Shown here one piece after another: positions 1 through 64,000 of a stretch of 64,000 bases of DNA. Location of the stretch: the sequence record SRR31156797_2215. The stretch is one strand, 5' to 3'. The translations under genes were made by a program, and so were the position numbers. The notes below the pieces were generated by a model. The model made no database searches, was not told the DNA's origin, and saw only the letters and a list, made by a program, of their open reading frames with translations. Each line of letters starts with the position of its first letter. Positions within the stretch are counted from its first letter, which is position 1.

Positions 1-89
1 TCCAAGACTTCACTAAATAGAGCAATTCCCAACGCAACTGCATCATCGATCCCCGGATCCGTATCAATAATGACTTCTTTTTTTGACAT
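1..89 (-). CDS. Nucleoside hydrolase (IU-NH/Rih family), 5' end only; runs off the window edge
   Basis: Hand translation MSKKEVIIDTDPGIDDAVALGIALFSEVL contains the DTDPGxDD motif; GAGAGGAG RBS upstream; too short for the ORF track. Confidence 0.9.
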   Translation of the reverse strand, partial: MSKKEVIIDTDPGIDDAVALGIALFSEVL

Positions 90-109
90 ACGTATTCTCC
101 TCTCACCTT

Positions 110-127
110 TGATAAAACGTTTTATCA
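110..127. promoter_or_regulatory. LacI-type operator 1, perfect palindrome TGATAAAACGTTTTATCA
   Basis: 18-bp perfect palindrome with central CG, between the promoter and the hydrolase start; LacI gene adjacent. Confidence 0.8.
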
Positions 128-151
128 TTTTTCTAAAAAAAAGCGAACATC

Positions 152-169
152 TGATAAAGCGTTTTATCT
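152..169. promoter_or_regulatory. LacI-type operator 2, TGATAAAGCGTTTTATCT
   Basis: Near copy of operator 1, 42 bp away, just downstream of the predicted -10. Confidence 0.75.
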
Positions 170-182
170 AATGTTCACACAA

Positions 183-211
183 AGAATAGCATCGTTTTAA
201 AGCGCTGTCAA
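183..211 (-). promoter_or_regulatory. SigmaA promoter of the nucleoside hydrolase (TTGACA-17-TATTCT, extended TG)
   Basis: Consensus -35 and 17-bp spacer; a cre-like TGACAGCGCTTTAA overlaps the -35. Confidence 0.7.
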
Positions 212-230
212 TAGTAAAAAAAGAGTTTCG

Positions 231-1244
231 CTAGGAAACTCTTTCAGTCACACTGTTCTTTTTTATCAATCTAGGTGTCAATTGGACGTAACGTGGCTTC
301 TGTCCGCTGATTGCATTCATCAAGGCAAGAACCGTTTTTTCACCTAAATCATTTACATCTTGTTCCACAGACGTTAGAGATACTTCTAAAAGATCATTCA
401 AAACAAGATTGTCGTATCCTACGATCGAAACATCCTCTGGAACCTTGATTCCTAGTTCTTTGGCACGCTTCATAATTCCCAATGCAATCAAGTCGTTGCC
501 AGCAACAATGCCGGTTACATCTCGGTTTTTTAGGAGAATGTCTGCTTTTTCATAGGCGTCTTCAAATTGGAACTTTGTTACCACATGCCAACTGTCTTTT
601 CGTTGGAGATTGAATTCCTTCAGCGCATCTAAATAGCCTTGGTATCGATACACACAATTGATATTTTTATCAGGGTTCATCATCGTGCCGATCTTTTTGT
701 GTCCTTTTTTTATTAGCTCACTGGTAGCAATATATCCCCCATGCCGATTATTATAAAAGACTTGATCGACCTCAAAGTTATCTATTCCTCTATCAACCAA
801 AACGATTGGAACCGAAAGATTCTTCAATCGTTCTTTGGTTTGTACCTCATCCGCGTAGGATTCGGTTGAAAGGGCGATGATCAACGCATCAACGTTGCGG
901 TCAATCAGGAGCTGAATCAATTCCTTCTCAACGTCAACTTTATCATCTGAGTTGACCAAAATCAGCAGATACCCCTGTTTTCGCAGCAAATCTTCTAAGA
1001 CCTTGGCCAAGTTGGCAAAAAAAGGATTGTTGATATCTGGGATGATCAGTCCGATCGTATTGGTTTTTTTCAAAACCAGGCTTTTAGCCGCAGCATTCGG
1101 CGTATAATTGTTTTCTGCCGCCAAGCGCTTGATTTGCTGTTTTTTTTCTTCTGTGATCCGAATCGGTTTGTCATTTAACACTTGAGAAACGGCTGCGATC
1201 GATACACCTACTTCTTTTGCAATGTCTTTTAATCTGACTTTCAC
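231..1244 (-). CDS. LacI family transcriptional regulator (RbsR/PurR-like)
   Basis: LKDIAKEVGVSIAAVSQVLN HTH, YTPN hinge, VPEDVSIVGYD; start moved to GTG 1244 after a GAAAGGGG RBS. Confidence 0.92.
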   Translation of the reverse strand: MKVRLKDIAKEVGVSIAAVSQVLNDKPIRITEEKKQQIKRLAAENNYTPNAAAKSLVLKKTNTIGLIIPDINNPFFANLAKVLEDLLRKQGYLLILVNSDDKVDVEKELIQLLIDRNVDALIIALSTESYADEVQTKERLKNLSVPIVLVDRGIDNFEVDQVFYNNRHGGYIATSELIKKGHKKIGTMMNPDKNINCVYRYQGYLDALKEFNLQRKDSWHVVTKFQFEDAYEKADILLKNRDVTGIVAGNDLIALGIMKRAKELGIKVPEDVSIVGYDNLVLNDLLEVSLTSVEQDVNDLGEKTVLALMNAISGQKPRYVQLTPRLIKKNSVTERVS

Positions 1245-1395
1245 TGAATACCCCTTTCGCTTTCCTAATTTTGTAAATGAACCAAGCACTCAATCTTATG
1301 TTTTCAGTAAATCCTTTTTATACTGCTGAAAAAACGGATTTGAGAATTAGACAAAGATGATTGATTAAAGATTATACTGTTTTTTTGAATTCCTC

Positions 1396-2205
1396 TTAGA
1401 TGTTCCACCTCACCCAATCAGCAAACAATTCTGGCCAACGGACAACCGATGCTTCGATCCCGTGTTGATTGCCGTTGGCGGTTTCCGGTGTTCCTAAACT
1501 TAGTCCATGACCACCGCGAGGGAAAATGTGCAGCTCATAAGGTATATTAAATTTGCGCAGCTGTTCGGCAAAAAGGAGGCTGTTTTCCGCCAAGACTAAT
1601 CCATCTTCTAACGTATGCCAAAGAAACGTCGGAGGTGTCTGTTCATTGACTAAAGTCTCTAAAGACAAAGCCGCTTTTTCTGTTTCATAGCGATCTGCTA
1701 ATAATGAACGGAAGGAATCTTGGTGCCCAAGTTCACCACTAGATAAGACCGGATAACTCAACAGTAACCCGTTAGGTCGCCATTCTTCATTGGCTCCTTG
1801 TAAAGCCTCTGCTAGAAAAGGTTGCTGCCAAGACACACCCAGATTAGCAGCTAAGTGACCACCAGCTGAAAAACCGGCAACAATGATTTTTTCAGGATCG
1901 ACGTGCCAGACCTCATGATTGGTGCGCACAAGACGAACGGCAGCCGCCAATTCCTTTAAGGCTAACGGATAGACAGCCGGTTTGATACTATAATGCAACA
2001 CAAAGGCTTGGAAACCAAAGCTCATCATTTTGATGGCGATGGGTTCCGCTTCGCGATCAGACAACATTTCATAGCCGCCGCCAGGACAGATGATGACCGC
2101 TGGTCGAACACGATCTGGTTCCATTTCAGGAGAATTTTCCATGACATACGTGGTTAAACTGGCTTGGCTTTCTGGTAAAAGTGCGGTTCTTTTTTCATGT
2201 ATCAC
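1396..2205 (-). CDS. Alpha/beta hydrolase (probable carbohydrate acetyl/feruloyl esterase)
   Basis: CPGGGY oxyanion motif, GFSAGG nucleophile elbow, PPTFLWH, GGHG. Confidence 0.85.
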   Translation of the reverse strand: MIHEKRTALLPESQASLTTYVMENSPEMEPDRVRPAVIICPGGGYEMLSDREAEPIAIKMMSFGFQAFVLHYSIKPAVYPLALKELAAAVRLVRTNHEVWHVDPEKIIVAGFSAGGHLAANLGVSWQQPFLAEALQGANEEWRPNGLLLSYPVLSSGELGHQDSFRSLLADRYETEKAALSLETLVNEQTPPTFLWHTLEDGLVLAENSLLFAEQLRKFNIPYELHIFPRGGHGLSLGTPETANGNQHGIEASVVRWPELFADWVRWNI

Positions 2206-2215
2206 GGATTGCGCC

Positions 2216-3682
2216 TCATTTCATTGTAATTTTATAGACGATTGGTTGGTCGGTTTCAATTGGTTCAAAAGTTAGTTGCAAGCCTTCATCGGTCACTTGC
2301 CAATCAATAGGCTGTTCTTCGTGTCCTAGAATCGTCACGGTTTGGATGATGCCGTGAAATTCTGGCAAATTTTGATCTTTAGACTGGGCCAGTGCTTGGA
2401 TCCTTGCGTGTCCATTCTCAGGACTTGCCATGCCAATAGCATACAACGAATCCCCCTGAACCGTAAAGCGGAAATCCTGGCTCGTGTATGTCGTCGCCTG
2501 TGCCTCTTGAAATTGGCCTGAGACAACGGTCGTGGGTCCTTCCCCGGCTTTGCGCCATGGTTTCGCTTCATAAATGGCTTCACCGTTTACATCCAGCCAC
2601 GCACCGATTTCTTTTAAGATCGTTTGATCTTTTTCTGGGATCGAACCATTCCCTTTCGGCCCGATATTCAAAAGAAGATTGCCATTTTTGCTGACGACTT
2701 CGATCAAATCCTGTAAAATCTCACGCGTTGTTTTGTAATCCAACGTTGTGGTATAACACCATGAATTGCGAGCGATCGCTGTATCTGTTTGCCAGTAAAA
2801 AGGTTGTGGTTCGGCAAATTTTCCCCGTTCGATCTCCACGACACCACTACCAAACATCATGGCATCGTGTTTGTAGCAGATACCAACTTTTTTGCCCCAT
2901 TCAGCCCCACGATTGTAATAGTAAGCAGCGAAAACTTGCAGGTGCTCCTTGAAGGCTTCGTGTTGGATCCACCAATCAAAATACAGCAGCTCTGGTTGAT
3001 AGTTGTCGACGAGTTCACAGGTTCGCAGTAGCCAATCATCTAAAAACTCTTTTGAGGGATATGGCTCGCTATACAAATCTTGATTATCAGGTTCTGGCAT
3101 AGCAGGCCAATAAAAGTCGCCTTTTTCTAACGGTTCCTTGATGTCGCTGTCAAATTCCTTACCATGTCCCATGAAAAACCAATGTTCGGCACGATGAGAT
3201 GAGGTGCAAAAATGCAGGCCTTGTTCCTCAGCTGCTTCTTTTAATTCCGCAAGAATATCTTTTTTCGGTCCCATAACTGCCGCATTCCATTCAGAAAGCT
3301 CGCTTTTGTACATCTGAAACCCATCGTGATGTTCTGCAACGGGAAAAAGATAATTGGCACCGGCTTGTTTGATCAGTCGAATCCACTCATTTGCATCGAA
3401 TTTTTCTGCAGTAAATATGGGAATAAAGTCTTTGTAGCCGAAGTTTTTTTGCGGACCGTAGGTGTTGATATGGTGATCGTATTCCGGATGGTCTTTGATG
3501 TACATATTTCTGGAGTACCACTCGTTATTAAATGCAGGAACACTATACAATCCCCAATGAATGAAGACCCCAAATTTTGCTTTGGGGAACCATTCCGGTA
3601 GAACAAAAGCGCCCAAAGATTGCCAATTTGGGAAAAAGGGGCCTTGATGCGCGACTTGGTGGATCGTTTCTACTGTGATCAT
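2216..3682 (-). CDS. Alpha-L-fucosidase, GH29
   Basis: PEWFPKAKFGVFIHWGLYSVP, AEHHDGF, LYFDWW, VSKNGNLLLNIGP; ATG 3682 overlaps the upstream stop. Confidence 0.92.
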   Translation of the reverse strand: MITVETIHQVAHQGPFFPNWQSLGAFVLPEWFPKAKFGVFIHWGLYSVPAFNNEWYSRNMYIKDHPEYDHHINTYGPQKNFGYKDFIPIFTAEKFDANEWIRLIKQAGANYLFPVAEHHDGFQMYKSELSEWNAAVMGPKKDILAELKEAAEEQGLHFCTSSHRAEHWFFMGHGKEFDSDIKEPLEKGDFYWPAMPEPDNQDLYSEPYPSKEFLDDWLLRTCELVDNYQPELLYFDWWIQHEAFKEHLQVFAAYYYNRGAEWGKKVGICYKHDAMMFGSGVVEIERGKFAEPQPFYWQTDTAIARNSWCYTTTLDYKTTREILQDLIEVVSKNGNLLLNIGPKGNGSIPEKDQTILKEIGAWLDVNGEAIYEAKPWRKAGEGPTTVVSGQFQEAQATTYTSQDFRFTVQGDSLYAIGMASPENGHARIQALAQSKDQNLPEFHGIIQTVTILGHEEQPIDWQVTDEGLQLTFEPIETDQPIVYKITMK

Positions 3683-4335
3683 GGTCTTTCCTCCAAAATA
3701 CCGACTGTTTCCAGCCATGTTTTTGCAATCAACACATGTCCTGCAGTCGACGGATGCACACGATCACTGCTTAAGACATAGGATGACTGATAAAGCAAAA
3801 AATCATCAAACTTTTCCTGCGTATCTCCTAAAAGGATACCATACTCTTGCGCTACTTTAGCAAGCACGTGTTGGTAGTTGGTAAGCATTTCTCTTAGTGG
3901 ATCTTCTTTGTTGGCTTCAACCATAAACGGGGTCAAGAGAATCATTCCTTTGACACTCGGTAATGTCTGAGCGATCAAATCACGCAACTCTGATTCAAAT
4001 CTTTCAATCCCCACCAGTTCCGTTTGAGCAAATGTGCCATCAAAATGCCGCCACACATCATTTACACCGATCATGATCGTTACCCAATCTGGTTGAAATG
4101 CCAATACATCATCCTTCCAACGCTTCTTCAAATCGACGACTGTATCTCCACTGATGCCTCGGTTAACGATCATTAATTCCATTTGTGGGAGTAATGCTGT
4201 GGTATAGGCGTTGATCAGATGAACATAGCCGTCCCCCCATGACGACCATCCCGCAGGTATCGCTTGATAATTTCGATTACTATCTGTGATCGAATCCCCC
4301 ATAAAAAGCAGACGATCTTTTTTATCCACTATCAT
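3679..4335 (-). CDS. SGNH/GDSL esterase (probable acetylesterase)
   Basis: GDSITD, NRGISG, GVND, DRVHP blocks; GGAGG RBS before ATG 4335. Confidence 0.9.
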   Translation of the reverse strand: MIVDKKDRLLFMGDSITDSNRNYQAIPAGWSSWGDGYVHLINAYTTALLPQMELMIVNRGISGDTVVDLKKRWKDDVLAFQPDWVTIMIGVNDVWRHFDGTFAQTELVGIERFESELRDLIAQTLPSVKGMILLTPFMVEANKEDPLREMLTNYQHVLAKVAQEYGILLGDTQEKFDDFLLYQSSYVLSSDRVHPSTAGHVLIAKTWLETVGILEERP

Positions 4336-4473
4336 TGTTTTCCTCCTTAAAGAAAGAAGACTGATCCGCTGGTGCTGGATCAATCTTCTTAAGTGATTGC
4401 TTAACCAAACGCTGTTTACTCACTTTTGTCAAGGAACCGTTGACCAACCATTTTTATGATTCTTTGTTTTTGA

Positions 4474-6222
4474 TTAGTCCCCAAATTCTTTCGCTACTTC
4501 TACCCGTTTTTCGTTTTGATCTTTCGCATTATTCATGTCAAATTCTAGCACTGTTTGATAGCCTAAGCCGTCTGCTGTTTCTTGCATTTCTTTTAGCAAT
4601 TGGTCAAATTCTGCTTCATCTTTGGCAAAAACCATTCGCCAAGAGTACTCGATGATTGTCGCTTTGGCTTGGTTCCGCAACGTAGAGATCTCTGAACTAT
4701 CTTCTGGCGCTACATAGCTGGCACCAGGGGCAACTAACAATTGGTCGTTCTCCTCTAAATAGCCAATGGTCGATTCTGCACCACCCATATTTTTTGACCA
4801 ATCTTCTTTTACAGGATCGGTTGTTTCATTTTGATAGCTTTCCCACATCGTATAAGCATATGGGAAGCCGGTATCAGGATTGATATCGATCGGTAATACC
4901 GTATTGACGTTTAGCGCGGATACACCATCTTTGTAACTTCCGCCACCATATTCTTCTGGCACATCCCCATCGCCATCTAGCAAAGCTTGTTTCCCAAACT
5001 CAGTTAAGACAGGCTCGCCATCTTTCATTTCCCAAGTTAAGCCTTCAGGGCCACTACTACCGCTTGTTTGAGAAGAATTTGCTAACACGCCTTCTGAAGA
5101 GTAGAGCCAGTCAATAAAGGCTGCGATTCGCTCTGGGTCTTCGGCATTTGAACCGATCCCGATAAATTGTTTGCCACCGTAAACTTCCGCACCATAAGAG
5201 AAGATTTTTTGGTCTTGAATCGGTGCCAACATAAAGCCTTTTCCTTCATTCAAGTTCGTAGTCGTATTAAAAGCCGCTTGACCTAACCAAGGCCACCATG
5301 AGAATAAGACTTGTCCTTCTTGGAATTTGGCAAAAAGTGTATCGTAATTTTGCGTCGTTGATTCTGGATCCACTAAGCCCATTTGATTGGCTTGGAAATA
5401 AAACTTAAGTGCGCGAATATATTCAGAATCACTATCGAGAATGCTTTGATAATCAGAACCATCCGCTTTTGCCAAGACAAAACCTGATTCATCGTACCCA
5501 TAGTAGGTGACCAGCTGTTTGCCTGCATTCATCATGTTGCCGTCCCAATCGCTGAATAGAGAAAACCCATAAACTTTTTTCCCAGAATCTGTTGTTGGAT
5601 TGTCTTCTTGCATTTTTTGAATCACAGGAAGCAGGTCTTCCAATGTACCGATTTCTGGATATCCTTGATCCCCATAAAGATCCCAACGCACATAAGCACC
5701 AAATGTAGGATCTAATCCTTCTGAAGGATCGGTGGCTTTTAATGTAGAAACGGAAGTTGGAAAGCCATATAGACCATCGGCATCTTTGTTTAGATTTTGA
5801 ACAGCCGCATCGAAGCGCTGAACATTTTCCATAGTTTCATAATACTCGCTCGCATCGGTCAACAAACCAGCTTCAACCAATTCGTTGTATTGTTGGCCAT
5901 TATCAACAATGATCAAATCGCCCAAATCACCTGCTGCCGTCCTCGTTTGATAAAGAGTGTCTCCGTTTCCAGCAACGTTTGGTGCGATGATGTTCAATTC
6001 CATATTGAATTTATCCCGCACGATTTTGGCAAACCAACCTTCTTGCATCCCCATATAGTTGGCTAGCCCATTATAGACATCGATCGTGATCGTTTCATCG
6101 TAGCCACTTTCGCTGGAAGCAGCGTCTGTGTCAGAGTCAGCCGCCCCTCCACAGCCGGCTAAACTACCTAGCAATGTCATGCCTAACAAACCTGTTGTTA
6201 CATATTTCGACATTTTTTTCAT
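4474..6222 (-). CDS. Oligosaccharide ABC transporter substrate-binding lipoprotein
   Basis: Signal peptide with LAGC lipobox, acidic 582-aa protein, downstream of two permeases. Confidence 0.88.
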   Translation of the reverse strand: MKKMSKYVTTGLLGMTLLGSLAGCGGAADSDTDAASSESGYDETITIDVYNGLANYMGMQEGWFAKIVRDKFNMELNIIAPNVAGNGDTLYQTRTAAGDLGDLIIVDNGQQYNELVEAGLLTDASEYYETMENVQRFDAAVQNLNKDADGLYGFPTSVSTLKATDPSEGLDPTFGAYVRWDLYGDQGYPEIGTLEDLLPVIQKMQEDNPTTDSGKKVYGFSLFSDWDGNMMNAGKQLVTYYGYDESGFVLAKADGSDYQSILDSDSEYIRALKFYFQANQMGLVDPESTTQNYDTLFAKFQEGQVLFSWWPWLGQAAFNTTTNLNEGKGFMLAPIQDQKIFSYGAEVYGGKQFIGIGSNAEDPERIAAFIDWLYSSEGVLANSSQTSGSSGPEGLTWEMKDGEPVLTEFGKQALLDGDGDVPEEYGGGSYKDGVSALNVNTVLPIDINPDTGFPYAYTMWESYQNETTDPVKEDWSKNMGGAESTIGYLEENDQLLVAPGASYVAPEDSSEISTLRNQAKATIIEYSWRMVFAKDEAEFDQLLKEMQETADGLGYQTVLEFDMNNAKDQNEKRVEVAKEFGD

Positions 6223-6243
6223 TTTCTTCCCTCTTTCTTTTTA

Positions 6244-7176
6244 TTAACCTTTCACCGCACCCAACATAATTCCTTTGACAAAATATTTCTGGAAAAGCGG
6301 ATAAATAAACATGATTGGTAAAACAACAATGACTGAAACGGTCATGCGAATCGAAGTCGGTGTCTGCGTTGTTGCAGCTGAAGCGATATTGGAAAGTGAT
6401 CCCGATGTATTTTTGACCATTTGTGCCAACGAATTGGCTTGATTGATATACGTATAAAGAAGGTATTGCAAGGAGTAGAGACTTTGATCCGTAATGTAAA
6501 TCAGTGTATCTTGGAAAGAATTCCATTGACCAACTGCCGAGAAGATCGCGACTGTTGCTAAAATCGGCGTACAGTTGGGTAAAATTACCCGAAAGAATAC
6601 TTGAATGATGCCAGCTCCATCCATTTCAGCTGCTTCTTGCAACGATTTGGGGATTGACTCAATATAGGTTTTCACTAAGATGATGTTAAAAGGCTGAACG
6701 ACAGCCGGCAAAATATAGACCCAAAAATTATTCGTTAAACCTAATGTCTTCATCGTGATGAATAATGGAATCAGCCCTGCATTGAAATACATTGTAATCA
6801 CGACAAAGCGATACCAAAATTTTCGTTTCCACATTTTTTCTTGGGTAAACATAAAGCCTAAGAAGGCTGAAGCTAAGACGGTTGCTGCTGTTCCAATCAC
6901 CGTTCTAGCCACCGAAACGGTTGCGGCTAATGGCAACCCTTTTAGTTGTAACACTTGACTGTAGTTTTCAAAATGGATCTCTTGTGGAAAAAAGCGAATT
7001 TGTCCTAACGCACTCAACTCATTATTACTGATTGAATTAATAATCAAGTAATAAAAAGGATACGCACAAATCAACGTAATCAGAAAGAAAAAGGTATAAT
7101 TGAGGATACTAAACGTCAGGTTTTCACGTTTGGGTACTTTTTTCGCCTTTTTCTTTTCACTAATCGATAGTTCCAT
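6244..7176 (-). CDS. Carbohydrate ABC permease (MalG-like)
   Basis: EAA loop SIPKSLQEAAEMDGA; ends GIMLGAVKG. Confidence 0.92.
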   Translation of the reverse strand: MELSISEKKKAKKVPKRENLTFSILNYTFFFLITLICAYPFYYLIINSISNNELSALGQIRFFPQEIHFENYSQVLQLKGLPLAATVSVARTVIGTAATVLASAFLGFMFTQEKMWKRKFWYRFVVITMYFNAGLIPLFITMKTLGLTNNFWVYILPAVVQPFNIILVKTYIESIPKSLQEAAEMDGAGIIQVFFRVILPNCTPILATVAIFSAVGQWNSFQDTLIYITDQSLYSLQYLLYTYINQANSLAQMVKNTSGSLSNIASAATTQTPTSIRMTVSVIVVLPIMFIYPLFQKYFVKGIMLGAVKG

Positions 7177-7191
7177 AGATATCCTCCTCTC

Positions 7192-8133
7192 CTAAATAAT
7201 GGAAGTCCCCCGAATTTTTTTCGACGCAATATTGACGATGGCTAACAAGGCAACAGAAATGACACTTTTTAGCATACTGATCGCGGTAGCCAGAGATAGA
7301 CTATTTCCACCCATCCCTAAATTGTAGACATACAAATCGAGGACTTGGATCGTATTTCGATTGAATGCATTTTGGAAAACAAAGTACTGATCCATCCCGT
7401 TGTTCAACAAGTTGGCGATAGACAGCATCAGCATCACAAGAAACGTCGGCATCAAGGCAGGTAGTGTGATATGACGCATCAGGTGGAAACGATTCGCCCC
7501 ATCGATTCGCGCCGATTCATACAATTCGGGGTCAATTCCTGAAATGCCTGCAAGATACATGATGGCACCCCAGCCCAAGCCTTTCCAAATATTCCAAAGA
7601 CACATCATTAGCCACGTATGATTGCCGCTATCCAAAAATTTGACTGGATCTGTAACGAAGCCCCATTCTTGCAGCAACGTGTTTACCAGCCCTGTTGAAG
7701 AAAACAAGCTAAAGGCGATCGTATACACCAAAACCCAACTGATAAAATTCGGCAGCGTGGTCAGCGTTTGGACCAAGTTTTTAAACCATTTGCACTTGAT
7801 TTCGTTCAATAAAATGGCGAAGCCTACTGGTAGGATCGAAGTGGCGATCCCTAAAAAACTCATGGCAAAGGTGTTTTTCATTACTTGTACGATCTGATCC
7901 ACTTGTGTTGGACTAGAGACAAGAAGTCGAAACCATTTGAAGCCTACAAACTCGCTGCGCGCTAAACCTAATGCTGGTTTGTAATCATAAAGTGAATAAA
8001 TCCATCCGTGCAAAGGAAAATAAGAGAACAAAAACACGAGAATCAGGAAGGGAACGATACATAAAAACAAAATCTTCCCTTCTCGTGTCACCCGCTTATT
8101 TTTTCTTGGGACACTGCTTAATTTACTTTCCAT
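7192..8133 (-). CDS. Carbohydrate ABC permease (LplB/MalF-like)
   Basis: TLPNFISWV and GIDPELYESARIDGA motifs. Confidence 0.92.
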   Translation of the reverse strand: MESKLSSVPRKNKRVTREGKILFLCIVPFLILVFLFSYFPLHGWIYSLYDYKPALGLARSEFVGFKWFRLLVSSPTQVDQIVQVMKNTFAMSFLGIATSILPVGFAILLNEIKCKWFKNLVQTLTTLPNFISWVLVYTIAFSLFSSTGLVNTLLQEWGFVTDPVKFLDSGNHTWLMMCLWNIWKGLGWGAIMYLAGISGIDPELYESARIDGANRFHLMRHITLPALMPTFLVMLMLSIANLLNNGMDQYFVFQNAFNRNTIQVLDLYVYNLGMGGNSLSLATAISMLKSVISVALLAIVNIASKKIRGTSII

Positions 8134-8149
8134 TTTCCTCCCCCTTTTT

Positions 8150-8165
8150 TGTAACCGCTTTTACA
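8150..8165. promoter_or_regulatory. cre (CcpA)-like site TGTAACCGCTTTTACA
   Basis: Resembles the cre consensus; lies between the -10 and RBS of the ABC operon. Confidence 0.6.
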
Positions 8166-8367
8166 TTTTTAATACTAGCACCTGAAATCTTATTTGCCAC
8201 CTGTTAAAAATAGAGGTCAATCCGTACATTTTAGACTTTATTTTTCTTTTATTTATAAAGAATACTGATATATCAAGGTTTCAGATAAAAGACACCTAAA
8301 TGGTAAGGCTTTCAAAATTTGTTTTTTGCGAGTACTATAGGAATATATCAATTTTGGAGGGATAAAA

Positions 8368-8973
8368 ATGAAGTACAATCCTGATGGTCAACTGTACAAA
8401 ATAACCACCGTTTTTTCACAATTCACATTGTTAAATTTACTATATATCATTAGCTGTTTGCCAATTATTACGATTGGAGCTGCGACAGCTGCCCTTTATG
8501 AAGTGACGATTCGTTATGCGGATGAAGAGCGTGGTGAATTGATCGTGGGCTATGTCCGAGCGCTACGAGCAAACTTTATGAAAGCCACCGGTAGTTTTCT
8601 CCTTCTTGGATTGCCCATGGTAGCACTACTGTATAGTAGCTTGTTTTGGTTTTCCTCAAAAACCATTCTTGCCAGTATTTTTGCCTTCGTTCTAATTGTT
8701 ACAGCTATTTATCTGTTTATTGTGTTAGTCTATTGCCTCGCGTTAATTGGACGTTATGAAAACAGCTTTAGGCAAACATTAAAAAACGCGTTTCTGTTAC
8801 CGATCGCGGACCCTATCCGTTCGTTAGCCCTCGCGCTTATTCCTATCGCTGCGTTTTGTTTTGTTGTTTTATTTCCGTTGTTTAAATTCCTCTTGTTGAT
8901 TTTTGGTTTTTCTTTCGTTATTTATTGTAGTTCGTTCCTGTTGCTTTCCATCTTTCGTAATCAGCAAGCATGA
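8368..8973 (+). CDS. YesL/DUF624 family membrane protein
   Basis: NLLYIISCLPIITIGAATAALY signature; several TM segments; overlaps the kinase start. Confidence 0.85.
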   Translation: MKYNPDGQLYKITTVFSQFTLLNLLYIISCLPIITIGAATAALYEVTIRYADEERGELIVGYVRALRANFMKATGSFLLLGLPMVALLYSSLFWFSSKTILASIFAFVLIVTAIYLFIVLVYCLALIGRYENSFRQTLKNAFLLPIADPIRSLALALIPIAAFCFVVLFPLFKFLLLIFGFSFVIYCSSFLLLSIFRNQQA

Positions 8974-10766
8974 AAAAAATCAGTCATCTCTCACTTTTTC
9001 GTCGTCTGAGTCAGTTTTCCATTCGGCGACAATTATTCATTCTTTATCTGCCTGTTGTTTTTTTATCCACAGTGACTATTGGTCTCTTATTGGTCTACGA
9101 TTCAACCAAGCAGCTGACAGGCAATTACCAACACTTGGCAGAGTTGAATGCTCAGCGTGTCAAATCTGTTCTTTTTGATACAACAAACACGCTGACCAAC
9201 ACGGCGAGTTCCTTATCAAACGATACTCATCTACGTCAGCTTTTAACTGCAAATTACCTTGACGACCAAGAAGCGATCGTGGACATCAATAGCTATGATC
9301 AGCTAGATGAGATCAGAAATCTTCAAACCTCGATTGCGAAATTAACTATCTATACGACGAATCAAACCATTCCGAACTATAAATATTTTCAACAGGCAGA
9401 TGACACAATTCAAGCGACCGCCTGGTACCAACGAGCCCTCAAGCAACCCGATGCTTTTTTGATGACGATGCCAGAGGATTACAAAGCAAATCGTTTGAGT
9501 CTTTATAAAACGTTGCCTTTGCCTTTATCAAAAGAAACTGCCGTTTTGGAGATCCAAGTCGATTATAATTATCTCAGCAACCGACTTCGTAATTCATCCT
9601 ATGAATTGGAATTACAGTTAAATGATGATGTCATCTTTTATAGCGACAAAATCAATCAAGTCGGTGAACCGGGACAGCTTACGACTCTTTCTGAGCCGCA
9701 AACGAGTGCTGCCTTTTTAAAAGATGATGGTACCAAGGTGATGCTCACCAAAAGCACCTTACCCATGAGTAACAAAGAAGACATCATCACAATTTATAGT
9801 GCGGATACAAATGCCTATAGCAATCTACGCGCCAATCTGATCCGTTGGAGCACGATCGTTTTGGTGATTTTGATCACTACTTTCATCATCGTCTTTCTGT
9901 TTGCTCGATTCTTTACCAAACGAATTTCTCAACTGCAGCAGGCGGTCTACTTTGCCTCGATCGAGGATTATGATTTCTTTCAAAATATTAGTGGCGAAGA
10001 CGAAATTTCTCAGATCTCTCTTGATTTCCATAAGATCATTCAACGAATCAAGAAAAAAGAAGAAGAGATCTACCGTTCGCGTCTGGCGCAGCAAGAGCTA
10101 TTGACTCAGCAGCAGCAAATGGAATTTAATATCTTAGCGGGGCAGATCAACCCCCACTTCTTGTTCAATACATTAGAAACGATTCGTATGATGGCGCTGA
10201 CTTCTGGCAATTCTGACGTCGTTTATGCCATCAAGTTACTTGCAAAATCGATGCGCTATACGCTAGAAGCCCACGGAACCAAGCGAACGAGCTTAGAAGA
10301 GTCCTTAGACGCGGTTCACGTGTATGTCAAGATCCAGCGGATGCGCTTTGGCGATCGAGTCAACTTTTCCTATTCAGTCTCCAATGAGATCGACCAAAAA
10401 GAAGTCCAAATATTGCCCCTCCTGATTCAACCATTGGTGGAAAACGCCATCTCCCATGGCTTGGAAGGCATCACCTATCCAGGGTTTGTCCGTTTGACGA
10501 TCACCAAAGACGGCCATGATCTGGTAATCGTGGTACAAGACAACGGCAGCGGGATACCGCCAGAAAAACTCGAACACTTGCAGCAAAAAATCAAGACGCC
10601 CTCCACCCATGCCAAAAAGAACATTGGGCTAGCCAATGTCAATCATCGGGTCAAAATGTTTTATGGACCTGAATACGGCTTGACGATCGAGAGTGTGCTG
10701 GGCAGTGGCACACAAGTTACCTTGCGGATCCACGATCTAAGCCAAGATTCATTTTCTCCTCGCTAA
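8970..10766 (+). CDS. YesM-like sensor histidine kinase
   Basis: Two TM segments, HAMP, QINPHFLFNTLE H-box, QPLVENAISHG, DNGSG, IGLANV. Confidence 0.93.
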   Translation: MKKISHLSLFRRLSQFSIRRQLFILYLPVVFLSTVTIGLLLVYDSTKQLTGNYQHLAELNAQRVKSVLFDTTNTLTNTASSLSNDTHLRQLLTANYLDDQEAIVDINSYDQLDEIRNLQTSIAKLTIYTTNQTIPNYKYFQQADDTIQATAWYQRALKQPDAFLMTMPEDYKANRLSLYKTLPLPLSKETAVLEIQVDYNYLSNRLRNSSYELELQLNDDVIFYSDKINQVGEPGQLTTLSEPQTSAAFLKDDGTKVMLTKSTLPMSNKEDIITIYSADTNAYSNLRANLIRWSTIVLVILITTFIIVFLFARFFTKRISQLQQAVYFASIEDYDFFQNISGEDEISQISLDFHKIIQRIKKKEEEIYRSRLAQQELLTQQQQMEFNILAGQINPHFLFNTLETIRMMALTSGNSDVVYAIKLLAKSMRYTLEAHGTKRTSLEESLDAVHVYVKIQRMRFGDRVNFSYSVSNEIDQKEVQILPLLIQPLVENAISHGLEGITYPGFVRLTITKDGHDLVIVVQDNGSGIPPEKLEHLQQKIKTPSTHAKKNIGLANVNHRVKMFYGPEYGLTIESVLGSGTQVTLRIHDLSQDSFSPR

Positions 10767-10772
10767 AACAGT

Positions 10773-10818
10773 AAAGCCCCCCTTCGATTCCTGTTTCAGA
10801 AATCGAAGGGGGGCTTTT
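10773..10818. terminator. Bidirectional intrinsic terminator
   Basis: AAAGCCCCCCTTCGATT...AATCGAAGGGGGGCTTTT between convergent genes. Confidence 0.9.
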
Positions 10819-10824
10819 GATTGA

Positions 10825-12288
10825 TTAGAAATCCCGCACACGAACGGTTTGTTGTGGTGAAGAAGCACTGGCGTAACAGCCCACCATGATTCCAGTAAAG
10901 ACACCACCGACCTCAGTGGTCAGATATTTTGTTTCTCCACTGCCTAAAGGCTGTGCTTGTCCTTGTTCATCAAGAACAGAAAAACGATAGGTTTCTTTAT
11001 CGGCGCTCAGCTGCAAGGTGACTGTATCCGCTGCATAAGGCAGTTTCTTTTCCACTTTCCATAAGGAACCGATTTGTCGGCGGAAAACTAGCTGCTGACT
11101 GGACGCCGTTTTTTCTAGGTATCCCTCATAGTGATGGGTGGCATTTAAGAAAACCGTCAATCCTGCTTGTCCATCCGTTAGTTGCCGACAATCAAAGGTT
11201 ACCTGAAATTGTTGCTCAAAGGCGGTTTGCCGTTGGAACACTGCGGCGAGTTTGCCTTGATCAGATAGACCCGTCTGATTAGGATGCAGCAAGAAGCCAT
11301 GCGGCTCTTCTTCAATCAACGTCGGGTCCCATTCGAATAAAGTCACGTAATCAGGCTTGCTGCTCTTCTTTTGTGTTTCCTTTGGTGCCGCCGCTGTGTC
11401 TACCTGAATGATTTCTGGCAAGTGACCTTCCTCGCCAAACACCGGCCATGGGTTTGACCAGTCCACCGGTAGCAGGCATGTTTCCCGACCTAGCAAATGC
11501 CTCAAAGGATAGCTGATGGGGCGTACTGCCAGACAAACTGCCCACCAATTGCCTTGGGTATCTTGCACGAGGTCCGCATGCCCTGCAGCTTGCAGCGGCA
11601 GATTCGTACTGCGATTGGTCATCACTGGATTGTTGGGGCATGCTTCATAGGGTCCCGTCAAGGAACGGCTGCGGGCCATGGTCAGCATATGCCCATAGGA
11701 CGTTCCGCCTTCGGAGATCAACAGGTAGTAATAGCCGTCTTTGTTATACAAGTGGGGGCCTTCTGGATCAGCCGCTCCGCTGCCAGTCCAAATGTTTTGG
11801 CGCGGGCCTAATTCTCCAGAAGCCAAATCGATCGTCCGCAGATAGATCTCCTTATGGGTGCCTAAGTAATAGGTCTGCCCATCGTCATCTGCGAAAATCG
11901 TCGGGTCGATCCCAGGAGTGTCCAACCAAATCGGGGCAGACCATTCACCGGCGATGTCATCTGTCCAGATCAGAAAGTTGCCTTCTCTTCCTTCGTTTGC
12001 CCCAACGTTGGTACAAACGAGGTAAAAGCGGTCCTTGATAAAACGCAAGGTTGGGGCATACAGACCAAAAGCATTGGGATTTTCCGTCGATAACTGCAGC
12101 TGCTCAGGTCGCGAAAGTCCATGACCAATCAGCTGCCAGTCTGCCAAGTTTTTACTGTGATAAATTGGTAATCCAGGAAAATATTCAAAAGTACTCGTCA
12201 CCAGATAAAAGTCTTCACCGACACGGCAAATACTGGGATCTGGATGAAATCCAGGTAAAATTGGATTCGTGATGGTTCGCATCGGCAT
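10825..12288 (-). CDS. GH43 beta-xylosidase/alpha-arabinofuranosidase
   Basis: NPILPGFHPDPSICR, IDP, EGPHLY, GHADLV, LGRET. Confidence 0.9.
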   Translation of the reverse strand: MPMRTITNPILPGFHPDPSICRVGEDFYLVTSTFEYFPGLPIYHSKNLADWQLIGHGLSRPEQLQLSTENPNAFGLYAPTLRFIKDRFYLVCTNVGANEGREGNFLIWTDDIAGEWSAPIWLDTPGIDPTIFADDDGQTYYLGTHKEIYLRTIDLASGELGPRQNIWTGSGAADPEGPHLYNKDGYYYLLISEGGTSYGHMLTMARSRSLTGPYEACPNNPVMTNRSTNLPLQAAGHADLVQDTQGNWWAVCLAVRPISYPLRHLLGRETCLLPVDWSNPWPVFGEEGHLPEIIQVDTAAAPKETQKKSSKPDYVTLFEWDPTLIEEEPHGFLLHPNQTGLSDQGKLAAVFQRQTAFEQQFQVTFDCRQLTDGQAGLTVFLNATHHYEGYLEKTASSQQLVFRRQIGSLWKVEKKLPYAADTVTLQLSADKETYRFSVLDEQGQAQPLGSGETKYLTTEVGGVFTGIMVGCYASASSPQQTVRVRDF

Positions 12289-14559
12289 CTAGAACTCCTT
12301 TATCGTGGTTTGGTCAGCCGTCAGCTTATGGCTCGTTTTTCCAGCAGTCGTGTGAATCTGCAAGGATGCTTGCTGGATCCCTGTCAGCTTGACGATCAGT
12401 TCTTGATCGACTCTTTCAACAGCCACCTCGCCAATCCACTCACCGTGGTGATCATAGATAGCCGCAGCGGTCTTGTCTTGCGGATCAAAGAGATGGATCG
12501 TTGGATGTTCGGCATAGTCATAGACTGCTTTGGTTTGTTCATGGCCTTCGATAATCAGTTGATTTGGTCGGACTAACAGTGGCAAGTGGAAATAATCATA
12601 GGTTTCTTGGTACCAACGTCCGCCCTCGTAAGCTTTGCCAGATAAATAGTCGATCCAATGCCCCTTCGTCTTCGGTACGTAAAAGGAGACCGTTCCTTGA
12701 TCATTAAAAATAGGCGCAACTAAAAGGTGTTCCCCCAGCATGTATTGGCGATCCAAATGATGGGTCATCTCGTCTTCAGGAAACTCTAAGACCATCGCCC
12801 GCATCATCGGAATCCCCGTTTGGGCGGTTAGCACCGATTGAGCTTGCAAGTAAGGCATCAAGGACAATTTTAACTTGGTAAAGGCTTTGGCTACCGCCAC
12901 GGCTTCGTCGTCATAAACCCAAGGCACTTTGTATTCCCAGCTGCCATGGTAACGGCTATGGGAAGACAGCAGACCAAATTGTGTCCAGCGCTTGTAAAGG
13001 TCTGGGGTTGAGCCAGCTTCAAACCCTGAGATATCGTGGCTCCAATACCCAAAGCCGCCTAACCCAAAGGACAGACCTGCCCGCAGTGACTCTGCCATTG
13101 ATGGATAATCTGAGGTACTGTCGCCACCCCAGTGTACAGGCAAGCGTTGCGAACCAACCGAAGCTGCCCGCGCAAAAACGATGGCTTCTTCTGCTCCCTT
13201 GACTTCTTTCAGCAAGTCAAAGACGACTTTATTGTATAGGTAGGCGTAATAATTGTGCATTTTTTCTGGATCAGAGCCGTCATAGTACACCGCATCGGTG
13301 GGAATCCGTTCGCCAAAATCCGTTTTGAAGCAATCCACACCCATGTCTAATAAGGCACGCAGCTTGCTATTGTACCAAGCGACCGCTTCAGGGTTGGTGA
13401 AGTCGACGATCGCCAAACCTGCTTGCCATTTGTCCCATTGCCAGACATCTCCATTGGCGCGTTTCAAAAAGTAGCCATTGGCCATCCCTTCGTCAAACAA
13501 GGGTGATTTTTGCCCAATGTAAGGATTGATCCAGACACAGATTTTCAATCCTTTGGCTTTCAAGCGCTGCAGCATTTTTTCCGGTTCTGGGAAAGTTCGT
13601 TCGTCCCACGTGAAGTTGCACCACTCGTATTCCTTCATCCATAAGCAGTCAAAATGAAAGACCTCAAGGGGAATCTCACGTTCTGCCATACCGTCTACAA
13701 AAGATGTTACGGTTTGTTCATCATAATCCGTCAAGAACGAGGTACTTAGCCACAACCCAAAGGACCACGCAGGTGGCAGCGACGGTTTCCCCGTCAAATC
13801 AGTGTAGCGCTGGATCACTTGTTTTAACTCATCACCGGCGATCACAAAGTACTGCAGCGTTTGTCCTGGATTGCTGAATTGAACACGAGAAACTTTTTCA
13901 CTCCCCACTTCAAATTGCACCCGGTCGGGTGAATTGACAAAGACGCCATACCCTTTATTACTTACATAAAACGGAATATTTTTGTAAGCTTGCTCCGTAC
14001 CAGTGCCCCCGTCGGCATTCCAAATATCAACACTTTGGCCATTTTTCACGAAATTAGTAAAGCGTTCCCCTAAACCATAGATCGTTTCTCCCACATCCAG
14101 GGTCAACTGTTCGCTGATATGGGTATTTGCTTGCGGATCAATCACTAAGGCTTTGCTGCGAGGTTTGCTTTGGGTAATCAGCTGTTCTTTGTAATAAAAC
14201 GAAGCTGTCACATTTTCCTCTTTGCTGATCACGACTTGCAAGTCTCCGGAGCGAAAAACATAGGATTGCTCGTCTTCTGAAATATCAGGAGTGATCGCTT
14301 CTGTCATCAATTCAAAATCGGGGGCTTTGGCTTGGACCCCTTTATAGTTATAGAGGGTGATCCCAATGATATTGCTTCTAGGGGTAGCGACTTCCATCGT
14401 TAACAATCCGCCATCCAACGTTGCCCCTTTATGCCCGACATAGCTATAAGGCAGATATAAGACCAATTTGTTTTCTTCTTTACGGGCATCGTAGACATGC
14501 ACCGCAAATTTCACATCAAATCCTTCACGAAATAACCAACCGCCATCTGAAAATTTCAT
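12289..14559 (-). CDS. yicI: Alpha-xylosidase, GH31
   Basis: MKFSDGGW N-terminus, FHFDCLWM, GVDCFKTDFGERIP, WSHDI, SSHSRYHG. Confidence 0.93.
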   Translation of the reverse strand: MKFSDGGWLFREGFDVKFAVHVYDARKEENKLVLYLPYSYVGHKGATLDGGLLTMEVATPRSNIIGITLYNYKGVQAKAPDFELMTEAITPDISEDEQSYVFRSGDLQVVISKEENVTASFYYKEQLITQSKPRSKALVIDPQANTHISEQLTLDVGETIYGLGERFTNFVKNGQSVDIWNADGGTGTEQAYKNIPFYVSNKGYGVFVNSPDRVQFEVGSEKVSRVQFSNPGQTLQYFVIAGDELKQVIQRYTDLTGKPSLPPAWSFGLWLSTSFLTDYDEQTVTSFVDGMAEREIPLEVFHFDCLWMKEYEWCNFTWDERTFPEPEKMLQRLKAKGLKICVWINPYIGQKSPLFDEGMANGYFLKRANGDVWQWDKWQAGLAIVDFTNPEAVAWYNSKLRALLDMGVDCFKTDFGERIPTDAVYYDGSDPEKMHNYYAYLYNKVVFDLLKEVKGAEEAIVFARAASVGSQRLPVHWGGDSTSDYPSMAESLRAGLSFGLGGFGYWSHDISGFEAGSTPDLYKRWTQFGLLSSHSRYHGSWEYKVPWVYDDEAVAVAKAFTKLKLSLMPYLQAQSVLTAQTGIPMMRAMVLEFPEDEMTHHLDRQYMLGEHLLVAPIFNDQGTVSFYVPKTKGHWIDYLSGKAYEGGRWYQETYDYFHLPLLVRPNQLIIEGHEQTKAVYDYAEHPTIHLFDPQDKTAAAIYDHHGEWIGEVAVERVDQELIVKLTGIQQASLQIHTTAGKTSHKLTADQTTIKEF

Positions 14560-15455
14560 TTTTTTCCTCCTTGTTGGATCAATGTCAACGCCCCTAACAG
14601 ACCAGAATCATTATAGTAACGACAAGTCTCGATCGGCACTTGGAAATCCGGCCAATGGGGGTTCTCATTGATTGCTTGTTTGATTATAGCTAATAGATCA
14701 GGGTTTTGGCTGATGCCGCCGCCGATCAGTATTTTTTCGGGATTCATCGTGACAGCTAGGTTGTAAATCGCAAGTGCGACATAACGTGCCCACTGTTTCA
14801 GAATCTCCTGCGTTTCAAGATCACTCGACCGCTGTTGCATGATGGTTTCGCCTAAAATCTCCTCTGATTCAGGAATCGCTTTTGCCCGTCGATAGGCAGC
14901 AATCAGTCCTCTCGTTGAAGCTAGATCATGGAGGGTCGCAAAAGAAGATGCTTGAAAATCAGTGATCATCATTCCGAATTCTCCTGCCCGAAACCCATTT
15001 CCGTGAATCAACTGGCGCTGATGAACGAGCGCGCCACCAATACCGGTGCCTAATGTGATCATGACAAAATCTTGTACGTCAGTAGCATTGCCGGTCGAGA
15101 GTTCTGCTAAAGCAGCACATTTCGCATCATTTTCGATCCAGATCGGATAAGACTTGGTTAAACGCTGCTGTAGCTCTTGTACGACAGCACAGCCGTGTAA
15201 AGGAGCCAACGCCCCCGCCATGATCGCTCGGCCATTGACTGAATCAATGAAACCAGGAAAACTCAGCCCGATCCCTTCGATAACATGCGCTTGCTCGACT
15301 TCTTGTATTTTGGCAGCTAAGGCAGCAAAAAATTCATCCCGCGTATTACTCGGGGTTTTGATTTTGCCTCGGTCCAGCCATTGATTCTTCTCGGTAAAAA
15401 CCCCGAATTTGATATAGGTCCCGCCTACATCAAAGCACAGGCGTACATCTGTCAT
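14556..15455 (-). CDS. ROK family sugar kinase, BglK-like (beta-glucoside kinase candidate)
   Basis: FDVGGT, ENDAKCAALAE, TLGTGIGG, AGEFG; no HTH and no CxCGxxGC zinc motif; start 15455 after GGAGGAGG. Confidence 0.8.
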   Translation of the reverse strand: MTDVRLCFDVGGTYIKFGVFTEKNQWLDRGKIKTPSNTRDEFFAALAAKIQEVEQAHVIEGIGLSFPGFIDSVNGRAIMAGALAPLHGCAVVQELQQRLTKSYPIWIENDAKCAALAELSTGNATDVQDFVMITLGTGIGGALVHQRQLIHGNGFRAGEFGMMITDFQASSFATLHDLASTRGLIAAYRRAKAIPESEEILGETIMQQRSSDLETQEILKQWARYVALAIYNLAVTMNPEKILIGGGISQNPDLLAIIKQAINENPHWPDFQVPIETCRYYNDSGLLGALTLIQQGGKK

Positions 15456-15471
15456 TTCTCCTCCTCCGTTC

Positions 15472-15485
15472 AAAAAGCGCTTACA
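15472..15485 (-). promoter_or_regulatory. cre-like site TGTAAGCGCTTTTT
   Basis: Downstream of a TATAAT (15497-15502) and upstream of the ROK RBS. Confidence 0.55.
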
Positions 15486-15599
15486 GTTTCATTTAAATTA
15501 TATAAAAGAAAAAAAAGAAAGCCTACTTCTCAGAATAGACTTTCTTACTATAAAAATTAGCTTTTTTCTGTCTCCGATAGGCAATAGGATACTTCTTTT

Positions 15600-18888
<3,289 letters not shown>

Positions 18889-18912
18889 AGTTATTCTCCT
18901 TTTGCGTATAAT

Positions 18913-18998
18913 AAAAAGCGTGATCTAGAAGACACCTCAAACAAAAGACTCGTTTGAGTGCTCACTCTAGGTCACGCCTGCTTTACCAGTAACGATCC
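18913..18998 (-). promoter_or_regulatory. RAT antiterminator plus overlapping terminator upstream of the PTS gene
   Basis: GGATCGTTACTGGTAAAGCAGGCGTGACC resembles the BglG/LicT RAT; its 3' end GCGTGACCTAGA pairs with TCTAGATCACGC followed by TTTTT. Confidence 0.88.
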
Positions 18999-18999
18999 G

Positions 19000-19830
19000 T
19001 TAAGATGCCAATCTATTTAAATGTAAGGTTAAATACAACACTTCATCTTCAGTGATTTCCCACTGATACCTATTTTCCAGAAATTGCTTGATTTTCATAG
19101 CACACTCATAATCCAACGGATATTTCAATTGAATCACATCTAATAAACTAGACGCTGGTTGAGCTGGTAGCTCATTGCTCATCTGTCGTTTAACAAAATA
19201 GCGAATGTGAGTGATGAATCGGGAAAAATAAATAGAGTCTTGTCTGAATTCTTTGCCATAATGATAATTGATGATCGTCAAAATATCTTTCATGACTTTG
19301 GAAATCAGCATTGTTTCTTCCATTCCGTTGTTATCTCCTAAAAAATTCACGAAATGCAGCGTAATAAAAGCAGCCTCATCTTGCGGAATATTCAGATGTG
19401 TTCGCTTTTGCATCAGCTCAACCGCTTGAAGACCAATTTCATATTCTTTCGGGTACACCTGCTTTAATTCCCATTCTAGGGGTGTTTGAATTTTCATCCC
19501 TTCACTTGCCCTCGTCAGAGCAAAACCGATATGGTCTGCAAGTGCCACTAGCAGTGCAGGATTGCTTTCGCATTGAAACGCTTCCTCAAACAATTTTAAA
19601 ATATCGCTGGCCAGTTGCAGATCACGATATTCAATCCGTTTAAGCAGCTGTTCCAAATCTGCAATGCTTTTTTGGTCGTTAATGATGAATCGCTTTTCTA
19701 TTTTCTTTTGATCGACAGTGTCGCCTGGCTTCAAACCAAAGCCGATGCCGCTCCCCATCACAACTTCTTCTTGGTGATTGTCGTTCAGGACTAATGAAGC
19801 ATTATTATTAAATACTTTGACGATTTCCAT
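19000..19830 (-). CDS. BglG/LicT family PRD antiterminator
   Basis: IVKVFNNN and GSGIGF CAT domain, LADHI, ITLHF, HIRYF, LTLHL; AGGAGG RBS before ATG 19830. Confidence 0.93.
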   Translation of the reverse strand: MEIVKVFNNNASLVLNDNHQEEVVMGSGIGFGLKPGDTVDQKKIEKRFIINDQKSIADLEQLLKRIEYRDLQLASDILKLFEEAFQCESNPALLVALADHIGFALTRASEGMKIQTPLEWELKQVYPKEYEIGLQAVELMQKRTHLNIPQDEAAFITLHFVNFLGDNNGMEETMLISKVMKDILTIINYHYGKEFRQDSIYFSRFITHIRYFVKRQMSNELPAQPASSLLDVIQLKYPLDYECAMKIKQFLENRYQWEITEDEVLYLTLHLNRLAS

Positions 19831-19855
19831 GGTCAACACCTCCTAAAATAAAACA

Positions 19856-19954
19856 AAAAAATAACGTCACCAACTAGCTATGATCTTTTTCCAAAACAAA
19901 CGAATGGAGAAAATCTCATACCTGTGGTCACGCCTGCATTATCAGTAACGATCC
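19856..19954 (-). promoter_or_regulatory. RAT plus terminator upstream of the antiterminator gene (autoregulation)
   Basis: GGATCGTTACTGATAATGCAGGCGTGACC at 19954-19926, then an imperfect hairpin and T-tract. Confidence 0.82.
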
Positions 19955-19963
19955 GATGCACTT

Positions 19964-19993
19964 ACTATACTTCAAAATGAAAACGACGTCAAT
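19964..19993 (-). promoter_or_regulatory. SigmaA promoter TTGACG-17-TATAGT with overlapping cre-like TGAAAACGACGTCAA
   Basis: Correct spacing; sits just upstream of the RAT. Confidence 0.7.
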
Positions 19994-20040
19994 AGCTTTT
20001 TAAAGCATTTTCTTGTATGGGTTTCTGACGAGATTATTCA

Positions 20041-20087
20041 AAAAAGTGGCGACAGAAAAAGACGCGTTGTCTCTTGCTGCCGCCATG
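20041..20087 (-). terminator. Intrinsic terminator after the response regulator
   Basis: TGGCGGCAGCAAGAGAC..GTCTTTTTCTGTCGCCA followed by CTTTTTT. Confidence 0.7.
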
Positions 20088-20191
20088 CGAACCTGTAATG
20101 CCGCTTTTTCTTTTAACAAATTTCTCTTTTCATTGCCCATTCGATGGGCTGTTTTCCTGAAAAACAGCTGCTCATGTATCAGCGAATTTTC

Positions 20192-21598
20192 TTATGTTTT
20201 TCGAAACTCATTCGGCGAAACCTGATGGTATTGTTTGAACTTTTTGTAGAAATAATCAACATTGCTGTAGCCCACCAATTCAGCAACTTCGTAGACCATT
20301 AGATTGGAATGACGTAAGATTTCCACCGCTTTTTCCATTCGCACTTCATCCAAGAACGCCAAATAATTTTTACCGGTTTCTTTGCGAAACTTCTTGCCTA
20401 GATAGGCACTATTGTAATTGAAACGTTCCCCGATTTTTTTCAAGGTCAAATCTTCTTGATAATGCTTTTTTGTGTATTGGATCAATTCTGCAATGATATC
20501 GATTTGGTTCAAACTGCTGGCGACTGTTGCTTGCAAGTCTGCTAGTTTTGCGGTGATCACCTCTTGTAGCATCGGAAACGTTTGGGCGAGAAAAATCTGC
20601 TGATGCACTTCGTCTGTCGACCATTCGATCGCTAATGCTACTTTTTCACTGATTTGATGCTGCAGCCATTCGATGTCGCCATTGATTTGCCATTTGATCT
20701 CTTCTTCCAATGCCAATGAATGATAAAAGGTTTGATAATAGCGGGATAACGGCTGTTCCAATGGATCGTTTGCCAAAATCGCCTTAACTAATTCTTCACG
20801 CAAATCGCTTCGTTCTTCTGCTTCTTGCGTCGTATCCAAAACATGGTGAGAAATGACTTGATTGGGAAATAAGAAAATCAATTTACTCAATGTCTGGATA
20901 TCGATCATCAATGGCTTCAAGTTCTCTTGCGCCGCAAACCAGCGGGAGATCAAGATCTCTTGATGAGCCATTTTTTTGCGGCACCACGCATCGATCGCCT
21001 CGTCGGGAAAGCGTTCCTCGTTTAACAAAACCAAATACCGATGATGCCGATGGATCAAGGTGATGACTTGCGCCACTTGCTCCTGCAATTTCTCAACCAG
21101 CTTTTGGGCATCTGCCTCCTCGGAAAGTCGCAATAGCTTGATGGCTTGTGCGTCTTTGATCCCCGTTTGATCCCCGCCAAACAATTTCTCCATCAACTGA
21201 CTCTTCTGATTTTTCTGCTGATCGGTCTTGGCTTTTTGATCGATTTTCGTCAAAATACCGATCAGCTCTTCTTCATCAACTGGTTTCAGCAAATAGGTCA
21301 CAGCGCCCAGTTGCAAAGCTTGCTTGGCATAGTCAAAATCTGAGTAGCCGGACAAAATAATGGCAAAAAACAAAAGCCCTTCCTCCGATGCTGCTTGCAC
21401 CATCTCAAGACCATTTTTTCCCGGCATACGGATATCAGCGATCACAACGTCTGGCTTCAATTCGCGGATCATTGCCAAGCCAGCTTCGCCGTTTTCCGCC
21501 GACCCGACGATTTGATACCCCAGACGTTCCCAATCGATGATCAGAGGCAGTCCATTTCGGATCGATGCTTCATCATCAACGATCAACACTTTACGCAT
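20192..21598 (-). CDS. YesN-like response regulator (receiver + AraC HTH)
   Basis: VLIVDDE, DIRMP, YLLKP; C-terminal AYLGKKFRKETG...VGYSNVDYFYKKFK. Confidence 0.93.
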   Translation of the reverse strand: MRKVLIVDDEASIRNGLPLIIDWERLGYQIVGSAENGEAGLAMIRELKPDVVIADIRMPGKNGLEMVQAASEEGLLFFAIILSGYSDFDYAKQALQLGAVTYLLKPVDEEELIGILTKIDQKAKTDQQKNQKSQLMEKLFGGDQTGIKDAQAIKLLRLSEEADAQKLVEKLQEQVAQVITLIHRHHRYLVLLNEERFPDEAIDAWCRKKMAHQEILISRWFAAQENLKPLMIDIQTLSKLIFLFPNQVISHHVLDTTQEAEERSDLREELVKAILANDPLEQPLSRYYQTFYHSLALEEEIKWQINGDIEWLQHQISEKVALAIEWSTDEVHQQIFLAQTFPMLQEVITAKLADLQATVASSLNQIDIIAELIQYTKKHYQEDLTLKKIGERFNYNSAYLGKKFRKETGKNYLAFLDEVRMEKAVEILRHSNLMVYEVAELVGYSNVDYFYKKFKQYHQVSPNEFRKT

Positions 21599-21634
21599 TT
21601 TCCAACCTCCATTTTCAGCTACTCCTTCGTTACA

Positions 21635-23131
<1,497 letters not shown>

Positions 23132-23145
23132 TTAAATCGGTTACA
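23132..23145 (-). promoter_or_regulatory. cre-like site TGTAACCGATTTAA
   Basis: Between a putative TG-extended -10 and the GH1 RBS. Confidence 0.45.
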
Positions 23146-23242
23146 TTTTATCGTATCATAATTTGGTTGATTCGTAACAATTGCCAAAAGATATTTTTTA
23201 GGTGAAAAAACTGTCGCTCCTCAGAACGACAGTCGTTTCTTA

Positions 23243-24550
23243 TTAAAACAGGTAATCATTCAAACGAGATTTCACATATTCAATGTGGCTGGATTCTAAT
23301 TCGATTTGATCATGCGCCAATGCGTAATCTGTCAGTGTTTCTAAGTTTTCCTCATCAGCAACGATCTTCGCTCCGATGCCTTCTTGGAACGAGGCGTACC
23401 GTTTTTCCTTCAACTCGTCTAAGAAGCGGTCTTCTTTCAGTTTCGCTGCTGCTTTCAACGCTCGGGCATACGTATCCATACCAGCGATGTGGGCTAACAA
23501 CAGATCTTCCATTTCAAATGACGAACGACGGACTTTAGAATCGAAGTTGATTCCTCCCGGTGCGATGCCGCCGTTTTCTAAGACTTCGTATAAAGCGAGT
23601 GTCGAGTCAAAAACGTTGGTTGGGAATTCATCCGTATCCCATCCTAACAGCATATCTCCTTGGTTGGCATCCAGTGAGCCTAATGCGTTATAGCTACGGG
23701 CAACGGCGATTTCATGTTCAAAGGTATGGCCAGCTAATGTTGCATGATTGGCTTCTAGGTTTAATTTGAAATCTCCTTCTAAGCCGTAGTGCTGAATGAA
23801 GGCCATCGTTGTCGCTGCATCAAAATCATATTGGTGTTTTGATGGTTCTTTTGGTTTCGGCTCTAATAAGAACTGCGGTTTATGACCGATTTTTTCGCCA
23901 TAAGCGATCGCCATTTTGAATAGACGGGCGATGTTGTCTTGTTCAAACTTCATGTCTGTATTCAACAAGGTTTCATAGCCTTCACGGCCACCCCAGAAGA
24001 CGTAGTTTTCGCCGCCTAATTTTTTCGAGATATCTAAGCCTTTTTTAACTTGGGCTGCTGCATACGCGTAAACTTCCGCATTATTGGTGGAAGCAGCGCC
24101 GTTGTTGAAACGAGGGTGTGAGAACATATTTGCTGTATTCCATAATAGTTTGATTCCCGTTTGTTCCATTTTTTCTTTGATCAAATCGGTGATTTCGTCT
24201 AAGTTTTGGAAAAATTCTTCTAACGTTTCTCCCGCAGGTGCCACGTCAACATCATGGAAACAGAAGAACTCTGCTCCTAATTTTTCGCAAATCTCAAAGA
24301 AAGCTTCTACTCGATTTTTCGCTGTTTCCATTTCGGTGTCACCGATCCACGTCCGTTTGTTGACGGGTGCGCCGAAAGGATCAGAGCCGTCTTGCGTCAT
24401 CGTATGCCAATAGGCGATTGCAAAACGTAGATGATCTTTCATTTTCTTGCCTAAAACAACTTCTTCGGCATCGTAGTGGCGAAATGCAAACATATTGTCT
24501 GTTTTAGGACCTTCGTAGCGGATTTTTTCGATTTCTGGGAAATAAGTCAT
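23243..24550 (-). CDS. xylA: Xylose isomerase
   Basis: AYWHT, FCFHDVD, VFWGGREGY, EPKPKEP, NLEANHA, GWDTDEF; GGAGG RBS before ATG 24550. Confidence 0.97.
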   Translation of the reverse strand: MTYFPEIEKIRYEGPKTDNMFAFRHYDAEEVVLGKKMKDHLRFAIAYWHTMTQDGSDPFGAPVNKRTWIGDTEMETAKNRVEAFFEICEKLGAEFFCFHDVDVAPAGETLEEFFQNLDEITDLIKEKMEQTGIKLLWNTANMFSHPRFNNGAASTNNAEVYAYAAAQVKKGLDISKKLGGENYVFWGGREGYETLLNTDMKFEQDNIARLFKMAIAYGEKIGHKPQFLLEPKPKEPSKHQYDFDAATTMAFIQHYGLEGDFKLNLEANHATLAGHTFEHEIAVARSYNALGSLDANQGDMLLGWDTDEFPTNVFDSTLALYEVLENGGIAPGGINFDSKVRRSSFEMEDLLLAHIAGMDTYARALKAAAKLKEDRFLDELKEKRYASFQEGIGAKIVADEENLETLTDYALAHDQIELESSHIEYVKSRLNDYLF

Positions 24551-24570
24551 TGTTGTTGCCTCCATTTTAT

Positions 24571-24593
24571 GTTTTTTAGTGTAATAAACTAAC
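24571..24593. promoter_or_regulatory. Putative XylR box upstream of xylA
   Basis: GTTTTTTAGTGTAATAAACTAAC, 23 bp, similar to boxes at 26215, 26363 and 32544. Confidence 0.65.
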
Positions 24594-24667
24594 TTACTTA
24601 GTTCCAATCATTTAGAACCAATAACGATTCCTCGCTTTGATCAAACAAATTGTCTGCTGCCATTACG

Positions 24668-26164
24668 CTATTCGAGCTGCGCCAACGCATGGCAGATAGG
24701 CGCGGTCTGCTGGTAGACGGTCCGGTAGATCCCATAGATTTCTTGGTATTTGGCGACATTTTCAGGAATCGGTGCAATTGCCTTGCTGTATTTGACAAAG
24801 GCGTTAACACAAGCGGCCGCATCTGGATAAATGCCGCTGCCGATTGCTGCCAGCATTGCTGCGCCCATACCTGGACCTTGTTCAGTAGATAAAGTCAGCA
24901 TTTCTGCATTAAAAATATCGGCTTGCATTTGCAGCCATTCGGCATTTTTCGCACCGCCCCCCACAGAAACGATCTGGGTGAATTTCCGCTGTGCTCGTTC
25001 TTCCATGATCATTTGGGAATCTTTCAGAGAGAAGGTGATCCCTTCTAAGACGGCACGACTGAAATGCTTTTCGCGATGCCGTGTGTCAATGCCAATAAAA
25101 CTTCCCCTGATTTGGCTGTCGGTATGTGGTGTGCGTTCGCCCACGATATAAGGCGTAAACAGCAGGCCTTCTGCCCCCGGTTTTACCTCACTGATCGCTG
25201 AAAGCAATTCCTGAAACGATTGGTTTGGGGCAAACGTATCACGATACCAGCTTAAGGAATTTCCAGCGGCTAACGTGACCCCCATTGAATACAACTTGTC
25301 TTTGATCGCATGACGGAAAAGGTGTAGATCGCCTTGATAATCAACCTCTTGCGCTTCTTCAAAGGATAAGAACACACCGCTAGTGCCAATCGACACCATG
25401 CCGACACCTTCGGCGATGATCCCTGAACCTAATGCAGCACAGGCATTGTCTGCGCCACCTGCATAGATCGTCACCTCTTGTTCAAAGCCAAAGGCTTCTT
25501 GCAGTTCTTTTCGCATTTTCCCTACAGGCGCTGCTGATTCAAAAAGCGGCGGCAGTAAATCCGATGCGATTGCGAATTTTTCTAGAATGGCTTCAGACCA
25601 GCACTTCTTTTCGATATCCAGCAGTAACGTACCCGCCGCATCAGAATAATCCATCGAATAGTTACCAGTCAGCCAAAAAGCCAAGTAGTCTTTTGGCAAC
25701 ATCATGTGACGAACTTGTTGCCAATGTTCAGGCTCGTGTTCTTGGACCCATAAAATTTTGGGTAAGGTGAACCCTTCCAAAGCAATATTCTTGGTGATTG
25801 CTTTTATTTCCTCTCCAAAGGATGCCATGATCGCTTGACATTGTTTGGTGGTTCGAACGTCATTCCATAATATTGCCGGACGAATGACTCGGTTTTCTTC
25901 ATCCAATAAAACAAGACTATGCATTTGCCCGGAAAAGCTGATGCCGATCAATTCTTTCTGCAACGTTGGAAGCTGCTGGATCAAGGTTTTGATTACCTTA
26001 TCTGCCGCCTCTTGCCAATGCACAGGCTCTTGCTCACTGAACCCCGGTCTAGGGGATGACAATGGATAGTCAACACTTGCTGTTCCTTGGAGTTCCCCGG
26101 TTTGATCAAAAACTAAGCCTTTTAACGCACTTGTTCCTAGATCCAACCCTAAAAAATAAGCCAT
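24668..26164 (-). CDS. xylB: Xylulokinase
   Basis: GLDLGTS, SGQMHSLV, ILWNDVR, GGADNAC, GERTP; adjacent to xylA. Confidence 0.96.
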   Translation of the reverse strand: MAYFLGLDLGTSALKGLVFDQTGELQGTASVDYPLSSPRPGFSEQEPVHWQEAADKVIKTLIQQLPTLQKELIGISFSGQMHSLVLLDEENRVIRPAILWNDVRTTKQCQAIMASFGEEIKAITKNIALEGFTLPKILWVQEHEPEHWQQVRHMMLPKDYLAFWLTGNYSMDYSDAAGTLLLDIEKKCWSEAILEKFAIASDLLPPLFESAAPVGKMRKELQEAFGFEQEVTIYAGGADNACAALGSGIIAEGVGMVSIGTSGVFLSFEEAQEVDYQGDLHLFRHAIKDKLYSMGVTLAAGNSLSWYRDTFAPNQSFQELLSAISEVKPGAEGLLFTPYIVGERTPHTDSQIRGSFIGIDTRHREKHFSRAVLEGITFSLKDSQMIMEERAQRKFTQIVSVGGGAKNAEWLQMQADIFNAEMLTLSTEQGPGMGAAMLAAIGSGIYPDAAACVNAFVKYSKAIAPIPENVAKYQEIYGIYRTVYQQTAPICHALAQLE

Positions 26165-26214
26165 CTCTTCTCTCCTTCCTCTGTTTGAAGCAGTTAACCA
26201 TTGCCTCTCAATAG

Positions 26215-26237
26215 GTTAATTAGCATTCAAAACTAAC
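26215..26237. promoter_or_regulatory. Putative XylR box downstream of the xylB promoter
   Basis: GTTAATTAGCATTCAAAACTAAC. Confidence 0.7.
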
Positions 26238-26244
26238 TAATTGG

Positions 26245-26283
26245 ATAGTAAACGATTCTCGTATTTCTGTCAAGCGCTTTCAA
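26245..26283 (-). promoter_or_regulatory. xylB promoter TTGACA-17-TACTAT with cre TGAAAGCGCTTGAC over the -35
   Basis: Consensus -35, 17-bp spacer, good cre match. Confidence 0.75.
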
Positions 26284-26353
26284 CGATTCTTTCTTTGATT
26301 TTCGTTCTCAAACTGCTGCTCCTACATTCTTCCTCTTTTCTTTATTCTTCAGC

Positions 26354-26385
26354 TTGCACAATATTAATTTGCACGGTAAACTAAC
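26354..26385 (+). promoter_or_regulatory. xylR promoter TTGCAC-17-TAAACT overlapped by a XylR-like box (26363-26385)
   Basis: ATTAATTTGCACGGTAAACTAAC aligns with the 26215 box. Confidence 0.6.
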
Positions 26386-26414
26386 ACTAATCACATCTAT
26401 GAAGAGGAGAACAC

Positions 26415-27593
26415 ATGATTATCAATAAAATGGGCATACGCGAACAAAATGAAGCGGCTGTATTGAAGACGATTATTGACAATGAAAATGTGTCACGAGC
26501 GGAAGTATCAAATTTGACCCATCTCAATAAAGCGTCTGTTTCTCAAATAACCAAAAAACTGATCGACACGGACTTCGTTCGCGAAGTCGGCATTGGGGAT
26601 TCCACTTCGATCGGTGGTCGCAAACCGATTCAATTGCAATTCAATCACCGCAGCAGCTTAGCTGTTACCTTTGACATCGGCTATAACTATGTTCGTGGAA
26701 TGCTTTCTTATATCAATGGCGAGATGATCGCCTCCGCCGATCATTCCCATGAATTGATCACCAAAGAAAATGTACTGGCGACGATCGATTCCATGATGAA
26801 AGAATTTTGGCCGCAAATGCCGCAAACCACTCATGGATTAGTAGGAATCTGTTTGGCGATCCACGGCATCGTTCACAATCAGACGATCACCTTTGCCCCC
26901 TACTACGACTTGGAACACTTTGATTTGATCGCCCCTTTGAGCCAAAAATACAATACGGCGGTCTATATAGAGAACGAAGCCAATCTGACGGCTTTAGGCG
27001 AGTACTGTTTTTCTTCTGATTCCACGAATTTACTGAGCGTCAGCGTCCATAGTGGGATCGGTGTCGGAATCATCGTTGATGGGCAGCTACAAACCGGTAC
27101 TCACGGCATGGCGGGGGAAGTTGGTCATTCTACGCTCTTTCCTCACGGCAACTTGTGCCCTTGCGGCAATCGAGGCTGCTTAGAGCAATATGCGTCGAAC
27201 AAAGTCTTGTTTGACACCTACAGTCACTATACAAAAACTGCGTTCGTTAATTCGGATACCTTTGCACAAGCCTATCATGCCGGAGAAAAATCAGCAGTCG
27301 AATTGGCGCAACAAAATGTTGAGTTTCTTAGTATTGGGCTAAACAATGTCATCACTTTTTCTGATCCCGAAGAAGTCTATATCAACAGCTCAGTCTATCG
27401 CAAAATTCCTGATTTATTACTGGCGCTGCAGCAAAAATTGACCAGTCAGTTCACCAAAAACACGAAGATCAAAAACAGTCGATTAGGCGATCAAGCCCCG
27501 CTGTTTGGCGGCAACGTTCTAGTGGCAAAACATTTCTTGAATATCAACGATTTGCGCTTTGCGGCACTTGATCTCTCCCGTGCGATCCGTTAA
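26415..27593 (+). CDS. xylR: Xylose repressor, ROK family
   Basis: N-terminal HTH, GGRKP, ENEAN, GEVGH, CPCGNRGCLE; divergent from xylBA. Confidence 0.9.
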   Translation: MIINKMGIREQNEAAVLKTIIDNENVSRAEVSNLTHLNKASVSQITKKLIDTDFVREVGIGDSTSIGGRKPIQLQFNHRSSLAVTFDIGYNYVRGMLSYINGEMIASADHSHELITKENVLATIDSMMKEFWPQMPQTTHGLVGICLAIHGIVHNQTITFAPYYDLEHFDLIAPLSQKYNTAVYIENEANLTALGEYCFSSDSTNLLSVSVHSGIGVGIIVDGQLQTGTHGMAGEVGHSTLFPHGNLCPCGNRGCLEQYASNKVLFDTYSHYTKTAFVNSDTFAQAYHAGEKSAVELAQQNVEFLSIGLNNVITFSDPEEVYINSSVYRKIPDLLLALQQKLTSQFTKNTKIKNSRLGDQAPLFGGNVLVAKHFLNINDLRFAALDLSRAIR

Positions 27594-27597
27594 ATGA

Positions 27598-27632
27598 ATG
27601 CTGGACTGAAAACTCAGTCCAGCGTTTTCTTT
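27598..27632. terminator. Intrinsic terminator between convergent xylR and the ABC operon
   Basis: GCTGGACTGA-AAAC-TCAGTCCAGC followed by GTTTTCTTT. Confidence 0.85.
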
Positions 27633-27648
27633 TGGTAAAAGGGTCTCG

Positions 27649-28482
27649 CTATCCTTTGATTCCGCCAGCCGTCACACCGCCCACGATGTATTTCGATAGA
27701 AACAGGTAAATCAGCAGTAAAGGAATAATACTTAATGAGATCCCTAGATACATACTGCCAAATTCAGTACGGTAAACATCAGTTTTCAACAATTGGACCA
27801 GCATCGGCAACGTATACTTTTCCGTATCGTTGATCAAGATCAAGGGCATCAAGAAATTATTCCACGAGGTCACGAACGAGAAAATCGCCATGGTAGCTAA
27901 GCCCGGTTTCATCAAAGGCAACATGATGCGATGGAAAATTTTGATTTCGCCGGCTCCGTCTAAACGAGCAGAATCTGCCAAATCAGGATGATAGATCGTT
28001 TCTAAGTATTGCTTTAAGAAAAAAACGGTAGCGGGTGATGCAATCGCTGGTAAAATCAATGGCAGAAAATTATTTAAGAGTCCTAAGCGATTCATAAATT
28101 GATAAAAACCGATCATGCTGATTTGCTGAGGAATCATGATCAGCCCAAGAATGACAGCAAACAGGACTTTCTTGCCACGAAATTCATAGGCGATCACGCC
28201 ATAAGCCGTCAGCGCCGAAAAATACACATTGAGAACGGTAGCACCAGCAGCAATCAGGAAACTATTTTTAAACCCATTGAAAACATTGAAGCCTCTGCCC
28301 ATTAAGACGGACCAGTTGTATTGGAGATTACCGCCGGGCCACAAGGACAGCCCTTGCTGGATCTGTTCCGCTGAACGGGTTGCATTGACTAAGACGACCC
28401 AAAACGGCAGTATACTTAGGATGGTCAGCAACACCAAAAAGACATAGATCAACAATCGTTTTGCTCGATAGCTATTTTCCAT
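27649..28482 (-). CDS. Carbohydrate ABC permease (MalG-like)
   Basis: DLADSARLDGAGE EAA loop; ends GVTAGGIKG. Confidence 0.92.
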   Translation of the reverse strand: MENSYRAKRLLIYVFLVLLTILSILPFWVVLVNATRSAEQIQQGLSLWPGGNLQYNWSVLMGRGFNVFNGFKNSFLIAAGATVLNVYFSALTAYGVIAYEFRGKKVLFAVILGLIMIPQQISMIGFYQFMNRLGLLNNFLPLILPAIASPATVFFLKQYLETIYHPDLADSARLDGAGEIKIFHRIMLPLMKPGLATMAIFSFVTSWNNFLMPLILINDTEKYTLPMLVQLLKTDVYRTEFGSMYLGISLSIIPLLLIYLFLSKYIVGGVTAGGIKG

Positions 28483-29394
28483 TTATTTTCGCCCCACTTT
28501 GCTGTTTTCTTTGAAAAATTGAAACAATAACGTGCTTAATACGATTGAAAGTACCAATAATAGTACCGACGCGGTTGCGGCAACGTTGAAATTCCGACTC
28601 CCGGTAAAGGCCTGGTTGTAGATGAACATCGTGATCGTTAAGACACTATTGTTGGGATTACCGTTTGTCAGCAAAAAAGGAATGTCGAACATTTGCAAGC
28701 CGCCTATCAAGGACGTCACCAATGTATAAAGCAAGATTGGTTTTAACAAAGGCAGCGTGATCTTGCGAAAAATTTGACCATCATTGGCTCCATCGACCAT
28801 TGCTGATTCAAAAAGAGCATCATCAATGCTCAAAATGCCCGAAACCAAAACGATCGTTGTCTGACCATACCACATCCAAAATTGGATGAAGGAAACGATC
28901 AGCCGAGTGCCCGTTTCACTACGGAAAAAGTCATAGGGCTGGTCCAAAACACCGAAATGCTGCAAGACTAGGTTGATCGGACCTAACGGAAAACTGAACA
29001 AAACAAAAAATAAGATTGCTACTGAAGCCGCAGTAATGATGTTGGGTAAGTAAAAAGCGACTTTGAAGAAGCCTTTCCCTCGCAAGCGCAGCTTGATATT
29101 GGTAAACCATGCCGCCAACAACAAAGCCAAGCCAATTTGAGGGACAAAGTTTACGCCCCACAAAATAAAAGTATTGCTGATGGATTTTAAAAATAACGGG
29201 TTGCGAAAAATCGCAAAATAGTTATCCAGTCCGACAAGATTGGCAGCTGGATTCCACCCTTTTAGATCTGTAAAGCTCAGGTAAATCGTATAGAGAATTG
29301 GATAAAGCTGAAAAACCAAGAATGCTAGAAAAAATGGTGCGATAAATAATAGCCCATAGCGATGATACTGTTCAAATCTTCTCTTATTCTGCAT
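28483..29394 (-). CDS. Carbohydrate ABC permease (MalF-like)
   Basis: LFIAPFF, LFESAMVDGA, GGLQMFD; start set to ATG 29394. Confidence 0.92.
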   Translation of the reverse strand: MQNKRRFEQYHRYGLLFIAPFFLAFLVFQLYPILYTIYLSFTDLKGWNPAANLVGLDNYFAIFRNPLFLKSISNTFILWGVNFVPQIGLALLLAAWFTNIKLRLRGKGFFKVAFYLPNIITAASVAILFFVLFSFPLGPINLVLQHFGVLDQPYDFFRSETGTRLIVSFIQFWMWYGQTTIVLVSGILSIDDALFESAMVDGANDGQIFRKITLPLLKPILLYTLVTSLIGGLQMFDIPFLLTNGNPNNSVLTITMFIYNQAFTGSRNFNVAATASVLLLVLSIVLSTLLFQFFKENSKVGRK

Positions 29395-29522
29395 CGTAAT
29401 CCCCCTGATATTTTTTTCTTCTACTGCCAACTTCTGCCTGTAAAGACAAGCCCTTTAAGCAGCGCATAGTACCTAGAAAAGGTTGAAACCGACCCCGTCT
29501 TCGGTGCCGGTTTCAACAACAC

Positions 29523-30848
29523 CTAATCTACTTGAACATCTGGATAAGCATTGACGACCGCATCTTTAAAGTTTTGGATCGCCGTTTCCTGATCCACTTC
29601 GCCTTTTGAATATGGTGTCAAACAACTATCCGTAAAGAGGGTTTCAATCGTTTGGTCATACTCGGTCAGAATTTTCGCGTTGATGTCTTGAACCATATCG
29701 GCAAATTCTGCATAGTGGTTTTGACCGCCTAAAAATTCCTCTTCATATTCGGCTTTAATTTCTTCAACGACTCGCTCATTCGATACAAAATCACCGGTAT
29801 CTTCGGCCCATTGTTTTAAAAATGCTTGATCTGTGGTCAAGTAAGCCACCAATTGCGCAGCTTCTTCTTGCATCTCAGAATTTGCCGTAGCACCGATCCA
29901 TGTGCCGCCCCAGAACCACGACGACGGTCCTTGGATCATGCGCCAGTCCCCTTCTGTTGAGCTGGAGTTATCGGCAGCTGTCGCATTTGGTTTTAACCAA
30001 TAGTGCAGCCCCCATGTCGGCAAACTATAACCGAATACATTGTCGCCATTCATTCCAGCAAACCAAGCTTCTGATTGTCCTTCTGTATCTCGTGTCAGGC
30101 CTTCTTCTACAAATTTTCGTGATACATCCAACAAGTCATACAAACTGTCGTCGATCACTAATTTGCTGTCTTCAACCCAGCCATGTTCGCGTTGTCCATA
30201 AAAAGGCTTCGCCAAATCTTGGACACTAGAGATCATATAGGTGGTTCCACCACTTTTTTCTTTGACTGCTTTGGCTTCCTCATAGAACTTGTCATAGTCT
30301 GACAAGGCCGCTTGCGCAGCCGCTGGATCATCGATTCCTAGCAGCTCTTCTGCCATCGATGCTCGGTAATAAAACCCGCCAGGAGCAGCTTGCCAAGCCA
30401 AGGCATGAAGAACCCCGTCTTTTGAAGTCCCTACGTCTTTGACATATTGATACGTATCTGCCGCGGCTTCATCAAGCCCCAGTGAACCAAGGTCTGCCAT
30501 CATGCCTGATTCCACATATTTTTTGACAAAGGCAGATTCTAAAGCAATCACATCTGGTGCATCTTTGGAACCGAGAATCGGATCGAGCTTGGTCTCGAAT
30601 TGGTCAGAAGGAATCTCCACGATCCGAATGTCATAGGCCAAGTCGTCATTCGCCGGCAAATAGTAATCATTGATCATCGTTGATAATTCTGAAGTAAAGG
30701 TCCAAACCACGAGTTCATCCTTGCCACTACTTCCCGTTGCGCTATTATCTGAGCTGCTGTTTCCAGAACCATTCCCGCAGCCACTAAGCATAAAAGCTGC
30801 TAAGCCCGCCAATGACACTGTTTGTAAGACCCGTTTCCAATTTTTCAT
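29523..30848 (-). CDS. Sugar ABC substrate-binding lipoprotein (xylo-oligosaccharide candidate)
   Basis: LSGC lipobox, Ser-rich linker, WGGTW; overlaps the GH43 stop. Confidence 0.88.
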   Translation of the reverse strand: MKNWKRVLQTVSLAGLAAFMLSGCGNGSGNSSSDNSATGSSGKDELVVWTFTSELSTMINDYYLPANDDLAYDIRIVEIPSDQFETKLDPILGSKDAPDVIALESAFVKKYVESGMMADLGSLGLDEAAADTYQYVKDVGTSKDGVLHALAWQAAPGGFYYRASMAEELLGIDDPAAAQAALSDYDKFYEEAKAVKEKSGGTTYMISSVQDLAKPFYGQREHGWVEDSKLVIDDSLYDLLDVSRKFVEEGLTRDTEGQSEAWFAGMNGDNVFGYSLPTWGLHYWLKPNATAADNSSSTEGDWRMIQGPSSWFWGGTWIGATANSEMQEEAAQLVAYLTTDQAFLKQWAEDTGDFVSNERVVEEIKAEYEEEFLGGQNHYAEFADMVQDINAKILTEYDQTIETLFTDSCLTPYSKGEVDQETAIQNFKDAVVNAYPDVQVD

Positions 30849-32461
30849 CTTTCTTCCTCCTCGATTTTTTGATAGTCAAATGAATCAAAATCAGCAGCCA
30901 AACGATTGCCGGTCGTATCGATCGCAAACATCCCTACAAAAGCCCCTGTAAAGAACCCACCGTAATGTTCTGCTACATAGTCGTCAGACAATTGCAAGCT
31001 GTCAAATAGCTGATCGATGACCTGCCACTCATTTTGATCAAACGAGTACGCGTATTGATAGTGGGCATAATTAACGATCGTTTTGAAGTAGACTGTTTGT
31101 ACATCGGCTGGTATCACAACTTCTGGTGCTTTTTGACTCTTCAGTTGGCCCTTTTCGCTTGTCAATACAGTGATGATTCTGCCTTTCGTCTCATCATGAG
31201 TGATGTAGATCGCCGACCAGTTTTGTGTATTGTAGTAATTCGTCATGCCTGCTAACTGTAGAAACGAGGTCGGTGAAAATTCGACGGCAGTCGTTGCTTC
31301 GAAACGAAAATCGCTCCATCTTCTTGCCACCAGTGCTTGATGGAACAAGGAATTGAACGACTCTCGCCCATACAAGCGCAAGTACCCTGGTCGTGCGGTC
31401 AAATTACCGATTTCCTCAGAAAAAGGAATCCGCAAGGTTTGAAACACTGGTGCCAACGACGCCTCTTCAAAATCATCAAAGCCTGATTCTGTTTCCCACG
31501 GATGTTCGGGCAGCTGTGGCTGTGGGACTTCCTCTTTTGGAAAGTTTCCGCCTGTGATATACGGCCAATCATTTTCCCAATAAACAGACTGGATCGCTGT
31601 TTCTCGTCCGAGCGGGCAATAGCCGCGATTTTCTAAGAGGGGCGTTTCGGGATACTTCAGCGCTCGCCCTGTTAAGTGAACAAAATACCATTCATCGGTC
31701 TGCGTTTTCACAAATGAACCATGGCCAGCTTTTTGTAGCAGGATCTCTGGCTGTCCCCAGGAACTGATCAGAGGGTTTTGAGGATGAACTTCATAAGGCC
31801 CTTCGATGTGCGTCCCACGAGCGATGGTACTTGCATGTTCAAACTTGGTGCCGCCTTCTGCCGTCAATAAATAATAATAGCCGTTCACTTTATACATAAC
31901 CGGTGCTTCCGTCAATTTGCGCTCTGTTCCTTTGAAGATTATTTTGGGCTGCCCCACCAATTTCTTGGCTTGCCAATCAAACTCTTGGAGAGCGATCCCG
32001 TAAAAGGAATGGTTTGTCGGGCGATAATCCCAAACCATGTTCAGAAAATATTTTTTGCCGTCGTCGTCATGAAATAACGAGGGATCGAAACCAGAAGAAT
32101 TCATATAAATTGGTTCTGACCAATCCCCATCAATGGTTTCACAGGTGATCAAATAATTGTTCACATCTTTCCAACTATTAGATTGTGTTTTGACATCTGA
32201 ATAAATCAACCAAAAACGACCATCACTGTAACTTAAGTTTGGCGCCCAAACGCCCCCGGAATCAGGGTTTCCTAGCATATTCAACTGACTGACACGATTG
32301 ACTGGTGTACTGATCAAGCGCCAGTTCTTCAAATCCTTCGAATGGAAGATGCGCACACCTGGAAACCATTCAAAGGTCGACGTAGCAATGTAATAATCTT
32401 CTCCTGCACGACAAATACTCGGGTCTGGATGAAAGCCTGTTAGTATCGGATTGGTAATCAA
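30845..32461 (-). CDS. xynB: Beta-xylosidase, GH43 (XynB-like)
   Basis: NPILTGFHPDPSICR, GGVWAP, GFDPSLFHDDDG, TEAP, LGRET, FFTGAFVG; TTG start after GAGGAGG. Confidence 0.9.
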   Translation of the reverse strand: MITNPILTGFHPDPSICRAGEDYYIATSTFEWFPGVRIFHSKDLKNWRLISTPVNRVSQLNMLGNPDSGGVWAPNLSYSDGRFWLIYSDVKTQSNSWKDVNNYLITCETIDGDWSEPIYMNSSGFDPSLFHDDDGKKYFLNMVWDYRPTNHSFYGIALQEFDWQAKKLVGQPKIIFKGTERKLTEAPVMYKVNGYYYLLTAEGGTKFEHASTIARGTHIEGPYEVHPQNPLISSWGQPEILLQKAGHGSFVKTQTDEWYFVHLTGRALKYPETPLLENRGYCPLGRETAIQSVYWENDWPYITGGNFPKEEVPQPQLPEHPWETESGFDDFEEASLAPVFQTLRIPFSEEIGNLTARPGYLRLYGRESFNSLFHQALVARRWSDFRFEATTAVEFSPTSFLQLAGMTNYYNTQNWSAIYITHDETKGRIITVLTSEKGQLKSQKAPEVVIPADVQTVYFKTIVNYAHYQYAYSFDQNEWQVIDQLFDSLQLSDDYVAEHYGGFFTGAFVGMFAIDTTGNRLAADFDSFDYQKIEEEER

Positions 32462-32543
32462 AAAAATTTCCTCCTCTTTCCCTTTTTGGCATTTTGTGAT
32501 TCAACTGAGAGTCAGTAGGAATGAACTTCTTTCAGTTAGTAAG

Positions 32544-32566
32544 TTTTCTTTACTAATATACCTAAC
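32544..32566. promoter_or_regulatory. Weaker XylR-like box upstream of xynB
   Basis: TTTTCTTTACTAATATACCTAAC shares the CTAAC end and 23-bp layout. Confidence 0.45.
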
Positions 32567-32727
32567 TAAAAAAAGAAACTTGTTACTGCAGTCAATTTTA
32601 AAAATATTCACTAATCATTGTTCTATTTACTTTCTTCAGCTGAACTGTCATAATTATAAAATGAAATCGCTATCATTCACAGGACGATTTCCACACATCG
32701 ATAGACAAAAAATGGAGGAAAGATTGC

Positions 32728-33522
32728 GTGACCATTTTAGAAGAATATCATTTTGGCGAATACCTAGGCGTTTCCAGTTACCATCCCTACTCGCTTAATT
32801 ACATGGAACATTTTCATCGTTCCTTTGAATTGCTTTTTTGTAGTGACGGCGAAGCGGTTGTCAAAATCGAAGAAAGTCCCTATGTCCTTACAACTGGCCA
32901 AGTGTTATTAGTCATGCCTTACCAGACCCATGCCATCGAAACCCCTAAGGAATCACAACTGCATATTCTGGTTTTTTCGCCGGAGTTTATTCCAGATTTT
33001 TATGCCAAAACCAAAGATTTCGCTTTGTCAGATCCCGTTATCACCATTGATCCGTCTGTCGCAAATCAGCTGTATTATCCTTTATTTGAAACGGATTCCC
33101 TCTATTTACGAAAATCGGCACTGTATCAAGTCCTTTACCTTTTTGAGCACCAAACGACTTTACTACCAGCCAAAAACCAAGAGGATATCCTGATCCAGCT
33201 GCTTGCCTATATCGAGTCACACTTCAAAGAAGAGCTGACGCTCGAAAAACTAAGCAGCAGTATCGGTTATAGTAGCGTCTACGTTTCCAGAATGATCACT
33301 GAGAAATTGAAAAGCACCTTTCCTCGGCTTTTGAATCAAGCAAGAATTCGCCATGCCTCTTTTTTGCTGACTCATAGTCTCTTGCCGATTACGGAAGTAG
33401 CAGAACAGGCTGGCTTTCAAAATGTGCGAACCTTCAATCGAAATTTCAAAGCTTTGACCTCACTGACTCCGAAAGAATACCGCTTAACACACAATGCTCA
33501 TTTTTCATTGCTGAAGGAATAG
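32728..33522 (+). CDS. AraC family regulator (cupin + HTH)
   Basis: HFHRSFEL cupin motif; AGFQNVRTFNRNFK..TPKEYR. Confidence 0.92.
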   Translation: MTILEEYHFGEYLGVSSYHPYSLNYMEHFHRSFELLFCSDGEAVVKIEESPYVLTTGQVLLVMPYQTHAIETPKESQLHILVFSPEFIPDFYAKTKDFALSDPVITIDPSVANQLYYPLFETDSLYLRKSALYQVLYLFEHQTTLLPAKNQEDILIQLLAYIESHFKEELTLEKLSSSIGYSSVYVSRMITEKLKSTFPRLLNQARIRHASFLLTHSLLPITEVAEQAGFQNVRTFNRNFKALTSLTPKEYRLTHNAHFSLLKE

Positions 33523-33530
33523 CAAAACAA

Positions 33531-33566
33531 AAAAGCAGCTTCACTTACCTATAAAGTGAGCTGCTA
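33531..33566. terminator. Hairpin terminator between convergent araC and HAD genes
   Basis: AAAAGCAGCTTCACTT...AAGTGAGCTGCT. Confidence 0.7.
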
Positions 33567-33787
33567 CAATCTTACTCGTTATTCTAGTCAGCCTTTTGCC
33601 ACGTTCCCAGAAAGTAGTGAAAAACGTTCTAACGCTCCCCTTCTTCATAGAGAAATGAGCAGGAAAAAACCAATTGCCAAAATGAACCTTTGTTGTTTTA
33701 CCGATTCCGCAACGCTATGCCTGATTTACAGCACCGTATGTTCTTGCTTAATGCCGTTTGCTTGATCGAAGCTTCTTGGAACATCGA

Positions 33788-34510
33788 TCAAGCCCAAGAA
33801 AAATGATTCACGACTAGCCAGTCTCTGACTTCCGTCAGATCAGAAAAAGTTTTCACCTGTGCAGCTACTTCTTGCTCAAGTTTTGGCTGTTTAAGCAAAG
33901 GATACTTCCCATTTTTCTTGACTGGCAAAACACTTAAATCATCCGCAATCAGAAAAGCTGGGATCTTGGCTTGTTTTGCGGCTCTTATGCCGGCTAGAGA
34001 ATCTTCTAATACCAAGGCTGCTTCAGGCTTTACGCCTAATTGTTGGCATGCTGTCAGAAAGATTTCTGGATCAGGTTTGCCCTTTCGCACTTGATCCCCA
34101 GAAACCACCGTATCAAACCAATCTGGCATCTGTTCCATTTCAAAATACGCCTTGATTTTTTCTTTCGACGAAGAGGACGCCACGGCTATCAAGCAATCTT
34201 GTTTTTTTAATGCTTCCAATAGTTCAAGAAGGCCGGGCTTTTTGAACACCCGTTTTTCTTCAGCTAAAATCACTTCTTTCTGACGATTCATCGCTTCTCG
34301 CCACCGATCCGTTGGTACCGTACTGCCATAAAGTTCCTGCATCCCTTTACGAATATCTGCTTCCGTTCTGCCAGTCAGGTAATAATAAACATCTTGGCAA
34401 ACTTCAAAATCGTACTCCTCCGCGGCTCTTAAATAGGCGCGGTAAGCTAACCGACCTGTTTCAAACATCAAACCGTCCATATCAAAAATCACCAGTTTTA
34501 TCTTCTCCAT
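33788..34510 (-). CDS. HAD family phosphatase (beta-PGM-like)
   Basis: IFDMDGLM, VASSS, GKPDPEIF, LEDSLAG; ATG 34510 after AGGAGG. Confidence 0.9.
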   Translation of the reverse strand: MEKIKLVIFDMDGLMFETGRLAYRAYLRAAEEYDFEVCQDVYYYLTGRTEADIRKGMQELYGSTVPTDRWREAMNRQKEVILAEEKRVFKKPGLLELLEALKKQDCLIAVASSSSKEKIKAYFEMEQMPDWFDTVVSGDQVRKGKPDPEIFLTACQQLGVKPEAALVLEDSLAGIRAAKQAKIPAFLIADDLSVLPVKKNGKYPLLKQPKLEQEVAAQVKTFSDLTEVRDWLVVNHFSWA

Positions 34511-34540
34511 CCTATGGCCTCCTTTGCTTTTCTGCGAATA

Positions 34541-34582
34541 AAAAAGCAATGGTACCAAAATCCTTTGGCACCCATTGCTTCA
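34541..34582 (-). terminator. Terminator after eda
   Basis: AAGCAATGGGTGCCAAA..TTTGGTACCATTGCTT followed by a T-tract on the minus strand. Confidence 0.7.
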
Positions 34583-34606
34583 TCTTGTTTATTTACAGCT
34601 GACTGC

Positions 34607-35224
34607 TCAACTTAGCAATGATTTTACATGTACCAAATGGCTGTCAGCCTTTTCCCGCCCTTCTTTTACTAGCGCTTCTGACAGAATGAAGGAGCCGCCA
34701 ACCGCTAATACTTGCGGATCAGATAAATAGTCTTGAACATTTTCGAGAGTGATTCCGCCAGTTGGGACAAATCGAATATCGTAAAACGGACCACTGAGGG
34801 CTTTGATTGCCGACAAGCCCCCGTAGATATCCGCAGGGAAAAATTTCACAACTGATAAGCCATAATCCGTTGCCCGTTGAATGTCATTGGGGGTAGCTGT
34901 CCCTGGAAACACTGGAATGTTTTCGGCAAGACAAAATTCCACCACATCAGGTACAAGAGCAGGGGAAACAATAAAGCGCGCCCCTTTCTCAACCGCTGCT
35001 TTCGCTTGTTCTAAGGTGCGGACCGTGCCTGCGCCTACGATCAATTTGCCCGATTGAGAGAGTTTTTCAATCGCTTCTAAAGCAAGGTCACTGCGGAAGG
35101 TCACTTCAATAAAATACAGTTCATGCTCAATCAGCAGTGATTCTACTACTGGCAAATAGGTAAGGTCTGTTGCAGTGTAAAGAGGCAACACCCTTGTTTT
35201 TGCCAATTGTTCATAGAGTGTCAT
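34607..35224 (-). CDS. eda: KDPG/KHG aldolase
   Basis: IEVTFR, VGAGTV, FIVSP, VKFFPA, FVPTGGI, AVGGS. Confidence 0.95.
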   Translation of the reverse strand: MTLYEQLAKTRVLPLYTATDLTYLPVVESLLIEHELYFIEVTFRSDLALEAIEKLSQSGKLIVGAGTVRTLEQAKAAVEKGARFIVSPALVPDVVEFCLAENIPVFPGTATPNDIQRATDYGLSVVKFFPADIYGGLSAIKALSGPFYDIRFVPTGGITLENVQDYLSDPQVLAVGGSFILSEALVKEGREKADSHLVHVKSLLS

Positions 35225-36318
35225 ACGCTCTCTCCTCCCTTCGTTCCCCTCGATTGCATTTGCTCTTTCAAGACGGCTTCATGAAGCCCTTGAAGATAAC
35301 TGATACCAATCGCGCGATCATACAGACCATAGCCTGGCATCGCCACTTCCCCCCAGATCGTCCGCCCGTGATCAGGACGGATGACACCATCAAAACCGAC
35401 CTCAACCAAGGCTTTCATAATGGCATACATATCTAACGATCCTTCAGTGGAAAGATGGGCAGATTCTTTAAATTTGCGTTCCCCCATAAACAACACATTG
35501 CGAAAATGAACAAAGTTGATGCGGCCTTTTAAGCCATGAACGATCTCCACCATGTCGTTTTCTGGATCGGCACCTAACGAACCGGTGCACAACGTTACCC
35601 CATTATAAGGCGAATCCACGATGGCCATGATTTTTTTCAAGTCCTCTAAATTTTTGGTGATCCGTGGCAAACCAAAAATTTCCCAAGGTGGATCGTCCGG
35701 ATGGATCGCCATTTTCACATCTACTTCTTCACACACAGGAATGATCCGCTTTAAGAAATAGCTTAAGTTATCAAAGAGGATCTCTTGAGTGACCCCTTCA
35801 TAAGTTGCCATCAAACGCTGGAACTTTTTCAGTCGTTCTTCTTCCCAGCCTGGCAATTTAAAGCCTTTTGATTGGCTATGGATCAGCGTATACATCTCAC
35901 TAGGTTCCATATCATCCACAACGGCTTGATCATAGAGCAAAGAGAAGCTGCCATCCTCGTTTTGATAAAATAGATTTGTTTTGGCCCAGCCGAAGATCGG
36001 TTTGAAGCTATAGCAGATCATATGTACATCACAAGCTGCTAAATTCCGAATTGTTTGAATATATTGATCGATGTAGTGATCCCGTTCCTCTGTTCCGGCT
36101 TTGATCGCATCGTGGATCGCCACACTCTCAATCCCTAATAGTGAAAGATGCTCTTTTTCAATTGATGCTTTTAGTGCGTTGATTTCGGAAATCTCCCAGA
36201 CATCTCCAGGCATTTTATTTAGAAGTGTTCCTACAATGCCGTGCATTCCTGGAATTTGTCGAATATTCGTTAACGGGATCGTATCCCCTTCCCCGTACCA
36301 TCGAAACCCCCATTGCAT
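35221..36318 (-). CDS. uxuA: Mannonate dehydratase family protein
   Basis: FRWYG, IESVAIH, LPGW, MAIHPDDPP, TLCTGS, HFRNV, RPDHG, GYGLYDRA. Confidence 0.9.
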   Translation of the reverse strand: MQWGFRWYGEGDTIPLTNIRQIPGMHGIVGTLLNKMPGDVWEISEINALKASIEKEHLSLLGIESVAIHDAIKAGTEERDHYIDQYIQTIRNLAACDVHMICYSFKPIFGWAKTNLFYQNEDGSFSLLYDQAVVDDMEPSEMYTLIHSQSKGFKLPGWEEERLKKFQRLMATYEGVTQEILFDNLSYFLKRIIPVCEEVDVKMAIHPDDPPWEIFGLPRITKNLEDLKKIMAIVDSPYNGVTLCTGSLGADPENDMVEIVHGLKGRINFVHFRNVLFMGERKFKESAHLSTEGSLDMYAIMKALVEVGFDGVIRPDHGRTIWGEVAMPGYGLYDRAIGISYLQGLHEAVLKEQMQSRGTKGGESV

Positions 36319-36338
36319 TTGCTGTCATCCTTTCGTTT

Positions 36339-36794
36339 TTAAAAATCATCGTCCTCATCAGTTTCTTCGCTACTATCACCTGCTGAAGAATTGTGCCAAA
36401 GCGCTACACTGTTTTCTCCTTGCTGGATCACTGCTGCCACCGCCTGTTCAATCGGTGTCGCCAAAAATTGGTGATTGATTGCTTCTAATACCATCGGTAG
36501 ATTCACTCCGCCGATCACATACGTCTTTTCCTGAAGTGGTTCATCTAATTGATTGATCGTAACAACCGACTGATTGTAGGGACTGGCACTCAATAGATCA
36601 GCAAACACCAAGACACCGTCCCCTTGATCTGTTTCATGAATCGCTTCATGGATTTTGTTTCCCAGAAGTTGAATATCCTCTCCGTGGTTCAAATTAACGA
36701 CCGCAATATTTTCGACACTGCCCATGATCACCTCTGCAGCATCTTTAAAACCAGTACTCAGCTGTCCGTGAGTTGCCAATACGATTCCTAACAA
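36339..36794 (-). CDS. PTS mannose/fructose family EIIA
   Basis: [20 protein letters not shown]. Confidence 0.92.
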
Positions 36795-36818
36795 ATGTTA
36801 TTCCTCCTTTTTCGCTTC

Positions 36819-37694
36819 CTAACCAAATAACGCAAGAACTTTTTGCATATTCCTCAGATTCAGCTCTTTTTGCTTTAATTGTTTTCTAGGCAGCACATAC
36901 GTCTGATCCTGCTGCTTTTCTGCACAAAACAGATAGTTGATGCTGCCCATTGCTTCACTACTGTGTTCGATCGCCAACTGCTGCAGTTGCCCTTCATTGA
37001 ATTGCTTGCCGATAGCTCGAATCGGAGCATCGGCACCAATAGAATCTAAATAATAAATCTTCGCATTCGGCCTTACTGAATCACGTAACACTTCCAACCC
37101 GCGTTCTCCGTAACTTCCGTCATCAAGAAATGCGAAGGCCGTCGCTGTTTGACTGTTTTGACTGATCAAGGACAGCAGCGCTAAGATAGAGGAGGTATTG
37201 CGGGTTAGATTTTGCTGAAATCCTGCCCCGCGGCTTACGCGATTTAATAGCAGAAAATAAATACCGACCCCTGAAGCAAAAAGCGCTGTTTGCCACGACA
37301 ATAAGGGAAATCTCCCTGAGGCAAAGTGGATATAAAGCCAAGTCCCCAACAACCCTAAAAGAATCATCACTGCTGAAGCAGTCAGAATAAATTGATTTGT
37401 TTTACGGCCTTGCTCCTGCCGATCAAAAAAATGGTAATCGCCGAAATGCTCTGGCGGTGTATCATAATATGTGCAGATGATCCGTTTTGCTTTGGTCAGA
37501 TCACCAACATACAAATTGCGTGAGGCGTTTTTTTTCGTGTGATCATACTCGATCACCTGAAGGTCTTTGCGAAATGGAATGATATCCGCGATGAGTGCCT
37601 TCAAAAATCTTTGTTTGCTTTTATCCGTTGATCGCGACCGATAGACATACCGATAACGAAAAAGCCAATCACGAAATGCTTCTGTTTGATTCAT
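36819..37694 (-). CDS. Membrane protein with degenerate M28 peptidase-like fold
   Basis: YYDTP, RNTSS, FLDDGSYG, YLDSIG in M28 motif order; two TM helices; AGGAG RBS. Confidence 0.6.
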   Translation of the reverse strand: MNQTEAFRDWLFRYRYVYRSRSTDKSKQRFLKALIADIIPFRKDLQVIEYDHTKKNASRNLYVGDLTKAKRIICTYYDTPPEHFGDYHFFDRQEQGRKTNQFILTASAVMILLGLLGTWLYIHFASGRFPLLSWQTALFASGVGIYFLLLNRVSRGAGFQQNLTRNTSSILALLSLISQNSQTATAFAFLDDGSYGERGLEVLRDSVRPNAKIYYLDSIGADAPIRAIGKQFNEGQLQQLAIEHSSEAMGSINYLFCAEKQQDQTYVLPRKQLKQKELNLRNMQKVLALFG

Positions 37695-37796
37695 GGCGGA
37701 TTCTCCTATTCACAAATTACTGACAAGGAAGGAGGAACTCTATTTTTATAAGACCCTCCGCCTTCCTCTTCAACAGATGACGAACGCGCTCAATGA

Positions 37797-38303
37797 TTAC
37801 AAATTGAACTGCTTCAACACATCTTTAAGGGTTGATTTCGGTGCAGAAGGTGTTGCTTGAAAATAGATTGATTCCACACCGTACGCTTCGTTCATTTCTT
37901 TGAGTTTTTGCGCATCAGCTTGATTTAAATAAACAGATTTTGTTACCAAGAGATCTTTCTCGGGATCTTTTTGGGCGATACCGCCTATGTTCAATTCTTT
38001 CATTGGCACGCCGTGTTTGACTAAGTCGTACATCACACTGACGGTTTTAGCGATCAAAATACAGTTGTAATCTTTGAAGTTGTATTCATCCCAGTAAAAT
38101 TTGGCTTTTTCTGGTGTAACGACGATCGTTTTTTGCCCTGTGCGGCTACCGGCATTTTTGTATAATTCCCGCATGAACTTATCCTTAGCTACTACCTCAT
38201 CCACTACAAAGATCGAGTTGACTCCGCTTTTTTGCGACAAGGTCATCATGACCTGCCCATGGATCAATCGTTCATCTACTCGTGCTAAATTTACTACACC
38301 CAT
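37797..38303 (-). CDS. PTS mannose family EIIB
   Basis: RVDERLIHGQV; LNIGG. Confidence 0.94.
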   Translation of the reverse strand: MGVVNLARVDERLIHGQVMMTLSQKSGVNSIFVVDEVVAKDKFMRELYKNAGSRTGQKTIVVTPEKAKFYWDEYNFKDYNCILIAKTVSVMYDLVKHGVPMKELNIGGIAQKDPEKDLLVTKSVYLNQADAQKLKEMNEAYGVESIYFQATPSAPKSTLKDVLKQFNL

Positions 38304-38321
38304 TGTTGACACTTCCTTTTC

Positions 38322-39179
38322 TTATAAAATACCGACACCGGCTAAAATAATCAGAATCAAAGTCAGCCATAGCAATGCTTGCGTGACTTTTAATCCTTTC
38401 TTTGTATAGAACCAGTAGACGCCCATTACAACTGCTAACGGCAAGATCCCTGGTACAATCTGATCAAGGATATCTTGGATAATAAATTCTCGTCCAGAAA
38501 TATCAAACTGCAGCGAAGAACTGACTTTGACATAGTTTCCAGCCAGAACCCCCATCATAAACAAACCGAGAACCGACAGTGTTTCAATGGCAGTTTGAAC
38601 ACCTGTACTCTGCATCAAGCCAGTTGCGTTGCGTCCCATTGAGAACGCTTGGCGGGCAAAAAACATTCCTAGAGAAACTTGATACAGTGCAAAGCAAATG
38701 AACGGAAACAACGCACCTAGCGGACTTCCTTGCTGTGCCCAAGGGACGGCAATCGCAATAAAGATATATTGAACGGTTCCTGAGTCGATGGCATCCCCGA
38801 TTCCTGCTAAAGCACCCATCAAACCAGCTTTCGTGTTGTACATTAGATCATCCTGCATCAAGATCTCTTTTTTCTCATGCTCTTCCTCGGCCCGCTGTTG
38901 TTCCATTGATGACATCAGCCCAGTAATAACACCGCCACCCCAACTTAGCTGGGTATTGAAAAACAACAGTTGGCGTTTGTAGGCAGCTTTCAGTGCCTCA
39001 TCGTCTTTGTAAAGTTTGCGCAAAATCGGCATCATGGCGTATAAAAGCGATGGTGATAAATACCGTTCAAACGAATGCGGGATCTCATTGGCGAAATGCC
39101 ATCTTAGGTATGCTTTTGTGACATCTTTCTTCGTGATTTCTTCCGGTGCGCCTTGCGCTTTTTGAATTATTTCGGTCAT
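38322..39179 (-). CDS. PTS mannose family EIID
   Basis: FFNTQ, KAGLMGALAGIGDA, LGLFMMG, DQIVPGILP. Confidence 0.93.
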   Translation of the reverse strand: MTEIIQKAQGAPEEITKKDVTKAYLRWHFANEIPHSFERYLSPSLLYAMMPILRKLYKDDEALKAAYKRQLLFFNTQLSWGGGVITGLMSSMEQQRAEEEHEKKEILMQDDLMYNTKAGLMGALAGIGDAIDSGTVQYIFIAIAVPWAQQGSPLGALFPFICFALYQVSLGMFFARQAFSMGRNATGLMQSTGVQTAIETLSVLGLFMMGVLAGNYVKVSSSLQFDISGREFIIQDILDQIVPGILPLAVVMGVYWFYTKKGLKVTQALLWLTLILIILAGVGIL

Positions 39180-39198
39180 TACTGCTCCTCCTTATCGA

Positions 39199-40032
39199 TT
39201 AGAACCCGTCATCATAGTCATCGTCATCATCAAAGGATGGTGATGCTGTATTCGTTTCTGGGGCTGGGGCCAATTTTCCTTTTTGTGACTGAACAAAAAT
39301 CAACGCGATCAAAATACCAAAAATCGCATAGGTGACCATGGTAATTTCTAGCGAACTGAAAACTACACTCATGAAATAGGCCAAGAAGAAAAAGACCATA
39401 TAATCTTTTCGACCGATCACATAGACGGTAGTTGCAATCCCGATCGCTGCCAATCCGCCGCCGACTACTTCTAAAATATGGATAACGACTGTCCCCTCAA
39501 GAGCATTGATGACATCAGCAATCAGTGGAGCGCCTAAATAAAGTGCAATAAATACCAGCGGAACAAATAAAATAAATGAAGCCAGCGTTGGGTATAAAAT
39601 AATTGAACGAGTCATTGCTTTGTCATTAAGATCTTCCACTGCTTTATCCGTATATTTTCCTAAGAAGGTATTGATAAAGAAACGGAACTGATACAAATAA
39701 CTCCCTAGCAAACCAACAGGTACGGCAACAGCAATCGCTGCTTCTGGTTGCAGATTTCCTAGCAAAGCTACCGGTACGGCAATCGCCGCTGCAATCGAAG
39801 GTTCCGCCGGCATGGATCCGCCGGGAGAAAATACCCCCATGTAAATCATTTGTAAAGCGGCAGTGACGATCATGGCTTGAGGCACATTTCCCATCACCAG
39901 TCCGACAACTAATCCCGTCATCAACGGTGAAAAACGTAAAGTCAGTGTGGCGCCTCCGCCGAGCCAACGAGACATGACTGCTGCAACCCATAGCGCAATC
40001 AGTAAACTTTGTGTAACACTTAATGTATCCAT
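39199..40032 (-). CDS. PTS mannose family EIIC
   Basis: PLMTGLVVGLVMG, PGGSMP, AIAVAVPVG, GGGLAAIG. Confidence 0.92.
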   Translation of the reverse strand: MDTLSVTQSLLIALWVAAVMSRWLGGGATLTLRFSPLMTGLVVGLVMGNVPQAMIVTAALQMIYMGVFSPGGSMPAEPSIAAAIAVPVALLGNLQPEAAIAVAVPVGLLGSYLYQFRFFINTFLGKYTDKAVEDLNDKAMTRSIILYPTLASFILFVPLVFIALYLGAPLIADVINALEGTVVIHILEVVGGGLAAIGIATTVYVIGRKDYMVFFFLAYFMSVVFSSLEITMVTYAIFGILIALIFVQSQKGKLAPAPETNTASPSFDDDDDYDDGF

Positions 40033-40043
40033 TTTTCCTCCTC

Positions 40044-41156
40044 CTAAACTTCTTTCAAATAGTTTTCTAAATCAAGAACAGCTTCTTTCAAGCGTTCTTT
40101 GGTGATTAAGACTGGAATCAAGTGTACTTTTTCTTTTGAATCTATGAACTGCACCAACTGATCAATGACTTGTGCATCTTCAGGAAAAATACCCATTTGA
40201 TGTAAACTCATTGGTAAGTGCAATTCTTGATAAAAGGGGATCAACTGATCGATGACCGTCCATTTTTCTTCAAGCGCTAATTGATAAAACATCCCATAGG
40301 CAACCTTTTCCCCGTGAAGAAAACGATGACTCTCAGGCAGATATTTACTGATGGCATCATGCATCGCATGCGCCGCTGCATTGCGGGCATATTTATCGCC
40401 TAGCCCGCCTACCATTCCAGCAACTGCAATAACGATCTCCGACAAATGACAAAAGGCGTCTGTCACTTCCTGCCGCTTCATATCTTCAATCGCTTGTTTC
40501 GATTGTGTCAAAATAGCTGTTTCGCATAATTTTGCTGTATAGCCTGCCAGTTGCAAGAAAGGCTCATTTTTCAAATGTGGTTGGGCTAAGATTGCTTCCG
40601 ATTCAATCCACTTTGCCAACGTATCTGCTAAACCGGCGATAAAGTAGGAGACTGGTGCATCGATCACTAACGTCGGATCGGTAATCAAAAAAGCAGCCTG
40701 TCTTAAATAGTGTTCCGACTTCCCTTCAGATTCTCCCGACTCTTTATACATGACAGACAAGGGTGTCCATGGTGCACAATTACTGGCCAATGTTGGGATC
40801 AGTCCAAAGGGTCGATTGACTACATGTGCTGCATATCCCACTAAGTCGGCTAACTTCCCGCCACCAACCCCCAGAATAAAATCGATCGCCAGTTCTTCAA
40901 CAAGATCAGCAATCAGTCCAGCGCCATAATAGCTACATTCTCCTGTGTAGCGATGATAAAAAATTTCCAAATGCCCATCTTCTAAAAAGGGTAATTTTGG
41001 TTTCGCTTTTTCCCATGAAACCGTTCCATGTACGAGCAGCAGTCGTTTTACTTTGTACTCTTTTAATACTTCCGGCACATAGTCGATCGCGCCTTCATGG
41101 TAACGATAAACTTGCGGTCCAACCTTTACTTTTAAATCCGTTAGCACGAGCTTCAC
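40044..41156 (-). CDS. Glycerol dehydrogenase-like (iron-containing ADH superfamily) oxidoreductase
   Basis: GVGGGK, PTLASNCA, DTLAKW, AHAMH, LHGEKVA. Confidence 0.88.
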   Translation of the reverse strand: MKLVLTDLKVKVGPQVYRYHEGAIDYVPEVLKEYKVKRLLLVHGTVSWEKAKPKLPFLEDGHLEIFYHRYTGECSYYGAGLIADLVEELAIDFILGVGGGKLADLVGYAAHVVNRPFGLIPTLASNCAPWTPLSVMYKESGESEGKSEHYLRQAAFLITDPTLVIDAPVSYFIAGLADTLAKWIESEAILAQPHLKNEPFLQLAGYTAKLCETAILTQSKQAIEDMKRQEVTDAFCHLSEIVIAVAGMVGGLGDKYARNAAAHAMHDAISKYLPESHRFLHGEKVAYGMFYQLALEEKWTVIDQLIPFYQELHLPMSLHQMGIFPEDAQVIDQLVQFIDSKEKVHLIPVLITKERLKEAVLDLENYLKEV

Positions 41157-41162
41157 TCTCCT

Positions 41163-42164
41163 TTATACAGCCAAAAACCGACTTTCCGCTTGAACAGCAC
41201 GGTCTGGCAGCAGTCCCTTAACGATTCGTTCAATATCCGTTACACATTTGTTTCCCATCTCTTCTAAGCATTCCATAGTATAAGCTGATGTATGCGGTGT
41301 CATAACTATATTTTCAAAAGCTAAATACGGATGATCTTTATGACCAGGCTCTTCCTCTAAGACATCGGTGGCAAGACCAGCGATTTTCCCACTTTTTAAT
41401 CCGCTTACAATTGCCTCTTCATTCAAAAGTGCGCCACGGGCACTATTGGAGAGATACACTTGATCTTTCATTTTTGAAATTTCTTCAAAGGAAATCATAT
41501 GATAATTTTCCTCCGTCAAGTTAGCACATAGACAAATAATATCTGATTTTGCTAGCAGCTCGTCTAGCTCGACTTTTTTTCCGCCATAGCTTTGAATATG
41601 CAAAGCGGACTTATATGGATCGTATGCCAAAATCTCGCAGCGGAAACCATTTCTCAATATTTCTACTACACAACTTCCAGTATTGCCGACACCAATCACG
41701 CCTACTGTCTTGTTAAATAGTGCGCGTCCGACAAAGTTCGCTCGTTTTTCCCATTGATCTTCGCGGACTTTTGTATTCGATTCAACTGTACAGCGCAGAA
41801 GCGCCAATAGATTGGTCACATTATTTTCTGCTACTGCATCACGCTCGACCAAAGCTGGAATGATCGAAACAATCGTTTGGTGGTCCTTCGCTGCTTCTAA
41901 ATCAATATTGTTATAGCCGATCCCGTGGCGTGTGATCAGTAGCAATTCATCTTTGTACTCAAAAAATTCTTTGGTAAAAAATGGGGTAACACTTGCTATA
42001 ATGATGTTGTATCCCTTAAGCTTTTCTGCCAATTCTTTCCCGTTGATTTCGCTATCGAACGTGAAAGGACTGACAGTTCCGATTGCTTTCAACCGCTCGA
42101 TATGTTGCGGAAAGATTTTTCCAAAGCTGCTGGAATTCACTATAGCGATCTTAAACTGTTCCAT
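41163..42164 (-). CDS. D-isomer-specific 2-hydroxyacid dehydrogenase
   Basis: RHGIGYNNID, GVIGVGNTG, NSARG, DVLEEEP, TPH. Confidence 0.92.
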   Translation of the reverse strand: MEQFKIAIVNSSSFGKIFPQHIERLKAIGTVSPFTFDSEINGKELAEKLKGYNIIIASVTPFFTKEFFEYKDELLLITRHGIGYNNIDLEAAKDHQTIVSIIPALVERDAVAENNVTNLLALLRCTVESNTKVREDQWEKRANFVGRALFNKTVGVIGVGNTGSCVVEILRNGFRCEILAYDPYKSALHIQSYGGKKVELDELLAKSDIICLCANLTEENYHMISFEEISKMKDQVYLSNSARGALLNEEAIVSGLKSGKIAGLATDVLEEEPGHKDHPYLAFENIVMTPHTSAYTMECLEEMGNKCVTDIERIVKGLLPDRAVQAESRFLAV

Positions 42165-42175
42165 ATTCTTCCTCC

Positions 42176-43075
42176 TTACTCTTTTGCAACAATCTCATGA
42201 CCACCAAAACCATTCCTTAGCGCAGAGACGACTTTTGCTGAGAAACTGTCTTCTTCTTGGGACAAATTTCTCATAAACAAACTCATAGCGATCGTCGGTA
42301 CAGCAACATTCATCTCCAAAGCCGTTTCCACTGTCCACCTAGCTTCACCAGAAGCTGCAACAACCCCGCGATATTCCTCCAACTTAGGGCTCTCATTAAA
42401 TTGGGCCGCTGCGATTTCCATCAGCCAGCTGCGAATAACCGATCCATGATTCCATACCTCCGCGACGGAAGCCAAATCAAAGTTATAGGCACTTTGTTCA
42501 ATCAATTGAAAGCCTTCACCGATCGCTTGCATCATTCCATATTCGATACCGTTATGGACCATCTTTAGAAAATGACCGCTTCCTGATTCCCCTGCGTAAA
42601 GGTAGCCTCCTAAAACAGCCACATCTGCAAACAAAGATTCCACCTCTAAAAAAGCGATCTCATTCCCGCCAATCATCAAACATGCATCTTTTCTAGCTCC
42701 GGAAACCCCACCAGAAGTCCCACAATCAAAGTAATGCACCTCTTTTTCTTTAAACCAGGCTGCTCGGCGAATCGAATCTTTGTAATTAGAATTTCCGCCT
42801 TCAATCACGATATCTTTCGCTGATACAAGGGTCCATAGTTCTTCAAGAACCCCCTCAGTCACCGTTCCCGCAGGAAGCATCAACCATAAAATCCGTCGGC
42901 CGCTAAAGGAATTCGTCAAATCAGCTAGCGTTTGATAGAGTGTGATTCCAGCTTCTTGCGCTGTTTTCTGCGCATGTACCGAAAGATCCAGCCCTTTTAC
43001 TTGATAACCTTGATCTTTTAAATTGAGGGCTAAGTTCAATCCCATTTTTCCAAGTCCGATAATTCCTACCTCCAT
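42176..43075 (-). CDS. gnd: 6-phosphogluconate dehydrogenase (decarboxylating), short form
   Basis: GLGKMG, DCGTSGG, GHFLKMVHNGIEYG, ALRNGFGGH. Confidence 0.94.
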   Translation of the reverse strand: MEVGIIGLGKMGLNLALNLKDQGYQVKGLDLSVHAQKTAQEAGITLYQTLADLTNSFSGRRILWLMLPAGTVTEGVLEELWTLVSAKDIVIEGGNSNYKDSIRRAAWFKEKEVHYFDCGTSGGVSGARKDACLMIGGNEIAFLEVESLFADVAVLGGYLYAGESGSGHFLKMVHNGIEYGMMQAIGEGFQLIEQSAYNFDLASVAEVWNHGSVIRSWLMEIAAAQFNESPKLEEYRGVVAASGEARWTVETALEMNVAVPTIAMSLFMRNLSQEEDSFSAKVVSALRNGFGGHEIVAKE

Positions 43076-43100
43076 GATAGCGCCTCCATTTCATACTTCC

Positions 43101-43128
43101 ATTATACAAAAAAATATTTTTTTGTAAA
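43101..43128 (-). promoter_or_regulatory. gnd-operon promoter region containing the 22-bp palindrome TACAAAAAAATATTTTTTTGTA (candidate RpiR operator)
   Basis: TATAAT at 43101-43106 (minus); the palindrome at 43105-43126 fills the spacer. Confidence 0.6.
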
Positions 43129-43227
43129 CAATAAAAATAAAAATAATTTTTATTTGCTTTTTTTCTTTAAAAGAGGTAACGTAACAATACAAAGATGATA
43201 ATGTTCATATAAAGGAGGTAACCGTCT

Positions 43228-44079
43228 TTGACTGTTTCGATTCGACTGCAAATAAAAACGCTTTATAAAGACTTAAGTCTCAAAGAACAAGCGATTGCCG
43301 ACTACATTTTGGAAAATCCTAGTAAAGTCAGCCACAGTTCAATCAGTGATTTATCCAATGAATTAGGCATCGCTGATTCGACCTTTTTTCAATTCACAAA
43401 AAAACTCGGTTACAACGGATTTAAAGACTTCAAAATGGCAATGCTGATGCAGGAAAATGATTTTTCTGCCATTTCGATCCATGAAAATATCCAGAAGTCT
43501 GATAATGAATTGACTATGGCTCAAAAAGTATTTGATTCCAATATGACCACACTGACTGATACCAAAAATCTTTTAAAAGAAGAAGATTTAAAGATTGCTG
43601 CTGCAATGATCAATAAATCTAAACGACTTTTTTTCTTCGGCGTTGGTGGTTCAGAAATCGTGGCAACCGATGCCTATCACAAATTTTTGCGCTCGCCGAT
43701 CACTGTTTTCCACAGCAGTGATTATCACATCCAACTGATGGAGGCTTCATTGTTGACGCCAGATGATTGCGGCATTTTTATCTCTCATACTGGAAAATCA
43801 AGAGAAACCATTGAACTAGCTCAAGTTGCCAAAAACAATGGTGCCAAAATTATCGTCATTACTAGCCATGCTGCTTCTCCTTTAGCCAAACTCGGCGACG
43901 TGGTTTTCATCTCTATTTCCGAAGAAACTGAGTTTCGCTCAGAGGCATTGGCATCCAGAATCGCTCAACTGAGCATCATGGATTCCCTCTATGTCATCTT
44001 AATGTTTATTAATCGAGACAAAGCACAACAATCGATTGCCAAAATTCGGCGCTCCATTTCAAAAATCAAAGAACCCTGA
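43228..44079 (+). CDS. MurR/RpiR family regulator
   Basis: IADYIL, KKLGYNGFKDFK, SIS domain FFGVGGS, ISHTG; TTG start after AAGGAGG. Confidence 0.93.
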   Translation: MTVSIRLQIKTLYKDLSLKEQAIADYILENPSKVSHSSISDLSNELGIADSTFFQFTKKLGYNGFKDFKMAMLMQENDFSAISIHENIQKSDNELTMAQKVFDSNMTTLTDTKNLLKEEDLKIAAAMINKSKRLFFFGVGGSEIVATDAYHKFLRSPITVFHSSDYHIQLMEASLLTPDDCGIFISHTGKSRETIELAQVAKNNGAKIIVITSHAASPLAKLGDVVFISISEETEFRSEALASRIAQLSIMDSLYVILMFINRDKAQQSIAKIRRSISKIKEP

Positions 44080-44270
44080 GAAGGGAAGAAAAAAACTTAA
44101 CATTTTTCTGTGTTTCGCTAAATCTTTTGTGAATCACGGTTGATATGCAAAAAAACTTGTGTGTTTTTTCCTGTCCTCTTCTTTGGTTTCTTAACAACTT
44201 TTTCAGTTCTGAAATTCAACTGCGGTGAGCCTGCCAAAAATCTTGTCCCTTACTCTTGCTGATATTCGCA

Positions 44271-44315
44271 AAAAAACCACATCACAAAGCTATCCGCTCT
44301 GTAATGTGGTTTTTT
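44271..44315. terminator. Bidirectional terminator
   Basis: AAAAAACCACATCACA...TGTAATGTGGTTTTTT. Confidence 0.8.
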
Positions 44316-44336
44316 AAGACTATTTTTTGGGGTAAA

Positions 44337-44708
44337 TCAATAACGACTAGACACAATCTCTGCTCCAAAGGGCATCAACGCTAAGCGCGCCATTTTCAAT
44401 GATTGCGCCGCAAATGGAATGCCGATGATCGTGATGGCTAGAAGGACTGCGCTAGCTAAATGTCCTAAAGCCAGTGGTATACCAGAAAAAATCAACCATA
44501 AAATATTGAGAATCACGGACACGCCACCGCCACGGTAAACGATGTCTTTCCCAAATGGTGCTAATGACAAAGTCGCAAACTTAAAACATTGCAGACCAAT
44601 GGGAATGCCGATGATGGTAATACACCATAAACACCCAGCCAAAAACCATGAGATCGCACCGATCAAGCCGCCAAAGACAAACCAAATCACGTTGCCTAAA
44701 AAATTCAT
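44337..44708 (-). CDS. YccF domain inner-membrane protein
   Basis: Two repeats of N..W..F.G...ITIIGIP...L.PFG; ATG 44708. Confidence 0.9.
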   Translation of the reverse strand: MNFLGNVIWFVFGGLIGAISWFLAGCLWCITIIGIPIGLQCFKFATLSLAPFGKDIVYRGGGVSVILNILWLIFSGIPLALGHLASAVLLAITIIGIPFAAQSLKMARLALMPFGAEIVSSRY

Positions 44709-44868
44709 CTGATTGCCCTCCTTCTCTTTTAATAAAGACTGCTCCTGTTTTAGCAAAGAAAGCAGAGGACATCGTTAGCACTCAGATGTGCACTAGCGTC
44801 CCTGCTCCTTCCCCTGCGCTCTTCTCTTTTTTCTTAATACAAGCGAAATACGTTATTTTGTAAAATGC

Positions 44869-45933
44869 TTATTGTCCAGAATCAACCGTTGATTCGCTGC
44901 TGTTATTTGATTCATTTGAGTCATTGCCGAAGACACCGGTGATCGAAGACCAGATGCCGCTAAAGAAGCTCTTGATATTTTCCCAAAGGCCCTTAGAGGT
45001 TTCTTCGATTTGCTTGCGAGCTTCTGACAGATCCAATTCTTTGATGAAGTCATCGAAGATATTGTTGTCTCGCATGTCGCTCATCAAAGAGGTCAATTCA
45101 GAAATTTGATTTTCCGTAACGATTCCTTCAAGTCCGTTGTCCTTCAAGGCTTTTTCTACTGTCTCTTGAATATCTGCTTGAGTCAATTCCGTACCATCTG
45201 CGGTTTGAGCAGCCAAATCGGTTTTCGCTTGTTCTTGCGCAGCATTCAAAGCTTCATCGGAATAGCCTTCTTTGTCTTTGTTCTCTTCGGTGATCGTAGA
45301 AAGCACATCCATCTCATCTTGAGCTACAGCTACTCGATTCTGATTGATGACGCCGCCTGATTCTTCAACGATTTTGTAAACCCCAGCTAAAGCACCGGAA
45401 CCGTCGATCGGTACAGCAGAAGCAACCGTTAGCTTCGCATCAGTGATCCCTGCCGTCAGCGCCGCATTTTGATACTGGGCTGCGGTGATGCGGGTAATGT
45501 TATCTGGTGTCGCGATATCGACAGTGATTCCTGCCCCGCTTTCTAGCGTCTGCATTCTGACCGAGCTATAGACCGCCCAATCTGCGGTAAAGCCACCATC
45601 GGGAATGTATTTCATCAAGTCATTACCGTTTGTCGTATAAATCGGTGTTTCGCCTTGGATGCCTAAGCGCTCAAGTGTGTAGTCTTCTTGTGCTTTCGTC
45701 AAGGCATTTCCGATCGCCACAGCATTGACTTGCAAACGATCTGAACTGCTGTCAGAGGTACTTGTTTGACTGTCGGTAGTGGCTGTCGTTGCGGTAGAAC
45801 TGCTTGTTGCAGTGGAACTGCTCGTCGTTGAATTGGTTTCGTCAGCAAAAACTTGTGGTGCTGCTAATAAAACTTGGCTAGATACCAAGAGAGTCGCTAA
45901 AATCATCGCTGGTTTTCGAGTCTGTTTTTTCAT
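44869..45933 (-). CDS. DUF1002 family secreted protein
   Basis: Signal peptide, Ser/Thr linker, YSSV, NITRIT..QYQNAALTAGI, DGSGALAGVYK. Confidence 0.85.
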   Translation of the reverse strand: MKKQTRKPAMILATLLVSSQVLLAAPQVFADETNSTTSSSTATSSSTATTATTDSQTSTSDSSSDRLQVNAVAIGNALTKAQEDYTLERLGIQGETPIYTTNGNDLMKYIPDGGFTADWAVYSSVRMQTLESGAGITVDIATPDNITRITAAQYQNAALTAGITDAKLTVASAVPIDGSGALAGVYKIVEESGGVINQNRVAVAQDEMDVLSTITEENKDKEGYSDEALNAAQEQAKTDLAAQTADGTELTQADIQETVEKALKDNGLEGIVTENQISELTSLMSDMRDNNIFDDFIKELDLSEARKQIEETSKGLWENIKSFFSGIWSSITGVFGNDSNESNNSSESTVDSGQ

Positions 45934-46110
45934 CACTATATCCTCCAAGTGTTGATCTCTTTTTCAGGGATTTTTCCCTCTTACTGCTGTTATTGTACTA
46001 TAGGTTTTCTTGCAAAGCCTACGTCTAGGGTCTGAAATGAAGAAAAACTTAGAACTCTGCTGCTATTTAAAAAAGGCGCAATTTGGTATTATCCTTGGTA
46101 CAGCAATACT

Positions 46111-47124
46111 TTAGGCGCTTTTCTTTTCATCAACTGTTTTTTTAGCAAACCCAACAGCATAGGATTTGAAATGACTGCCCACTTTCCTCAAGCCGAGAAA
46201 GGCTCCCGTTAAAACTATCGTATAAAAGAACAACGGAAACCCTCCTAGTGAAAAAAAGACTTTCCCGGATTCCAGAAACAGCGGGTGACTCAGAAAGATC
46301 AATCGACTAGCCTCAGCTGCCTGTTTTTTTTGCCAAGTCCGCTTTTGTGGTTGCTGCTTGATCAGCCAAGCAAGGAAAAAAAGAGTCGTCGGCACAAAGA
46401 ACAGCATGAAATTCTTATCGTCCCCCTGATTGAGATACACCAGTCGACCTTCAATGCCTAATAAGCAAAGAGAGACCGCAAATTTTCTGCCAAGATGCTT
46501 CGTGAAAAAAGGACGTTTCTGGTGTTCACCTAAACAAAACCCGCACAGCAAAAAAAGAAACCCATAAAAAAGACCGTTTCTCGTTGTAAAAAATAGGGTC
46601 CGATAATTTTGATAAAATACCAATAAAGGTCCACTTAAATAACTGCTGTACGTTTCAAGACAGCCAATCAAATACAAACTGATCGCCAGTAAAAACTGCC
46701 ACCGATAGCCAAGAAAACGGGTTTTCCTTACTAACCACATGCCAAAGAGCAACGCTGGAAAATACCAAAGATGGTACCAGACCCCTACAGTAAAAAAGCC
46801 AACAACCAAACCGATGACCCGTAATGGATCGGCAAGATTTTGCTGTCCTAAATAAAACCAGCCTAAGGGAAGATACACGATCGACCAACGCAAATAAAGC
46901 TTGAGTTGTCGTTTGCACCATTGCTGCCATGAACAGGTGCTCTTTTGAAAAAAATAGCCATTCAGCAGGAGAAAAAAAGGAACCGCCAAACGACATAAGA
47001 GACTCTTTAACAAAAAATGAAGCCCGTTGTTTTCTGCCAGTCGACCACAGTGAACGAGAATCACCAGTAAGGAAGCGAAGAATTGGGTGTAGCCAATTGG
47101 AACCATAAGGTGTTTTGTCTTCAT
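46111..47124 (-). CDS. Acyltransferase-3 family membrane protein resembling the VanT membrane domain
   Basis: VILVH, RLAVPFF...GYFF, YHLWYFPA, TRNGLFYG, IFLSHP. Confidence 0.8.
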   Translation of the reverse strand: MKTKHLMVPIGYTQFFASLLVILVHCGRLAENNGLHFLLKSLLCRLAVPFFLLLNGYFFQKSTCSWQQWCKRQLKLYLRWSIVYLPLGWFYLGQQNLADPLRVIGLVVGFFTVGVWYHLWYFPALLFGMWLVRKTRFLGYRWQFLLAISLYLIGCLETYSSYLSGPLLVFYQNYRTLFFTTRNGLFYGFLFLLCGFCLGEHQKRPFFTKHLGRKFAVSLCLLGIEGRLVYLNQGDDKNFMLFFVPTTLFFLAWLIKQQPQKRTWQKKQAAEASRLIFLSHPLFLESGKVFFSLGGFPLFFYTIVLTGAFLGLRKVGSHFKSYAVGFAKKTVDEKKSA

Positions 47125-47167
47125 TCGATCGTTTCTCCTTTCTCCGTCAAATTTGATCAAACATACT

Positions 47168-47290
47168 TCACTCTACTGGCCCTTTCTTTTTATGACCAGC
47201 ACTGAAAGCTTCCAGAATGGAAAGACAGTGCAACAAGTAGAAACATTGATAAATAAAGGATGTTACCCTTTGTTGCATCGTTAATTTCAT
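47168..47290 (-). CDS. Possible 40-aa small protein (weakly DltX-like)
   Basis: GAGGA RBS then MKLTMQQRVTSFIYQCFYLLHCLSIL...; directly upstream of the acyltransferase. Confidence 0.3.
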   Translation of the reverse strand: MKLTMQQRVTSFIYQCFYLLHCLSILEAFSAGHKKKGPVE

Positions 47291-47359
47291 AGATCCTCGT
47301 TCGTATAGAAAAGAGTTTGCTATAATATATAAGAAGAATGATGGAGGCAAAACAGACAC

Positions 47360-48151
47360 ATGGATATTGGGAAAATTATTAAAGAAGAACGCACCAAACG
47401 AAATCTCACGCAAGAACAATTGGCGCAGGAATTTTTTGTCACTCGGCAACTGATTTCAAAATGGGAAAACGGCAAGAGCTATCCTGATCTAGACCAAGTA
47501 GTCAAACTGAGCAACTATTTTGAATTGACCTTGGACTATTTATTAAAAGAAGACAAACAGATGGTCCAAGAACTCAATCTGACCACCCACCGAAAACGAA
47601 TTGGCCTCGTATTGATCGCCCTTTTGACTGTTCTCAGTATTAGCTTAAGTACGATTTTGCTGGCAGGATTTTGGATCGATCCAGTCTTTTTCACAAAAGA
47701 AGACCTAACGATCACTTCTATTAAAAAGTACCACTTGCCTGCCACTGAGATAACGAATCAGGAAACCGGACAAGTGATTCAGCTGCCCGAAGATACGGAA
47801 TACTTGATCACTTATACGATCGATCGGCCACTGGTAAAAACGGGCCGTCTGTCGGGTTATAAAGAATACAGCAGCGAAAATGCCAGCCAATTAATGGTTT
47901 CGGGTTATCACGGTTTTCATTTTGGCACGCAAACAAGCAAAATCGTCATTCGCAGCAATCGCGAAGACAATTTAGCTGCACCAGAATTAAATGCAAACAA
48001 GGATCTTTATCTTCGTAATATGAATAAAGCGCGCGCCTATCAAAAATCTGCAGCAGGTGACGCATTTTCTATCGAAGACGAAGGCGATCTCCTCTTTACT
48101 GCAGAAGAACTGGAACAATTACCCTTTGAACAAGGACAACTGCCAGAGTAA
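47360..48151 (+). CDS. XRE-family HTH protein with TM helix and extracellular C-terminal domain
   Basis: LTQEQLA..VTRQLISKWENGKSYPD; hydrophobic helix near aa 80-105. Confidence 0.88.
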   Translation: MDIGKIIKEERTKRNLTQEQLAQEFFVTRQLISKWENGKSYPDLDQVVKLSNYFELTLDYLLKEDKQMVQELNLTTHRKRIGLVLIALLTVLSISLSTILLAGFWIDPVFFTKEDLTITSIKKYHLPATEITNQETGQVIQLPEDTEYLITYTIDRPLVKTGRLSGYKEYSSENASQLMVSGYHGFHFGTQTSKIVIRSNREDNLAAPELNANKDLYLRNMNKARAYQKSAAGDAFSIEDEGDLLFTAEELEQLPFEQGQLPE

Positions 48152-48152
48152 A

Positions 48153-48188
48153 CAAAAACCACCGAATCGTTTTGATCGGTGGTTTTTT
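48153..48188. terminator. Bidirectional terminator
   Basis: AAAAACCACCGA...TCGGTGGTTTTTT between convergent genes. Confidence 0.85.
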
Positions 48189-48197
48189 GCTGACTTC

Positions 48198-48866
48198 TTA
48201 TCCTAGCAAGATCATTGCGATCGCCGCCAAGGCGTTATTGAGAAAATGCATGGCGATGGCTGTTTCTAAGCGCTTGGTTTTTACATAAATCAACGCCATG
48301 ATCAGACCCATAGCACCGTAGATCAAAAACTCGACCAGGTTGGTGACGGAATGGATGATACTAAAAACGGCTACACTTGAAATGATCCCGACTATCGGGT
48401 ATTTCTTGAATAAAAGGCCGATAAACCCACCACGGAAAACGATTTCTTCCATGATTGGCGCCGCCACAGCGATCAATAGGAAGATCAAAAGCGGATTTTC
48501 GCCTGTAAACAGTTCCCCTAACAATGCATCATTCGCGGTCGCCTCTTGATCGGATATATGCTGCAGATACATGGTACCACCAACAGCAACGACTCGACCT
48601 AAAACAAAACCACCGATGATCCATAGCCAGTTGCGCTTCGTTGACCACCCAAAGTCAAAGGTGGCAAGTCCTAGCTTCCGAGCCAAATACATCAGTAGGC
48701 CAATGTTTGCCAAAAGCAAGGCAATTAACCCGTAGCTCATCATCGCAGGAATCCTCGGCTCTCCTGCTTCCAAATAATAGATTTTTACCACACTGAATAC
48801 GGTCATCCCTACTTGACTTAGTAAGAATAAGCCAATCAAAATAAATAAGTTCTTTACTGCTTTCAT
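48198..48866 (-). CDS. CPBP/Abi (CAAX) intramembrane metalloprotease
   Basis: APIMEEIVFRG, FSIIH, HFLNN. Confidence 0.92.
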   Translation of the reverse strand: MKAVKNLFILIGLFLLSQVGMTVFSVVKIYYLEAGEPRIPAMMSYGLIALLLANIGLLMYLARKLGLATFDFGWSTKRNWLWIIGGFVLGRVVAVGGTMYLQHISDQEATANDALLGELFTGENPLLIFLLIAVAAPIMEEIVFRGGFIGLLFKKYPIVGIISSVAVFSIIHSVTNLVEFLIYGAMGLIMALIYVKTKRLETAIAMHFLNNALAAIAMILLG

Positions 48867-48988
48867 GCTCTCCTCCATTGTTTGCTCATTGCATTTTGCA
48901 GGATTGGGTTACGACAAATCATGACACAGTCCATCACTTGGTTCCCCATATATCCAGAAACTGCTTAGCCGCTATCGGCTTGTTTCTA

Positions 48989-49017
48989 ATGATACTGAGT
49001 TTCCTCAGTATTTACAA
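48989..49017 (-). promoter_or_regulatory. CPBP promoter TTGTAA-17-TATCAT containing the palindrome ATACTGAG-N4-CTCAGTAT
   Basis: Perfect 8-bp arms at 48992-49011. Confidence 0.6.
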
Positions 49018-49107
49018 CAAATAAAAAATAAAAACAGTTATTTTGCGTATTTTATCCAACAAACCACGTTTTTTCTTTCGCTGCCCTCAAAAAAATATAA
49101 GTAGTGT

Positions 49108-49136
49108 TTGAAAAAAGCGCTCTCTTATGCTACACT
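49108..49136 (+). promoter_or_regulatory. SigmaA promoter TTGAAA-17-TACACT (extended TG) of the ABC-2 operon
   Basis: Spacing and TG motif read directly. Confidence 0.65.
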
Positions 49137-49201
49137 GTTCCTACTTTTGTTTGGCTGACGAACCGCTGCCCCAACCATGTTCGTTTGGACCAACTCGTTG
49201 C

Positions 49202-49228
49202 GAGTATTCGATTTCGAATGCTCTTTTT
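49202..49228 (+). terminator. Leader terminator/attenuator upstream of the ABC-2 ATPase
   Basis: GAGTATTCG-ATTT-CGAATGCTC-TTTTT, about 35 nt before the ATG. Confidence 0.55.
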
Positions 49229-49262
49229 GTCGCGTTTGTCAAAAGAAAGTGAGTGAATCCAA

Positions 49263-50237
49263 ATGATCCAAGTAGAACACCTCAGCAAGACCTTCCAAGT
49301 GTCCAAGCGAAAAAGCGGCTTTCGCCAAGCAGCCAAAGCATTTCTTTCTCGTGAAACCACCACCGTCCATGCGTTGCAAGACATCAGCTTTACCATCAAT
49401 GAAGGCGAAATGGTTGGCTACATCGGGCCTAATGGTGCTGGAAAAAGTACCACCATAAAAATCATGTGCGGGATTTTGACCCCTGATCAAGGCATTTGTC
49501 ACATCAATGGTCGTACGCCTTGGCAAGAACGTATTCAACATGTCAAAGACATCGGCGTCGTCTTCGGGCAGCGCAGTCAACTCTGGTGGGATGTCCCCGT
49601 CAATGACAGCTTTGATTTGATCCGTGATATCTACAAAGTCGACGCTGCTAGTTATCAGCGCAACCTAGAAGAATTAGTCACCTTACTAGATTTAGGTGAG
49701 ATCTTAAAAACCCCTGCTCGGTCCTTGAGTCTCGGTCAGCGTATGCGCTGTGAGATCGCCGCCTCCTTACTCCATGACCCCAAAATCTTATTTCTTGATG
49801 AACCCACCATCGGTTTAGATGCTGTATCAAAGATTGCCGTGCGTCAGTTTATTAAAAAAAGAAACCAAGAAAAAGGCACCACAGTCATCCTGACGACCCA
49901 CGATATGCAAGATATCGAGGCGCTGACACAGCGAATTCTGTTGATCGGCAAAGGGCAAATTTTGCTGGATGGTCGCCTCGATGAACTAAAGCATCGTTTT
50001 TCTGATGTCAAAACGCTGGAGATCGACTATCAAGGGAATGAACCTCATCTGCCAGAAAACGTCCAGCTGCTTCAAAAAGACGTTGGTCGCCTTGTTCTGA
50101 AACTTGATCCCAAAGAAGTGTCGGTCGCTCAGCTGCTCAGTCTGCTCAGCAATCAAGTCGAGATCACCGATTTGGCCGTTGCCAGTATCACCGCCGAAGA
50201 AATGGTCGCTAAGCTGTATCAGGAGTATCAAATATGA
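49263..50237 (+). CDS. ABC-2 exporter ATP-binding protein
   Basis: GPNGAGKST, VVFGQRSQLWWD, LSLGQRMR, LDEPT, LTTH. Confidence 0.95.
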   Translation: MIQVEHLSKTFQVSKRKSGFRQAAKAFLSRETTTVHALQDISFTINEGEMVGYIGPNGAGKSTTIKIMCGILTPDQGICHINGRTPWQERIQHVKDIGVVFGQRSQLWWDVPVNDSFDLIRDIYKVDAASYQRNLEELVTLLDLGEILKTPARSLSLGQRMRCEIAASLLHDPKILFLDEPTIGLDAVSKIAVRQFIKKRNQEKGTTVILTTHDMQDIEALTQRILLIGKGQILLDGRLDELKHRFSDVKTLEIDYQGNEPHLPENVQLLQKDVGRLVLKLDPKEVSVAQLLSLLSNQVEITDLAVASITAEEMVAKLYQEYQI

Positions 50238-51037
50238 GGAAGTATCAGGCATTTTTCCGCATTCGCTTTATCAATACCTTGCAATACCGCTCGGCGGCAA
50301 TTGCCGGGATGGCTACGCAACTAGCTTGGGGCTTGATGGAAATTCTGGCATTCCACGCCTTTTACCAAGCAGATCCTAGTGCCTTTCCCATGACCTTTCA
50401 ACAAACCGTCTCCTATGTTTGGCTCCAGCAAGCCTTCTTGTCTTTATTTATGTTGTGGTTCTTTGAGGCAGAAATTTTCAATACCATCACCACAGGGACG
50501 ATCGCCTACGAACTTGTGCGGCCGATGGATCTATACAATCGCTGGTTTTGCCAATCGGCTGCCAATCGCTTAGCAAAAGCCGTCTTGCGTTGCGGACCGA
50601 TTTTTGTGATTGCCTTTTTACTGCCAGCACCTTATCGCTTGATTCTGCCAGCAAACATCGTTGCCCTGTTCTTGTTTCTTTTGTCTATGGCGCTGAGCTT
50701 AGGTGTAGTGATCGCTATGTCGCAGCTGGTCTATATCTCGACTTTTTATACATTATCCTCCATCGGGGTGCGGATCGTCATCAGCTCCATCGGTGAATTT
50801 TTAGCTGGCGGGGTCATTCCTCTGCCTTTCTTTCCACAGCCTTTTCGCCAATTCGTGGAACTATTGCCTTTTGCTTCCATTCAAAACGTCCCGCTGCGAA
50901 TTTACAACGGGGATCTGACTGGCTGTGCGCTTGTTTCAGCATTGCTCTTACAAGCGTTTTGGCTCATACTTTTGATCGTGATCGGAAAAATTTGGCTGCA
51001 GCAGGCACTCAAGCGTGTCGTTGTGCAAGGAGGTTAA
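50234..51037 (+). CDS. ABC-2 family permease (DUF990-like)
   Basis: LQYR, GTIAYELVRP, PLPFFP, ends VVVQGG. Confidence 0.88.
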   Translation: MRKYQAFFRIRFINTLQYRSAAIAGMATQLAWGLMEILAFHAFYQADPSAFPMTFQQTVSYVWLQQAFLSLFMLWFFEAEIFNTITTGTIAYELVRPMDLYNRWFCQSAANRLAKAVLRCGPIFVIAFLLPAPYRLILPANIVALFLFLLSMALSLGVVIAMSQLVYISTFYTLSSIGVRIVISSIGEFLAGGVIPLPFFPQPFRQFVELLPFASIQNVPLRIYNGDLTGCALVSALLLQAFWLILLIVIGKIWLQQALKRVVVQGG

Positions 51038-51042
51038 GGAAT

Positions 51043-51816
51043 ATGGTTTATTGGCATTATTTTTGTATTCATCTCAAAAGTCAGATGCAGTATAAGGTTT
51101 CCTTTGTGTTAACTGCTTTGGGACAATTTCTAGGTTCCTTTACTGCTTTTTTAGGCATTTGGTTTATGTTTACCCGGTTTCATCAAGTGGATGCCTTCAC
51201 CTTTGAAGAAGTCTTGCTTTCCTTTGCGACGGTTTTGTTTGCCTTTTCGATTGCGGAATGCTTCTTTCGCGGGTTCGATCTTTTTCCACAAATGATCAGT
51301 AATGGCGAGTTCGATCGGGCACTCGTGCGCCCTCGCTCCTTGATTTTTCAAGTCTTAGCTTCCAAAATGGAGTTCTCGCGTCTCGGTCGTTTTATTCAAG
51401 CCTTGCTGTTGTTTGCTTATGCGATTCCCAATAGTGGAATTGCTTGGCATTTTGGAAATGTCCTGACTCTTTTTCTAATGATCGTCTGCGGCGCCCTCTT
51501 TTTCGCCCTATTGTTCTTAGTGTATGCCGCCATTTCCTTCTTTACGATCCAAGGACTTGAATTTATGAATATTTTTACCGATGGTGCCCGAGAATTTGGT
51601 CGCTACCCATTTAGTATCTACGGAAAACATGTCTTGCGTTTGTTGACCTACGTCGTGCCGATGGCTTGGTTTCAGTATTATCCGTTTTTGTATGTCATTG
51701 GTCGCGTAACTAATCCTTGGTGGATCTTATCACCGTTGGTTTGTCTGCTCTTTGCCTTTCCCGCCTTCTTCTTTTGGCGAGTAGGTTTGAAGAATTATAT
51801 TTCTACGGGTTCGTAG
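51043..51816 (+). CDS. ABC-2 family permease (DUF990-like)
   Basis: MQYK, GEFDRALVRP, RYPFSIY, ends YISTGS; ATG 51043. Confidence 0.88.
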   Translation: MVYWHYFCIHLKSQMQYKVSFVLTALGQFLGSFTAFLGIWFMFTRFHQVDAFTFEEVLLSFATVLFAFSIAECFFRGFDLFPQMISNGEFDRALVRPRSLIFQVLASKMEFSRLGRFIQALLLFAYAIPNSGIAWHFGNVLTLFLMIVCGALFFALLFLVYAAISFFTIQGLEFMNIFTDGAREFGRYPFSIYGKHVLRLLTYVVPMAWFQYYPFLYVIGRVTNPWWILSPLVCLLFAFPAFFFWRVGLKNYISTGS

Positions 51817-52038
51817 AACAAGCAAGAAGCCCTTATAGACATCAATCATTGAAGACGCATCCTCTAATGATTGGTGCTCTTTTTCTTTTCGATAATTGTA
51901 AAATTGCTCAGTCGCTTTTTATTTGAGCAATCACGTCACTGATATACTGTAAATATTTATCCCCTTAAAGACAAAAACTGGCTAGGAAAAGCAAGCAATC
52001 TCTGGTAAGATAAATAAAAACGTAAAAGAGGACCAGTT

Positions 52039-52206
52039 ATGGAATATTTAGCGATTTTACTTGTTTTCTTTCTATTGAATGTAGTGATACTTGTACTTGG
52101 ATTGAAGAAGAAACGAATCATGCTGCTTTTTCTGTCACTCTCTGGTTTATTGTTGGTTTGCTTGATTGCCATTTCTTACGTTTTCTTCTATTCAAATACA
52201 CTTTAA
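52039..52206 (+). CDS. 55-aa two-TM small membrane protein
   Basis: AAGAGGA RBS; MEYLAILLVFFLLNVVILVLGLKKKRIMLLFLSLSGLLLVCLIAISYVFFYSNTL; absent from the ORF track. Confidence 0.7.
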   Translation: MEYLAILLVFFLLNVVILVLGLKKKRIMLLFLSLSGLLLVCLIAISYVFFYSNTL

Positions 52207-52554
52207 GTTGTCAAAAACACGGGGAGCTGGCTACGAACCTACCGAAACAAACGAGGCTGTTTTAGTCATTACACCCGATTTAGAAGCTATTGGACACACA
52301 ATTTGTGTCCACCTTCAAACAAATCGCTGTTCTTTTGCTCTTTATCAAGTCTAGCGAAAGCAACATATGCACCTTTGATGTCGGTGATATCGTCCCCATC
52401 TTCGCAGCAACCTTTGTGGATGCCGTGCGTTCGCCGATCACTCTTCCAAGTCCGAGGTAGAACGATGTACCACTTATGTTTTTTTGCAAAGTAGATAGAC
52501 AGTGGCTACAGGCGACCAATCAGTCGTAACCGACAAGTTTGTTAAAATCACACG

Positions 52555-52594
52555 AAAAAACCAGAACCTCCGAAAGGATCGTTCTGGTTTTTTC
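52555..52594. terminator. Bidirectional terminator
   Basis: AAAAAACCAGAAC...GTTCTGGTTTTTT. Confidence 0.8.
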
Positions 52595-52736
52595 GCTGAT
52601 TTGATTATCTAGAGAAACGACCTAAATCACTCTGATTCTAGCCAAATTTCTGAAAGAGAATTATAGAAGGATTCTCCTAGCTGATCCGTCATCGGCGCTG
52701 TTTTCTCAATTTAACAATAAAGCGAAAAAGCGGATT

Positions 52737-55652
52737 CTACGCTTTTTTCGGTCCTTTCGTCACTTCCCAAACAGCTTCTGCTGCTAATTTCCCAGAAGTC
52801 AATGCCCAGGCATTATTGGCACCAGATGGAGAGTCTGATCCCATGACGCCTCCCACAACTTCACCTGCAGCATAGAGCCCTTTAATGGGCTGGTTTTGCT
52901 GATTCAAAACTTGCAACGAACGATTGACCGCTAACCCACCAAGCGTAGTCGCAAACCGAGGCTTTTGTTCGATAAGATAATAGGGACCTGCACCAATCGG
53001 TTCTTGCAAGTATTCAGGTGCACGGTGAAACTCTTCGTCGCTTCCTTGCGCTACCCAGTAGTTAAAATTATCCACTGTTTCGATCAGTTGTTCTACAGGC
53101 ATCTGCGCTTTGATGGCTAACTGTTCTAACGTGGCAGCTTTAAGAATACGAGGTGTGGCCTTTCCTTCTTGCGCAATCCAACAAGCCAGCTCTTCACTGG
53201 TGATTCCGCCTTCTGCTACACCTTGGCTGAAATGCTCAAAGTGTTTGCCGTCTAGCAATAAATAAAGCATTGGCGAGCGTTGTCTTAATAATGCTTCTAA
53301 TACTAGCTTATTGCTAGCTCGCTCATTTACTACCCGCTTTCCAAATTGATTCACTAGAATACCGTTTTCTTTCAACACGATCAGATTGCCACCAATCGTT
53401 GATTTCGCCACCCCTTGAGAAATTTCCAATCCATTGGGATAGATTTTTCCTTGATCCATCGTTCGCGTTTGTGCCTTTAAAGCAGGAATGGTTGCCATCA
53501 ACAGACCATCGCCGGTGGCAGATTTTGGTCCATAATACAAAATTTGCTTGAATCTTTCCTTGAGTAAAGAGGCATTATTCCCATAGCCACCGGTTGTCAT
53601 AATGACTGTTGAGGCATAGATCATATGAGTTTTCCCTGATTCTTCGACGGCTTTGACGCCTATGACATTATTTTGATCATCTACTAGTAGCTGTTGGGCT
53701 TTCGTTTGGAGCAAGACCTGAACCCCACTATTCTGTAGTGTTTTACGGACGGTCTGGGCAAATCCAGCGCCGCCCCCTTGATAAGCAAGTTCGCGATTTT
53801 TTTGATATTCTGGTAGGACGTGCAGCCCTTGCTCCAAATCGTAGGCTACACCTAAGTATTCATGGACCCAATCTGTGGTTTCTCCTACGTTCTCAGCGAA
53901 AAGGGTCAAAAGGTTTCGATCGTTCAGCCCATTCCCGTTTTCCAGAAAATCAGCCACCATTGCTGTCGGTGTATCATCTTTTACACCAGCAATCTGTTGT
54001 AGTTTCGAACCAGTCACGATTTGGTTTCCACCACTAATAGAGATCGCTCCACCCACAAAACTTAATTTTTCCAGTAAGATGACCTTTCGTTCTAACTGAT
54101 CCGCTCGCAATGCAGCAGCAAGCCCAGCAGCGCCTGAGCCAATGATCACTACATCAACTGCTTCTTCAACCACTTCTTCTGACCAAGCCACGACTGGCTT
54201 TGGCCGTGCTTTGAGGACCTCTACATCGGCGCCTGCAAGTTTTACCGCTTCTTCCACCCCTGCGATCACCCCTTGACTGGAAGCAGAAGCACCAGAAACA
54301 GCATCGACATTCAGCGTTTGTCCTTCAATGATCTGTGCCGGAATTCTCGTAAAGACTAAATCAGATAAACCTTCAGATTCATTGCCTTTATCAATCGTAA
54401 TCTTTTCAATCGTTTCCTTTGAAAAAGTCACTTGCATTTCAATCGGACTATTGTGTCCTTGGGCTTGTACAAGATATGTCCCTGGTTGGTAAGCGACTTT
54501 CCGCTTTTGGAGTTCTTTCAAGCGTTCATGCTTTTGTTTCTCCTCTTCTGGATCAATGACCATATCTTCCATAAACTGCCACAATGGTGTTGGGATTTTC
54601 AACTCACTTTGCGCATGACTAAGAGCAAAATGACGAACAACTTTCTTCTCGGCGATCATCTGAACCCAATTAGGTTCGACTAAAAATCCTTTCCCGATGG
54701 CAAGCAAATCGTAGCCAATTTTCAGTGCTGCTTCTGCGTCTTCTCGTTGCAAGATAGAGCCCACTCCTATAATCGGAATAGTCGAAAGTTCAGGCGAACG
54801 CATTGTTAAAAACTTCACAATCAATGGCTCGCTGCTCTCGTTATCAATAATAGAACTTCGATGATAGGTTCCCATTGAAAAATGAAGGTACTCTGGCTTG
54901 CTTTTCGCTAGTTGATTCAACAAGTACATCGTTTCTTCAAAACAAATCCCAGGCTTTTCCATTTCTTCTGGCGAAAAACGATAACCGATAACAAAGTCTT
55001 CAACCGATTCTTCTTGACGGATCCGCTGTACTTCTTTTAATACGGCTAATGGAAAGTGCGCTCTTTTTTCCAGACTGCCTCCCCAATAGTCGTTTCTGCG
55101 ATTTGAGTGAGGCGAGAAAAATTGTTGGATCAAAAAGGTATTCGCACCATGTATCTCCACGCCATCGTAACCAGCTTTGATGGCACGCCTAGTCGCGTCT
55201 CCAAATCGTTGAATCATCGTTAGGGTCTCATCATTACTCATTTCTTTCGGAACAGGTGCGTTTGGTCGTAACGCTGCGACGGGACTTGCGCAAATCGGTT
55301 GTACTCCACCATTGTACTCAGGCCATGCCATTCGTCCAGCATGATAAATTTGCAGGATCGCTTTTGAGCCTTTTTCTTTGATGGCTTTTGCTAATCTAGT
55401 GAGCCCAGCAATTTTCTTGTCTGTATCTACCCCGAGTGCTCCCGGAAACCCACGCCCATGTTCTTCGATAAAGCAGCTTTCTACGATCACTGCCGCAGCT
55501 GCACCGGCACGACAGCGATAGTATTCAATGATCTCTTCTGTTACTTCACCATCATAAAAAGCAGATTGAGTTGTCATAGGTGCCATAACGAGTCGATTTT
55601 TAAGTTCAACACCAGAAGATAGTTTGCTTGGTTCAAATAATTCTTTTTTCAT
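52737..55652 (-). CDS. Cytoplasmic NADH-dependent flavin reductase: OYE + FMN_bind + FAD (flavocytochrome c-type) fusion
   Basis: NRLVMAPMT and EIHGAN (OYE); DAVSGAS (flavinylation motif); GSGAAG, TGGYG, GLYAAGEV (FAD domain); no signal peptide. Confidence 0.88.
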   Translation of the reverse strand: MKKELFEPSKLSSGVELKNRLVMAPMTTQSAFYDGEVTEEIIEYYRCRAGAAAAVIVESCFIEEHGRGFPGALGVDTDKKIAGLTRLAKAIKEKGSKAILQIYHAGRMAWPEYNGGVQPICASPVAALRPNAPVPKEMSNDETLTMIQRFGDATRRAIKAGYDGVEIHGANTFLIQQFFSPHSNRRNDYWGGSLEKRAHFPLAVLKEVQRIRQEESVEDFVIGYRFSPEEMEKPGICFEETMYLLNQLAKSKPEYLHFSMGTYHRSSIIDNESSEPLIVKFLTMRSPELSTIPIIGVGSILQREDAEAALKIGYDLLAIGKGFLVEPNWVQMIAEKKVVRHFALSHAQSELKIPTPLWQFMEDMVIDPEEEKQKHERLKELQKRKVAYQPGTYLVQAQGHNSPIEMQVTFSKETIEKITIDKGNESEGLSDLVFTRIPAQIIEGQTLNVDAVSGASASSQGVIAGVEEAVKLAGADVEVLKARPKPVVAWSEEVVEEAVDVVIIGSGAAGLAAALRADQLERKVILLEKLSFVGGAISISGGNQIVTGSKLQQIAGVKDDTPTAMVADFLENGNGLNDRNLLTLFAENVGETTDWVHEYLGVAYDLEQGLHVLPEYQKNRELAYQGGGAGFAQTVRKTLQNSGVQVLLQTKAQQLLVDDQNNVIGVKAVEESGKTHMIYASTVIMTTGGYGNNASLLKERFKQILYYGPKSATGDGLLMATIPALKAQTRTMDQGKIYPNGLEISQGVAKSTIGGNLIVLKENGILVNQFGKRVVNERASNKLVLEALLRQRSPMLYLLLDGKHFEHFSQGVAEGGITSEELACWIAQEGKATPRILKAATLEQLAIKAQMPVEQLIETVDNFNYWVAQGSDEEFHRAPEYLQEPIGAGPYYLIEQKPRFATTLGGLAVNRSLQVLNQQNQPIKGLYAAGEVVGGVMGSDSPSGANNAWALTSGKLAAEAVWEVTKGPKKA

Positions 55653-55790
55653 AAAAATCAGTTCCTTTCAAATAGCTTGCTTCGTCAGACCGCATGTATT
55701 AAGGCATCACGAAATACACCCATCTTTTTCGAACAAGTCGAAAAGATGAGTGTCTCCCCTATTCAGTTATTACTTACTTCATTTCCCCAT

Positions 55791-56633
55791 TTATTTTTGG
55801 TTTTCCGGCCGAGAATTGATGGCATACTGTTTACGCCCACCAGGTTTTGGTACTTGATCCCCCATCATGATCCCAAAACCGCCTTCAACACGTAATTCGT
55901 GCCCGTTCGTATAATCGGAACGTTCGCTGGCTAAGTAAAGGACTGCATTAGCAATGTCTTGCACATCGCCGATTCGCTTATTGGCAGTTAAACGTTTCCG
56001 CCCCTCTTCAACTTCTGGGTCTGCATAAAAGCTTGCGGATAAAGGTGTCTTCACAAAGCATGGCAAGACACAATTGCTGCGAAGGCCGTACTGCCCCCAC
56101 TCTGCAGCCATTTGTTTCGACATCATATTAACTCCAGCCTTACTTGGGCTATACGCACCAGAATATGTTTCAGGGCTGATTGAGGCGATCGTTGAGACAT
56201 GCACCATCCGCCCTGATTTTTGTGCGATCATCACTCGCCCGATTCTTTGAGAAACCAAGAAGTAGCCGTTTAAGTTGACGTCGATCACTTGTTTCCATTC
56301 TTCAAATGGTAGATCTTCAAGCAATGAAAATTTCAAAATAGCCGCTGTGTTTACCAAAACATCAATGCGGCCAAAATCTTCTTTGACCTTTTCTGCCAAT
56401 GCATCTACCTGCGCTTCGATCGTCGAATTGCAAACATAGCTGTTTACTTTCACACCAAATTGATCTGCTAGCTGTACTGCATAGTTGGCAAGGTTTTCCT
56501 CATGTAAATCAACTAATGCAAGTTGTGCGCCTTGATCAGCAAAGTCCTGTGCAATTTTTTTCCCCATACCGCCTAAAGCGCCGGTAATGACTACGACCTC
56601 ATTCTTAAGATTCAACCAAGATTGCTCCATCAT
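55791..56633 (-). CDS. SDR family oxidoreductase
   Basis: TGALGGMG, IDVLVN, YSPSK, NGHEL.VEGG. Confidence 0.92.
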   Translation of the reverse strand: MMEQSWLNLKNEVVVITGALGGMGKKIAQDFADQGAQLALVDLHEENLANYAVQLADQFGVKVNSYVCNSTIEAQVDALAEKVKEDFGRIDVLVNTAAILKFSLLEDLPFEEWKQVIDVNLNGYFLVSQRIGRVMIAQKSGRMVHVSTIASISPETYSGAYSPSKAGVNMMSKQMAAEWGQYGLRSNCVLPCFVKTPLSASFYADPEVEEGRKRLTANKRIGDVQDIANAVLYLASERSDYTNGHELRVEGGFGIMMGDQVPKPGGRKQYAINSRPENQK

Positions 56634-56647
56634 TTATACCACCTCTA

Positions 56648-56675
56648 ATATTGTTATATTCTTCACTAACAATAT
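56648..56675. promoter_or_regulatory. Inverted repeat ATATTGTTA-N10-TAACAATAT containing a Rex-like box (56651-56668)
   Basis: TTGTTA-N6-TCACTA versus Rex consensus TTGTGA-N6-TCACAA; immediately upstream of the SDR RBS. Confidence 0.55.
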
Positions 56676-56717
56676 ACCTTGATATGAGCAGAGAAACTAA
56701 TTCTTTTTTTCCATTGA

Positions 56718-57386
56718 TCAATAGCTTCTGTGAATGGTTTGTTCCTTTAACGCAGTCGTAACGAGCGCTTGAGCGAGCTCAGGATTTTTACAATAGATTA
56801 TGCAGCTAGCAAGCAATGTAGGGGAATTTTCCAGCTGATAAAACGTCTGTACAAAAGATGCAGCAGCGATCTCACTCAAGGAATAGAGACGTGCCTGTTT
56901 TTTCAAAAAACCTATCTGATAGTGCAGTTGTCTTTGAATGGTCCAGAGATTTTTACGATATTCCAATACATGAAACACTTCATGCATGAAAACCAATTCC
57001 GTAAGTGTCGTCGCAGGAAGTAATCGGCTTAATTGCTGTGCTTCGATAAAATGCTGCGCTTGCGCCAAGAAATTGCGATCAATCATAATATGATCTGTTT
57101 TTTTATAGACAGCAAAGGTATAGCGCTCCTGTTGCGCTTGCGCTTCAGGCAGTTCATTGATCTTTAATGAATCAATGATTCCTTGCAATTCTTGAGGATG
57201 CTCTCGATACCAGCGGGCTTCTTGCTTACCTATGCTTTCAGCAGTTTCAATAAAGGACTCTGCCTGCGCAGGATCAACTTTGGCGTGAAGGGGGTCTTGT
57301 TTGAACAGCTGCAGGTGAGGATTGGTTGCTCGAGACCATAGGTGTAAAAATTGTTGGCAAAATTCTTCTACTTTCACGGATCTCAT
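56718..57386 (-). CDS. Hypothetical protein with HExxH zinc motif
   Basis: FMHEVFHVLE plus downstream SEIAA; AAGGAAGG RBS. Confidence 0.7.
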   Translation of the reverse strand: MRSVKVEEFCQQFLHLWSRATNPHLQLFKQDPLHAKVDPAQAESFIETAESIGKQEARWYREHPQELQGIIDSLKINELPEAQAQQERYTFAVYKKTDHIMIDRNFLAQAQHFIEAQQLSRLLPATTLTELVFMHEVFHVLEYRKNLWTIQRQLHYQIGFLKKQARLYSLSEIAAASFVQTFYQLENSPTLLASCIIYCKNPELAQALVTTALKEQTIHRSY

Positions 57387-57398
57387 TCCTTCCTTGGC

Positions 57399-59519
57399 CT
57401 ACTGCAAGCGGTTCGCAGCAATAATAATAATCTCTTCTGTACCAATCAACTGACTTAATTCAATATCGATCAACATCATCAATTGGGTATAATCTGTCGA
57501 ACTAAAATCAAAGAGACGCGGTCCAGCACAAATATAAAAATCTGGCCGGATGACTAGATCACTTTGGTAGTTCGCCATACTTTCCCAAAGACGAGCGATT
57601 TGTTCACTATAACTTTGGATCGTCGTTTTCACGACATCTGCATGGTCTCTTTGCACGCGAATAAAGCCTCGATGATCAATGACACAAACACGATCGCCTT
57701 TTTTTGTCGCTGCGCCATAAATATAAAAATGTTCACTCGTAGCACAAGAAACCACGTTTTCTTTAGCAACTTGCAGCTCAGCATAGGCAATGTCTTGCGC
57801 TTCTTCACGGTTAATTTGGTTTTGACGCTCAGCGGCTTGAGCAGCTGTGGCACCGGAGGCTCGCGCAGTAATTTTTTGCGTCTGAGGATCGATTTCAATA
57901 TAGACTTCAATACTATCAGGCGTTGCCCCACTCTCGATCGCCAAAGTAGCTGCTTCTTGCTTGATTGCTGCAATATCCGCTTTTGTTGGATTCGGGACAA
58001 TTCGTTCCACCACGTCTTGAACGACGGATAACGCCACACCGATCGATGAAATCACTTCAGCATTTTCAGGTATTTTATAATTCAACGACAATTGTTTCGC
58101 TGCATGTTTGATCAGTGAAGAGACGCCTCCTCCTACACCTACTAAAGTCATTTGGTTAGGCTCTAATTGATACTTGCGGGCAAAAGATTGAATCACAGGT
58201 GCTATTTTTTGGACTGCTTGATCCAATATTTGCTGTGCGACATCCTCCACCGTCGTTTCTAAGTACTTCGCTAAAGGCTGCATGGCTTTTCTGGCCGAAT
58301 GGGCATTGCCATAGGAAAAATCATCCTTTGTGACATATCCTAAGACATTCGCTGCACAAGAATTCGTGATCGTAATTCGTTTCCCGTTAGCAAGTTTGAT
58401 TGCAACATAATCTGCTGGGTCACCTTCTTTTGGCGCATAAAGCTCCAGTTCTGGTGCAACGATCTCTTCTTCTGGCAGATACGTACTATATTCTAACCCA
58501 GCGATATGGGCACTTCTTGGGCCGACGTCTATCACGCCTTTTTTGTTCACTCGAACCATACTGCCGCCAGCCACACCTAGGACGCGAACATCTAATGAAT
58601 TGACATACGTCTTATGGCCTGCAATCTCTGAGTAATCGATGACTGGCCGACCATTTTTGATAACGCCAAGATTCGTCGAAGTTCCCCCTACTTCAAAATA
58701 AATACCGTTCGACGTTCGCAGATACATCAATGCTCCCATCACGCTGGCTGCTGGACCAGAAAGCATCGTTAGCACCGGTCGTTTTTTCATTTCAACAATG
58801 TCCATCAACCCGCCATCGCCCCGCATGATCATCAGTGGTACATCCACACCTGCTTGGCGAACACTATTTTCTGTTGAATTTGCCGTTTCCAGCATCGTTG
58901 GCAAAATCGATGCATTGATTGCTGCGGTACGGGTTCTCCGGGATAACCCATATAGTTTGGTCATCTCCGACGCCAAGGTTACCTCGATGCCCTTTCGTTT
59001 GGCTACTTCAGCGATTCTTTCTTCTGTTTGTAAATCATCTACACCAAAAGCTGCTGAAGTCACGATGACCTGAGCTTGTGCCTGTTGTAGTTCTGCTAAT
59101 GCCGCTTCGATTGTTGCTTCTGAAAGCTCTTTTTTAGGAATAAAGCGAGCAACGACTTCAATACTTCTTCCCGTACCTAAATCAATGTCTTTTAATGCCG
59201 TTTGCCACTTTGCCAGCCAACCTTCGACGCCGCCCTTTGCTGTACTGATAATGCCGACCTTCGCTACATCTCCTTCTAAGAGTGCATTGGTGGCTTGGGT
59301 TGTGCTGTGAGCGACAAAGACCACTTCATCTGGCTGGATCTGATTTTCGGCTAAACACTTAATAAAAGAGGCCACTACACCTTCTGCAACCCCTTGCTCA
59401 CTTTTGTGGGTCGTTTTTACAGATGACTTTCCAATCACCTCTTGCGTGTCATTGTTGATTGCGACAGCTTTTGTATGGGTTCCACCCACATCAATGCCAA
59501 TTCGGACACTTCTTCTCAT
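57399..59519 (-). CDS. Hydantoinase/oxoprolinase A-type (actin-like ATPase) protein
   Basis: RIGIDVGGTHT, HSTT.ATNALL, TAAINAS, SGPAAS, EVGGTST, AGGS, VGPRSA. Confidence 0.88.
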   Translation of the reverse strand: MRRSVRIGIDVGGTHTKAVAINNDTQEVIGKSSVKTTHKSEQGVAEGVVASFIKCLAENQIQPDEVVFVAHSTTQATNALLEGDVAKVGIISTAKGGVEGWLAKWQTALKDIDLGTGRSIEVVARFIPKKELSEATIEAALAELQQAQAQVIVTSAAFGVDDLQTEERIAEVAKRKGIEVTLASEMTKLYGLSRRTRTAAINASILPTMLETANSTENSVRQAGVDVPLMIMRGDGGLMDIVEMKKRPVLTMLSGPAASVMGALMYLRTSNGIYFEVGGTSTNLGVIKNGRPVIDYSEIAGHKTYVNSLDVRVLGVAGGSMVRVNKKGVIDVGPRSAHIAGLEYSTYLPEEEIVAPELELYAPKEGDPADYVAIKLANGKRITITNSCAANVLGYVTKDDFSYGNAHSARKAMQPLAKYLETTVEDVAQQILDQAVQKIAPVIQSFARKYQLEPNQMTLVGVGGGVSSLIKHAAKQLSLNYKIPENAEVISSIGVALSVVQDVVERIVPNPTKADIAAIKQEAATLAIESGATPDSIEVYIEIDPQTQKITARASGATAAQAAERQNQINREEAQDIAYAELQVAKENVVSCATSEHFYIYGAATKKGDRVCVIDHRGFIRVQRDHADVVKTTIQSYSEQIARLWESMANYQSDLVIRPDFYICAGPRLFDFSSTDYTQLMMLIDIELSQLIGTEEIIIIAANRLQ

Positions 59520-59536
59520 TTTTTTCACCTACTTTT

Positions 59537-60865
59537 TTAAATCGGGCTATATAACAGGAACGTCGCAATTTCAAGAACCAGCGAAATGACGACTCCTGGT
59601 AAAAAAGCAACCTTCATGTAATCTTTCGTATTGATATTATTGAAGCCTAATCCCCAAGCATTCCAAGAAATGGTCAAATCAAAATGACCCATACCGATCA
59701 TATTAGAAATGAACAACGGATATAAAAACGTCACAGGATAATTGGTTTGATTGCTGATTACTGCTAATAACGCTGCCCCACAACCAATCAAAGAAAGTGG
59801 CCCGCGAAACCAGGTCAAGGGAGCTAAAAAACCAAAAAGCAAACAAAGCGCTAAGGGATGCGTCGGAATGATTCCTCCTAGCAATGATTCAAAATAAGGT
59901 GCAGCGAAGGTTGCAGCTGCATTGAACATCGCAAGGGTCATCCAAAAGGCAACTAAGGTCGCAGTATCTTTGACCCCATCTGCAAAAATACGTGTCAAAA
60001 TCTGAGAATCTTTTCTAAACCCATCCTTTAAAACACCACAAATCCACAAGGCATAAAGACTCGCACCAATAAAACAAAAGATCACTGGAAATTGAAAGAT
60101 GATGACTCCTACGACCGGTATAAAAGGGGTAAGTAACGCCAAACTAGGAACGTCTTGAACTTTCGGTTCTTCTCCAACCGCCCAAGCATAGGTCAAACTT
60201 TCTACTCTCAAATACCCAATAGCAAAAATCGAAGAAACCAGAATCATCACAAAGAAAGCCAATAATCCAAACGAAAAATAATCATTATAGGTGTAATCAA
60301 CCCCACCATTCACATTGCCAAAAAAGGCTTGATACTGTGTGAAATTGATTGGATTTAAGAAAACACCTGCTGCAACGGAAGCCGAAAAACTAAAGAATGC
60401 CACGACTTTAGGAATACCAATCGAAAATAAAATTGGCAATACGATCACGGCGATCGCGATGACAGATCCGGCACCTGACATGGATGAAAAGATAAAGCCG
60501 GTAATCAAATTGACAATTACTAGAATAATCGCTGGGCTATCCCCACCTAGTTCCACACTCTTACGAATGATAGTTGCCGCAATGCCCGTTTCCAACAAGA
60601 TCCTACCAAAGAATGCTCCTACAAAAATATTCATTTGTGAAGCCCCCCAGCGTTCTGGCGCCTGTTGATAGACCTGTGCCAGCATCTCGGTAAAAGGGAG
60701 GTTTTCAAATGCCGGATTGGGTGAAATGACATTCCCTATAAGCGGCAACAACACCCATAATGTTGCCATAACGATAAAACCAATCATCAGGTTATATCCT
60801 TTGATACAATAAAAAACCATGCCACCAAATGACACTACTAGTAATAAGCCAATCAAGCTATCCAT
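59537..60865 (-). CDS. Polytopic secondary transporter (IT superfamily, GntP/CitM-like)
   Basis: About 12 hydrophobic segments; GAFFGRILLETGIA..IIRKSVELGGD. Confidence 0.75.
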   Translation of the reverse strand: MDSLIGLLLVVSFGGMVFYCIKGYNLMIGFIVMATLWVLLPLIGNVISPNPAFENLPFTEMLAQVYQQAPERWGASQMNIFVGAFFGRILLETGIAATIIRKSVELGGDSPAIILVIVNLITGFIFSSMSGAGSVIAIAVIVLPILFSIGIPKVVAFFSFSASVAAGVFLNPINFTQYQAFFGNVNGGVDYTYNDYFSFGLLAFFVMILVSSIFAIGYLRVESLTYAWAVGEEPKVQDVPSLALLTPFIPVVGVIIFQFPVIFCFIGASLYALWICGVLKDGFRKDSQILTRIFADGVKDTATLVAFWMTLAMFNAAATFAAPYFESLLGGIIPTHPLALCLLFGFLAPLTWFRGPLSLIGCGAALLAVISNQTNYPVTFLYPLFISNMIGMGHFDLTISWNAWGLGFNNINTKDYMKVAFLPGVVISLVLEIATFLLYSPI

Positions 60866-60940
60866 TCTTCTTCTCCTCCATACAAATTACGCCGTTTGAA
60901 CCTGCAGCCAGATACGCGAAAGCCGCCGTTTAACAAAAGC

Positions 60941-60973
60941 GAAAAAGGAGGAAGTGGTTGGCCACTATCCTCC
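60941..60973 (-). terminator. Intrinsic terminator after the MFS gene
   Basis: GGAGGATAGTGG-CCAA-CCACTTCCTCC-TTTTT. Confidence 0.65.
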
Positions 60974-60980
60974 AGGACGT

Positions 60981-62264
60981 TTAGTCCTTTAATTTATCAA
61001 ATGCGCTGTAGCCAAATACTCTTTTGTGTTGCAGTAACAAATAAACCATCATGACGATCGCTAAAACCGCAGCTGCGAGTAATAAGCCCATCATAATAAA
61101 AATCGCTTGCGTTTCTCCTACTGACCGAGTCATGGAAGCAACGATGTAAGGTAAAAAGGTACTTGCTAAGCCCATCCAAGTATAGTAGATCCCGGTATTT
61201 CGACCTTTTGGTCCAGGGCAAAACATTTGTCGTACCCCTAGCCCAGTTTGCAACGCCCCTCCGGCAGCAAAGAAACCCAAGAAGGCGATACTGATATAAA
61301 TCACTACGACATGTTGGATCACTAATACCATCCCTAACGCAAGAGCGATGAATACCGTATCAATAAATAAGACTTTTAAGGGATTCCAACGCAATTTCCC
61401 CATCATTACTGCCCAAAACAAAACAGCCACCATTGAGCCAAAAGTATAGATCGATGTTAGCCCCGCTGACTGCATCTCAGTCAAACCAGCATTCGTCAAA
61501 CCAAACGCTTTGGTATACTGTTGGGCGCCGTACATGATGAACATACAGATAAAACCAAAGAACATTGTGAAGAAGTTAACGATTATATTCGGCTTAACAA
61601 GCATTTTGGCCTTCATCGCCGCAATTTCTTCTTGAACCGCATTCGTTTCTTTTCCATCAACGGTTGCCGCTTTTTCTTTCATCATGTCATCATAGGCGAA
61701 TGGCGCGATAGCTGCTAAAATCGTGCAGACGATCGATAGGACTAATGGAATAATAATCCCCATCGACTGATTCCCAGACCCGATGAAATTTACCACAAGT
61801 AAGGGATAGATAACCCCTGACAAAGAAACAAAAAACTTGATCCCAATCATTGCTGAAGCCGCATATTTCGGTGCTGCTTCTTGAGAAGCGGGATACAATG
61901 CAGCATCCCAGAAACCAGAAGTCGCCACCCCTGCGATAAAGGCACAGACAGACGCGATCACCATATTCGTCGTCAGTAACAGACCTAAAAAGCATAGCGT
62001 ATACAAAACAGCCCCCATGACCGCCATTTTTTTGCGTCCCACTTTATCCGAAATTTCTCCACCAATCCAGACGGTCAAGAATTTCCCTAATCCGGTCGCA
62101 GTGATGGCCAACGATACCGCAGCGGCTCCTGCAGAAGCATCGGTATAGCCCCATTTATCCGAAAAATAAGTCGCATTTTGGCTTAAAATAATAGCTTGGA
62201 TCCCATGAGTGAAATAACACATATAGACAGTTGCCAGTGACAAAATATACTTTTTTGCTCTCAT
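60981..62264 (-). CDS. MFS transporter (YdiM/YdiN-like; quinate/shikimate candidate)
   Basis: Y..YFTHG, GLGK, GEISDKVGRK motif A, about 12 TM; next to shikimate dehydrogenase. Confidence 0.82.
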   Translation of the reverse strand: MRAKKYILSLATVYMCYFTHGIQAIILSQNATYFSDKWGYTDASAGAAAVSLAITATGLGKFLTVWIGGEISDKVGRKKMAVMGAVLYTLCFLGLLLTTNMVIASVCAFIAGVATSGFWDAALYPASQEAAPKYAASAMIGIKFFVSLSGVIYPLLVVNFIGSGNQSMGIIIPLVLSIVCTILAAIAPFAYDDMMKEKAATVDGKETNAVQEEIAAMKAKMLVKPNIIVNFFTMFFGFICMFIMYGAQQYTKAFGLTNAGLTEMQSAGLTSIYTFGSMVAVLFWAVMMGKLRWNPLKVLFIDTVFIALALGMVLVIQHVVVIYISIAFLGFFAAGGALQTGLGVRQMFCPGPKGRNTGIYYTWMGLASTFLPYIVASMTRSVGETQAIFIMMGLLLAAAVLAIVMMVYLLLQHKRVFGYSAFDKLKD

Positions 62265-62292
62265 TTGTACGCTCCTTATAAAAGAACATCCA

Positions 62293-62334
62293 GCTTTCCT
62301 ACGAAAATTTCCCTGATGGTATTTCGTAGGAAAG
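62293..62334. other. Intergenic stem-loop between the dehydrogenase and MFS genes
   Basis: CTTTCCTACGAAA...TTTCGTAGGAAAG; no T-tract on the coding strand. Confidence 0.6.
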
Positions 62335-62351
62335 GGATACTCGGTCCCTAG

Positions 62352-63200
62352 TTAGTTTGCTCTGACAGGCAGTTCCTTGCCAGTAAACAGTTTAAAGGCG
62401 GCTTTTCCTTGTCCCACCAGCATTCCTTTTCCACCCACGGTCTTACAACCTTTTGCGCTGGCATCTTTCAATAACTGGGTCATTGGTGGGTTATAGATCG
62501 CATCAGCCACCGTCAAATCTGCATGCAGTACCTCTGTGTCTGCAATCGGTGTCGCTGTATTTCCTTCACCCATTCCAACAGTCGTTGCATTCACTAAACA
62601 ATCGGCTCCTTTTATTTTTTCAGCAAGTAACGCTTGATCCGTCAGATCATAAATATCAATTACTAGATCAGGGTAATATTCTTTAATGCGAGCAACGGTC
62701 TCTTTGCCTTTTTCATAAAACGCATCTTTGATGTTGAATATCGCAATGGAGGCTGCGCCTTCGATCGCCAATTGGACTTGGATCGCGGTGGCAGCTCCAC
62801 CAGCTCCGATCACAACAAATTTTTGATCTTTCATTTTTACATCGTGTGCTTGCAGATTATCAACAAAGCCGACACCATCGGTAATATGGCCGACGAGCTT
62901 GCCTTCATCATTGACGATGGTATTGATCGCACCAACCATTTTTGCAGCCGGCGTCAATTCATCCATGTATTCTGCCGCTGCCGTTTTGCAAGGCATCGTG
63001 ACATTTCCACTCATTTTGAAGGTTCGAAATGCCTCGATCGCCTGGGCGACTTGGTCTTCTTTAATGTCAAAAGCTAAATAAACTGCATCGATATCAAGCT
63101 GGTCAAAGCCATAATTATACATGGCTGGCGAACCAGAATGCCCAACAGGTGTACCGATCAATCCTAAGAGCTTCGTTTTTCCCGAAATTTTTTCGCTCAT
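62352..63200 (-). CDS. Shikimate/quinate dehydrogenase (AroE/YdiB family)
   Basis: GTPVGHSGSP, NVTMPCK, GAINT, TDGVG, GAGGAA, NATTVGM, IYNP. Confidence 0.93.
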   Translation of the reverse strand: MSEKISGKTKLLGLIGTPVGHSGSPAMYNYGFDQLDIDAVYLAFDIKEDQVAQAIEAFRTFKMSGNVTMPCKTAAAEYMDELTPAAKMVGAINTIVNDEGKLVGHITDGVGFVDNLQAHDVKMKDQKFVVIGAGGAATAIQVQLAIEGAASIAIFNIKDAFYEKGKETVARIKEYYPDLVIDIYDLTDQALLAEKIKGADCLVNATTVGMGEGNTATPIADTEVLHADLTVADAIYNPPMTQLLKDASAKGCKTVGGKGMLVGQGKAAFKLFTGKELPVRAN

Positions 63201-63227
63201 CGTATTTCCTCTTTTCTATTTGATTTT

Positions 63228-64000
63228 TTACGCAAGCAATTCTGGCCATGCGTTTTGGATCACTTCAATACTGGTTTTGTAATTTTGCTCTGCTGCTTTT
63301 TGATAGCCTTGACTTAAAATCGGATCAGAAATCACTTCCGTGCCTACAACACGAGGCTTGATGCCGTGAGCTTTTAGTGCCCGTAAGAAGCCTTCGGTAT
63401 CACCCCATCCTGTTCCTGGACATAAGCGATCGTGCATCGACTCATCACGTAAGATCGTATCAGGATAACGTCTTTCTAAAACATCACAAATTTGGATCGA
63501 AACAACTTTCTCCGCTGGAACCCCTTCCAAGTCAGCTGCTGTCATGTTGGCTCTCGCCCAGTGCCAAGTATCTAGGATCAGCATCCCATTTTCACAATCT
63601 GCCTCTTTGACAATATTCCATGCACTAGCTAGATCAGGAACACCGCTATAAGGCATGAATTCTAACCCAATGACTAATTCTTTTGCTCGTGTACATAGTT
63701 CTTTAAAGGCTTGGATATGAACCTCTGCTGGGTATTTTTCCATCAAGCCACAATTGATGTGCCCAACACCAAACAAACGTGCCATATGATAGATCGTTTG
63801 CTCTTTAAATTGTTGCAGCAGTGTTTCCGGTGTTTCCATCGTTTTATTTGGATCAGCCCACAAGGTGATATATTCGACCTCGGTTACTTTCATGTCATGT
63901 TCTGCAAGAATTTCAAGCATCCGCTCATCCGAATAGCCTTGCTTCACAGCAAGCATATAGGTCTCCGCACGTAAACCGATCCCGTCGTATCCTGCCTCTT
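63228..64000 (-). CDS. Sugar-phosphate isomerase/epimerase-fold protein; probable 3-dehydroshikimate dehydratase (Listeria Lmo2234/QuiC2-like); start lies outside the window
   Basis: Frame open to the window edge (EAGYDGIGLRAETY...); KVTEVEYIT, LEFMPYSG, DTWHWAR, IQICD, HDRL.PG match recalled Lmo2234 motifs. Confidence 0.82.
   Translation of the reverse strand, partial: EAGYDGIGLRAETYMLAVKQGYSDERMLEILAEHDMKVTEVEYITLWADPNKTMETPETLLQQFKEQTIYHMARLFGVGHINCGLMEKYPAEVHIQAFKELCTRAKELVIGLEFMPYSGVPDLASAWNIVKEADCENGMLILDTWHWARANMTAADLEGVPAEKVVSIQICDVLERRYPDTILRDESMHDRLCPGTGWGDTEGFLRALKAHGIKPRVVGTEVISDPILSQGYQKAAEQNYKTSIEVIQNAWPELLA

Follow-up and report, generated by a model that had tools for sequence, protein, structure and literature searches.

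Lactic acid bacteria reportedly reduce quinate to dihydroshikimate, an observation attributed to Carr et al. in 1957, and in Lactobacillus plantarum the pathway reportedly continues to 3,4-dihydroxycyclohexanecarboxylate, as described by Whiting and Coggins in the 1970s. This work is biochemical and assigns no genes to the reactions. The qui1 and qui2 operons of Listeria monocytogenes include QuiR (Lmo0488) and QuiR2 (Lmo2233) as well as QuiC2, a dehydroshikimate dehydratase; their published role is protocatechuate formation, and their flavoprotein gene is termed uncharacterised (Listeria preprint). Further points of comparison are two cytoplasmic three-domain reductases, the NADH:fumarate reductase (FRD) of Klebsiella pneumoniae and the NADH:acrylate reductase (ARD) of Vibrio harveyi, the latter with the flavinylation motif DVISGAT (Bertsova and co-workers). 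Little et al. (bioRxiv 2022.12.26.521950) describe reduction of the shikimate enoate group by Eggerthella lenta and Sutterella wadsworthensis and, in E. lenta, induction by shikimate of a single respiratory flavin reductase of the PF00890 superfamily.

The DNA analyzed here is a stretch of 64,000 nucleotides (the window); the nearest genome examined, G001, contains a 99%-identical stretch and was used for comparison. The last 11 kb of the window probably hold an operon of the Enterococcus casseliflavus group, under a QuiR-type LysR regulator, by which shikimate or quinate would be taken up and the ring used as a cytoplasmic sink for NADH. The eight co-oriented genes given in a preliminary description (g1 to g8) were recovered in the open reading frame listing at the same coordinates on the minus strand, separated by intergenic gaps of 8 to 138 nt. 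The 138-nt gap precedes g8, which may in view of it have its own promoter. A terminator-like hairpin on the same strand (52725 to 52747, a consensus match only), comprising an 8-pair stem and then a T-rich tail, overlaps the g8 stop codon, and beyond it lie convergent ABC-2 transporter genes unrelated to the operon. At the other end, beyond position 64,000, where the preliminary description had proposed looking for QuiR, G001 has a divergent LysR gene whose start lies 236 nt upstream of g1. Its effector domain best matches Listeria QuiR (Lmo0488, 5TED; E 1.3e-41), and a divergent QuiR-like regulator is a feature shared with the Listeria operons. No aroD gene is present in the window cluster, a point against the proposed function, and the sole DHquinase_I match of G001 lies on another contig.

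Family assignments of the eight proteins were made with Pfam and NCBIfam profiles. The first gene, g1 (63228 to beyond 64000; 256 aa visible before the window end, 283 aa in G001), is predicted to encode a QuiC2-like single-domain dehydratase of the xylose-isomerase-like TIM barrel family PF01261. It is closest to Listeria Lmo2234 among solved structures (2G0W; E 1.5e-102, residues 2 to 281) and 58 to 60% identical to copies in 16 Listeria-type genomes. The product of g2 (62352 to 63200; 282 aa), a predicted YdiB-class quinate/shikimate dehydrogenase, combines Shikimate_dh_N and SDH_C domains, scores 202.8 against TIGR00507 (cut-off 200.2), and has solved relatives in Listeria (3TNL, 2.5e-70) and in Escherichia coli YdiB (1NPD, 1.8e-68). 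For g3 (60981 to 62264; 427 aa), an MFS transporter presumed to carry hydroaromatic acids, MFS_1 was matched at 1e-24 and the aromatic acid/H+ symporter family weakly; related qui clusters contain MFS genes with 24 to 33% identity to it. This operon and those of Listeria thus have in common a dehydrogenase of the YdiB class, an MFS transporter, and a flavin oxidoreductase. The reported pairing of these genes in Listeria was also seen in a Listeria-like genome, which has QuiC2, shikimate dehydrogenase (SDH), and MFS genes with an OYE plus Pyr_redox_2 flavin oxidoreductase. That Listeria-type flavoprotein is a 644-aa protein, whereas the enzyme here is a three-domain FAD_binding_2 protein (g8), and the Listeria-type locus has no ortholog of the SDR that, together with a three-gene cassette, is added here.

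The SDR, g7 (55791 to 56633; 280 aa), is of the classical type (adh_short_C2 at 1.3e-58). Among 401 sampled genomes of the order, 33 contain a QuiC2-like gene and 17 the SDR, namely G001 and 16 others whose orthologs are 55 to 77% identical. For 14 of the 17, the ortholog and a QuiC2-like gene lie on the same contig less than 8 kb apart, and g7 is a cluster-specific SDR. It was absent from all 26 genomes of the Listeria-type genus at E <= 1e-60. Full-length g8 orthologs occur in only 4 of the 401 genomes, each of which also has the SDR and a QuiC2-like gene. The proposed synteny of SDR and reductase with quiC2/ydiB-type genes therefore holds far beyond this genome.

The three genes between g3 and g7 behave differently. 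The first, g4 (59537 to 60865), encodes a 442-aa polytopic permease with no Pfam match even at E 10; its two paralogs in G001 match CitMHS weakly (2.4e-6 and 1.6e-8), and in other Bacillota, 11 of 12 loci have a g4-like gene adjoining that for the ATPase. That ATPase, g5 (57399 to 59528; 709 aa), is hydantoinase-A-like (ASKHA), is 59 to 60% identical to its G001 paralogs, and has more than 7,998 database relatives at E <= 1e-50. It shares PF05378 (Hydant_A_N) and PF01968 (Hydantoinase_A) with HyuA-type ATPases of hydantoinase, oxoprolinase, and acetone carboxylase. It differs from them in that none of the eight cluster proteins is a Hydantoinase_B partner by Pfam or NCBIfam, that its constant partners are the permease and a small HExxH protein, and that solved relatives align only over residues ~130 to 340; its C-terminal ~200 aa fall outside any family assignment. 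The small protein, g6 (56718 to 57386; 222 aa), has no Pfam match and is modeled with a zincin-like fold (pLDDT 75), for which PprI/IrrE, a metalloprotease, is the best match (Z 8.2, with an rmsd of 3.1 across 106 residues). Its HExxH sequence is HEVFH (residues 135 to 139), and H135, E136, H139, E142, and S171-E-I-A-A175 are invariant in five copies that are otherwise 18 to 46% identical.

The preliminary description had listed the transporter, hydantoinase-A, and HExxH genes with the others, but they do not belong to the conserved pathway. The g4-g6 cassette is present in only 4 of the 22 qui-linked loci of the tree described below (the window, L010, L011, and L097 of genome G371), and two further copies in G001 have sugar contexts, one between two GH31 glycosidase genes and the other adjoining a LacI gene. 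Moreover, it occurs in 12 of 350 other sampled Bacillota genomes, where the qui query proteins had no match in the 5-kb stretches around it. It is a separate, portable conserved cassette outside the pathway core. This recurrence away from qui genes also speaks against a salvage function, in which imported shikimate or quinate would feed aromatic amino-acid synthesis with g5 as a kinase and g7 and g8 incidental. The ASKHA core of g5 would suit such a kinase, and G001 has a single dehydroquinase and, besides g2, just one shikimate dehydrogenase; however, it is the SDR and the reductases, not g5, that conservatively accompany the qui genes, and we regard salvage as very unlikely.

The last gene, g8 (52737 to 55652), encodes a 971-aa flavoprotein with the domain order OYE, then FMN_bind, then FAD_binding_2. 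The OYE-like domain (Oxidored_FMN, PF00724 at 2.7e-74; residues 4 to 336, 54645 to 55643) is presumed to oxidize NADH; it begins right at the protein start with no signal peptide, and Phe173 (HGANTF) replaces the Tyr of Sye4 and Thermus OYE (H-G-A-N/H-G-Y) in alignments. It is followed by FMN_bind (PF04205; residues 399 to 471, 54240 to 54458) and FAD_binding_2 (PF00890 at 2.2e-55; residues 500 to 940, 52833 to 54155). The flavinylation motif D450-A-V-S-G-A-S456 (Ser456 codon at 54285 to 54287), of the same form as the V. harveyi motif, is invariant in 18 orthologs. Three ApbE genes were found in G001, two without a signal peptide; one of these two shares 49% identity with an ApbE encoded immediately upstream of the g8 ortholog in E. 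pallens. Domain order, flavinylation motif, lack of a signal peptide, and dependence on ApbE (predicted for g8) are all shared with Klebsiella FRD and Vibrio ARD.

The active site, in contrast, is non-canonical. In Fcc3 numbering, His365 corresponds to Y738, Arg402 to N781, His504-His505 to A901-T902, and Arg544 to S941, so that g8 has neither the catalytic Arg nor the His and Arg that bind the carboxylate; Arg381 is replaced as well. These differences weigh against g8 being a cytoplasmic reductase of general type, acting with NADH on fumarate (or on acrylate or urocanate), and a chance neighbor of the qui genes, a reading suggested by the three-domain architecture and by database records that label relatives as "fumarate reductase flavoprotein" or "urocanate reductase". 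An ordinary enzyme of that type was rejected because all the residues it needs are replaced; g8 also does not reach the TIGR01813 cut-off (255.3 versus 285.45), and a general reductase is extremely improbable. The FAD domain of g8 is only 25 to 30% identical to Vibrio, Photobacterium, and Staphylococcus enzymes, and its genomic context is hydroaromatic where that of Klebsiella FRD and Vibrio ARD is stand-alone.

A tree was built from 42 FAD domains, with 12 three-domain reductases as outgroup; it places g8 within a 29-member clade (SH-aLRT 97). All 29 members lack Fcc3 Arg402, His504, and Arg544 in the alignment, keeping the replacements, while the canonical His/Met...Arg...His-His...Arg pattern is present in 12 of 12 outgroup enzymes. 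Common to the whole clade are Y738, K750, R773, N776, E777, R899, F900, A901, D940, and S941, with T902 in 28 members; K750, R899, and D940 are clade specific and set g8 apart from Klebsiella FRD and Vibrio ARD. An SDH and/or type I dehydroquinase gene was found in the examined locus for 22 clade members, from Enterococcus, Streptococcus, Gemella, Aerococcus, and other Lactobacillales, versus none of the outgroup. This qui-linkage label requires 4 changes on the tree (shuffled mean, 14.2; 0 of 500 shuffles as low). Seven members without qui linkage count against a hydroaromatic role: one, from G012, has an unrelated gene neighborhood and is predicted to be a lipoprotein, and six are other Enterococcus orthologs nearest g8, lying between groEL/ApbE and NAD-salvage genes. 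Since these six lie elsewhere, the position of g8 at the qui operon end looks derived within Enterococcus. The one genome of the six checked whole, G371, has a qui cluster on another contig.

Taken together, these comparisons favor the hydroaromatic ring as an NADH sink. Shikimate or quinate would be imported by g3, perhaps also g4, and g2 would interconvert shikimate with 3-dehydroshikimate and quinate with 3-dehydroquinate, quinate use proceeding via the housekeeping dehydroquinase. Most likely, g8 saturates the ring double bond, C1=C2 of shikimate or 3-dehydroshikimate, giving dihydroshikimate or its 3-oxo form; active-site residues do not tell the substrate, and both it and the reaction direction are proposed. 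If g8 works as Klebsiella FRD and Vibrio ARD do, NADH would hand its electrons to the FMN in the OYE-like domain, from which they would move on to an FMN held covalently on Ser456 of FMN_bind, attached by a cytoplasmic ApbE. Less certainly, g1 might remove the C5 hydroxyl of the 3-oxo intermediate, with chemistry as in Listeria QuiC2, and g7 might reduce the resulting keto groups to yield 3,4-dihydroxycyclohexanecarboxylate, for a net consumption of two NADH per shikimate. Such an operon would explain the use of hydroaromatic acids as hydrogen acceptors in Lactobacillales and, if the proposal is correct, supplies candidate genes for a reduction long known in lactic acid bacteria. Saturation of the shikimate enoate to hydroshikimate is also the reaction proposed for the shikimate-induced E. 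lenta enzyme, which belongs with g8 to the PF00890 superfamily. The reductases surveyed by Little et al. have predicted signal peptides and are fed by an electron transport chain, whereas g8 is predicted to be cytoplasmic and is fused to its own NADH-oxidizing module. Overall, the electron-sink interpretation of the preliminary description, assessed here by comparative genomics, retained its gene linkage, its QuiR-like regulator, and ring C=C reduction as the best-fitting role of g8, and lost g4-g6.

In favor of the reductive reading, other reductases recur in qui clusters. Four genomes have an FMN_bind-FAD_binding_2 reductase there (564 to 580 aa, 33% identity) with the same motif, three have a form of 604 to 631 aa (54 to 55% identity) adjoining LysR, SDH, MFS, and AroD genes with no QuiC2 or SDR gene in the cluster, and the OYE plus Pyr_redox_2 type occurs in one Listeria-type genome and one other. 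Of 11 examined loci with a QuiC2-like gene, 10 also have the SDR, and three (L099, L101, and L102) have no flavin reductase within the 19 to 20 kb examined, which counts against that reading. The main alternative is a Listeria-like, solely aromatising function, in which g2 and g1 would make protocatechuate for export and g7 and g8 would be redox helpers acting on another substrate, for instance in quinone or aldehyde detoxification or in re-oxidizing NADH made by g2. Listeria QuiC2 forms protocatechuate (Listeria preprint) and therefore gives an aromatising g1 a direct precedent, one that C5 dehydration in a reduction route does not have; the identity of g1 to the Listeria protein, the QuiR-like regulator, and the Enterococcus g8 orthologs outside qui loci point the same way. 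Nevertheless, this function leaves unexplained the three ene-reductase types inside qui clusters, the minimal clusters without a QuiC2-like gene, and the proximity of the SDR to QuiC2-like genes. In addition, G001 appears to have no onward route for protocatechuate, as it contains no UbiD-family decarboxylase. We consider an aromatising role alone unlikely.

Elsewhere, the g8 superfamily includes L. plantarum HcrB (PMC10295242) and gut cinnamate reductases, and among the latter are clades that lack both active-site arginines and are still active, a precedent for g8 whatever its substrate. With g8 as a hydroxycinnamate (caffeate) reductase, the locus would deal with chlorogenic acid as a whole, g1 and g2 acting on the quinate moiety and g8 on the caffeate, and an alpha/beta-hydrolase esterase gene does lie among the qui genes of one Streptococcus-type cluster (G150). 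Such an esterase was found in just 1 of 11 loci examined, however, the partners of the reductase in the minimal clusters are only SDH, MFS, and AroD, and g8 scores 181.8 against a vinylphenol reductase model with a cut-off of 600. We find this role distinctly doubtful, as G001 also has a separate HcrAB-like locus. The latter comprises a LysR gene, an FMN reductase (212 aa), an FMN_bind-FAD protein of 808 aa scoring above the TIGR01813 cut-off, and an MFS gene, and fits the hcrR-hcrA-hcrB-hcrC architecture described for the L. plantarum hcr locus (PMC10295242).

As the preliminary description had claimed, the segment at 52737-64000 of the window holds eight co-oriented genes, all on the minus strand and spaced 8 to 138 nt apart. 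In transcription order, they encode a QuiC2-like, xylose-isomerase-like TIM barrel (g1, truncated at the window end and 283 aa long in the nearest genome, G001), a shikimate/quinate dehydrogenase (g2), an MFS transporter (g3), a 442-aa permease without a Pfam family (g4), a 709-aa protein with Hydant_A_N and Hydantoinase_A domains (g5), a 222-aa protein carrying HEVFH (g6), a classical SDR (g7), and a 971-aa flavoprotein (g8). Sequence past the window end was read in G001, which matched the window at 99% across the 12 kb compared. There, a QuiR-like LysR gene, which the preliminary description had suggested looking for beyond 64 kb, is present, divergently oriented and 236 nt upstream of g1. 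Its effector domain gave a best match to Listeria QuiR (5TED, Lmo0488; E 1.3e-41), followed by BenM (4e-26), and the regulator is thus of the QuiR type in both its nearest relative and its divergent position. Beyond the LysR gene lie a gene for an Mrr-like nuclease and then rho and murA; the nuclease gene, just past the window end (L009, 2152-2778), encodes a 208-aa Mrr_cat restriction-endonuclease-like protein in the LysR-rho interval. Downstream of g8, a terminator-like hairpin is followed by a convergent ABC-2 transporter. A promoter scan returned 16 sites compared with a mean of 20.0 in shuffled sequence, which is below chance level; therefore, no promoter is claimed. No dehydroquinase gene was found in the window cluster, and the only one in G001 sits elsewhere.

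The g1 product is a single PF01261 barrel of the Lmo2234-like type, in keeping with single-domain QuiC2 proteins of about 285 aa, and it aligned with Listeria Lmo2234 (2G0W) over residues 2-281 at E 1.5e-102. It is not a member of the two-domain QuiC family, as it scored 27 bits against a cut-off of 1200 with the corresponding model (NF042435, 635 positions). In G001, g1 opens the operon divergently from the QuiR-type gene, and the same arrangement occurs in a Listeria-type locus (L106). The g2 product carries Shikimate_dh_N and SDH_C domains and belongs to the AroE/YdiB family (TIGR00507, 202.8 against a cut-off of 200.2), while its score with the PRK12548 subfamily model (423.8) falls just under the cut-off of 432. 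Protocatechuate, the aromatised product considered in the preliminary description, would be a dead end in G001, because no UbiD-type decarboxylase was found in that genome.

The g8 product combines an OYE-like, an FMN_bind and an FAD_binding_2 domain in this order on one chain without a signal peptide. This is the domain order of two cytoplasmic enzymes, the NADH:fumarate reductase (FRD) of Klebsiella and the NADH:acrylate reductase (ARD) of Vibrio harveyi, in which the OYE-like domain oxidises NADH, a covalent FMN on FMN_bind relays electrons, and FAD_binding_2 reduces the substrate. Both elements of flavinylation were found, namely the motif in g8 and a cytoplasmic ApbE in the genome, the latter in G001. 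The motif, DAVSGAS at residues 450-456, fits D-x-x-S-G-A-S/T and is unchanged across 18 orthologs; of the three ApbE genes in G001, one encodes a lipoprotein and two encode proteins without a signal peptide. In E. pallens, an ApbE gene lies immediately upstream of the g8 ortholog. Within the OYE domain, Phe173 occupies the Tyr position of the H-G-A-N/H-G-Y motif seen in Sye4 and Thermus OYE. That Tyr is the proton donor in ene-reducing OYEs, and its absence from g8 fits a purely NADH-oxidising role. The NADH-oxidising module also occurs unfused in one family of the order, since at L112 (G188:C3:122000-141999, 9007-12077) the OYE and FMN_bind part, at 57% identity to g8 residues 1-490, makes up a stand-alone protein of 504 aa. 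It is followed there by proteins of 129 and 366 aa, the latter with an FMN_bind-like stretch.

Active-site positions of g8 were set by sequence alignment to the solved flavocytochrome c3 (Fcc3) and urocanate reductase (UrdA). The Fcc3 residues His365, Arg381 and Arg402 correspond to Y738, G754 and N781 of g8, His504-His505 to A901-T902, and Arg544 to S941. Arg402, His504 and Arg544 are highly conserved in fumarate, methacrylate and urocanate reductases, and ARD retains Arg402, according to the Vibrio ARD paper. In place of these motif I residues, g8 has N781, A901 and S941. Because of the replacements, g8 does not belong to the known types of fumarate, urocanate or acrylate reductase, and the candidate assignments as a fumarate or acrylate reductase were rejected on this ground. 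The flavocytochrome c subfamily model TIGR01813 likewise scored g8 at 255.3, below its cut-off of 285.45; a G001 paralog on contig C45 passes at 341.

Scanning one genome per species yielded 80 loci. Of these, 18 code for full-length g8 orthologs with FAD-domain identity to g8 of 54% or more. Further forms came from whole-genome searches across a 401-genome sample of the order. A tree was built from 42 distinct FAD domains, none more than 97% alike pairwise, after exclusion of ORFs whose BLASTP match to g8 residues 481-971 (E <= 1e-15) spanned 380 query residues or fewer. The tree thus covers the loci other than, among others, L017, L028, L030, L035-L037, L039-L041, L044, L045, L055-L057, L070, L077, L100, L101, L106 and L114; G038, G341 and G268 were found in the whole-genome search and left out of the fetched loci. 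It splits 29 sequences including g8 from an outgroup of 13 (SH-aLRT 97), the latter made up of twelve three-domain reductases and the second FAD protein of one qui-linked locus. Y738, K750, R773, N776, E777, R899, F900, A901, D940 and S941 are common to all 29 clade members, and T902 to 28. In the same alignment, the Vibrio/Staphylococcus group of the outgroup reads Met...Arg...His-His...Arg, and Rosenbergiella reads His...Arg...His-His...Arg. Since canonical patterns are recovered there, the replacements in the g8 clade are real and not an alignment artefact.

The linkage of SDR and reductase to quiC2/ydiB-type genes, which the preliminary description had proposed as a check, extends to further genera. 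Of the 29 clade members, 22 have a gene for shikimate dehydrogenase (SDH) and/or type I dehydroquinase (AroD) in the fetched locus, and they comprise the window, E. innesii, an Enterococcus MAG, nine Streptococcus loci, Gemella haemolysans, two Aerococcus MAGs, three genomes of one genus with a 604-631-aa form lacking the OYE domain, and four genomes of another family with a 564-580-aa form. Among the 12 three-domain enzymes of the outgroup (Vibrio, Photobacterium, Pseudaeromonas, Staphylococcus and Rosenbergiella), no such neighbor was found. On the tree, the label for context requires 4 changes, compared with 14.2 on average after shuffling, and none of 500 shuffles was as low; as kinship inflates such a test, the weight rests on the spread across several genera with rearranged gene orders. 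Six of the seven remaining clade members are other Enterococcus orthologs that lie between groEL/ApbE and NAD-salvage genes, which makes the junction of g8 with the SDR look derived within the casseliflavus lineage. In one of these six, G371, which was checked genome-wide, another contig holds a qui cluster of QuiC2-like, SDH, MFS, cassette and SDR genes. The seventh (L109, G012:C1:1049000-1068999, 9028-10863) is 54% identical, has the active-site residues of the clade and a predicted lipoprotein signal peptide, and has no qui genes nearby; this protein may represent the g8-type reductase in extracytosolic form.

Among the qui-linked clusters, the reductase itself is exchanged. Four loci (L098, L103, L104 and L105) have the arrangement LysR | QuiC2-like - SDR - MFS - FMN_bind-FAD_binding_2 - SDH - AroD or a variant of this order, and three genomes have a minimal set, reductase | LysR | SDH - MFS - AroD, from which QuiC2 and SDR are absent. 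In a Listeria-type genome and one other, an OYE plus Pyr_redox_2 protein of 644-682 aa stands at the corresponding place. Because ene-reductase types displace one another inside otherwise similar clusters, we argue that a C=C reduction is part of the pathway. The four genomes of the 401-genome sample that encode a full-length g8 ortholog all carry the SDR (17 of 401 genomes) and a QuiC2-like gene (33 of 401) as well, and in 14 of its 17 genomes the SDR is found no more than 8 kb from a QuiC2-like gene on one contig. A flavin reductase was absent within 19-20 kb in 3 of 11 fetched QuiC2-like loci. In a Streptococcus-type locus (L107, G150:C34:52000-71999, 6437-9816), three extra genes split the reductase/AroD part from the SDH/MFS/SDR/QuiC2 part; they encode an esterase (Abhydrolase_3/BD-FAE) that may act on chlorogenate, a 445-aa protein of no assigned family, and a protein with the metallo-beta-lactamase fold.

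Between g3 and the SDR gene lies a cassette of permease (g4), hydantoinase-A-like (ASKHA) ATPase (g5) and HExxH protein (g6) genes. Among the 22 qui-linked loci counted as tree rows, this trio is present in 4, namely the window, L010, L011 and L097 of G371. G001 holds two extra copies, one with a GH31 glycosidase gene on either side (L094, G001:C109:124000-140000, 6451-13145) and the other adjoining a LacI regulator and a PTS/BglG pair (L095, G001:C56:143000-159000, 6215-10535). Between copies, the ATPases are 59-60% identical and the HExxH proteins 18-22%, yet H-E-x-x-H-x-x-E and S-E-I-A-A are kept. Relatives of g5 at 60% identity or more were found in enterococci, Lachnospiraceae and Mollicutes, and the ATPase was present in 13 of 351 Bacillota genomes sampled. 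At 12 loci from other Bacillota genomes, a g4-like permease gene adjoins the ATPase in 11 and a small HExxH ORF comes next in 7, while 2 more stop at a contig edge. We regard g4-g6 as a portable module, and the trio may take the place of the second MFS carrier found in streptococcal clusters. Hydantoinase/oxoprolinase two-component enzymes pair an A subunit with a B-type partner, whereas g5 has the A domains, and no Hydantoinase_B-type domain was found in the eight operon proteins. The HEVFH motif of g6 is invariant among its copies, and the predicted g6 model has a pLDDT of 75. Its best fold match by VIA-align is the M78 (ImmA/IrrE) metalloprotease PprI, a lead only, as the Z of 8.2 is in the range where chance arrangements occur. 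There was no Pfam match to g6 even at E 10 and no Foldseek match in the PDB at E <= 0.001; in a protein atlas, it matched Bacillota clusters only, with M78 at a score of 0.80, which is within the chance range. Prediction of a g5-g6 complex scored 0.00 in both runs, made without controls.

Shikimate and 3-dehydroshikimate are cyclohex-1-ene-1-carboxylates, i.e., enoates, and the latter is also an enone. Both E. lenta and S. wadsworthensis reduce shikimate at its enoate group, according to a preprint (Little et al., bioRxiv 2022.12.26.521950), which also reports that shikimate induces one flavin reductase in E. lenta and that cinnamate reductase clades lacking the two arginines are active. A later preprint lists "shikimate reductase" among the characterised members of the superfamily. 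Based on the enoate nature of the substrates, the E. lenta and S. wadsworthensis precedent, the active arginine-less cinnamate reductases, and the naming in the later preprint, we infer that g8 is a cytoplasmic NADH:shikimate or NADH:dehydroshikimate reductase. Counting against this assignment are the seven clade members without qui linkage, the 3 QuiC2-like loci with no flavin reductase in the 19-20 kb fetched, and the absence of a dehydroquinase gene from the window cluster. A role in reduction of caffeate (cinnamate) is less likely, because G001 has a separate HcrAB-like locus (L114, G001:C45:112000-128000, 4839-11394). This locus encodes ApbE, LysR, a 212-aa SsuE-like FMN reductase, an FMN_bind-FAD_binding_2 protein of 808 aa scoring above the TIGR01813 cut-off, and a lactate-type MFS transporter, a layout matching hcrR-hcrA-hcrB-hcrC of L. 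plantarum as described in PMC10295242.

With g8 taken as a ring reductase, the conserved QuiC2-like/SDR pair suggests that the pathway continues past ring saturation. Dehydration at the C5 hydroxyl, as on dehydroshikimate, would convert a saturated 3-oxo compound to a 3,4-dioxo or enol intermediate, and ketoreduction of the latter would give 3,4-dihydroxycyclohexanecarboxylate. Whiting and Coggins are said to have found this compound as the end product in Lactobacillus plantarum, and Carr et al. reportedly described quinate reduction by lactic acid bacteria in 1957. It is possible, if somewhat doubtful, that the operon and its relatives in Streptococcus, Gemella, Aerococcus and lactobacilli encode the whole pathway by which lactic acid bacteria reduce hydroaromatic acids. 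An FAD_binding_2 reductase with an active site of a new class (K750, R899, D940 and S941, with no catalytic Arg) would then saturate the ring of 3-dehydroshikimate or shikimate, the g1-type "dehydroshikimate dehydratase" homolog would act on the saturated 3-oxo intermediate without aromatisation, and the conserved SDR would complete the route to 3,4-dihydroxycyclohexanecarboxylate, with two NADH absorbed per shikimate. Enterococci would also have recruited the portable module of permease, ASKHA ATPase and zincin-like protein, which may be a new kind of ATP-dependent device for uptake or activation, able to join various catabolic loci.

The qui operons of Listeria, NADH:enoate reductases with three domains, and the reduction of shikimate by flavin reductases are already known. 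A literature search returned no gene assignment for the reductive quinate/shikimate metabolism of Lactobacillales and no description of the g8 active-site clade or of the permease/ATPase/HExxH cassette. Quinate, shikimate and chlorogenate are plentiful in plants, silage, cider, coffee and the gut. If g8 acts as proposed, a cytoplasmic NADH-linked ring reductase would explain redox relief, and hence extra acetate and ATP, in fermenters without a respiratory chain; the three-domain NADH:enoate reductases would gain one substrate class and one active-site type, and hydroaromatic turnover in the microbiomes of food and gut could be predicted from the marker gene set. The permease/ATPase/HExxH trio is a distinct and widespread module that merits its own study.

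Named relatives of g8 from E. innesii (95%) and E. casseliflavus (94%) place the host in the Enterococcus casseliflavus group. DNA near-identical to window 51500-64000 (95-99%) was found in 17 ant-metagenome "metatranscriptome" runs (2025) and one other RNA-labelled run; the ant-metagenome matches hint at an insect-associated habitat. In the four of these 18 runs that were examined, contigs of up to 142 kb span the operon and its flanks equally, with no transcript ends or joints, and thus behave like genomic DNA. Elsewhere in the window, the minus strand at 40044-44079 carries Fe-ADH-like, D-2-hydroxyacid dehydrogenase and 6-phosphogluconate-dehydrogenase-like genes alongside a divergently oriented RpiR/SIS regulator, probably a sugar-acid locus that has no relation to the qui operon.
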